35,224 bases of DNA from positions 1 to 35,224 of the forward strand of contig JALAGF010004597.1 in the NCBI GenBank assembly GCA_030167865.1. The letters are read 5' to 3'. A program made the translations under genes and the position numbers. The notes beneath the pieces are model-generated. The model did not search any database, was not told the origin of the DNA, and worked only from the letters and a program-made list of their open reading frames with translations. This stretch comes from Craspedostauros australis. Its lineage: Eukaryota. Every line of letters starts with the position of its first letter. Within the stretch, counting starts at the first letter, position 1. Below, piece by piece: positions 1 to 35,224 of this stretch.

Positions 1-1812
1 TTTGCGTGACATCTGCTCGTATTTCTTGTCGGGCAGGAATCTGAATTTCATTTCGCCGGGCCGTTCTGACTCTGTGTTGAAGAGGGTAGCTACTGCTGCA
101 ACGGCCTCGTACGCTTGTGACCTTTCCACTTCCAGCTTGACGGCTCTCCATGGTTGGACCGTCCAATGGCGTTTCCTGTCTTTGTATTTCTCTTTGGTTT
201 CCTCGCTGACCTGAATGATGTTTTTGATCTTCCCGCCCACCCTGATTTCGCTGTGNNNNNNNNNNNNNNNNNNNNNNNNNNNNNNNNNNNNNNNNNNNNN
301 NNNNNNNNNNNNNNNNNNNNNNNNNAAGAACCCAATCTCTTTCACTTCTTCTGCCTCTTGCAATTGGGCCAGGTATAGACCTTCATGCTCGTTGTAATAG
401 TAGGCATTGAGTTCAGAGTTTCGGTCTGCTGTGATGTCGAAAGGATCCTCGCGCGTCGTGATTCGTACCTTTGCGTAAGTGATGCCGGTGGCGCCCGATG
501 GTGCTCTGAGTCCAGGGAAGAACGTCCGGAGGTCTTCCATTCGTTCTGGTATTTGGCCTGAGTGGGCGATGTGTGGTCCGTTGTTGCTGCTTTCTCTCCA
601 CGGTAGGATCGTGGCCGATGAGTCGATTCAACGGACTTGTCGGAACCATCGCTTGATCCTTTCTCTCACTGCTTCAGTGGTATCCTCCTCCGTTCTGTCC
701 ACGTTAAGCTTGATGGTGAACCTGGTGATGTATTCATGCCTGGGAGGGGCTATCTTTGCCTGAGAGGTGTTGGACTCGTCGTCGGAACTCACTGAGTTGT
801 CGTCTGCTTTGGCTTTGTTGCGTGGTGAGCGTCGTGGGCTGTGGTGTTTTTTGGTGACGCCTGAGTCAGTCGATGTGTCGCTGCTGTTACTTGATCTGGT
901 AGATTGCATGCTGTTGCAGCTGTTCTGGCTGATTTGTGCCATATCCGTGGTGTGTCGTGGCGACTTGAATCTGGTGCGTTTGGTGGGTTGCCTGCTGGTG
1001 TACGAATCGCTGTCGGTACTGAGTGACTCTGTTCCTGTGTTGATGGGCATGGCTGCCACTGAGCTTGTGTTGGGGCGGTTTGCTGCATTGGCCGGGTCGA
1101 TCTGTCTGGATAGCAGGGTGAGTCCATCCATTGTGTCTTCGTTAGCATCGGATGTACTGCTGGGCGCTGCGCCGAGATCATAGTTGGATCCCAAGACTCT
1201 GTTGGCGGCTTTCCACACTTTGACTGCTCTTGCGCTCTTCACTGTCCCGTCGTCGTTGAGGTGTGCTTTGAATACCTCCAGTGGGTTGGTAGATGCTACG
1301 TTGAGGACGAACTGTAGGAGCCGGAGTCGGGTGGGGTCTTTGTTTGGGAGTGTGATTGGGCCGAATGATGTCACCCTGCCGTCTGCTAGGTCGCGGAAGA
1401 AGTGTTCCCACTGCTTGGTGGTTGGATTTTCTCTGTCTGCCGTGGCCTCATCTCTGTTGTACCACACCGCTCGAGCTCTCCATGCCATCTTCGCTGCTCT
1501 GTCAATAGAGCCATCTCCCGTTGCTTTCGCGAATGGCGTGATGTCAATGCCGGTCTTGTTCGCTGCTGTCTTGAAGGTGCTCGATCTTGGTTTGAAGGTG
1601 ATTGAGACATCATCTGGGTCGTTCTCCTCCATTCCTCCATCGTATGGGATGGCTCTTTTTGCTTGACGTCGTGCGCGGTGTTGGTTGCTTGTATCGGTGG
1701 CCATGTTCGTCTCCGGTTTGTCGGGTTCCTTGGTGGGCAGCGTCAAAGTTGGACCATCTTCATGGTTTCGCTCATCGTGGTTGCTCGTGTTGGCTTGCTT
1801 GTTCGAAGTCAT
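1..1812 (-). mobile_element. Probable non-LTR (LINE-like, diatom Ambal-type) retrotransposon ORF1, disrupted by one in-frame TGA; continues off the left window edge
   Basis: The 394-aa ORF 628..1812 stops at TGA 628-630. The same frame stays open after it (IDSSATILPWRES...IPERMEDLRTFFPGL...TYAKVRI...GLYLAQLQEAEEVKEIGF), and left of the N gap it is open again to base 1 (...WRAVKLEVERSQAYEAVAAVATLFNTESERPGEMKFRFLPD...). Codon usage is A/C-rich, unlike the neighbouring host genes, and there are no introns. The ILPW / LQ..IGF / P..MxFxP pattern resembles diatom LINE ORF1 proteins as recalled. No RT or endonuclease lies in the window, so the mobile-element call is inference. Confidence 0.55.
256..325. 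other. Assembly gap (70 N)
   Basis: Run of N directly visible, inside the putative repeat element. Confidence 0.99.
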
Positions 1813-3124
1813 TTTGCTTTGCTGTTGTTTGTGTTGTGTGTGGGTATTAATTAGTTTTTATTTTTCTTTGGTTTGGTTTGTCGGAATTCCGAATCTATCC
1901 TCCCCCAGAACAAAAGCGAGAGACAAGTCTCCTTTCATCCAAATTCGCCGCGAGATGGATGGTGTAGATCGTACCATACGTACGACTTCAAGCGGTACAA
2001 CAAGCAACCAACGTGCGTCTACTCGAAGATGCATGGTGTGGTACGCCACTCTTTCGAGAAAAAGGACAGGGCACCCGATTGGGGACAGAAGCATGGCAGG
2101 CAACAGCACCTCCTTCACGTCCGCAGAGCGCAGAAGGGCTGACTAGAATGGGAGACTCGATGCTACTACGTAGGACGGGCAAGCGTAGTCGATACGATTT
2201 CGTGGCCGCACACTCTGCGCACTGGACCAGAAAGAGATGATGTGAAAATGAGCAACTCTACTCGCCAGAGGATGTGCTTGCTGCTCCGGCAGCACTTTTG
2301 CTTTAGAGTAGTTATATCCGTGAGTTGGTGGACAGTGCGTTCAAGTTGCCAATGGTGGGTGTCTGTCTTTTTGACTGGAGAGGAAGAGGCTTGCAGCGAA
2401 GAGGTACGGCCCAGTCCATGTCAAATCTCTGTCTGTGGTCCAGATCCCTTCTCTATGTCATCCTAGCCAAGTTTTGTTGTGTTGCCTGTGGCAAGGACGA
2501 GCTCATTGACATCGGCTTGGAGAATTGTCGTATGGACAAGCAGTTGAGGGACATTTTGATTGGTCTCTGCCGCCCGTGCCGCAACAGTTTCGTCATGGAT
2601 ATTGCCTGCAAGTTGCACGATTTGGATGGTGATGAGCGAGAGGGGTGGCAAAAGTCCTGCCGCAGCAACCATGTTCGTGTGTAGCTGTTCAGTTTCGTCG
2701 AGAGTTGCGTCCACAGAATTCCAGTCTGCAGTCGCAGCCGTTTTGCCTGGGAGGTGAGCATTGAGCTCCTGTGGTTAGCAGAGCATTGATGTGCGTCGCA
2801 TGAAGAAACGCACGCGCAAACAAAACAGAGGGACAGCGGCCGTTTTTTAATGATGAGTGCAGCAATGGTGAGACAAGGGAGTGAAAGTCTCTCGCATTGA
2901 GAGGTGTAGGAGGCGGTCGATGCCAGAGTCTTGGCAATCTTCTGCACGCTTCAGAAACCTCCGTCGCGATCAGAAACGTTGTCCGTAAATCCGAATCGAG
3001 CTGGAGAAAATGGCTGGCATGCCCGCAACCTTCACTTTCGATTACAACGAAGCAGCAAACCGCTACTCTGTGCATGTGTTTCATGCACAACAGGGGCACG
3101 TGCCCAGAGGAATGATCGTCTTAC

Positions 3125-3373
3125 CACGAGACTATCCAAGGTTCGCTGTGCTTCTAGTTCCAAATCCTCGAGTACGTCATTTGACATAGTCTCCGGCTCC
3201 GCGTTGAGCGCGGTGGAGGTGCAGGTGGCTGTTACCCGGATGCCGCAGGATGCGGTTCTGGGAAATCCCAGGCCAACCGAGAAGGCTTGAACGAGCGTGC
3301 TACCAGCATAGTTCTGAGCACTCAATGCAAAGATTGCAGCGAAGATGAGGGAAGGGATGGAAAGGTATTTCAT
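3125..3373 (-). CDS. First exon of a hypothetical protein with signal peptide plus possible plastid transit peptide; downstream exons (towards about 2460) unresolved
   Basis: ATG at 3373, hydrophobic leader MKYLSIPSLIFAAIFALSA, then VQA-FS (ASAFAP-like), a Ser/Thr/Arg-rich stretch ending STALNA, an acidic segment, and a GTAAGA donor at 3124. Candidate acceptors are TTTTCTCCAG at 3001 and CCTCCCAG near 2747. Confidence 0.45.
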
Positions 3374-4302
3374 CGCGGTTGTTAGTGAGTGGTTTGCTTG
3401 TTGTGTGTGATGTTGTTTTGGATGTCGTTGTTCTGATTTTGTGAGCTATTCGCTTGGCGAGGGCTCCAAGTCACATTCTGTTGTGCTTCAGTCGTCGCCG
3501 AGTACGCGGATGTGGTGTCTATTTGTTGCTGCATTGTACTGCCCTCTGCGAACACGCCCTGTTATTGATTCCTTTCCACTCTCCGACACTTCCAAACCAT
3601 CGGCGAATGTGCGTCCAACTCTCTCCCTTGTGCACGCCCGACTACACGGGGACAAGCGCAACAGGGCGAGCGAATGCAACTTCGTGCATACAGTTTGGAG
3701 ATGAAAACGTCACCATGGAAACATGGTACATGCAGTCTTCCTCGTGAGATCAAAGTTGCTTCTGGAGGCAGCTCTCGTCAGCGCCGCTGTGCACCCATCA
3801 CGTCGAAGATGGCCAGCTGCAGCTGATGTGGTTGGCAGTGTTCGCACGTTACTGCCTTGTCTCCATTTTGCAACGGCTGTGCTTTGTCTTGTGTCCGAGC
3901 TTTTGTGTCATTTGCGCAAAGCCTTGTGCGTAGATTGCTCGAGCACACAACTCCTCTCTTTGTGCTGGATGCGGAGTGAATACAACGCAGTGAGTGGGTT
4001 TTCGGAAATGGAGATCACAGCGCTCAGCATCACTTCCATCGGAGTTTATGAGATCCGTGATCCTCGCGATCCGAAGCTTGGTGGTGTGTGCAATGTTCTA
4101 TTTATGGATATAGCAATACTTATTACACGATGATTCACGCATGCAGGAACGGGAGTGCCATATTATACTAGACAAGCTGCCGTATTACGACTACTATATG
4201 CATGAAGGACATGAGCAAAACAAGTACACCAAATCATGCTTTCATTTGAAGTAGGGGAAGATATCTACTTCTCCATAAGTGCGCCAGAGCACTTAAGCTG
4301 TT

Positions 4303-5373
4303 CTATGCCGAAACGATGTGGAGCCTCCACAAATCGTCCAGGCGTTTTGGATTTGCATCGTCCCCTGCCAGACCGCCGAAGATGAGGAGGCTGCCTCCGC
4401 CAGCATCGATGCAATCACCATCGGACCACCCACGGCACTCGGGCCATGCAGCGGCATCCTCATCAGACGATGCAGACTTGATGTACTGGCCTGTCTTTTC
4501 ATCGAGCAAGACGACATCGTTCTCGAAGCCTCCGGCTCCTTCGTGGCCCTTGGCCGACGGATCCACTTCGCCTCCAAAGATCACGGCGACTCCAACGGAT
4601 GGAAAAGCAGCCGAGATGCAGACGCTGCGCGGACGCATGTCATGGAGCTTGGTGTTGAGATTGTCCTCCTCCCAGACCCCGCCATTGCGATCAAATCGAT
4701 GTCCATCGTTCGTTTCTTCACCGCAAAAGCCGGCGACCACACCGACGAAATTGGACGAATCGAAGGTGAGGAGGTTGGGACCGCCGCGACCGCGCAGGTG
4801 CTTGGATGCTCCAAGAGCATGCCACGTGTTGGTGGGGATGTCGTAGCGATGCAGATCGGCAACGCGGCCGTGGTTGGCACTGCAACCGCCGAAGACGTAA
4901 AGGCTGTCTTCGACGCAGATCATCTTGTGGAAGGACCTTGCTTCGGGTGCATCTTCCGGTTTGCTGGGAACGACCTGCGTCCACGTTTCGGTACCGGCCG
5001 CACCGGAGCAGTCCAACTTCCACAGATCGTTCATGGCCTTCTCCTTCATGGTGATGCCGGCCCTACCACCGAAGATGTACACGAAAGAGTCCTTGTGCAC
5101 TGCCTGCGCGTGCCCCAAGCGTTGCGGCGGCGGCGTTGCCTGAATCAGACGCCACTGCATGGAAGCTGCGTCCGAGACGCCATTCTTCATGTCCAGCGCC
5201 CATGTGGCCTGGGCGTCATCCAGCGGCGTGCGTGCGACATGCTCGCCGCCATAGATGATGGCACGAGTTCCCGCACGCAGCAACGACACGCCGTGGGAGC
5301 TGCGCGCGCAAGGCGTCCCGTGTTCGGGATCAGCGCTTGCGGAGATCTTCGTCCATTTCAATGTTGGTGACAT
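4303..5373 (-). CDS. Kelch-repeat beta-propeller protein, nitrile-specifier protein (NSP)-like
   Basis: Intronless 356-aa ORF with repeated kelch GG/W motifs (IIYGGEH, YIFGGRAG, YVFGGC, VAGFCGEE, IFGGEVDP, IFGGLAG), ARSSH at the N-terminus and GGEVDPSAKGHEGAG, typical of plant NSP/ESP-like proteins. Confidence 0.85.
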   Translation of the reverse strand: MSPTLKWTKISASADPEHGTPCARSSHGVSLLRAGTRAIIYGGEHVARTPLDDAQATWALDMKNGVSDAASMQWRLIQATPPPQRLGHAQAVHKDSFVYIFGGRAGITMKEKAMNDLWKLDCSGAAGTETWTQVVPSKPEDAPEARSFHKMICVEDSLYVFGGCSANHGRVADLHRYDIPTNTWHALGASKHLRGRGGPNLLTFDSSNFVGVVAGFCGEETNDGHRFDRNGGVWEEDNLNTKLHDMRPRSVCISAAFPSVGVAVIFGGEVDPSAKGHEGAGGFENDVVLLDEKTGQYIKSASSDEDAAAWPECRGWSDGDCIDAGGGSLLIFGGLAGDDANPKRLDDLWRLHIVSA

Positions 5374-6340
5374 GTTGTGGTTGCTGTTGATGTTGATGCT
5401 GATGCTGTTGCTGTTGGCAGAGAGAGAGAGAATTGCGGCTGATCAGTTGCCGTTGTCGCTTCTTTTGTTCTGTCAATGTGGCTGATGGTTGTGATTGAGC
5501 ATGTAGTGGAGAATGGGGGGCGGCGATGCGAATGATGTGCGCGGCACACAAGTGGGGGCAGTTGGTGGTGGGGGGAGCCTTGTTTGGTTGATTGGTTGGT
5601 TGTTGAGGATGGCGTGATCTTCCGATCAGATCTCTTCTGTTGTGTGGTGCTGGTTGGTTCATGCTTTTGTTGGATTCAAAACAGATTGCTGTTGGTTGAT
5701 TGGTGAGTTCTCGATGCGACCGTTGACCTGTGTGACACGAAGGCGACATCGAATGCGAACTATTCTCATCACATGCTGCCCACGCGATCATGGGAACAAC
5801 GTGACGGAGACGTCGACGTAGTTCTGCTGACGTCATGGACAGCCACAAAGGACTGCGACCAGCTTCAACACACACGCTGTTTTCATCACACTATATTTTA
5901 ATATACTATTGTAAATGTACTGATAATGTCGATACCAATACGGTCATTCTGCAATTTGCTGACGTGAGCATTGATGTTGTTGAAGGATGACGTCAATTCT
6001 CTGAAGAGAGACACGCAATTCCTGATTTGTGCGAATGTGAGAGGAACCAGCATTGTACTACGAGAACTCCAAGGAACACGTGATGGAAGCAAAGATCCGA
6101 ATCAAAAGAAAGAAAAAGAAACGGCAGAAGTGACACCTTCGTCCATCGCTTGCAACTCACCAAACAGAGAAGACGACCATCAACGTCAACATTGACAACA
6201 ACATCGACGCCAAGATCGACATCGACAGCACCAACTCATTGGTCAATCAAACCATAAATCAACGAGCAATCAATTGACTTCACAAATTCACCTGTGACAC
6301 CATTGCACACAGACGACACACATCTGAATCAACCGCAACA

Positions 6341-8290
6341 ATGTCCACAGCCGCCGTTTCCAACACTGCGCGCACCGCGCAGAAGGCCGCCAAATACTGG
6401 CCAAGACAGAGCCCAACACTGCTGGTAAGGGGAGACGAGGAGACAGTGCATGGAATGCATTCAGTATCAGGAGATGGACATCGATGTCACGGCATCTGTT
6501 GATGCTGCTGCTGCTGCGATCGTCGAGGCGTTCAGCATTCTCACGGCACCAGCCATCCAATCTGCTGCGACGATTATGATGATGATCGCTCACACCTGCT
6601 TTCAATGTTCTGCTTTGCGTGTGAATCGCACAAAATCTGCAATGCTTCCACCATGATGGTCACACCACCGCCAACTTTCCGTTGATCTCGCCACGCAGCA
6701 CGCCATCGACAACAGCTCCAAGCTGGAGCTCTCGCCGGAGCACGAGCAACCCCTCGGAACATGGACATCCGACCAGATCCGCGAATCCGTGCGTGACCAT
6801 GTCATGCTGACATGGGCACCAGGCAAGGCTCGATACAACACGCCCATCGTGACACACGGTGAGGGCGTCTACCTCTTTGACGACAAGGGCAACAAGTACC
6901 TCGACTGGACTTCGCAGGCCGTCTGCTCCAACGTGGGATACACGCTGCCGGATAATGTCATCGACGGCACCGTCAAGCAGATGAAGGAGCTGCCCTTCGT
7001 GTACGGTGGATTGGGCATCACGGAGGTGCGAGCAAGATTGTCAAGCTTGGTCGCGGACCTGTTGCCTGGCGATCTGCAGGGAATGGTCTTTCCATCATCC
7101 GGATCCGAGGCCAACGAGGCTGCCATGTAAGTTATCGGCTCGTCGGTTGTTTATTGCGGTGGCTGCATCGACAGTGCAAGTGTTCATGTTCCTTCATGTC
7201 TGCTGCGATGGGTCTGTGAGACATGTCATGCTCCCACGTATCACCTTGCACTGCATCCATCAATCAACTTCTCACACTCGTACACTTCTCTTGTTTCACC
7301 TTGAATCATTCGCAAAACAGCATGCTCGCACGACGATACACCGGCAAGTACAAGGTGATCAACTGGTACCGCAGCTACCACGGGGGAACCACCAACTCGC
7401 AGCAGGCCACGGGAGACTTCCGAAGATGGTTCGGTGGCGACCTCGTCCCAGGCTTCGTCAAGGCGTCACACCCATACCCGCTGTTCTGGGACTTGGCCGG
7501 GAACACCGAGGAAGAGCGCACCAAGATGGCCCTCAACATGCTGGAGGAGCAGATCCTCAACGAGGGACCCGACAGCATCGCGCTGATCCAGCTCGAGTCC
7601 GTCATCGGAGGCGGCGGCGTCATCGTGCCACCGCCGGGATACATGCAGGGCGTGCGCGCGATCTGCGACAAGTACGGCATCCTCCTGCACTGCGACGAGG
7701 TCATGGTGGGTTTCGGACGCACCGGCGAGCTGTTCGGTTTCCAGAACTACGAGGGCGTCATTCCGGACATCGTGACGGCGGCCAAGGGCATCACGTCCGC
7801 CATCCTGCCGCTGTCCATGATGGCATGTCGCAAGCACATCATGGACGACTTCGAAGACAAGCCGCTGGGTTGGGGATCCACCTACCAGGCCCATCCCGTC
7901 GCCATGGCCTGCGCCTACGAGAACCTGAGATACCTCATCAACGAGGATGTCATCGGGCACGTCCAGCGCATCGCGCCGGTGTTCGAGGACTGCATGAAGA
8001 CGCTGGCCGAGGCGCATCCGTCCATCAAGCAATACCGCAGCATCGGCATGTTCGGTTGCTTCGATGCCCAGCTGCCAAATGGAGAGAATCCTCAGCTGCA
8101 GCACACCGCCGTCGACAAGGCCTTCGTGGAATACAGAAAGGCGTACACCGAAAACGGCCTGATGGGACTGCTGCGCGCCCCGCACCTCCACGTCGCTCCT
8201 CCGCTGACCATCACCGAAGAGGAGCTGCTCGATGGATTCGACAGACAGGATAAGGCCCTGTACACTCTGGACGAGGCGCTTGGCTTCTAA
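6341..8290 (+). CDS. Class-III PLP-dependent aminotransferase (omega-amino acid/taurine transaminase-like); exons 6341-6424, 6699-7126, 7321-8290
   Basis: Motifs HGEGVYLFD..GNKYLD, SGSEANEAAI, YRSYHGGT, DEVMVGFGRTG, PDIVTAAKGITS (PLP lysine) and GSTYQAHP. Introns 6425-6698 (GTAAGG..GCAG, phase 0) and 7127-7320 (GTAAGT..ACAG, phase 2) join the frames exactly. Exon 1 is less certain than exons 2-3. Confidence 0.9.
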
Positions 8291-8972
8291 GAATCTCCAG
8301 TCGTCGCACCTCAGACGTGATGGAAGAGCGCACAACGAAGCATTCCACTATACAATACCACACTTACACATACGATTGCTCTACTTTCGGAGTATGGCAC
8401 ATACGTAAACCCGATAGAACAAGCACACCTTTTTGACAACAGCAGCAGTAGCAGCAATGACAATGTTTCCTGTTGGGGGATGATCGGTGCCGACAACCGC
8501 TGAATGTTCATTGTGCATAGTGGATAACTACAGATTGGCATTGGAATTTACCGTGACTCCCAAGCGGTGTGCAGTTTTTGTCTACACTCGGAAGACTACC
8601 TAAACACGATTCGAAAACAATCGATCGGGTCGTCAGTCGATCGAATCGAAGCCGAAGGAAATTGTTGTCGGTTCCAACCGACGTCGACGACGGTATGCAA
8701 TGACCGTCACTTTGCACGCAGTTTTCCGACGTCGTTGGCACTGCACCTGTTGTGTTTGATTGTTTGGTGGGGCAACGCGACGGATCTCATGCATCGCAAG
8801 GGTATTGATGCTGGTAGAGAGAGTATTGGTACAGTGGAGCAGCACGACAACATCACACCGCCTCCGATCGCAAACGACCAGTAATCTGCATTCCTCGTCT
8901 CCATCACAGCTCCATCGTCGCCACCCTCTTGAAGCCGCAAGCAAGCAACCACGTTCCGGCACGCAGTCATAG

Positions 8973-9970
<998 letters not shown>

Positions 9971-9999
9971 AACAAGTGCGGTTCGGCGTAGTGCAATGG

Positions 10000-10039
10000 C
10001 ATTGAGTTGCGTTGCATTGAGTTGGATCACATTGAGTTG
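10000..10039 (+). repeat. Three copies of CATTGAGTTG at 15-bp period just downstream of the ARL1 stop
   Basis: Copies start at 10000, 10015 and 10030. Confidence 0.75.
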
Positions 10040-10929
10040 CATGACACGAAGAACGGCAAGCGATGGTGGAGATGTGATGATGTGGCGGAATGTGATGGTG
10101 GCAGCGGTGGCAGTGGTGCCCGTGATGGTGACGATGAAGATGATCATGGTGGTGGCAGAATGCGATGGCAAAGGTGGCTTTGATTGGCACAACGAAGGAA
10201 CCTGAAAGGTGGAAATCGAACTAAGGCGGACGTGCGACTCGCGAATGTCGCTCCATGGGCAGACGCAGACATGCGCACGCAATACCGAAGCAATTGCTAT
10301 TGGTCATCATCGTCATCACAGAACCGACGACATGCACGTCCGGAGGTGACCATCGTAGAATCAAGCGTGTGCTCGAACAGACCTGCCACATGGTAACGTG
10401 CATGGAGCCGACGGACGGAGAATAGTAGCCAGGAGTTGTAGCGTATTCCTTCTTGCATTCCGGCAGAGCTGAAGTTGTGCTCTTGAGAGCGTTGCCGCCT
10501 CGTTGAGTTGAGTTGTTTTGAGGTGAAACTACTCGATGGTGTCGTACCCACTTGTACGCTGTCGAGAAGAAGCACGTACCGCGGATGACGTTCCTTCCAT
10601 CTGCGTACTCGCACGATACAAAGCCAAAATACTACAAAGGGCTACAGAAGATCCTCATTCCAGCTTCTGTTTGATGCCAATGTCCTACAGTGTGCAAGTT
10701 ACTACATCATGCTTCATCTATTTCCTCCTGCAGCGTAATACTCGTCTGATATACAACCCGATTGACGCAATGCAGCGATACCCATCCATTCCTTCACTCT
10801 GGATTGCGCCACCATCGTTGCCGCCCAATTCGAAATCTTCATTCCATCATCCCGTGTCCGTCGAGCATGAGTTTGCACAGTTGGAAGTGTTATACGAGTA
10901 TATCGAGAACCTTCCTTTTGGCCTCCTGC

Positions 10930-11421
10930 TTAGATCATATCCGCCTTGGCCTTTTCGATCATCTCACCGAGCTCGCCGGTCTGGTACAGCTCGATCATGA
11001 TGTCGCTGCCGCCGACGAACTCACCGCAGACGTAGAGCTGCGGGATGGTGGGCCACTGGCTGAAATCCTTGACGCCTTGTCGGATGGCCTCGTCGCTGAG
11101 CACGTCGACGGTGTGGAAATCGATCTGGTAGCTCTGCAGGATCTGGGTGGCCGTGTTGGAGAAGCCGCACTGCGGGAACAGCTTGGAGCCCTTCATGAAG
11201 AGCAGGACGGGGTGGCTCTCGACGAGGGCCTCGATGCGTTCCTTCGTGATTTCGGGCGTCTCCTGGAGGAAGTCATCGGACATGGCGAGGGCGGACGTGG
11301 TCGTCGTCGCTGTGGTGGACGCAGCAGACACCATGCGGTGTGGTGCGAAGGCTTCGGCGCCTCCCATCAGGTTGGAGCTGAGGAAGGCGAGGGCGACGAC
11401 GGAGAGGAGGTTGCGGAACAT
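10930..11421 (-). CDS. Plastid-targeted monothiol (CGFS) glutaredoxin, GrxS14/Grx4-5 family
   Basis: LFMKG..FPQCGFS, IRQGVKDFSQWPTIPQLYVCGEFVGGSDIM. Signal peptide followed by AEA-FAP (ASAFAP motif) and a Ser/Thr-rich transit peptide. Confidence 0.93.
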   Translation of the reverse strand: MFRNLLSVVALAFLSSNLMGGAEAFAPHRMVSAASTTATTTTSALAMSDDFLQETPEITKERIEALVESHPVLLFMKGSKLFPQCGFSNTATQILQSYQIDFHTVDVLSDEAIRQGVKDFSQWPTIPQLYVCGEFVGGSDIMIELYQTGELGEMIEKAKADMI

Positions 11422-11849
11422 GGTGCTGGCTTGTCTCGGAGTATAGGAACGTGTTTATGGTTGTACTAGTCGTACTATGTATTGTTCTGTTGCGATGTGG
11501 TTCTGTGGACAGGGTCTCTCTTGTGGAACAACGCAAGTTCTCAAACGAGAGAGTGCGTATCGTTCGGTTTGGAACATGAACGAGCGGGATAGATGGTGTG
11601 GTTGTGGTGTTCTGTGGTTGGTTGGTCGTTGTGCGCAACAAACACAGAAAGATCTTTCGTGACGTCACGCACTGAAAGTCATTCTTCGAACACTCGATTT
11701 CACGCTTCGTCTACTTTCCTCGCATGGGCTACAATGCGCGTTGTATTCTCTCTGCGCGGTACGGATATGGCGCATTAACCAGCCTGGTATTACTAGCACA
11801 CACACAATCGATCCAAGCAAGCAAGCAAGCAATGTAATATTAACGTTGA

Positions 11850-13183
11850 TGCTTGCCCACCCCGCGTTGATGCCTTGCAACAGCGACACGACCGGGGCGA
11901 TCTTGCGATCCAACGTGCGCTGCATCAGCCCCATGTACAAGGCCAATGCCTCGAGATCCTTCTCGGATGCGTTCGAATCGCGCAGCATGTGACGGTTTGC
12001 CAGCGTATTGCAGGCACGTGTGCGTCACGATCAGGTGCAGCGAATCTCTCGTGAGGACCTGGACGAAGAGGAATTGGGGCGCAGTGCCGATCTCCAGTTG
12101 TCGACGATGGCGTGCGAGAGGGATTGCGTCAGCTGCATGGCGGAGCGGTCGTCGTAGGTCTTGCCGGTCTTGTAGTCCTCATGAGAATGCTTGATCTCCC
12201 AGCAGCTCGTGTTGGTGTTCTTTTGGAGGGTCCGGCCGATCTCCAATTCGGGGATCCTGCGTTGTGGATCGGGGACGTTGGCAAAGATGGAGAGGACGAG
12301 GTAGCGCTGCAAGAGATATTCGAGATATTGCCATTGACGACGACAATGGCGACGATGACGATGGTGATAAGGAGGAGACAACGAAGGGAAAGGATCATGT
12401 GAGCTATTCTATGAATGATGATAACGATGTAACATGGTGGGAGCATTGATGAACGTCGGCATTGTTTTCATTGGCGAAACGGAACTTGAGCATCTTGATC
12501 ATACCGCGCAGGATGTTGGCCTCGTAGGATGTGCTGATCTCGCGTTCGGCGCGCAGCCAGAGGATGAAGGCGATGATGGGTTGTGCGGATGCTTTGGATT
12601 TGTTGGGGGATGATATCGGAAAGGGAGATCTCGGGCTGTGATATCTCGTCCCTTTTGTTATCATCATCGTCGTCGTCGCTGCGTTTGGACTCTCCATTCG
12701 GTTGCTTCCGCTGCAAGCACCATCCCAAATACAGCTTCGAATGTCGGATGTACACCTCCGCCGTCGCGTGCCCAATGGGCTCTCCCTCTGTGGCATGGTG
12801 GTCGGTGTCGTCATGAAGGCAAGGCACTCACCCAATTCCGCCGAAAGTACTGGATATTGCGTCCTGGAGCTCTGCGCCAATCCATCTTCCATGAGAAGTG
12901 GCATGTCAAAGATCTGAATGAGGAGGGTCGAAAGAATCTCGGGACGATCGACAAAGTCGCGCGCAAAGACGACGAGGTTGTTGTCCTGCAACAGACTGCT
13001 GCATCGCAAGTGTTGCATCGCGTCGGCACGTCGATGGTGGATTTGCAAGGCGTCCATGGCGGCGTCGATCGCATCATTTTGATTGCTGTGGTTCACTTGC
13101 GATATGTGCCGATGCAGGGGTACAGGGTGGAAGGACGCTGTCCGTTCGTGGCAAAGCAACATCAACGCGAGGTGGATCTTCAT
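11850..13183 (-). pseudogene. Degenerate tyrosine recombinase (phage-integrase-like) gene with at least four frameshifts and several internal deletions
   Basis: Stitching frames gives MKIHLALMLL..TASF...FARDFVDRPEILSTLL...YPVLSAELGECLAFMTTPT / EPIGHATAEVYIRHSKLYLGW...ISLSDIIP / NKSKASAQPIIAFILWLRAEREISTSYEANILRGMIKMLKFRFA (core-binding/SAM-like) ... RYLVLSIFANVPDPQRRIPELEIGRTL...WEIKHSHEDYKTGKTY...NWRSALRP / FLFVQVLTRDSLHLIVTHTCLQYAGK / NRHMLRDSNASEKDLEALALYMGLMQRTLDRKIAP. Frameshifts are near 12787, 12607, 12075 and 11997. The order of motifs matches the R-K-HxxR-H-Y catalytic layout, but the first R, the second H and the Y are lost. Confidence 0.75.
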
Positions 13184-13326
13184 TGCGATGATGATTGCTT
13201 TGGCAGCCTTCGCGACAAATCTCAAAAAGTGGTGTTTCGGAACCCTATTTTTGATTACTCCCCTCATTGCCTCGCACTATGGCAGTAGATCCAGAGTGCG
13301 GACCATAGATCGTGCCATACCTTCCT

Positions 13327-14553
13327 TCACAGACGATTGCGATCCCGCAGCACCAGCTTTGTCCTCGCTACCGGGGCTGCCTTCTTCTTGGACTTCGCCA
13401 CATTCACCGGCGTTCGATTCTCTTCATCGACTGCATTGCGCTGCAAATAGGCCTCGATGCGATGATACTCGCTGTCGGGCACGAAGTCGGGCAACGCCAA
13501 GCATCGCAACGACAGATTCTTAGACACTGCCACGACGAGGCCGTCGACACCGTATGGGCTGAATGCCTGCTGGCCGCTCAAATTGATCGCTTTCAGGGTC
13601 TTGCTGCAGGCGATGATCTGCGACATGACGGGCAGATCGTCCTGCGCGATGTCGCAATGCGACAGATCCAAGACTTGCAACCGAGCAAAGCGGGGATCCA
13701 TCGTGAGGCGGTGCAACTCTTCCAGCTGCGTCGATCGCAAGGGATTGCCGGACAGCGACAACGAGCGCAATGCGACGGCGTTTTCGCACGTGGGCCGCAG
13801 ATGTGACAGGCTCAGCTGCGTCGACGACCTGCTCAGTTCCAACTCTTCAAACGATCTCGACTGCAGGATGCCATGCAACGCACGTTGCGTTTGCGGTCCA
13901 ACGTCGTTGCCTCGCAGATTCAATCGACGCAGACTGCTTCCCAACGCCGCGACGATGCAGGCCAGACCATCGTCGCTCAGATTCGTTTCGAGCAACTCGA
14001 ACTCGCACAATTTATGATGCAACGTCTCTGCCAGCGCCTGACACGCCTGCAGATCCAGCACGGCATCGCCACATTTCTGCTCGACCAACGTGCGATGACT
14101 CGACACGACGAGCGTGTCCAAGCTGCCTGACGCGCGTCCCAACGCTCGCACAGTCGCCGCCGACATGCGCACGACGCCGCGGATTTCCAATCGCTGCAGT
14201 TTGCGTTGGCACAGACCGTCGGCCAGCGCCTCGGCTTCGCTGCTGCGGAGCGTTGCATTCTGCCATAGGATGGTGTGGCATCGTGACGTCGACGCGATCA
14301 AGGTGAGAATCTGAGGCAGGTCGGCGCCACCGCAGTTTTGGAATTTGATGCACTGCCACGGATGATCCTTGGGTTTGTGGCGGATGATCTTGAGGAGCAG
14401 CGCGATGATCTCTCTGGTCTGATCGCTCGAGTTGTCGAATTGGAAGTACGAGAGGTAGAGTTCGGAGAAGGTGGAGAGATTGCTGCGTGCCGATGCCTGT
14501 TTGAGCTTGGCGGCCGTCAGGTGGGATCTGCCATGGAGGAGCAGGCGGACCAT
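13327..14553 (-). CDS. Leucine-rich repeat protein, RNI-like
   Basis: LRR units (LRRLNLRGNDVG, LRSLSLSGNPL, LQVLDLSHCDI, LKAINLSG, SLRCLAL) and a C-terminal YLQRN. First ATG at 14553; the track ORF begins at a non-ATG codon at 14586. Confidence 0.8.
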   Translation of the reverse strand: MVRLLLHGRSHLTAAKLKQASARSNLSTFSELYLSYFQFDNSSDQTREIIALLLKIIRHKPKDHPWQCIKFQNCGGADLPQILTLIASTSRCHTILWQNATLRSSEAEALADGLCQRKLQRLEIRGVVRMSAATVRALGRASGSLDTLVVSSHRTLVEQKCGDAVLDLQACQALAETLHHKLCEFELLETNLSDDGLACIVAALGSSLRRLNLRGNDVGPQTQRALHGILQSRSFEELELSRSSTQLSLSHLRPTCENAVALRSLSLSGNPLRSTQLEELHRLTMDPRFARLQVLDLSHCDIAQDDLPVMSQIIACSKTLKAINLSGQQAFSPYGVDGLVVAVSKNLSLRCLALPDFVPDSEYHRIEAYLQRNAVDEENRTPVNVAKSKKKAAPVARTKLVLRDRNRL

Positions 14554-15562
14554 GATGATTGATGCTGTTGCAGTTTGTTGTTGCAACTTTGGATGCTCTT
14601 GAAGCTGCTGTTTGTTGTGCTGATGTCACAATCGTATTGTCTTCCTTTCAATTTTGTGAACCATGAGAAGAAGAAGCTTGAGTGATCAGGATCGCTTGAG
14701 AGTGATCGTGGCAAAGAAGGACTCGTACGTGCAGTAGAATAGATTAGAGTATTCCACACGAGTATGCCTCGGTTCGACCTCTCCTCATCCTTTTCACTTA
14801 AATGGATATGGCACTGCTACACTCGTGCTGCTGCATCCAGATTTGGCATGTTCGCCCATTTGCAACCACCCCGTTGATCCCTCAACCAGCGATGATGGAA
14901 CCGACGGAGTCACTTCGGCGAAGCCAGGGTTGCATTTGGTGGGTCTCCCAGGTCTGGAAATCGATCGTTCGGCGACGGCAAAGCATCCGTTTGGTGATGC
15001 CCAAGGGGATTCCCATGATCGAGGATTTACTATGCGTTGGTCTGGGCGCTTGCATACTAAGTGGAGTAGACCTGCTGCGTGGGTCTGCATCATGTGGCTT
15101 ACCTTGAGATGTCGTTCACTCATGTGTTTGCATTGTGTTGTGATGTGTTGCATGTGTGTGCTCGTATCTTCCGGCTTTTGTTCGCGACCGTTTTCTCCGT
15201 TTGAAAGACAATTATAACGTATGAATAACGTCAAATGAGTGCGAGATGAATGATTGAATCATGTCCGGGATTGGGATGTTGACCACTTTGACTACGTTGG
15301 CCTCCTCCACAAGAAATGAGGAATCGAAATCGTTTGTTCCTTGTTCTCACCACTTTCGTCGCCCCATCTCTCACACAAAACGTCACGTCGCACCGCATCA
15401 CGCCACCAACACAGAAGAGCGCATGCGATGAAGTGATCATTGTCCCCTCGATCCCTCATTCTCCCATCTCTCATCTATCCGTGAACATCCGTCGCCCTTG
15501 TCGCCCTTCGTCACTAATTGAACCATTGTGAAGTATTCTATTACATCATATTATATTCCAAG

Positions 15563-18316
15563 ATGGTTTGGAATGGCACGAAGCAGTTCCAATCTGGCAG
15601 CAATGGGAGGCAGCGAGGTGGTCCGAGAGCACGATCGAACGCTGCCTCCAATAGCACCAACAATGGCAACACTACCAACAATAGCAACAATAACAATGGC
15701 AATCGAAATGCATGGAGCAGAAGTCAAGTTCCAGACGCGACGACCAGATCAACTGGAACGCAACAACGTGCGAAGAGCAAGCGCGAAGCTGCTGCGCCAA
15801 CTCGAATCCTAGCCAGACCGCAGCCATCCGCACAAAGCCAATCCGGAGGATGGACGGTTGTGGCCACCGCGAAGAAGGCCCCAGTAGCCGACGATCAGCA
15901 CCGGCGACCTCCGAAACCGCAAAAGAGACCGCTGCAACCGACCGCCAATCAGGAAACCAAAAAGACGAAGAACAGTGGCAAAAACAGGAAACAGAATGAT
16001 GCAAGCCAAAGGAATGCAACCAAATCCAACAAGCCAAAGCCGCAGCTCAAAGCGATGTCTCTCGGCGATGTCATCACTGGGAAGAAAGGGAAAGGCGGTG
16101 GCCCAACTTCCTCCAAAAAGCAAGGCAAACTTTCGGCCGCTGCACCGTCGCTCCTGTCGAATCAGGACTTTCCCTCGCTGGGAGCCGCTGCGGCATCGAC
16201 CTTCCAACCACCAACGCAATGGTCGCAGGCAATCCAAGCATCCAAGAATACTAAGATGACGGCAAAAGCCACAGCCCCAAAGCCCAAGCCACCACCTGCC
16301 AAATCAAAAACCAAGCCACAGCAATCATCCAAACAACGCAAACCCCAAATCTCCGTGTCGGCCGCGGCCTTCTTCGCACCCAAACCCATCGATCACAACC
16401 ACCGTGACACGCACGGCGAAGAACATCAGCTATTGCGATTGCTGCAAGAACGCACGGTCTTCCAAAAGAAAGGCAAGCAACGCATCACGACGCGCAAAAA
16501 GAAATTCTCACCGCTCAAAAAGAAGATCTTGGCCGAACGCATGCGCCAATGGCAAGCCACACAAACACCGGCGGAACCACAAACACCAACGAATACATCG
16601 CGCACCGTCTGCATCTACCATTACACGCACAGCGACGAATTGGAGGATGGCGACGAGTACGACGAGATCGTTTCCAATCTAAAAACCATGGCCGATGATG
16701 TCGCGACAAACGAAATACATATTGCACGCGATCTGGGTCCGCGCGATCCCTATCCCGTCTTTGTGCGATTCACAACGCTGCAAGACGCGCATGCTGCCGT
16801 CGTGTGTTGGGATGCGTTGCGTCTCATGGGCACCGATCTCGTGGCCTTTCCGATTGCAGATGATGACGACGGCGAGAATTGGCGCGATATCGTCGTAACA
16901 AACGAAGCCGATTTGCACAACAAGGTGGCGACATCGACGTCGCAACTGGAAGTCGTCCTGCAGAATGTCCTGACTCAGGATGATTTTGACGACGAGGATT
17001 GCATGGAGGAGACCATGTCCGATATCCGAGCCTTGATGGAACCGCACTGTCAGATCGTTCATCTCGTACCGCATGGCGATCGCGATGTCAAGCTGACGAT
17101 GCTCGCCAAACTGTCGGATGTGCAAGCGACCCTGCAGAAACTGAATGGTGTCCTCTTTGGTGGGCAACCTATTGAGGCTCGTCTCGCCGAAGATGAATCC
17201 GCGTCGCCGAGTTCCAACATCGTCATTCTTCACAACGTGTTGACGGAGGATGATCTGGAGGACGAGGATTGCATGGAGGAGAGCATACAAGACATCGAAG
17301 GCTTCGCGAAGGAGTTTGGCGATGTGAAGCAGTTGACACCGAGCGGCAGGGACGTCGAGGTTGAATACGACGTCGCGGACGCGCAATCAATCGCGGCTAC
17401 AATTCACCAAGCACAGCGCACACTTGGTGGATCGGTCGTGACCGCTTCCTTGAAATCGGCAACGCACGCCACCGACCTTCGGACCGTCCAAGTCCACAAT
17501 CTGCTCACCGAGGAAGACTTGGAAGATCCGGATTGTCTCGAGGAGTCGTTGCAAGACATTGAGGAGCTTGCTGCGTCGTATGGGGAAGTGGAATCCATCA
17601 CCGCAACGAAGGTAGAGGATCATGACGTCGTTCAAATTATGTTCCTCAATGCTGATGCCGCAAAGGCAGCGCAGACGGGTTTGGATCAAACGGTTCTGGG
17701 CGGTGAAGTGATACAGGCCAAAATACCAGGCCTGGATGCGACGATGCCGATGGCCGTCGAGGCGAACGGGAGCAACATCAACAGCAGCACGGCCGCCGCG
17801 CAACCCGAAAAACCAGAGGAGCCGAAAGCCATGTACTCCGGCGACAAGCTGATCTCGGAGCGATTCGCCGAAATGAAGAGGGTCCCCAAGATCCCGAATG
17901 CTGGTACGCCTCGCAAATACGCGACACTGTACGAGGACGAAACTGTGAAGCCCTTGCTGAAGGACATGCTGGGCGAGCTGATGAGGTTACAAAAACGTGC
18001 CGTCGAAGAGAAGAACACCAAGGTACGACGAAGATTGGTCATGGGACTGCGTGAGGTCGCGCGTGGCATCCGTGCGCACAAAGTGAAGATGGTCGTCATG
18101 GCAAACAATCTTGATGACTACGGGGCGATCGATGCCAAGCTGCAAGAGATCATCGACTTGGGCAAGAGCGAAGGCGTGCCGATCTTTTACGAATTCTCAA
18201 AGCGGACGTTGGGCAAGGCGATTGGGAAAACCATCAAGATGGCCGTCATCGGCATCCAAAACGCGGAAGGCGCGCATCAGGAATTTAAGAAGCTCATGTC
18301 TGTGTCACGTTCCTAA
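15563..18316 (+). CDS. SECISBP2: SECIS-binding protein 2 homolog (K-rich SID motif, four UHM/RRM-like repeats, L7Ae domain)
   Basis: QDFPSL motif; KKKFSPLKKKILAER (SBP2 K-rich motif); C-terminal L7Ae-type MLGELMRLQKRA..RRRLVMGLREVARGIRAHKVKMVVMANNLD..LGKAIGKTIKMAVIGIQNAEGAHQEFKKL. First ATG at 15563. Confidence 0.85.
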   Translation: MVWNGTKQFQSGSNGRQRGGPRARSNAASNSTNNGNTTNNSNNNNGNRNAWSRSQVPDATTRSTGTQQRAKSKREAAAPTRILARPQPSAQSQSGGWTVVATAKKAPVADDQHRRPPKPQKRPLQPTANQETKKTKNSGKNRKQNDASQRNATKSNKPKPQLKAMSLGDVITGKKGKGGGPTSSKKQGKLSAAAPSLLSNQDFPSLGAAAASTFQPPTQWSQAIQASKNTKMTAKATAPKPKPPPAKSKTKPQQSSKQRKPQISVSAAAFFAPKPIDHNHRDTHGEEHQLLRLLQERTVFQKKGKQRITTRKKKFSPLKKKILAERMRQWQATQTPAEPQTPTNTSRTVCIYHYTHSDELEDGDEYDEIVSNLKTMADDVATNEIHIARDLGPRDPYPVFVRFTTLQDAHAAVVCWDALRLMGTDLVAFPIADDDDGENWRDIVVTNEADLHNKVATSTSQLEVVLQNVLTQDDFDDEDCMEETMSDIRALMEPHCQIVHLVPHGDRDVKLTMLAKLSDVQATLQKLNGVLFGGQPIEARLAEDESASPSSNIVILHNVLTEDDLEDEDCMEESIQDIEGFAKEFGDVKQLTPSGRDVEVEYDVADAQSIAATIHQAQRTLGGSVVTASLKSATHATDLRTVQVHNLLTEEDLEDPDCLEESLQDIEELAASYGEVESITATKVEDHDVVQIMFLNADAAKAAQTGLDQTVLGGEVIQAKIPGLDATMPMAVEANGSNINSSTAAAQPEKPEEPKAMYSGDKLISERFAEMKRVPKIPNAGTPRKYATLYEDETVKPLLKDMLGELMRLQKRAVEEKNTKVRRRLVMGLREVARGIRAHKVKMVVMANNLDDYGAIDAKLQEIIDLGKSEGVPIFYEFSKRTLGKAIGKTIKMAVIGIQNAEGAHQEFKKLMSVSRS

Positions 18317-18573
18317 CGAGTGAGGAAATGATCAAAGGAGGGAAACAGCGGGGCAGATTGGACGTAATCCGTACGTATTCTAGCGAAGTGTTTTTCAAGC
18401 ATTACACACGAAAGGTCAGTCGTACAAGCAGGTGCGACTACAGTGCCGAAGACGAACTTGACGCATGAACGTCTCAACGAATCCGCACAAGTTTTACACC
18501 ATATTTTGGTGGTTGCAACCTCCACTCTGCAATCGTGTTTCGACTTCTTTCTGATGAACTGCGCCAATTGAGA

Positions 18574-21500
18574 CTATCTTCGAGATGAACCAAACGGAGA
18601 GTTGCCATACGATTGACCACCGCCGCCGCCTCCGCCACCGCCATCGTGCGAAAACTTGCAATTGTTGCCATAACGGCAGTTGCCCTGTGCATAGAACTTG
18701 CACGGCGGTTTCTTGTTCCTGGTGTTGCCTCGTTTTTTGTTCTGTCCTGATCCTGAGTTGCCACCCATGCCCCCGCCGAAGGGCGACTGCGATGAGGGAG
18801 CTCCGATGCCTCCCCCGAAGGGTGATGGGTTCGACATGCCACCACCTCCGCCACCGAATGGTGATTGGTTTGACATGCCGCCGCCACCACCACCACCACC
18901 ACCAAATGGTGATGGATTTGACATTCCGCCGCCACCAAACGGAGATGGGGCAGGTGCGTTCATGCCGCCGCCGAATGGAGAGGGAGCCGGTGCATTTCCC
19001 ATGCCGCCACCAAACGGAGATGGAGCTGGTGCATTGCCACCACCACCGAAGGGCGACGCGTTCGACATTCCACCGCCGCCGCCACCGAATGGAGAGGGAG
19101 CCGGTGCATTGCCCATGCCCCCACCTCCAAATGGATTTGACGTGTTTGTGTTCCCCATGCCGACACCACCGCCAAAAGGTGATGGTGCTGGTGCATTGCC
19201 CATGCCACCGCCGCCTCCAAATGGAGAAGGGGACGGCGCATTTCCCATACCGCCACCTCCGAAAGGTGATGGAGCAGGAGCATTGCCGCCGCCTCCGAAT
19301 GGATCTGGTGCATTGGTGCTGGCTCCGCCACCTCCAAATGGAGAAGGAGCCGATGCGTTTCCCATACCACCGCCTCCGAATGGATTGGGTGCGTTCATAC
19401 TGGCTCCACCACCACCACCTCCACCAAATGGATTGGGTGCATTCGTGCTGCCGCCGCCACCTCCGCCAAAAGGATTCGGAGCACCACCACCGCCGCCGCC
19501 GCCAAAGGACGTGCCGACCTTGCTTGTGGTAGAGGAACTGCCAAACGTCGTGACGGACGTGCCGTGGTACAATTCTGCCAGAGCCTTGGGCGGCAACGTC
19601 GATTTATACTTGGCGACGCCACCCTCGACGGCCTTTTGCAATCGCGTTGCACTTGGTTTGCCCAGCACCGTTTCGTCCAGTCGCTTGACGATGTCGGTGG
19701 AGATGATATGGAAGCACTTTTCAAATTCGTCCGCGTACTTGTTGGCGAGCATGTGGCCGGCGCCGGTGAGGAAGGATGCCAAGACCGGCGCGGTCAGCAA
19801 CGGCAAGGGCTTGGTTTCGGGTGGCAGCAAGTCGAGGAATCGTTGCAACCAATCCAGCGCAGCCTTGTGACCACCGAGCAGCACATGTCCCGATGGCAAG
19901 GACGCCATGATGTTGGAGACCATGGACATGATGTTTTCGGTCCGCGTCAAGAACTTGGGGAAGGTCTCGTATTCTCCATTCTTCTCCTTGATCATACCCA
20001 ACGTCGCCATGAGCTCTTCCTCCGATGCGCCGGCCTTGGGCGTTGGCAGCGTCGGCACGGCGGTCGGACAGACGGTGTAGATGTGCGCGGCGAGGATCGG
20101 GACGAGCTCCTTATTCTCGACGGACACCATGGCCAGCAACCCGGCCAACGGGAATCCGTCCCCCTTCGTTCCGCTGAATCCGTCGGCCTGGATGCGCGTC
20201 ATGGCCTTGCTGGCCAGCAGATCCAGGAGGTACCGCTTGCCGCGCACCATCTCGGGCGCCACGCCGGGTTGGTTGGCCTTGAGGGCCTGCTTGGCCTGAT
20301 CGTCTTCCTGGCGCGCCAATGTGATGGCCTCGCACACTTCCGCGGCGACTTGACGCACCTTGTTGGCATCCGTCAATGTGTTGACCTTGCCGCCCACGAC
20401 CTTCTTCATCTTGAGACGTCGCTTCGAGACCGCCTTTGACTTTTCGAACGGCGCCACGGACGCGCGCAGATCGACCAACTGGCCGACGAGCTTCTTGGCC
20501 TTGCCGACGAAGTCCACGACGGTGGGGGGAGGCTCCGCGACGCGCGGTGGCGATGCTGCTGCTGCCGCGGCTCGCTCCTTGTCCGCCTTTTGTTCCTTTT
20601 CGCGTTGCGCCTGCTGTTGCTCCTCCACCTGCTTCTGCTGTTCTTCCCGCTTGGCCTTCGCCACGGCTTCTTCCTGCTGCCGTTGCGCTTCTGCTGCGGC
20701 ATCGTCGGCCTCCTTCTGCTTGCGCTGCACAGCCTCGGCTTCCGCCCGCAGCTCCTTCTCCTTGCGCTGAATCTCGGCCGCCTTCTGCATCTCCTTGGCC
20801 AGGATGCGTCTGACATGACGATGGGCACGATCGTTCTCGACCTTGAAATGCTGACGATACGCATCCGTCTTTTGCTGGACCTTGGCCATGGTATGCTCCT
20901 CGGTCGGCAAGGACTCCATGAGCTGCTGATCGAGCTTGTGATGATGCTGCAGGATGGGGTTCTGGCTGTGCGTGGCGCAGGCCGTTGCGAAGAGCTTGGA
21001 CAGCATGGCCATCTCGACATCCTGCTCTGCCTGGACGAGACGATCGCGCGATGTCCTCGATTGGTGATCGTCGTAGGCCAGAAGCGCCGACGTCGGTGCC
21101 GTCATGGCATCCACGTGGTTCGACAAGGCCGGGAAGGACTGGCGCTGATCCGGGCTGAAGATGGCCAGATCCATGTCATGATCCTCCTCGTCATCGTCGC
21201 TGTCGTACAGCGATATCCTGCTGCGCGGCGTTCTGAACTGCTGCGAATGCGTGCGGCTTTCCAACGGCGATTGCAATCCAAACCAGCACTGACCCCATTG
21301 TGGTTGAAAACCCATGGGATGTGGTGGTTCGGCCTGATTGTCATCATCGCTGTCGCTGTCATCGTCGCTGTTGTTGGTATCGACACGCATGATGACGTGC
21401 TTGTCATTGCCGTACCGAGGCAAAGTCAGATTGTCATTGCGGCGATCCTCATCGTCCGAATACTGCAGATCGTCATGCTCATCGTTCAGACGGATCGGAA

Positions 21501-21591
21501 TCATCTTCTGACGACTTTGAAACTGCGATGCTTGCACCACAACGAAGGACTCGTCATCGGAATCGGACCCTTCAAGGCCGAACTGCGGCAT
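18574..21591 (-). CDS. GLE1: mRNA export factor Gle1 with C-terminal FG-repeat region and CCCH zinc finger
   Basis: Acidic N-terminus, central coiled coil (EAQRQQEEAVAKAKREEQQKQ), Gle1 domain motifs (HIYTVCPTAVP, LGM..GEYE..FLTR, WLQRFL, FLTGAGHML..Y..F), then PFGGG repeats and CKFYAQGNCRYGNNCKFSH. Confidence 0.85.
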   Translation of the reverse strand: MPQFGLEGSDSDDESFVVVQASQFQSRQKMIPIRLNDEHDDLQYSDDEDRRNDNLTLPRYGNDKHVIMRVDTNNSDDDSDSDDDNQAEPPHPMGFQPQWGQCWFGLQSPLESRTHSQQFRTPRSRISLYDSDDDEEDHDMDLAIFSPDQRQSFPALSNHVDAMTAPTSALLAYDDHQSRTSRDRLVQAEQDVEMAMLSKLFATACATHSQNPILQHHHKLDQQLMESLPTEEHTMAKVQQKTDAYRQHFKVENDRAHRHVRRILAKEMQKAAEIQRKEKELRAEAEAVQRKQKEADDAAAEAQRQQEEAVAKAKREEQQKQVEEQQQAQREKEQKADKERAAAAAASPPRVAEPPPTVVDFVGKAKKLVGQLVDLRASVAPFEKSKAVSKRRLKMKKVVGGKVNTLTDANKVRQVAAEVCEAITLARQEDDQAKQALKANQPGVAPEMVRGKRYLLDLLASKAMTRIQADGFSGTKGDGFPLAGLLAMVSVENKELVPILAAHIYTVCPTAVPTLPTPKAGASEEELMATLGMIKEKNGEYETFPKFLTRTENIMSMVSNIMASLPSGHVLLGGHKAALDWLQRFLDLLPPETKPLPLLTAPVLASFLTGAGHMLANKYADEFEKCFHIISTDIVKRLDETVLGKPSATRLQKAVEGGVAKYKSTLPPKALAELYHGTSVTTFGSSSTTSKVGTSFGGGGGGGAPNPFGGGGGGSTNAPNPFGGGGGGGASMNAPNPFGGGGMGNASAPSPFGGGGASTNAPDPFGGGGNAPAPSPFGGGGMGNAPSPSPFGGGGGMGNAPAPSPFGGGVGMGNTNTSNPFGGGGMGNAPAPSPFGGGGGGMSNASPFGGGGNAPAPSPFGGGMGNAPAPSPFGGGMNAPAPSPFGGGGMSNPSPFGGGGGGGGGMSNQSPFGGGGGGMSNPSPFGGGIGAPSSQSPFGGGMGGNSGSGQNKKRGNTRNKKPPCKFYAQGNCRYGNNCKFSHDGGGGGGGGGQSYGNSPFGSSRR
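18770..19510 (-). repeat. Coding tandem repeats, about 18 x [S/N]PFGGG(G) units (often MGNAPAPSPFGGG)
   Basis: Repeated CCACCGCC / AATGGAGA units on the + strand, translating to FG-nucleoporin-like repeats. Confidence 0.95.
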
Positions 21592-21983
21592 GATGGTGGC
21601 CTGTATAATAGAATATGATGGATGGGGAGGACAGGTCTGATCAGGAGGGATAGGCCGTATTATATAATATTATGCTAACACCCTGCAAGTATGGAGGATC
21701 CAGTTGCACAATGCGACCACAAACACACTGATGATGTTGATGCTCGACCCACGCTTTTGTGTTGAGTTTTGTGTGGTTTCGCCTCATTTCCCGATTTCGA
21801 AACAACAACCCGAAACATCGTAGACTATATCGAAGTTAGTTTCTAGACTGCCATCAACTAGTATAGAGTAGAATTCCACTCTCTGCAAATCGGACCCCGC
21901 AGTGGCTCTCTCTCCAGAGAGCGGAAGTACAATGCATTCTATTAATAGTGTATTGCCTAAACATCCGATTTGCTGACGCCAGC

Positions 21984-24900
21984 TCACAATGCTTCATAAA
22001 ACAGCATGTAGGCCTGGCAGCGACGCACGTCTTCCCACGACGATGGCAGGACGGTGGCATCGGAGATGCGGAACCAGTTGTCGCGATCGTCTCTGCGGTA
22101 GGCCACGTAGTGACCACCGAAGGCGTTGCCGCGATGTTCAATGACGCTCTGCAGTCTGTAGATCAGTCCGCTCGCGCCCTTCTTGGCAGAAGCGGCAGCG
22201 ACGTTGCATCCGCCCACCCACGACGTATCTGGCCTCGAGGCGTTGCCGCTGTAGGCGCAGTAGGGACCGATGTCCAGCATCTGCGGGAACTGGACGTACT
22301 CCATGCATTTTTCCATTCGGGACGTGTACGGATCGAAGTACCGGCGTTGGATGTGACAGCACAGGATCGATGGTCGTCGTGTGAACAGGAGGCACTTCTT
22401 GGCCACGTGGCGTTCCAAGCGTCCTTTCTTTCGATGAGTGGTGCCGTTGCATGCCGACGTTGGAATTGTATCAGCATCAGCTTCATCACCCAGCAGCAGC
22501 ATGTCGTCCAATGCTGCTGCGTCATCATCACCATCACCGTTGCCGTCATGTCCGTCGATCACGTCGTCTCCATCCGGATCGATTTGCCGAACCGCGTACA
22601 GCTTCTGCTCCATGCGCTGCAAATCATTCTGCAGATACCGGATGGCGTCTGGATCTTTCGTCTTCTTGGTCAAGGTCGCCATCGCACCACGCAACAGCAG
22701 CACTTCTTCCTGCAGATGATTCGTCTGCTTCTGGATCGTGCACGATCGGCATTCCACATCGGTGACGTGTTCGACTGTGGTGAATTCCTGCAGGCACTGT
22801 TGCAGCGTGCAGCCAGTGGCCTTGTCCGTGCTGCCGGTCGCCAGGTAGGTCGACACGGAAAGGGGGACGAGCGGGATGTCCAGGAATGGTGCGTTCTGGA
22901 TGGGACGGACGTGGCCACATTGGCAGCATTGGAGGGTGGAGCCGAGCCAACCGCTCATGGGCGATGGCGTGATGCTGGAGATGGCGTTCTGCATGATGCG
23001 CAGAGGCGTGGACAGTACTTGCTGCTGCTCTTGTCGTGGCAGTGTTTGATCATGCGTTGGCGGTACTGTTTCGTGGGGCCTCGTTGCCGTCTCTGCGGAT
23101 GAGGCAGCAAGTCGCGACTTGGCACTGTTCAATTGGATTTGATCTTCATGGAATACTACCGACTGACTCACGGGGATGGATTCCAAGTCCTCTTCCGCGT
23201 GAGTGACGGGGAACGCGATGTCGCCGTCCTCCTGCTTCTTCTCATCTGGGTGGCTGTGAACGATTGAAGGCGATTGCGCCTGTTGTGAAGTTGATAGAGC
23301 TTGTGGTGACGATTGTCCATTTTCCATTTTCTTGGACACGCCGGGATGTATTCTCGAATGCGTCTGTTCGCTGACTGTTGTCGCTGTAATCTCGTCCATA
23401 ATATCAGACAAGGAAAGCACGTCATGCGTTTGTGTCGTGGTTGCTGCATTCACATGATCAAAATCAAATGCCGTGGCAAATGACGAATCGGCCGTATCCA
23501 GTTCCGCATCGTGAATGACGCAACCCAGCAGGGCATGCAACAGTTCCTGCGCATCCTGCTGCTCCATCGTCGCGCCTTCGAATTGGTGGTTGGATTCTCC
23601 AATGCGCTGCAAGAGGGTGCGCGGTGTGATTTTGGATTGGCTGCTGCCGAAAGGTCGGAAGAGATTTGGCGTTGTGAATAGTGACAACGTCGATGACGAT
23701 GCCGTCGTGGCTGGTTTTGTTTCGTGTCCGTTGATTTGTTGTAGCAAGTGCAACAGCTGGTGGCTGAAGCTGTCCGGTGATTGAAACGTTGATGCTTTTG
23801 TTGCGTCGACGCTGCTGTCATTCCATGCTTCATCGTCGGAATACGAATATTCACTGTAGTCGTCATCGTCATCCTCACTGTCCAAATCGTTGTCGCTTTG
23901 TTCCTTTCCACTAGCATTAGCATCATGCGACGACAGTTGTCTCTGCCGCTGTCTTTGATGCTGCTGTTGCACGGCCGTCTGCTGATTGAGCTGCGCCACC
24001 TTGTCGAGGTAGAGAAGGAAGGGCCCCAGCGATGCCAATGCCTGGAGGACAGAATTCAAGAAGCACGTCTGTCCTTGATTGGGCAGGCCGACGATCTGAA
24101 GCACGTCAAGTTGTACGCAAGGCGTTGGAGTATCTGTCATTGTTTGTTGGTTGGCAGGGGCGCCCGTTTGTGATGCAAAGAAGGAGAATGGAGTTCGTAT
24201 TCTGGTTGCGTGCTTCAGTTGACTGCCTGGAGCAGTCGCCATCGTGGAGAATAGGGTGAAGACGTGTTGCAAGAAGGCCTGGCACAGCTGCGGTCGGAGG
24301 ATGCCCGTCTTGAGACAATCGCAGAGGAATGTGAAGATGGCCATCTGGAGGTTGGAAGATAGCTGCAATGTCTTCTGTGATTGGGACACCAGAGTGGTGG
24401 TGAGATTGGCGCCAACAGTCGCATCGAGCAGATGCGATCTTCGAAAGTCCGGAGTTGATGATGCAGCTGCTGACGAGCGCGATGACGACGATGAGGATGG
24501 TAACCTTGTGTCGGATTCGTCTTCGTCATCGTCGTGGAAATCCTCACTGGACGTTGCTGTGTGATCCATGCCCAAGAATGCAAACGGCGTGAACGAGGCA
24601 TTTGGCAACCCCAGCTTTTGCTGTAGTTGTTGCTGCCACTGTTGGGAACGTGTCTCATCACGATTCTGAATGGCCGAAACCAAGGGCCGTGTGACCACGA
24701 TCGGAGTTGTGGTGGGGCTCGAGAAACGTGGCCTTGGCTGATGATGCTGCTTGTGCTGCTGCTTGTGCTTTTGTTGGATCTGTTTGTCAGTACGATTCGT
24801 GGACAAGGAGGCGGCCGTGATGGGTGACGCCGCAGAATCTCCATTGAGACGAGACATGGATTTTCCATTGCGCCCCACAGAGTCATGGTGTTCCTTCTGG

Positions 24901-25133
24901 ACAGGAGGTGGCAACGAAAGAGCCGGCACCACATCCATGTACTTCATACTGCCTCGGTTGGACATGGTGGGCGTCCCCGCCTCTTGCGCAGGCACCAGCA
25001 ACGACGATGCAGAAGCAGCCGTGGCAGACGACTTCTTTCGCAGGCTGGTTGTGGTGCCTGTGGTTGCCGACGCCGTGGAGCTGGTGCTGCTGCTGCCGGC
25101 GGCCGTCACGCCGGCGTACTTCATCACATTCAT
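21984..25133 (-). CDS. Ubiquitin-specific protease (peptidase C19), USP30/UBP27-like
   Basis: Cys box GLPNQGQTCFLNSVLQALAS, QQDAQELL, CCQC and CRSC zinc ligands, His box YRLQSVIEHRGNAFGGHYVAYRR..WFRISD, and terminal QAYMLFYE. Long low-complexity insertions. Confidence 0.92.
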   Translation of the reverse strand: MNVMKYAGVTAAGSSSTSSTASATTGTTTSLRKKSSATAASASSLLVPAQEAGTPTMSNRGSMKYMDVVPALSLPPPVQKEHHDSVGRNGKSMSRLNGDSAASPITAASLSTNRTDKQIQQKHKQQHKQHHQPRPRFSSPTTTPIVVTRPLVSAIQNRDETRSQQWQQQLQQKLGLPNASFTPFAFLGMDHTATSSEDFHDDDEDESDTRLPSSSSSSRSSAAASSTPDFRRSHLLDATVGANLTTTLVSQSQKTLQLSSNLQMAIFTFLCDCLKTGILRPQLCQAFLQHVFTLFSTMATAPGSQLKHATRIRTPFSFFASQTGAPANQQTMTDTPTPCVQLDVLQIVGLPNQGQTCFLNSVLQALASLGPFLLYLDKVAQLNQQTAVQQQHQRQRQRQLSSHDANASGKEQSDNDLDSEDDDDDYSEYSYSDDEAWNDSSVDATKASTFQSPDSFSHQLLHLLQQINGHETKPATTASSSTLSLFTTPNLFRPFGSSQSKITPRTLLQRIGESNHQFEGATMEQQDAQELLHALLGCVIHDAELDTADSSFATAFDFDHVNAATTTQTHDVLSLSDIMDEITATTVSEQTHSRIHPGVSKKMENGQSSPQALSTSQQAQSPSIVHSHPDEKKQEDGDIAFPVTHAEEDLESIPVSQSVVFHEDQIQLNSAKSRLAASSAETATRPHETVPPTHDQTLPRQEQQQVLSTPLRIMQNAISSITPSPMSGWLGSTLQCCQCGHVRPIQNAPFLDIPLVPLSVSTYLATGSTDKATGCTLQQCLQEFTTVEHVTDVECRSCTIQKQTNHLQEEVLLLRGAMATLTKKTKDPDAIRYLQNDLQRMEQKLYAVRQIDPDGDDVIDGHDGNGDGDDDAAALDDMLLLGDEADADTIPTSACNGTTHRKKGRLERHVAKKCLLFTRRPSILCCHIQRRYFDPYTSRMEKCMEYVQFPQMLDIGPYCAYSGNASRPDTSWVGGCNVAAASAKKGASGLIYRLQSVIEHRGNAFGGHYVAYRRDDRDNWFRISDATVLPSSWEDVRRCQAYMLFYEAL

Positions 25134-26055
25134 GTTCGTTTTCTTCTCTTTCCTCTCTTTCTTTGTTCTGCTCTGTTGAGCTCCACTCTGTTGTGCTTGA
25201 AGCTCGCGAATGAAGCTCGTGAATGACGATGGTGGAACGATGATCGTGGAATGATGGCAGAGAGTTCAGTCGCTCGGTCTGTTCTTCTCTGCTTCCTCAG
25301 CGATCTGATGCAGACAGTGGACAAGGAGGCAAAGTCTCAAGCAACGCTGGATGCTTCTCTCTCGCAATGGGTGCTCTCCTCAGGATGCTACGCAGTGCGC
25401 GTGCCTACGGTATCACTGCTGCTGCTGCCGTTTCTCTTGATGTGTCCCACGCACTCTTGTGCACAACGCTTCAAGCGACGAACCAAAGAGTTTAGCAGGA
25501 AATGCGAGTACGGTGGACTCAAATAGAATATTATAGAATATAATGGAAGATGTGATCCTCCACGAATGTAACGAGGATGAATGACGCAGATGAGATGATC
25601 TCTCTTTCTTTCTCACTGCCTCGCTGTGGTCCTCTCGTGCGGCTACGGTTTCAGTATCGAATGACGGGGATGTGGTTTCGGAATGGTGTGCTATGCGCAG
25701 TTCCGCGCGTGGACTGAAGGGGGGCAGCTGGTTGGGTCCTTCTGCACCTGTTCCACGCAAAGCACTTTTCCCGTTCCAGATTCTGCGCTCGTGTTGGCCG
25801 AAAGTTCCTCACATCACGATTCCCGTTAGCGGATGGAGGACGGACGCAATCAACAACAAGAAACTTCCGCAACCGCATCGTAGTCGCGGATGAGAGACCA
25901 ACTACCTATTATATTTTGACTTGCGGCACCGCATCCTCATCCCCGCATCACGAGTATTATTTCAACTCTCATAGTCGTACTTGTATTGTGTTGCATAATA
26001 TATTATCTTCCTATATTACCGAGCGTTCGCAGGCATTCCAACAGCATCAACAGCA

Positions 26056-27627
26056 TCAACCTGAGCAGCATGTGCAGGCATCCTTGGCCTGCAAGAAATC
26101 CTTGCGTCCGCGCTTGACGCACTTCTGGAGCAGGCTCTTCAATTCGTCGTTGTTCTGATCCAGCTGCAGACCTTCCCACGCCGCCAACGCTGCATCTTCG
26201 TACCGCTCCAGTTCCAACCGTGCCACGGCCATGCGGTAGCAGGCCTTGCTCCACGTCGGCCGCAGGGTGCGCGCGATGACGGCGTCGCGCAAAGCATCGT
26301 CGGGGCGTTTCATCATCATGTAGCATGCGGAACGGTTGGAGTAGAATGTCGCGTCTTTCGGATTCGCACCGATGGCGTCGCTGTAGATCGATTCGGCTTG
26401 CGTCCATTCCTTCTTCGCGAAGTGCTTGTTGCCTTCCGCCTTGATATCCAGCGCCTTCTTTTGCAATTCCTCCGAAACGTCGTCCGACGATGCGATCTCC
26501 GCGGCCTGCGCCTGCGCCTCGTTCTCCTCCTTGTTGTTGACGCATTTGCTCTTGCCCTTGTCATCGGCGGTCTGCGCCTGCGCATCGTCGTCCTGGCTCC
26601 TCGGTGGCGCCGTCGTCGGCACGTGCTCGTTGTTCTTCTTGTGTTCCTCGATGTACGCGCGTGCATCTGCCTCCGTCAATTGCGTGCCATCCTCCTTGGC
26701 GGGCAGCAGCAACAGCACGCAACCGACATGCGATTCCTGCGCCGCCAAATCCAACGGCGTCAGTCCGCTGTGATTCTTCTGCAGCAGCACGCCTCGCTTA
26801 TCATCTTCCAGCTTGTCCAGCAGCGCCGCCAACGTGCCCACCAAGTTGAGATCGGCCGCCATGTGGAACAACGTCAGGCCGCCTGGCAACGTCGTGTCGA
26901 TATCGACGTCCGTCTTGGCGAGGATCAGCTTGGCGTGCTTGTCGTTGGATGCCGCGACGGCCAGCACCAGCGGCGATGGAATGTTGCTGGATGGCTGGGC
27001 TTCGACCTTCGCACCGCAGTCCAACAAGGCCTCGATGGTCGCGGAGCAATCCTTCTGCCCGCCGACTGCCCAATGCAACGGCGTCCCGCCTTGCTGCGAA
27101 AACGTGTGAATCGCCACGTGCCCCGCTTCGTACAATGCCCGGATCGTCGCGGCCGTGGCACCAGCACCGGCGGCATAATGCAAGGCCGTCGCACCGGCTT
27201 GCGATCGCGCCAAACCCAACTTCATGTCCTTGCCGATGCCCAGCAGGAACAGCACGCGGCGTTCGGCCAGCGCTGCATCGGCATGCCGCGCCGCGAACAT
27301 GAGGGGCGTCAGACCTTCGCGATCCTTCTGTTTCAGGATGGTCTGGTAGGCCGCCGCGGTGGGGAACCAGTCCGGCCGCAGGATCTGCTCCACGATCTCG
27401 TCGTCGTGGCTCTGGCAGGCGAAATGCAAGGCGGTGCGCTTCTGTCCATCGCGGAACTGCGTCAGCACTTCCAGCGGCGCGATGCCGTGATCGTGGGAGT
27501 ACTGCGTCACGCACGAGGCCACGGTGTCGCCCTTGCCCGTCAAGGCGGCCTCCAGCAGCTTCGTCAGGAAGGCGCGCTCGGCGCTCATCTTCGTGTTCTT
27601 TTCTTCGGCGGTCAAGGAAGGCGACAT
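26056..27627 (-). CDS. Ankyrin-repeat plus TPR protein
   Basis: Ankyrin repeats (RTALHFAC, GLTPLMFAA, GATALHYAA, GGTPLHWAV, GLTPLDLAA) followed by an STI1-type three-TPR module (KAEGNKHF..YSDAI..FYSNRSACY..WSKACYRMAVA). Confidence 0.9.
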   Translation of the reverse strand: MSPSLTAEEKNTKMSAERAFLTKLLEAALTGKGDTVASCVTQYSHDHGIAPLEVLTQFRDGQKRTALHFACQSHDDEIVEQILRPDWFPTAAAYQTILKQKDREGLTPLMFAARHADAALAERRVLFLLGIGKDMKLGLARSQAGATALHYAAGAGATAATIRALYEAGHVAIHTFSQQGGTPLHWAVGGQKDCSATIEALLDCGAKVEAQPSSNIPSPLVLAVAASNDKHAKLILAKTDVDIDTTLPGGLTLFHMAADLNLVGTLAALLDKLEDDKRGVLLQKNHSGLTPLDLAAQESHVGCVLLLLPAKEDGTQLTEADARAYIEEHKKNNEHVPTTAPPRSQDDDAQAQTADDKGKSKCVNNKEENEAQAQAAEIASSDDVSEELQKKALDIKAEGNKHFAKKEWTQAESIYSDAIGANPKDATFYSNRSACYMMMKRPDDALRDAVIARTLRPTWSKACYRMAVARLELERYEDAALAAWEGLQLDQNNDELKSLLQKCVKRGRKDFLQAKDACTCCSG

Positions 27628-28081
27628 GGTGGCGGCTTTGGCAGGAGGACAGAGGGAATTGGTTGGTTGGTTAGTTGGTTCGTTCGTTGATAGAGTGTGA
27701 GTTGTGAGATGTGTTGTGAGATGTGTGGCAGCTCGGACGATGAAGAACGACAGGAACAGAGTTTGTGTGAATGGCCTCTTTTAGAATTCTGATTGTGTCT
27801 GCAAATTGGTGGGTGGTGTTGGTGTGAGTAGACCATGATTGTGGTATCAAGGAACATTCAGTGCGTAATCTTGCCTGTGGTATTGACTGAAACACCGCAA
27901 ACCCAGAAACAAGCAAACAAAGATCCAAAACAAGGATGAATGAACGCACAACACACAACACACCGCGCATCGCAACGAACACTCCAATTGTTCCTTCACT
28001 TACATTGGACTATACGAGCTATTACACCATCATCCTCTCTTTCCAGAGAGAAATGCAAGGACATTGACGAAAGCGACCATC

Positions 28082-28612
28082 ATGTCTCGAGCTGCTCTGC
28101 GATGCGTCACGAACCGTCATGGTTGCTTTCGCCAGAGATCAAGACCCATCAGCGGAGTCGTGATGGGACGTTCCACCGCATTCTTCACAAATCTCGATCA
28201 GACGCCAACGAACACACGAAGAACAGATGAGGATGATGACAGGAACAGCCACGCCGTTCACCGCTTGACGTGGCAGCGACGCAAACAACGCCCTTCGAAT
28301 CAAGTGCGTCACTACTCCCATACGACCCGAAAAGAATTGTTCCCCATCCTCGGCGCCATGGTCGTGGGCGTCGTCGGCTACGTGGTATACCGAAAGATGA
28401 ACGGAGAAGCCATCACGCCAGATGATGCGCATGATCTGCAGCGAGCGTACCAGAAAATGGAGGAGGAGCGGCAGCTCAAATCGAAGCAAACAACGGCATC
28501 GCCGCCAAAACAATACAGCGATGGTGACAACGCAGTCACAAACACCTCGAACGTTCCGGATGACGCCGACGACAGCACCAGCAATACCAACAACCGCAAC
28601 GGCAAGCAATAG
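28082..28612 (+). CDS. Small single-pass membrane protein, probable mitochondrial presequence
   Basis: ATG at 28082, Arg/Ser-rich N-terminus without acidic residues (MSRAALRCVTNRHGCFRQRSRP), one TM segment ELFPILGAMVVGVVGYVVYRK, then a short coiled coil. Confidence 0.6.
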   Translation: MSRAALRCVTNRHGCFRQRSRPISGVVMGRSTAFFTNLDQTPTNTRRTDEDDDRNSHAVHRLTWQRRKQRPSNQVRHYSHTTRKELFPILGAMVVGVVGYVVYRKMNGEAITPDDAHDLQRAYQKMEEERQLKSKQTTASPPKQYSDGDNAVTNTSNVPDDADDSTSNTNNRNGKQ

Positions 28613-31418
28613 GGCGCGCTTTCAGAAGATCATGTGTATTGGTAACATATGCTGTATGACATCCTACTGCTTAATGCAGGCGTGCACCCATTCTTTCGAG
28701 CATAACACAGTGTGCAAGGATGCTTTCCTACATTGACAACTCCATTCTACTGTTTGACTATTCTGACTAGTTTGTCGAATCCGTGTTTGGAGCTGGTGGT
28801 AAACTCATATTTATTGCCAATAAGTTACACCAACAAGCCACCAAGGTCATTTCATTCACACAAGTGTTCGCCGAAGGAATCAAAAGTGCTCTGTTGTGGT
28901 GAACAAGGAAGAGAAACCGCCAAAAGAACCGTCGCTCTGAATTGCGAACTGCAATACAGAATTGTCATCCATGATCAACCGAAGCTGAAAAAGCTTGGGC
29001 AGGGAGGCGATCACTCGTGACGAGATGTCTTGATACAATCATTGCTGTTTGTGTGACGCTGTGGAGCGAACATGGTCGATCTATTGCCTTCTGGTCTCCT
29101 CGTGTGGAGCTCTGTCTCACATAGTTCTCCAGTGCTCTGCTTTGCGTGTCGTGGCCGACACATACCTGTACCTGCGAATACTCTTACGACCTGCTCGCCC
29201 GTTTGTTGAATCGCTTGCCAAACGGAGAAGCAACGCGGCACCCCAATACAAACGCTTCGCAGTGGAAGCCATCCCGAACGACAACAGTGCCGGCAACGGC
29301 GGAATTGCCGCTGGCTATTCCAAGACTACTGCACGTCCGCTATTTGTACCGCGCGCTACATAGTCTGCATATCCGTGCTGCCAACAGCGACAACACAACC
29401 TGTACGTGGAAGATTTGACCGTAGCCGAGGGCTCAGATGCCAAACGTCAAATCAACTTCAACGACCACACGGACTTCGGGGCGTGGAGGACAACCTGTCC
29501 ACAACCTCGTTCTATTTGCGAACACGCTTCTCATGAAAGTGCAATACTCACTTCCCTTGACTAATTCCTCCCTCGCCCACCCCTCTGCTAATTGTTGTCG
29601 ATGAGTGCGGGAAAGAGCGAAACACAACATGTCTGTGATACTCCTCTTCCGTTCATTCACATTAGTGGGAGGCAGTGTTGACGCATCGCGCCCTTTTCAA
29701 CCTGCATTGGCAGATGTTCGAAGTGACGTGGTGCGACTGGCAACATTGCTTGTCCCGCTGCATCTGCTTGACCTTTCTCGATCGTTTGTGCTGGCTGCGT
29801 GTAGCATGGTAAACTACTGCCATTGCATTTTACATGCCTCGTTCTGGCGAACGTGCCTCGGCGAGATCAAGATGCCACCTACTGGTATGTACCGACAATG
29901 TCATGCATGTGTATCTTACCATACGGGTACGCGTGCCACGCGCTTCTCACTTTGATCTTGTGATTGTTTTTGCGGCCGTCCATTGTGATGTTTGCGTTGG
30001 TCATGGTCGCGGCTGCGTGGTCGGTGACAAGAAGACCTGGGATCTCTGCGCCCCATTGAAGCATCAACGATACGTGACTCATACCTGTGTTCTGCAACTC
30101 TTGACATTGTCAATGCAGAGGCGTTTCAATCGGCTCTCAGATCGAAGAACCAGTTCCTCCGCTGAAGAAGTTCCACCGAAGATACGTGATCGACCCTTAA
30201 CGAAACCCAAAGGCAGCACCTCTTGGATCAGTCGCCACGCATACGTACATCAATAGGTGTCTGTTCGTGGATTGCTGGACATGCGAAGGCAAGAGATGGA
30301 AACCACACAAGTATCGACACGAGATTGACTGCATCCCAACACCGAAGAAACTCCCGGCAACGAAATGATACCGTCACAAGAGGTTCCCCGCGGGCTCGAC
30401 GTTGAGTGCAGTCGACAGGTGACTTCATGCATTGGTTTGGATGCAATGAACTACGTCACGAGCACTGTTTCTGGTAGAGGATGACGTCGCGCTCGCAAAG
30501 CTTAATTCGAATTCATTGGGTGAGACGACCGAGACTATCCGTGCTGGACCAAATGAACGCTGTTTCAAAAGCTCCTCTGCGCATTCATCCTGGCCGTTGG
30601 CTTCGCCGAGGGACAAGCGGTGCACTCCTTCGGAGGTCATCATTACCTTGGTCCCGCCTTTGCCGGTGGAACACTGGTTGTGTCGTGAAGAAAGAATTTG
30701 AGCTTCGCAGGCAGTTGCAGCTCGTGAGGATCACACCTCTTCGCTACCGACTAGCCGATCCGAACGCCCAAACATATCTTCGTTTGGAGCAGCCTTTTTC
30801 TCTCCTGCGCATCTTCACAGTACTGATGTACAGAAGTTGTGTTTCCCCTTTGGCCCAAAACCTCGAAATGATGTCTCACACAGCTTGGCTGCTTGCCATG
30901 AGTGCCTTGTGTGTTTCATGACAGGTAGATGCGTGGGGGCAGTCGTTCTTCTTTCGTTCTTCATCGAACCCTGGCACTGGGCGTGCCTACGAACTGCTCT
31001 TGAGCTATCGTCACCTTGGAGCTCTTGGTCAAGCAATCCTGCTGGCCCAACAACCGCTTCCATCTCCCACCCAACACACACGGTCATAAAACAAACGAGA
31101 AGAGCAAACGAAGATTAGTCTCACAAGAACTCAAGGGGCCGAAGATCGAAACCCATCCAACTTAACCAACCCAAGCCAATCTTAGGTCTAATCAAGGTAC
31201 GAGCAAGATGCTGCCATTTTCGGATCTGCAACATCATGCGTGCCATACCTTTGCTTTTTCATCATGAATCGTCAACATGGCATCTTCGTCAACTATCGCT
31301 GCTGCACTTTCTACATCAGCACTCACCATGATGCTGTGTTTCAATTCCTCCCCATGTACCATAGACCCCGCGTCTGCTTGACAGCCCCGCTTTCCAACAC
31401 AGAAGCAGCTACAACAGC

Positions 31419-34400
31419 ATGTCGCCTTCAACAAAGGATGCGCGCAATGGCAGCAACACGAGCGTTGGCAAGAATGTCAATGATCTGCTCGGCAAACCTT
31501 CAACTTTGAACAGTGACCATGACGAAGGATCGATGGTGTTCTGCGATGAGCATTCCACAACGCATGGATCAAATCAGTCTCACTCCAACCGTTCCACAGC
31601 ACACGATGAGGAGGACGACAAGGACTCGCCCGCCGCACTTGTTCGTACCGAAGACAAGGCCGTGTCTATCCTCAGGATCATGGCCATCCTTTTCCTTCTC
31701 GCTGCCGCTGCGGCCGCAAGCACGACGCTGTACCTAGTTACGAGCGATGCAGAGGAGGATGCCTTCGAACGCAGCTTCGACAAGATCTCGGAACGGATCG
31801 TCGACTCCTTGCTCGAGGAGACTCGAGCCAAGTTTTGGCACGCACGTACCTTGGCTGGAAGTATTGACAGCATCATGCTGGCTGGCAACATGGACAAGCT
31901 CAACCTCTCCATGCCGCTTTGGGAGATCATGACAGAAGAAGCACGCTCTACCAGCAGTGCCAAGGTTGTGTCCTGGTCACCATTCTTGTTCGACGAGAAC
32001 GAGCTGGACCAGTTCTGGAACTTCACTATTGACCAGACAGACGGAGGTGTTCCCACATCAGGGGCAAATCCCGTCTGTAGCCTGTGTAGCAACCCGGACT
32101 GGGTCCTCGCAAACCCAGACTTCGTCATGACCCATCCCTTCTTTGGGGACTTCACTTGCCAGTCGTTCTATGACTTGGGCCAAGCTGGTGCCTTGGGACA
32201 TTGTGAACAGACCCTGCAATTCGCGTCAGCCTGCTTCTGTGCTCCGCCAGTGCTCAAGGAGGACGAGACCATCTACACAACACGCAACACTTCTCAGGGC
32301 ATATGGAGGGTCGGCTCCGATGGTTTTGCCGTTGATGACAACAGTCCGGCACCATGGAATCCAATATGGACATCCATGGCTGGTGATACCAGCACAACGA
32401 CCTTCATGTACAATCAGATGAGTGATCCCGTCCGCCAGCGCGTCCTCACAAGTCTCGTTGAAGACCGCTCCCCTGCCTTCTCCGAAGTTTTCCGCCGTGA
32501 AGGTGCCTACTACGAAAACTACGGCAAGGGCAACATTGGCGAATTGGCCACACTCATTGTCTTCCCCGTGTTCGGACCGGAATCTGACGATGTCGTCATT
32601 GGATCAGTCGTCCTGGAGATCGACTGGAGAGACTTCGTCCCCTCCAACTTCCCTCTTGATGGGGATCTGGTCGATATCGTGGTCTCCAACTCATGCGGGC
32701 AGAACTACACATTCCGCGTTAACGCCAACACCAACGAACTCGATTTGATTGGCGAGGGCGACCTCCACGATACCAAGTTCAGCGAGCACGTGTACGGTTC
32801 CGCATTTGAAGAGTACAACAGCATCGTAACCAGCGCGTCCAAAGCCGGAGACGCGGTTGATCAATTGATCGATTTCTGCCGGTACCGTTTCCTCATCTAT
32901 CCCAGACAGGAGCTCCGCGACGAGCATGTGACCAACGAGCCAATCATCTTGACCATCCTGGTATGCACCATCTTCGTCTTCACCACGCTCGTCTTCTTCC
33001 TCTACGACTTCTTCGTCAGACGTCGCCAACGTCTGGTGATGGACCGCGCCACGAGAACGGGCGAGATCGTGTCTTCCCTCTTCCCAGAGAACGTCCGAGA
33101 ACGGCTCTACAATTCACCGGCGAAGAACCAACTTATCCGTATCGACGATGAAGACCATCTGGACACAGATAGCACGGTGAAGTCAAGCAGCAACTTCCGA
33201 TCGCCAAAGGCAAGCATCAAGAGCTTCCTATCTGCCAACGAGAACGGGTTGCTCGGATCTGAGCCCATCGCCGACCTCTTCCCTGACACGACAGTGGTCT
33301 TCATCGATATCTCCGGTTTCACCGCATGGTCAAGCGAGCGTGACCCAAGCCAGGTGTTTCGCCTCCTGGAATCGATCTATCAAACCTTCGATATCATCGC
33401 CAAGCGCCGCAGCATCTTCAAGGTCGAGACTATCGGGGACAGCTACGTCGCGGCCACTGGTCTTCCGGAACCACGCAAGGATCATGCCGTCGTTATGGTC
33501 CGCTTTGCATACGAGTGCCTCAACGAGATGAGGTCCTTGGTGAAGCGACTGGAGGTGCTGCTGGGTCCATCCACTGGCGACCTCAAGGCGCGATGTGGTA
33601 TGCACAGCGGTCCTGTGACAGCGGGTGTCCTCCGCGGTGCCAAGGCGAGATTCCAGCTCTTCGGCGACACCATGAACGTGGCTGCTCGGTTGGAGAGCGC
33701 AGGAACGGAGGGACGGATCCACATCTCCAAGGAGACCGCGGACATACTCAAGGCAGCAGGCAAGTCCAACTGGGTGACGACTCGGCAGGAGCTAGTCTCC
33801 ATCAAGGGCAAGGGCGAGATGCAGACGTTCTGGGCCAGTCCGAGGAACCGCAAACGATTCCCCAAAGGCGCTCGCAATAGTGGCACGCAATCAGACACGG
33901 GCAGCGATATCGAAAGCGTCGCCCTTTCCAACATGTCGGCCGACTCGGATGCGATGTTGGATGCAACTTCCAACCAGAAGGTCCAGCGTCTCATCGATTG
34001 GAACGTCCAAGTCATGGTCAGCCTCTTGGAGCAAGTCGTGAAGAAACGCCACCTTGTTGCTACGCAGGCAGATCCCATCGAAATGATCAGCGCTGCCGAG
34101 CAAGCCATCACTCGCAACCCCGACATCGTGTTCGATGAGATCACCGAGGTCATCCCCGTTCCGCATTTCCAATCAAGCAGTGTCAGTGCAAGCGAGACCC
34201 CTGGCGAAATCGATCCGGCTATCCAGAATGAGCTCACTTCATTCGTTTGCCGTCTCTCCGGTCTCTACCACGACGTTCCATTCCACAACTTCGAGCATGT
34301 GAGCCACGTGACCATGTCGGCTGGCAAGCTGATGAAACGCATCGTCGCCCCAGACAGTGTCGACTACAATCAGGACGCCATCGACATCGCCCACAAGGTG

Positions 34401-35224
34401 CACGACGTGACATACGGCATCAGCTCGAACCCGTTGATGCAGTTCGCCATCGTCTTCGCGGCCGTCATCCATGACGTGGACCACACCGGCCTCCCGAATG
34501 CGGAGCTCGTACGGATGCAGACACCTGCCTCCGTGGCCTACCGTGGCAAGTCCGTTGCTGAGCAGAACTCGGTGGACGTGGCGTGGAACACGCTGATGCT
34601 GCCAGAGTTCGCAGGCTTGCGACGATGCATCTACACCACCGTGGACGAGCTGAAGCACTTCCGCCAGCTCGTGGTGAACATCGTGATGGCAACCGACATC
34701 GCTGACAAGGAGCTGCAAGCATTGCGTCGCAAGCGTTGGGCTGTTGCATTTGACAGCGGGTCGCCCACCAGCATCCCGGAGCACGTCGCGACCGTCACCA
34801 GGAATGCCACAGGTGGATTTGGAGGTGGCAATGGCAGCGATAGCGATGGCGGCGACACAAGCAACATGGACCGCCGTGCGACGATCGTGCTGGAGTACAT
34901 CATCCAGGCCTCGGATGTCGCGCACACCATGCAGCACTGGCACACATACCAGAAGTGGAACGAGCGCCTCTTCTTCGAGCGCTACAAGGCCTATCTGGAT
35001 GGTCACGAGAACGAAGATCCATCCATCGGTTGGTACAAGGGCGAGATCGGGTTCTTCGACTTCTACATCATCCCGCTGGCGAAGAAGCTCAAGGAGTGTG
35101 GCGTATTTGGAGTATCGCACCATGAGTACCTCCGATACGCAGAGGGCAACCGAATGGAATGGGAGAAGAAAGGGCAGGACATTGTGAAGAAGATGCACGC
35201 AGCTGCGGTGACGAAGTTTGGCAT
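31419..35224 (+). CDS. Receptor-type class III nucleotide (probably guanylyl) cyclase fused to a class I cyclic-nucleotide phosphodiesterase; 3' end just beyond the window
   Basis: Frame open from ATG 31419 to the window end; with no stop codon it is absent from the ORF track. TM1 at about 31665-31740, an extracellular CHASE-like region, TM2 at about 32940-33005, cyclase at about 33265-33835 (FIDISGFTAWSS, KVETIGDSY, GMHSGPV, RFQLFGDTMNVAARLES, KGKGEMQTFW), PDEase at about 34265-35170 (FHNFEH, IHDVDHTG, VMATDI, QASDVAH, GFFDFYIIPL). Confidence 0.93.
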   Translation, partial: MSPSTKDARNGSNTSVGKNVNDLLGKPSTLNSDHDEGSMVFCDEHSTTHGSNQSHSNRSTAHDEEDDKDSPAALVRTEDKAVSILRIMAILFLLAAAAAASTTLYLVTSDAEEDAFERSFDKISERIVDSLLEETRAKFWHARTLAGSIDSIMLAGNMDKLNLSMPLWEIMTEEARSTSSAKVVSWSPFLFDENELDQFWNFTIDQTDGGVPTSGANPVCSLCSNPDWVLANPDFVMTHPFFGDFTCQSFYDLGQAGALGHCEQTLQFASACFCAPPVLKEDETIYTTRNTSQGIWRVGSDGFAVDDNSPAPWNPIWTSMAGDTSTTTFMYNQMSDPVRQRVLTSLVEDRSPAFSEVFRREGAYYENYGKGNIGELATLIVFPVFGPESDDVVIGSVVLEIDWRDFVPSNFPLDGDLVDIVVSNSCGQNYTFRVNANTNELDLIGEGDLHDTKFSEHVYGSAFEEYNSIVTSASKAGDAVDQLIDFCRYRFLIYPRQELRDEHVTNEPIILTILVCTIFVFTTLVFFLYDFFVRRRQRLVMDRATRTGEIVSSLFPENVRERLYNSPAKNQLIRIDDEDHLDTDSTVKSSSNFRSPKASIKSFLSANENGLLGSEPIADLFPDTTVVFIDISGFTAWSSERDPSQVFRLLESIYQTFDIIAKRRSIFKVETIGDSYVAATGLPEPRKDHAVVMVRFAYECLNEMRSLVKRLEVLLGPSTGDLKARCGMHSGPVTAGVLRGAKARFQLFGDTMNVAARLESAGTEGRIHISKETADILKAAGKSNWVTTRQELVSIKGKGEMQTFWASPRNRKRFPKGARNSGTQSDTGSDIESVALSNMSADSDAMLDATSNQKVQRLIDWNVQVMVSLLEQVVKKRHLVATQADPIEMISAAEQAITRNPDIVFDEITEVIPVPHFQSSSVSASETPGEIDPAIQNELTSFVCRLSGLYHDVPFHNFEHVSHVTMSAGKLMKRIVAPDSVDYNQDAIDIAHKVHDVTYGISSNPLMQFAIVFAAVIHDVDHTGLPNAELVRMQTPASVAYRGKSVAEQNSVDVAWNTLMLPEFAGLRRCIYTTVDELKHFRQLVVNIVMATDIADKELQALRRKRWAVAFDSGSPTSIPEHVATVTRNATGGFGGGNGSDSDGGDTSNMDRRATIVLEYIIQASDVAHTMQHWHTYQKWNERLFFERYKAYLDGHENEDPSIGWYKGEIGFFDFYIIPLAKKLKECGVFGVSHHEYLRYAEGNRMEWEKKGQDIVKKMHAAAVTKFG

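Follow-up and report, generated by a model that had tools for sequence, protein, structure and literature searches.

Among described systems, the closest to the gene reported here are the tyrosine recombinases of the Xer and Cre type (XerA, XerD, XerH, Cre, and lambda Int), which join a helical core-binding domain to a catalytic domain. A tyrosine recombinase tied to heterokont plastids, TyrC, is plastid-encoded in Heterosigma akashiwo and Kryptoperidinium foliaceum; it has about 300 aa, is thought to have been laterally acquired, and is speculated by its authors to turn multimeric plastid DNA into monomers (PMC2410131, PMC2873285). Crypton recombinases and their domesticated DUF3504 derivatives are eukaryotic and nuclear, and they are sometimes host genes. 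Their description reports CryptonS from stramenopiles (oomycetes and one diatom) and gives its termini as 5- to 6-bp direct repeats, mostly TATGG (PMC3212892).

Positions 13183 to 11866 on the minus strand of the window, i.e., of the whole stretch of 35,224 nucleotides that was analyzed, hold what we regard, with a probability of about 85% and on the strength of sequence comparisons, as the relic of a nuclear gene that encoded a two-domain tyrosine recombinase and no longer functions. Homology can be followed from a start codon at 13183-13181 to a limit at 11866, in line with the interval 11850-13183 given by an initial annotation of this DNA, and the peptides quoted there were all found on the minus strand in their stated frames. 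A 125-aa piece (12031-12408, minus strand) compared by phmmer with 1.84 billion proteins returned 141 matches at E<=1e-3, of which 45 reached E<=1e-10; the top match had an E-value of 5e-21 and 53-56% identity. A profile of 53 full-length relatives and 557 positions (A1) matches five colinear minus-strand pieces, all from one protein family, and none of the other six-frame pieces (1234 in the window) scored better than E 0.48. The five matches are:

13276-12407, minus strand: A1 match, profile positions 10-82 and 165-289, E 1e-22
12827-12471, minus strand: A1 match, profile positions 190-237, E 7e-9
12408-12034, minus strand: A1 match, profile positions 354-444, E 1e-30
12178-11843, minus strand: A1 match, profile positions 435-477, E 0.02
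12024-11668, minus strand: A1 match, profile positions 491-543, E 7e-9

Pfam matched none of the five raw window pieces of the relic (0/5) and no plus-strand frame across it, word-indexed protein searches with two relic pieces gave no matches, and Rfam gave none over 10500-14800. Frameshift-aware alignments to three relatives (P0003, P0002, and P0009), a comparison already envisaged in the initial annotation, yield consistent shifts and contain 163 identical codons out of 335 aligned, 162 out of 321, and 157 out of 337 (figures unassigned to individual relatives). The relic divides into the following parts:

11866..13183, minus strand: whole pseudogene, about 439 codons left against 550-750 aa in intact relatives
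13130..13183, minus strand: leader, with Met, a short hydrophobic stretch, and small residues then Phe (…TAS followed by F), a diatom plastid-type presequence pattern
12785..13183, minus strand: piece 1, with the leader, a small helical domain at the N terminus, and the first part of the core-binding domain (profile 10-82 and 165-190)
12609..12782, minus strand: piece 2, in another frame, with the core-binding helix …ATAEVYIRHSKLYLGW… (profile 190-237, E 7e-9)
12440..12607, minus strand: piece 3, with the core-binding helices …FILWLRAEREISTSYEANILRGMIKMLKFRF… (profile 234-289)
12346..12439, minus strand: wrecked middle, no longer homologous and containing stops at 12411-12409, 12406-12404, and 12397-12395
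12075..12345, minus strand: piece 4, where the catalytic domain begins (profile 354-444, E 1e-30)
11993..12070, minus strand: piece 5, in another frame, with …LFVQ…LTRDSLHLIVTHTCLQYAGK (profile 435-477, E 0.02)
11866..11991, minus strand: piece 6, with HxxR retained (His 11991-11989, Arg 11982-11980)

The earlier description of a decayed tyrosine-recombinase-like gene is borne out by the five colinear matches and by the lesions. Frameshifts at about 12783 and 12608, which flank piece 2, and at about 12071-12074 and 11992, which bound piece 5, fall at the same places in each of the three frameshift-aware alignments (3/3). Piece 1 lacks profile positions 83-164 and contains a 29-residue match with 62% identity to P0003. 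The wrecked middle, which each of the three alignments treats differently, has nothing that corresponds to some 64 profile positions (290-353, the DIPxIxELRKLHR… block), and piece 5 is five residues short. In the catalytic domain, a Pro at 12252-12250 stands in place of the first catalytic Arg (IPELE versus IRELE in the family; R379>P), and the Lys motif DYKTGK is retained, with its Lys at 12171-12169. Piece 6 has suffered in-frame deletions of 8-9 residues (MIVTHVRD) and of about 9 residues, among them the second catalytic His and the nucleophilic Tyr; its normal stop is gone, and the frame continues to 11665. The motifs singled out by the initial annotation could be placed: DYKT is the Lys motif in the profile and in the frameshift-aware alignments, HMLR aligns as HxxR with the PHLLR of the family, and ALALYMG stands before the family GHS motif. 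In all, three of the six catalytic residues are lost (the first Arg, the second His, and the nucleophilic Tyr), and the Lys and HxxR remain. Over 62 near-invariant columns of the family, 41 are kept in the relic, 8 are substituted, and 13 are deleted, against a family median of 62/62; H508, S509, Y517, and D518 are all deleted. In the tree, the terminal branch of the relic is 0.69, compared with a median of 0.43. By all appearances, the window copy is a relic of a member of the superfamily and not a working member.

That this is nevertheless a working gene, its breaks being introns, programmed frameshifts, or assembly errors, seems to us extremely improbable. One short intron does occur in some relatives, and a GTGAGT follows codon 117, but this GTGAGT lies within homologous coding sequence, homology crosses every shift without spare sequence, and splicing could not restore the catalytic His and Tyr lost in frame or the Arg changed to Pro. 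The adjacent genes are intact, as are long frames elsewhere in the window, which bears on the quality of the assembly. A 44-nt intron starting at the GTGAGT (12831) was considered and rejected, because the stretch is homologous coding sequence. A remnant intron acceptor had been suspected at about 12307, and this did not hold: its CAG is a Gln codon (Q360, conserved in 90% or more of relatives), and homology continues through it. The intron-containing ancestor supposed along with it is at odds with the related loci, in 71 of 80 of which the whole match is a single open frame.

The intact relatives are predicted to have the two-domain tyrosine recombinase fold of Cre, Xer, and lambda Int, as judged from an AlphaFold2 model of one of them, P0171 (not of the pseudogene; pLDDT 87.9, pTM 0.75). 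Foldseek gave 41 matches to this model at E<=1e-3, and all matches listed are tyrosine recombinases, with XerA on top (6.5e-6), followed by Cre (2e-5, TM 0.68 over about 400 columns) and including XerH and lambda Int. The residues R379, K406, H479, R482, H508, and Y517 (P0171 numbering), which correspond to the R-K-HxxR-H-Y set of Xer/Cre-type enzymes, are individually conserved in 90% or more of 78 rows, and the PHLLR and GHS of the family align with PHVLR and GHS of XerD, the only PDB sequence match. The family proteins differ from Xer/Cre-type enzymes in having about double the length; the model shows an additional four-helix domain at the N terminus, a linker that is disordered, and a long insert made of helices. 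The eukaryotic members are nuclear-encoded with organelle-type leaders. The family proteins also score far under the NCBIfam cut-offs for XerC, XerD, and XerA, the chromosome-dimer resolvases that act at dif-like sites on circular chromosomes (best 15-22 bits versus 220-371; 8 of 12 proteins without a match). Most members fall below the Pfam threshold: PF00589 matches 24 of 78 at E<=0.1 (best 5e-8), and 3 of 10 cyanobacterial relatives lie above 27.1 bits. Set beside the published descriptions of TyrC, the family is longer (550-750 aa), nuclear, and putatively imported. Source labels for the family consist only of "hypothetical protein," "integrase," or automatic domain names, and we found no published account of it in the literature.

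The confirmed prokaryotic relatives are cyanobacterial without exception (23/23), and 14 pattern matches in viral contigs included no relative. The uncharacterized cyanobacterial integrases (e.g., L081, L082, L083, and L084) are full-length proteins of 550-680 aa whose scores with the eukaryotic profile reach 419 bits, yet they lie across a branch with 100% support from the eukaryotic family and have no leader. A genome has 1 to 5 such matches, some of which form tandem pairs or lie beside a primase-polymerase gene or insertion sequences. Heterotrophs with family members include the oomycete Achlya, the amoebae Balamuthia and Dermamoeba, and the choanoflagellate Salpingoeca urceolata.

Four further features lie beside the relic or at its ends:

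8973..9970, plus strand: neighboring Arf-family GTPase gene (PF00025), in two exon-like frames, the second synteny anchor
10933..11421, minus strand: neighboring glutaredoxin gene, intact (PF00462, E 6e-19), with a plastid-type leader (…GGAEA followed by FAP), a synteny anchor
11857..11872, no strand assigned: left arm of an inverted repeat (16 nt, 15/16 complementary), on the last pseudogene codons
13160..13175, no strand assigned: right arm of the inverted repeat, on pseudogene codons 3-8

A diatom-like metagenome contig, L035, carries the Arf gene, the glutaredoxin gene, and an intact recombinase gene in the order seen in the window; the orientation of the recombinase gene is the opposite one. 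Identities between the two are 69% (protein) and 76-82% (DNA) for glutaredoxin, 79-93% (protein) and 78-81% (DNA) for Arf, and 68% for the DNA of piece 3, which matches positions 4224-4385 of L035 on the opposite strand. The two recombinase copies belong to different subclades of the diatom-type clade and are not close sisters. Because the intact L035 copy has the same Arf and glutaredoxin neighbors, the relic may be the original gene; by synteny, it is at the ancestral locus. The label "dead duplicate" used in the initial annotation is unproven for the same reason, the sharing of the Arf-glutaredoxin locus with an intact copy. If the relic were a duplicate, the genome would have a working, intact paralogue at another site, and the locus would be redundant junk instead of a case of gene loss. 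Retention of the family is widespread among diatom-type sequences, such that its complete loss would be unusual, and this favors a duplicate. Nonetheless, the relic stands where L035 keeps its intact gene, the metagenomes show one flank context for the gene per taxon, and identity to the relic does not exceed about 50% in any protein compared, so we consider a duplicate rather unlikely.

For the loss of the original gene, we propose an in-place inversion of the gene body, possibly via the 16-nt inverted repeat at both ends, the score of which was reached by 0 of 500 shuffles and by 2 of 3000 position-matched window pairs; the direction of this inversion is read from one comparison contig and a short repeat noticed post hoc. 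The flip would have parted the gene from the promoter region that it and the glutaredoxin gene, arranged head to head, had used in common, and decay could have followed this separation. A leucine-rich-repeat neighbor was also considered as synteny shared with L038, and was discarded for showing no similarity at E<1e-5.

A gene inverted between two lineages could also be the remnant of a tyrosine-recombinase transposon (a Crypton, especially a stramenopile CryptonS, or a DIRS-like element) inserted beside the glutaredoxin gene. TATGG is found on the plus strand at 11766 and 13278, flanking the relic, as in the termini reported for CryptonS of oomycetes and a diatom (PMC3212892). Yet same-strand TATGG in both 300-nt flanks occurs at 1 of 42 loci, with flank counts at expectation; TATGG termini, not being enriched around family loci, were rejected as a Crypton signature, and we judge the pair bracketing the relic to be chance. 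In contrast to Cryptons, the copies occupy fixed loci with conserved flanks: among near-identical family copies, 376 of 378 comparable flank pairs are homologous (in metagenome contigs, not whole genomes), and the neighbors are ordinary nuclear genes. DUF3504 is absent among the 25 listed of the 27 Pfam families matched by the 78 members, and viral contigs hold no relatives. The initial annotation had seen no transposon structure around the gene, and we concur: there is no adjacent reverse transcriptase, transposase, or peptidase gene and there are no long terminal repeats, and in place of DIRS-like companions (reverse transcriptase, RNase H, or methyltransferase) the flanking frames encode glutaredoxin, leucine-rich-repeat, Arf, and other host proteins. 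Organelle-type leaders would, moreover, make no sense on a nuclear transposase. We hold a transposon remnant to be very unlikely; the family would be a host gene rather than a mobile element.

The leader of the relic, MKIHLALMLLCHERTAS followed by F, has the signal-peptide-plus-Phe pattern of many intact diatom-type relatives, in keeping with the signal-peptide-like N terminus and ASAF-type motif noted earlier. Plastid-imported proteins of diatoms carry a bipartite, ASAFAP-type presequence in which Phe (or Trp, Tyr, or Leu) comes directly after the signal-peptide cleavage site. We scored leaders with a crude rule of our own (a hydrophobic region, then a small residue followed by F), which picks out the relic leader as it does those of intact diatom-type relatives. 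Among diatom-type rows with a real N-terminal extension (n = 36), 25 have a hydrophobic region, 12 have in addition the small residue followed by F, and 18 are counted if F/W/Y/L is accepted; the corresponding values for other clades (n = 20) are 3, 0, and 3. When N termini were shuffled as a control (n = 62), 1.9 passed on average and 7 at most, versus 17 observed. Mitochondrial-looking N termini are found in the members from Achlya, Balamuthia, Dermamoeba, and Salpingoeca urceolata. The intact diatom protein would enter the plastid by means of a signal peptide plus Phe presequence and could there recombine organelle DNA site-specifically in the manner of Cre and Xer, e.g., in multimer resolution, via a phosphotyrosyl intermediate. 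The plastid Xer-like or repeat-flipping role put forward in the initial annotation is a conjecture. A role confined to the plastid is not established, and the occurrence of the family in heterotrophs (an oomycete, amoebae, and a choanoflagellate) speaks against it.

Taken together, the family may consist of ancient nuclear-encoded tyrosine recombinases that have a common ancestry with cyanobacterial integrases and are imported into organelles (the plastid in diatoms, plastid or mitochondrion elsewhere) for site-specific recombination of organelle DNA (multimer resolution or isomer switching), and the window lineage may have lost its gene after a microhomology-mediated, promoter-severing flip. 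We offer this reading tentatively, with the odds somewhat against it as a whole. To our knowledge, no dedicated enzyme is known in algae for multimer resolution or isomer switching of organelle DNA. We found no nuclear-encoded, organelle-targeted tyrosine recombinase in the literature, the only related proposals found there concerning the plastid-encoded TyrC. The pseudogene, ordinary in itself, is valuable because it leads to a conserved, unstudied protein family, noteworthy for its full catalytic set and fold, its fixed nuclear locus, its leaders resembling those for organelle import, and the fact that the only prokaryotic relatives found are cyanobacterial. The family may bear on the resolution of plastid DNA multimers and on possible site-specific recombination of algal organelle genomes. 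It can be tested in model diatoms and, if active on defined sites, could be useful to plastid engineering.

Finally, short introns with a GT start are present in some lineages of the family. In-frame TGA codons were considered as recoding at three loci, and the idea was abandoned: those of L021 and L026 are presumed to be intronic, though no donor is visible, and in L023 a GT donor stands at the break, where the relative L049 has a 58-nt gap.

The initial annotation described an integrase-like protein split over several frames. The peptides that it quoted are present on the minus strand, from 13183 to 11866, spread across three frames. The features of the window discussed here are the following:

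10933-11421, minus strand: glutaredoxin, monothiol-type, with a textbook diatom plastid leader (ending AEA, followed by FAP)
11849-11872, plus strand: ATG and seven codons, resembling the first eight codons of the relic
11857-11872 and 13160-13175: arms of a 16-nt inverted repeat, 15/16 complementary
13183 to 11866, minus strand: the relic
31365-35222, plus strand: guanylate/adenylate cyclase domain fused to a cyclic-nucleotide phosphodiesterase domain, in a long open frame that continues past the window end

Neither Pfam nor two word-indexed protein searches gave any match to the relic pieces. An exhaustive phmmer search with a 125-aa piece (12031-12408, minus strand) found 141 proteins at E<=1e-3, 45 of them at E<=1e-10, the top match reaching 5e-21 with 53-56% identity. 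These are mostly proteins of 550-750 aa, matched near the C-terminal third. A profile built from 53 full-length relatives matched five colinear minus-strand pieces of the window (E of 1e-30, 1e-22, 7e-9, 7e-9, and 0.02) and nothing else among its 1234 six-frame pieces (next best E, 0.48). On these two results, the split protein is real and not a product of chance. Overall, we put the probability that a genuine recombinase family left this pseudogene at about 0.85. The relic is in itself ordinary; the family that it reveals merits experiment.

The proposed decay is borne out by frameshifts, stops, deletions, and lost catalytic residues. Frameshift-aware alignments to three relatives (P0003, P0002, and P0009), with identities over aligned codons of 163/335, 162/321, and 157/337, all place frameshifts at about 12783, 12608, 12071-12074, and 11992. 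Homology disappears from 12439 to 12346, where stops interrupt each of the frames used (12411-12409, 12406-12404, and 12397-12395), leaving about 64 profile positions without counterpart; profile positions 83-164 are also absent, and there are in-frame deletions of 5, 8-9, and about 9 residues. Of the 62 columns conserved in 90% or more of 78 relatives, 41 are unchanged in the relic, 8 are substituted, and 13 are absent (family median, 62/62). The Lys motif and HxxR persist, the first catalytic Arg has become Pro (12252-12250), and the second catalytic His and the Tyr nucleophile are lost. The terminal branch of the relic is long (0.69 versus a median of 0.43). Could these lesions be artifacts of a general assembly error? 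This is unlikely, because the neighboring glutaredoxin, Arf, Kelch, GLE1, ubiquitin hydrolase, and cyclase-phosphodiesterase genes, like other long frames of the window, are intact. Nor does assembly error take the form of an in-frame loss of catalytic residues.

The suggestion of a remnant intron acceptor at about 12307 did not hold: the CAG is a Gln codon (Q360 in the intact relative P0171, conserved in 90% or more of relatives), and the site lies within an uninterrupted stretch of the profile alignment. At the four agreed shifts, the alignments to the three relatives leave no spare sequence for an intron. Among 80 related metagenome loci, 71 have the whole match in one open frame and nine have it split once; in 7 of these 9 the break starts with donor-like GTAAG, GTGAG, or GTACG. 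Some lineages therefore carry one short intron, located elsewhere than at 12307.

The intact family has the recombinase fold. An AlphaFold2 model of P0171, based on a 78-row alignment (pLDDT, 87.9; pTM, 0.75), had 41 Foldseek matches in the PDB at E<=1e-3, and those listed were all tyrosine recombinases, including XerH, lambda Int, integron integrase, XerA (6.5e-6), and Cre (2e-5; TM of 0.68 by target over about 400 columns). The Cre-like core of the model is extended by a four-helix domain at the N-terminus, by a disordered linker, and by a long insert of helices; in one member, P0058, a SAM (sterile alpha motif) domain replaces the small helical domain usually present at the N-terminus. Among PDB sequences, a profile search matched XerD alone (E, 0.058), aligning the family's PHLLR and GHS with its PHVLR and GHS. 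R, K, HxxR, H, and Y each occur in at least 90% of the 78 rows. PF00589 was matched by 24/78 members at E<=0.1 (best, 5e-8), and DUF3504 was not one of the 25 matched families listed (of 27).

Is this a host gene or a mobile element? Scanning metagenome contigs yielded 351 relatives, from which the 80 loci were retained. Flanks were homologous in 376/378 comparable pairs (gene copies with at least 85% DNA identity), and the genes alongside are ordinary nuclear ones, among them TCP-1, CDC20, CSN8, Brf1, and an Upf1-like helicase. No relatives were found on viral contigs. TATGG, a hallmark of CryptonS according to PMC3212892, brackets the relic once, on one strand (11766 and 13278, plus), as CryptonS termini would. 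The pentamer is not enriched around the family gene elsewhere (1/42 loci), and we take the pair as chance. From the flanks, the neighbors, the viral contigs, and the TATGG counts, we conclude that this is a host gene.

The diatom-like metagenome contig L035 carries Arf (plus), glutaredoxin (minus), and a recombinase (plus) open over 622 aa to the contig end; the window order is Arf (plus), glutaredoxin (minus), and relic (minus). Arf and glutaredoxin DNA blocks share orientation (76-82% identity), and three recombinase blocks are reversed (65-85%). From these blocks, the relic sits where a related lineage has an intact gene, but flipped. The inverted repeat lies exactly at both relic ends, one arm on codons 3-8 and the other on the last homologous codons, with a score reached by 0/500 shuffles and 2/3000 position-matched pairs. 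Together with the orientation in L035, the repeat, noticed after the fact and with one comparison contig, suggests an in-place inversion: the gene body would have flipped, and the shared upstream region would have stayed with the glutaredoxin gene. L035 and the relic fall in different subclades. The relic may be a lone gene loss or the dead duplicate first proposed. The glutaredoxin gene of L035 (2108-2753, minus) is interrupted close to its 3' end by an intron, which is absent from the window gene.

The signal-peptide-like leader with Phe attributed to the relic passes our own crude rule (a hydrophobic region, then a small residue and F, or F/W/Y/L), as does that of the neighboring glutaredoxin. 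Many diatom-type relatives start likewise; among shuffled N-termini of the 62 diatom-type rows, 1.9 on average and at most 7 pass with Phe.

Leaders by the crude rule (n; hydrophobic; small residue then F; small residue then F/W/Y/L)
Diatom-type rows, all starting with Met: 62; 35; 17; 27
Diatom-type rows, at least 30 residues before the profile: 36; 25; 12; 18
Other clades, same length filter: 20; 3; 0; 3

Members occur in diatoms (Minutocellus, Mayamaea, a Bacillariaceae MAG, and an MMETSP diatom), green algae (Botryococcus, Tetraselmis, and Micractinium), the dinoflagellate Breviolum, and the heterotrophs Achlya hypogyna, Balamuthia mandrillaris, Dermamoeba algensis, and Salpingoeca urceolata. 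P0087, P0101, P0055, and P0068 are members from an oomycete, two amoebozoans, and a choanoflagellate. The Dermamoeba and Salpingoeca records, from transcriptomes, could be contamination; those of Achlya and Balamuthia lie on genome contigs, 27 and 151 kb long. The heterotroph N-termini are basic and free of acidic residues, which hints at a possible mitochondrial version in plastid-free organisms. By reasoning, we infer that intact members may serve as plastid recombinases. The full reading, an ancient organelle-imported nuclear family with gene loss in the window lineage after the flip, is advanced tentatively, with the odds somewhat against it.

The closest described things are Xer/Cre enzymes, Cryptons, and plastid-encoded TyrC, of about 300 aa (PMC2410131 and PMC2873285). 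Full-text literature searches found no report of a nuclear-encoded, organelle-targeted tyrosine recombinase. Sources name members "hypothetical protein," "integrase," or by automatic domain names, and every ESM Atlas cluster is labeled "hypothetical protein."

A prokaryote pattern scan, covering one genome per species and proteins keeping two motifs, found 23 relatives, all cyanobacterial (550-680 aa; eukaryotic-profile scores as high as 419 bits); they fall within no NCBIfam family. Their contigs are bacterial, with 1-5 matches per genome. Some copies form tandem pairs, and some adjoin a primase-polymerase/DUF3987 gene or insertion-sequence transposases (cyanobacterial contigs L088, 4060-6915; L089, 1840-3803; L091, 4772-6475; one truncated). 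In these bacteria, the family has the look of a mobile-element component. A quick tree of 114 rows, its root not fixed, has a branch with 100% support that separates 19 cyanobacterial rows and 4 unnamed proteins from 91 eukaryote-type rows, which fits one transfer between cyanobacteria and eukaryotes, in either direction. Elainella saxicola, with five matches in its genome, has two tandem pairs (L092, 2149-5641; L093, 2040-5532), recalling paired recombinases such as XerC/XerD.

What the first reader, a model, noticed from the sequence alone, without database searches (positions are those of the whole stretch)
18574..20450. Gle1 fused to an FG-repeat plus CCCH zinc-finger tail resembling its partner Nup42/hCG1
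Seen: one uninterrupted ORF in which the Gle1 domain is followed by about 18 PFGGG repeats and a C-x7-C-x5-C-x3-H finger (about 18645-18705). Established: yeast and human Gle1 end soon after the Gle1 domain and bind the separate FG nucleoporin Nup42/hCG1 (NUPL2), which in human has a CCCH finger and FG repeats. Inference: a Rosetta-stone-like arrangement that hard-wires the Gle1-Nup42 mRNA-export module into one polypeptide, with an unusual glycine-rich FG flavour.
Basis: partly seen in the sequence, partly recalled or inferred. Interest (0 to 1): 0.7.

Follow-up and report, generated by a model that had tools for sequence, protein, structure and literature searches.

The report
Diatom Gle1 with built-in Nup42 tail
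In diatoms the mRNA-export factor Gle1 carries on its own tail the FG repeats and zinc finger that other eukaryotes keep on a separate nuclear-pore partner, Nup42, which makes it a natural version of a chimera once built in yeast.

Summary
Confirmed. One minus-strand ORF (21591-18574, 1005 aa) encodes Gle1 (Pfam E 3e-21; model Z 29 to human Gle1), then 18 PFGGG repeats and a CCCH finger. The tail is diatom-wide: 108 of 120 homologues have at least 5 FG plus a finger, transcript-derived ones included. Its nearest non-Gle1 finger-bearing relatives are Nup42/Amo1 proteins, which oomycetes keep as a separate gene; an oomycete Nup42 finds this finger as best hit in the genome. It is not a whole-gene fusion: order is mirrored, and Nup42's Gle1-binding motif and middle domain are missing from 285 diatom sequences. 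The Gle1 surface recalled as the Nup42 site is variable in diatoms. No finger-bearing Nup42 was found in this genome; a finger-less one is not excluded. A review reports that a yeast Gle1-FG(Nup42) fusion rescues mRNP remodelling. Likely role: covalent docking of export mRNPs beside the Dbp5 activator. No paper found in 10 searches; this scan noted it twice before in other diatoms. Other ochrophytes untested.

The parts
18574..21591 (-). Gle1 gene, one open frame, 1005 aa, no intron needed
   Evidence: start MPQFGL matches the diatom consensus MPRFxL; only GLE1 match in the genome
21307..21591 (-). Acidic N-terminal region with two conserved motifs (MxRFxL start, EPPHPxGF); candidate pore-anchoring segment
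   Evidence: motifs in consensus; anchoring role inferred from human Gle1 residues 2-33 binding Nup155 (PMC5998080 passages)
20569..20886 (-). E/K/Q/A-rich stretch, probable coiled coil (approximate limits)
   Evidence: read from the sequence; no predictor run; position matches human Gle1 coiled coil
19564..20520 (-). Folded Gle1 C-terminal domain (Dbp5/DDX19 activator fold)
   Evidence: Pfam GLE1 E 3.4e-21; model pLDDT >90; VIA-align Z 29.3, rmsd 2.6-3.0 over 286-288 residues to human Gle1 384-697
18769..19545 (-). Disordered FG tail: 20 FG including 18 PFGGG at 11-16 residue spacing
18703..18741 (-). Basic linker before the finger
   Evidence: sequence; K-x-P before the first Cys is in the consensus
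18646..18702 (-). CCCH zinc finger, C-x7-C-x5-C-x3-H, Nup42/Amo1 type
18574..18600 (-). Terminal PFG-x-x-RR-stop motif, shared with the diatom Nup214-like protein
   Evidence: 64 of 109 finger-bearing Gle1, 6 of 7 Nup214-like pieces, 0 of 37 Nup42; G000:C3894

Best explanation
This is the single Gle1 of a raphid pennate diatom, in a form shared by diatoms. Early in or before diatom evolution Gle1 took over the two working parts of Nup42, the FG repeats and the CCCH finger, as a covalent C-terminal tail. Nup42's Gle1-binding motif became unnecessary and was dropped, the Gle1 surface that bound it drifted, and a separate finger-bearing Nup42 was lost. [quoted passage not shown] The mirrored order keeps the same geometry as the two-protein complex: Gle1, then FG, then finger farthest out. 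Shown: sequence, architecture, conservation, fold, missing Nup42 parts. Inferred: origin, localisation, all functions.
For: 108 of 120 homologues carry at least 5 FG and a finger after the domain; all named ones are diatoms, pennate and centric; 36 of 49 further representatives and 30 of 41 metagenome loci do too. Proteins named from MMETSP transcriptomes carry the tail (P0023, P0050, P0086). A tail query returned 51 hits without a Gle1 domain; 38 are Nup42/Amo1-type, among them three oomycetes, and no other finger family appeared. Oomycete Nup42 P0309 finds this finger as best genome hit, E 2.1e-5; a Nup42 finger matrix scores it 41.4 against 28.0 for the next of 26 finger-like strings. None of the other CCCH loci is FG-rich (16 and 30 matches). 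Binding-motif and middle-domain profiles hit 0 of 285 diatom sequences at E<1e-3 (best 3.4 and 5.2 bits) while recovering 4 of 5 left-out Nup42s at 18 bits or more. Six surface positions shared by human and yeast Gle1 lie in the lowest 6-25% of conservation among 80 diatoms. Yeast: Nup42's motif anchors FG repeats beside Gle1 (PMC5998080); fusing the Nup42 FG domain to the Gle1 C-terminus rescues remodelling (review PMC9132428). Human NUPL2 binds unstructured A6 (bioRxiv 201996).
Against: The Nup42 set was found with a diatom tail that includes FG repeats, so searches are partly circular. A 19-residue finger carries little phylogenetic signal and no finger tree was built. Order is reversed, and finger number and place vary (58 of 121 have two). 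The tail's end resembles the Nup214-like protein. Single-sequence searches for a finger-less Nup42 have low power (3-4 of 15 true relatives at 18 bits) and the assembly is fragmented (6734 contigs). That the six positions are the Nup42 interface is recalled, not found in held papers; one neighbouring position (D277, 63 of 80) is kept. No Gle1 from another stramenopile was reached. No NXF1/Mex67 NTF2 domain was found in the genome (inconclusive), so the receptor is unknown. No experiment in any diatom.
Confidence: 0.68

Rival explanations
1. Same function, different origin: the FG tail came from the C-terminus of the diatom Nup214-like nucleoporin or grew in place, and the finger was added separately. 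The likeness to Nup42 is partly convergent.
For: Terminal FG-x2/3-RR in 64 of 109 Gle1 tails, 6 of 7 Nup214-like pieces, 0 of 37 Nup42. In this genome PFG dominates in the Gle1 tail (19 of 21) and the Nup214-like protein (20 of 42) but not in Nup58-, Nup54-, Nup62- or Nup98-like proteins. No Nup42 middle domain or binding motif remains. Order is reversed.
Against: The finger is nearly the same as in oomycete Nup42 (17 of 19 positions between P0295 and P0132); the Nup214-like protein has a RanBP2-type, not a CCCH, finger; PFG is also the main Nup42 flavour; no finger-bearing Nup42 is left in the genome.
Confidence: 0.15
2. The tail adds to, and does not replace, Nup42: a divergent finger-less Nup42 (as in budding yeast) still binds diatom Gle1, and the tail serves extra roles such as RNA binding in the cytoplasm or in stress granules.
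For: Searches for the middle domain and binding motif in this genome are weak; profile search of the genome was not possible; some Nup42-type hits are unnamed (P0269, P0319, P0329). Nup42's motif stabilises Gle1 by 13-24 degrees in human and yeast, a role the tail cannot obviously fill. K269 (35 of 80) and D277 (63 of 80) persist.
Against: The conserved Trp and the exposed hydrophobic pair of the opisthokont surface are replaced and variable in diatoms. The FG-rich proteins found in the genome are Nup54-, Nup58-, Nup62-, Nup98- and Nup214-like; no small PFG protein turned up. No named Nup42-type hit is from a diatom.
Confidence: 0.14
3. Artefact: the tail is not part of the Gle1 protein (two merged genes, or the tail is spliced out).
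For: 12 of 121 listed proteins lack a complete finger, including the T. pseudonana model P0069 and P0047, which end at the domain. No RNA evidence for this genome.
Against: In-frame junction in 108 of 120 homologues over the whole diatom tree; transcript-derived proteins carry it; 10 of the 12 exceptions are visibly cut off or mis-modelled (P0040 reads the tail in the wrong frame), and tail-less rows sit beside tailed sisters in the tree.
Confidence: 0.03

Closest known systems
Gle1/GLE1 (human 6B4F/6B4I, yeast 6B4E/3PEU, Debaryomyces 9LT9)
   Same: Same C-terminal fold over its whole length (Z 28-29); same order of acidic N-terminus, coiled coil, folded domain; single copy.
   Different: About 330 extra residues of FG repeats and a finger after the point where these proteins end; opisthokont surface residues recalled as the Nup42 site are not kept; yeast IP6-pocket basic residues are replaced.
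Nup42 / hCG1 / NUPL2 / Amo1, including oomycete Nup42 (P0283, P0295, P0309)
   Same: C-x7-C-x5-C-x3-H finger of nearly the same sequence; PFG-dominated repeats.
   Different: Not a separate protein; finger is distal and C-terminal, not N-terminal; middle domain and C-terminal Gle1-binding motif absent.
Engineered yeast Gle1-FG(Nup42) fusion (Adams, Terry and Wente 2014; seen only as described in review PMC9132428)
   Same: Nup42-type FG domain placed at the Gle1 C-terminus.
   Different: Natural, conserved across diatoms, and with one or two CCCH fingers, which budding-yeast Nup42 lacks (recalled).
Diatom Nup214-like nucleoporin (G000:C3894)
   Same: PFG flavour and terminal PFG-x-x-RR.
   Different: Has a RanBP2 finger, coiled coil and no CCCH or Gle1 domain; its naming as Nup214-like is my inference from architecture.

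Membership tests
Gle1 | GLE1 domain above the Pfam cut-off | tested here: met
   76.1 bits against cut-off 24
Gle1 | Complete helical C-terminal fold of Gle1 | tested here: met
   Foldseek top hits all Gle1; Z 29.3 against 15.0 for the next family
Gle1 | N-terminal region plus coiled coil before the domain | tested here: met
   read from sequence and alignment consensus; no coiled-coil predictor run
Gle1 | [quoted passage not shown] | not testable with these tools
   needs ATPase assay and localisation; Dbp5 was not sought in this genome
Gle1 | Conserved surface for the Nup42 binding motif | tested here: inconclusive
   six of seven mapped positions are variable in diatoms, but the residue list is recalled and the mapping is by sequence alignment
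Nup42/Amo1 | CCCH finger of Nup42 type | tested here: met
   partly circular, no tree
Nup42/Amo1 | Finger at the N-terminus, ahead of the FG repeats | tested here: not met
   33 of 37 Nup42 have it within the first 50 residues; in 103 of 109 diatom tails the last finger follows most FGs
Nup42/Amo1 | FG repeat domain | tested here: met
   21 FG, PFG flavour
Nup42/Amo1 | Conserved middle domain (W-x-L-S ... S-x-E-E-x-R) | tested here: not met
   0 of 285 diatom sequences at E<1e-3; control recovers 4 of 5
Nup42/Amo1 | C-terminal Gle1-binding motif | tested here: not met
   0 of 285; control recovers 4 of 5; no ordered segment after the domain in two models

The most novel reading that the evidence does not exclude
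Diatoms have lost Nup42 altogether and run the last step of mRNA export with a one-chain Gle1 that is stable without the Nup42 motif, probably independent of IP6, carries its own FG dock and poly(A)-binding finger, and shares with the Nup214-like protein an undescribed terminal PFG-x-x-RR motif that binds a diatom export receptor other than NXF1/Mex67.
Probability: 0.3. Interest if true: 0.78.

Novelty: new variant of a known kind. Interest (0 to 1): 0.56.

Why it matters
The cytoplasmic mRNA-export platform is described as nearly identical from yeast to human. Here a whole algal lineage appears to keep only two of Nup42's parts and weld them to Gle1. That separates Nup42's proposed jobs: holding FG repeats and a finger beside Gle1 is kept, the Gle1-binding and stabilising motif is dropped. 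It backs the model that FG position next to Gle1 is what matters, points to a conserved but unstudied role for the Nup42 finger, and offers a Gle1 domain that may be stable alone, useful for biochemistry since human Gle1 is unstable without Nup42. Diatoms can be edited, so the tail can be tested directly.

Tried and rejected
Sequencing runs: none was listed for this stretch, so no RNA evidence either way. Outgroup Gle1: the profile search of representatives listed 150 of 943 hits, all diatom-like; metagenome loci were all diatom-like; prokaryote contigs gave none; the Atlas gave only GLE1 clusters of plants, fungi and apicomplexans, and nothing usable for the tail. A finger-only protein search found no candidate. 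Own genome: the FG tail as query found only itself; an oomycete middle domain and P0319 found nothing credible (L146 is a retroelement, L147 noise), with low power; the NXF NTF2 family rang nowhere, controls included. A PFG-pair pattern gave 79 matches against 29 for the control; 30 loci plus 11 fetched stretches were translated, the other matches were not. The terminal-motif pattern gave 3 matches: the Nup214-like gene, one chance match and one without a stop. Profile comparison of tail and Nup42 aligned only FG repeats, which is low-complexity and was not used as evidence. The tree is the quick one, midpoint-rooted, 100 of 127 rows kept (27 partial rows dropped), so it gives no order of events. 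Interface residue labels were not found in held texts; the supplement of PMC5998080 held only 1,580 characters, and its Supplementary Note 2 bears on the interface claim. Adams 2014 and 2017 are not held. No complex prediction was run: the only partner on hand was a Nup42 from another host. Rejected: 'unusual FG flavour', whole-gene fusion, gene-model artefact.

Full report
1. Observation. The feature lies on the minus strand in one open frame, ATG 21591 to TAG 18574, 1005 aa. Pfam GLE1 matches at E 3.4e-21 and a CCCH finger at E 1.2e-10. There are 18 PFGGG, 21 FG after the domain, and one C-x7-C-x5-C-x3-H at 18702-18646. PFGGG occurs 18 times in the tail and nowhere else in the six frames of the window; shuffles give at most 6 PFG; the repeats have 17 different DNA spellings. 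It is the only GLE1 match in the genome.

2. It is Gle1, and the tail is an addition. An AlphaFold model of the domain plus 55 tail residues has pLDDT above 90 up to residue 320 and under 50 soon after. It aligns to human Gle1 384-697 at Z 29.3 (rmsd 2.6-3.0, 286-288 residues) and to yeast 245-538 at Z 28.3; the next family scores 15.0. Human Gle1's domain ends at 698 (PMC5998080 passages). A second model with the whole tail shows order only in the domain and the finger.

3. The tail is diatom-wide. Of 120 listed homologues (129 found), 108 have at least 5 FG and a finger after the domain; with the window's protein, 51 of 121 have one finger and 58 have two. All named ones are diatoms, pennate and centric. 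Of the 12 without a full finger, 10 are cut off or mis-modelled (P0018 and P0079 stop inside the finger; P0040 reads the tail in another frame); P0047 and the T. pseudonana model P0069 end at the domain and are unexplained. Of 109 new representatives I examined the 49 whose match reaches the domain end: 36 have FG and finger. Of 45 metagenome loci I examined the 41 that reach it: 30 have both, 5 run off the contig, 2 have broken frames, 4 are a different paralogue. Proteins named from MMETSP transcriptomes (that these are transcript assemblies is my knowledge) carry the tail. In a quick tree the window's protein groups with Nitzschia, Cylindrotheca and Pseudo-nitzschia (SH-aLRT 95), and tail-less rows sit beside tailed sisters (100 of 127 rows, midpoint root).

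4. Relation to Nup42. A diatom tail as query gave 112 hits: 61 Gle1 pieces, 38 Nup42/Amo1-type proteins, 3 tail-only pieces, 6 Nup214-like pieces, 4 others (sorting by me). Sources name members AMO1 and NUP42-like. They come from fungi, insects, red algae, Perkinsus and three oomycetes, so a separate Nup42 exists in stramenopiles; none of the named ones is a diatom, several are unnamed. They have an N-terminal finger (33 of 37), a middle domain, FG repeats and a C-terminal motif, which I take as the Gle1-binding motif described in PMC5998080. The Plasmopara protein finds the Gle1 finger as best hit in this genome, E 2.1e-5, and a finger matrix ranks it 41.4 against 28.0. Both tests are partly circular, because the Nup42 set was found with a diatom tail.

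5. It is not a whole-gene fusion. Profiles of the binding motif and middle domain hit 0 of 285 diatom Gle1 proteins, pieces and cluster members at E<1e-3, while profiles built without five non-opisthokont members recovered 4 of them. In 103 of 109 tails the last finger follows most FGs; 6 have it before. Since Nup42 binds Gle1 by its C-terminus, the mirrored order gives the same layout: Gle1, FG, finger outermost (inference). PFG is the commonest flavour in Nup42 orthologues (373 of 813) and in diatom tails, so the flavour is ordinary; the glycine runs are this species' style. Against a pure Nup42 origin: 64 of 109 tails end in FG-x2/3-RR, as do 6 of 7 Nup214-like pieces and the Nup214-like gene of this genome, but 0 of 37 Nup42.

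6. Is Nup42 gone? Sixteen and 30 CCCH matches from two Pfam families show FG richness only at Gle1 (15 FG per 200 residues against at most 5). The FG proteins found are Nup54 and Nup62 by Pfam, and Nup58-, Nup98- and Nup214-like by my reading. A finger-less Nup42 is not excluded: single-sequence searches found nothing but detect only 3-4 of 15 true relatives, and only the best candidates are scored.

7. The old binding surface. By the alignments, human W602, Q640, K643, I646, L647, E650 equal yeast W451, Q491, K494, I497, L498, E501. In 80 diatoms the matching columns have top-residue shares of 0.26-0.44 (6th-25th percentile of the domain; median 0.63), the Trp is replaced by Leu, Val, Ile or Met, and I646 by polar residues; D651/E502 is kept (63 of 80). 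That these residues form the Nup42 site is recalled; held texts did not give the list. Exposed helix faces vary anyway, so this fits loss of a partner but does not prove it.

8. Mechanism. In yeast the Nup42 motif stabilises Gle1 and anchors FG repeats beside it (PMC5998080, section 8 read whole), and Nup42 and Nup159 FG domains are proposed to bind Mex67-Mtr2 and position the mRNP for Dbp5 (PMC7553267 passages). A review states that fusing the Nup42 FG domain to the C-terminus of Gle1 rescued the remodelling defect of the double FG deletion (PMC9132428 passages; the original was not held). Human NUPL2 binds unstructured A6 (bioRxiv 201996 passages). The diatom protein is the natural form of that chimera plus the finger. 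I put 0.68 on capture of Nup42's parts with loss of Nup42, 0.15 on the same function with a Nup214-like or local origin of the repeats, 0.14 on a tail that adds to a hidden Nup42, 0.03 on artefact. The export receptor is unknown; an NXF domain search was inconclusive.

9. Novelty. Ten literature searches and passages of 13 papers (also PMC8421043, PMC2951903, PMC8311971, PMC13242641, PMC3032688, PMC1257468, bioRxiv 2021.10.26.465790, 2025.08.27.672535, 2026.02.10.705189) showed no description of this architecture; subscription journals are mostly not held. Automatic annotation already lists both domains on some proteins. This scan noted the same thing twice in other diatom genomes; my reading was formed before those notes and I tested their main claim independently. 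Verdict: real, conserved, a new variant of a known system; interest 0.56. Main gaps: no outgroup Gle1, no proof of Nup42 loss, no experiment.

Noticed in passing
L036, L037, L038, L040; proteins P0127, P0216: A second kind of diatom Gle1: intact domain (Pfam E 2.5e-20 to 4.6e-16), short N-terminus without the long coiled coil, tyrosine-glycine repeats in place of FG (mixed FG/YG in L037), no finger, shared basic end. P0127 is sister to the tailed P0123, so probably a derived paralogue.
   Followed up: partly
G000:C3894:1-5310 (L143): Large nucleoporin-like ORF, open at the contig start: EF-hand-like acidic region, RanBP2-type finger, PFG repeats, coiled coil, two short helical repeats, and the same terminal PFG-x-x-RR as Gle1. 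Looks like a Nup214/Nup358 hybrid.
   Followed up: partly
window 20067-20211 (Gle1 domain, minus strand): Positions matching yeast IP6-pocket residues K333 and R374 (named in PMC5998080) and K377/K378 (recalled) are S, H, T and V in most of 80 diatoms, so diatom Gle1 may not need IP6.
   Followed up: partly
window 15518-18316 (+): Convergent neighbour ending 257 bases from the Gle1 stop: L7Ae domain at the C-terminus with weak RRM-like repeats before it; resembles SECIS-binding protein 2 (name recalled).
   Followed up: no
window 19549-20541 versus L021, L031, L042, L054: This gene has no intron in the domain, whereas many relatives have one or two at conserved places; these introns explain the many fragmentary gene models.
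   Followed up: partly
G000:C3522 (L137): The Nup42 middle-domain profile weakly matches the Gle2-binding-like segment of the Nup98-like gene (E 0.02-0.05 among held loci), hinting that the Nup42 middle domain is GLEBS-like.
   Followed up: no
window 21984-25265 (-), 26056-27780 (-), 31365-35222 (+), 13327-14625 (-): Other genes: ubiquitin C-terminal hydrolase, ankyrin-TPR protein, cyclase fused to a phosphodiesterase domain, LRR protein.
   Followed up: no
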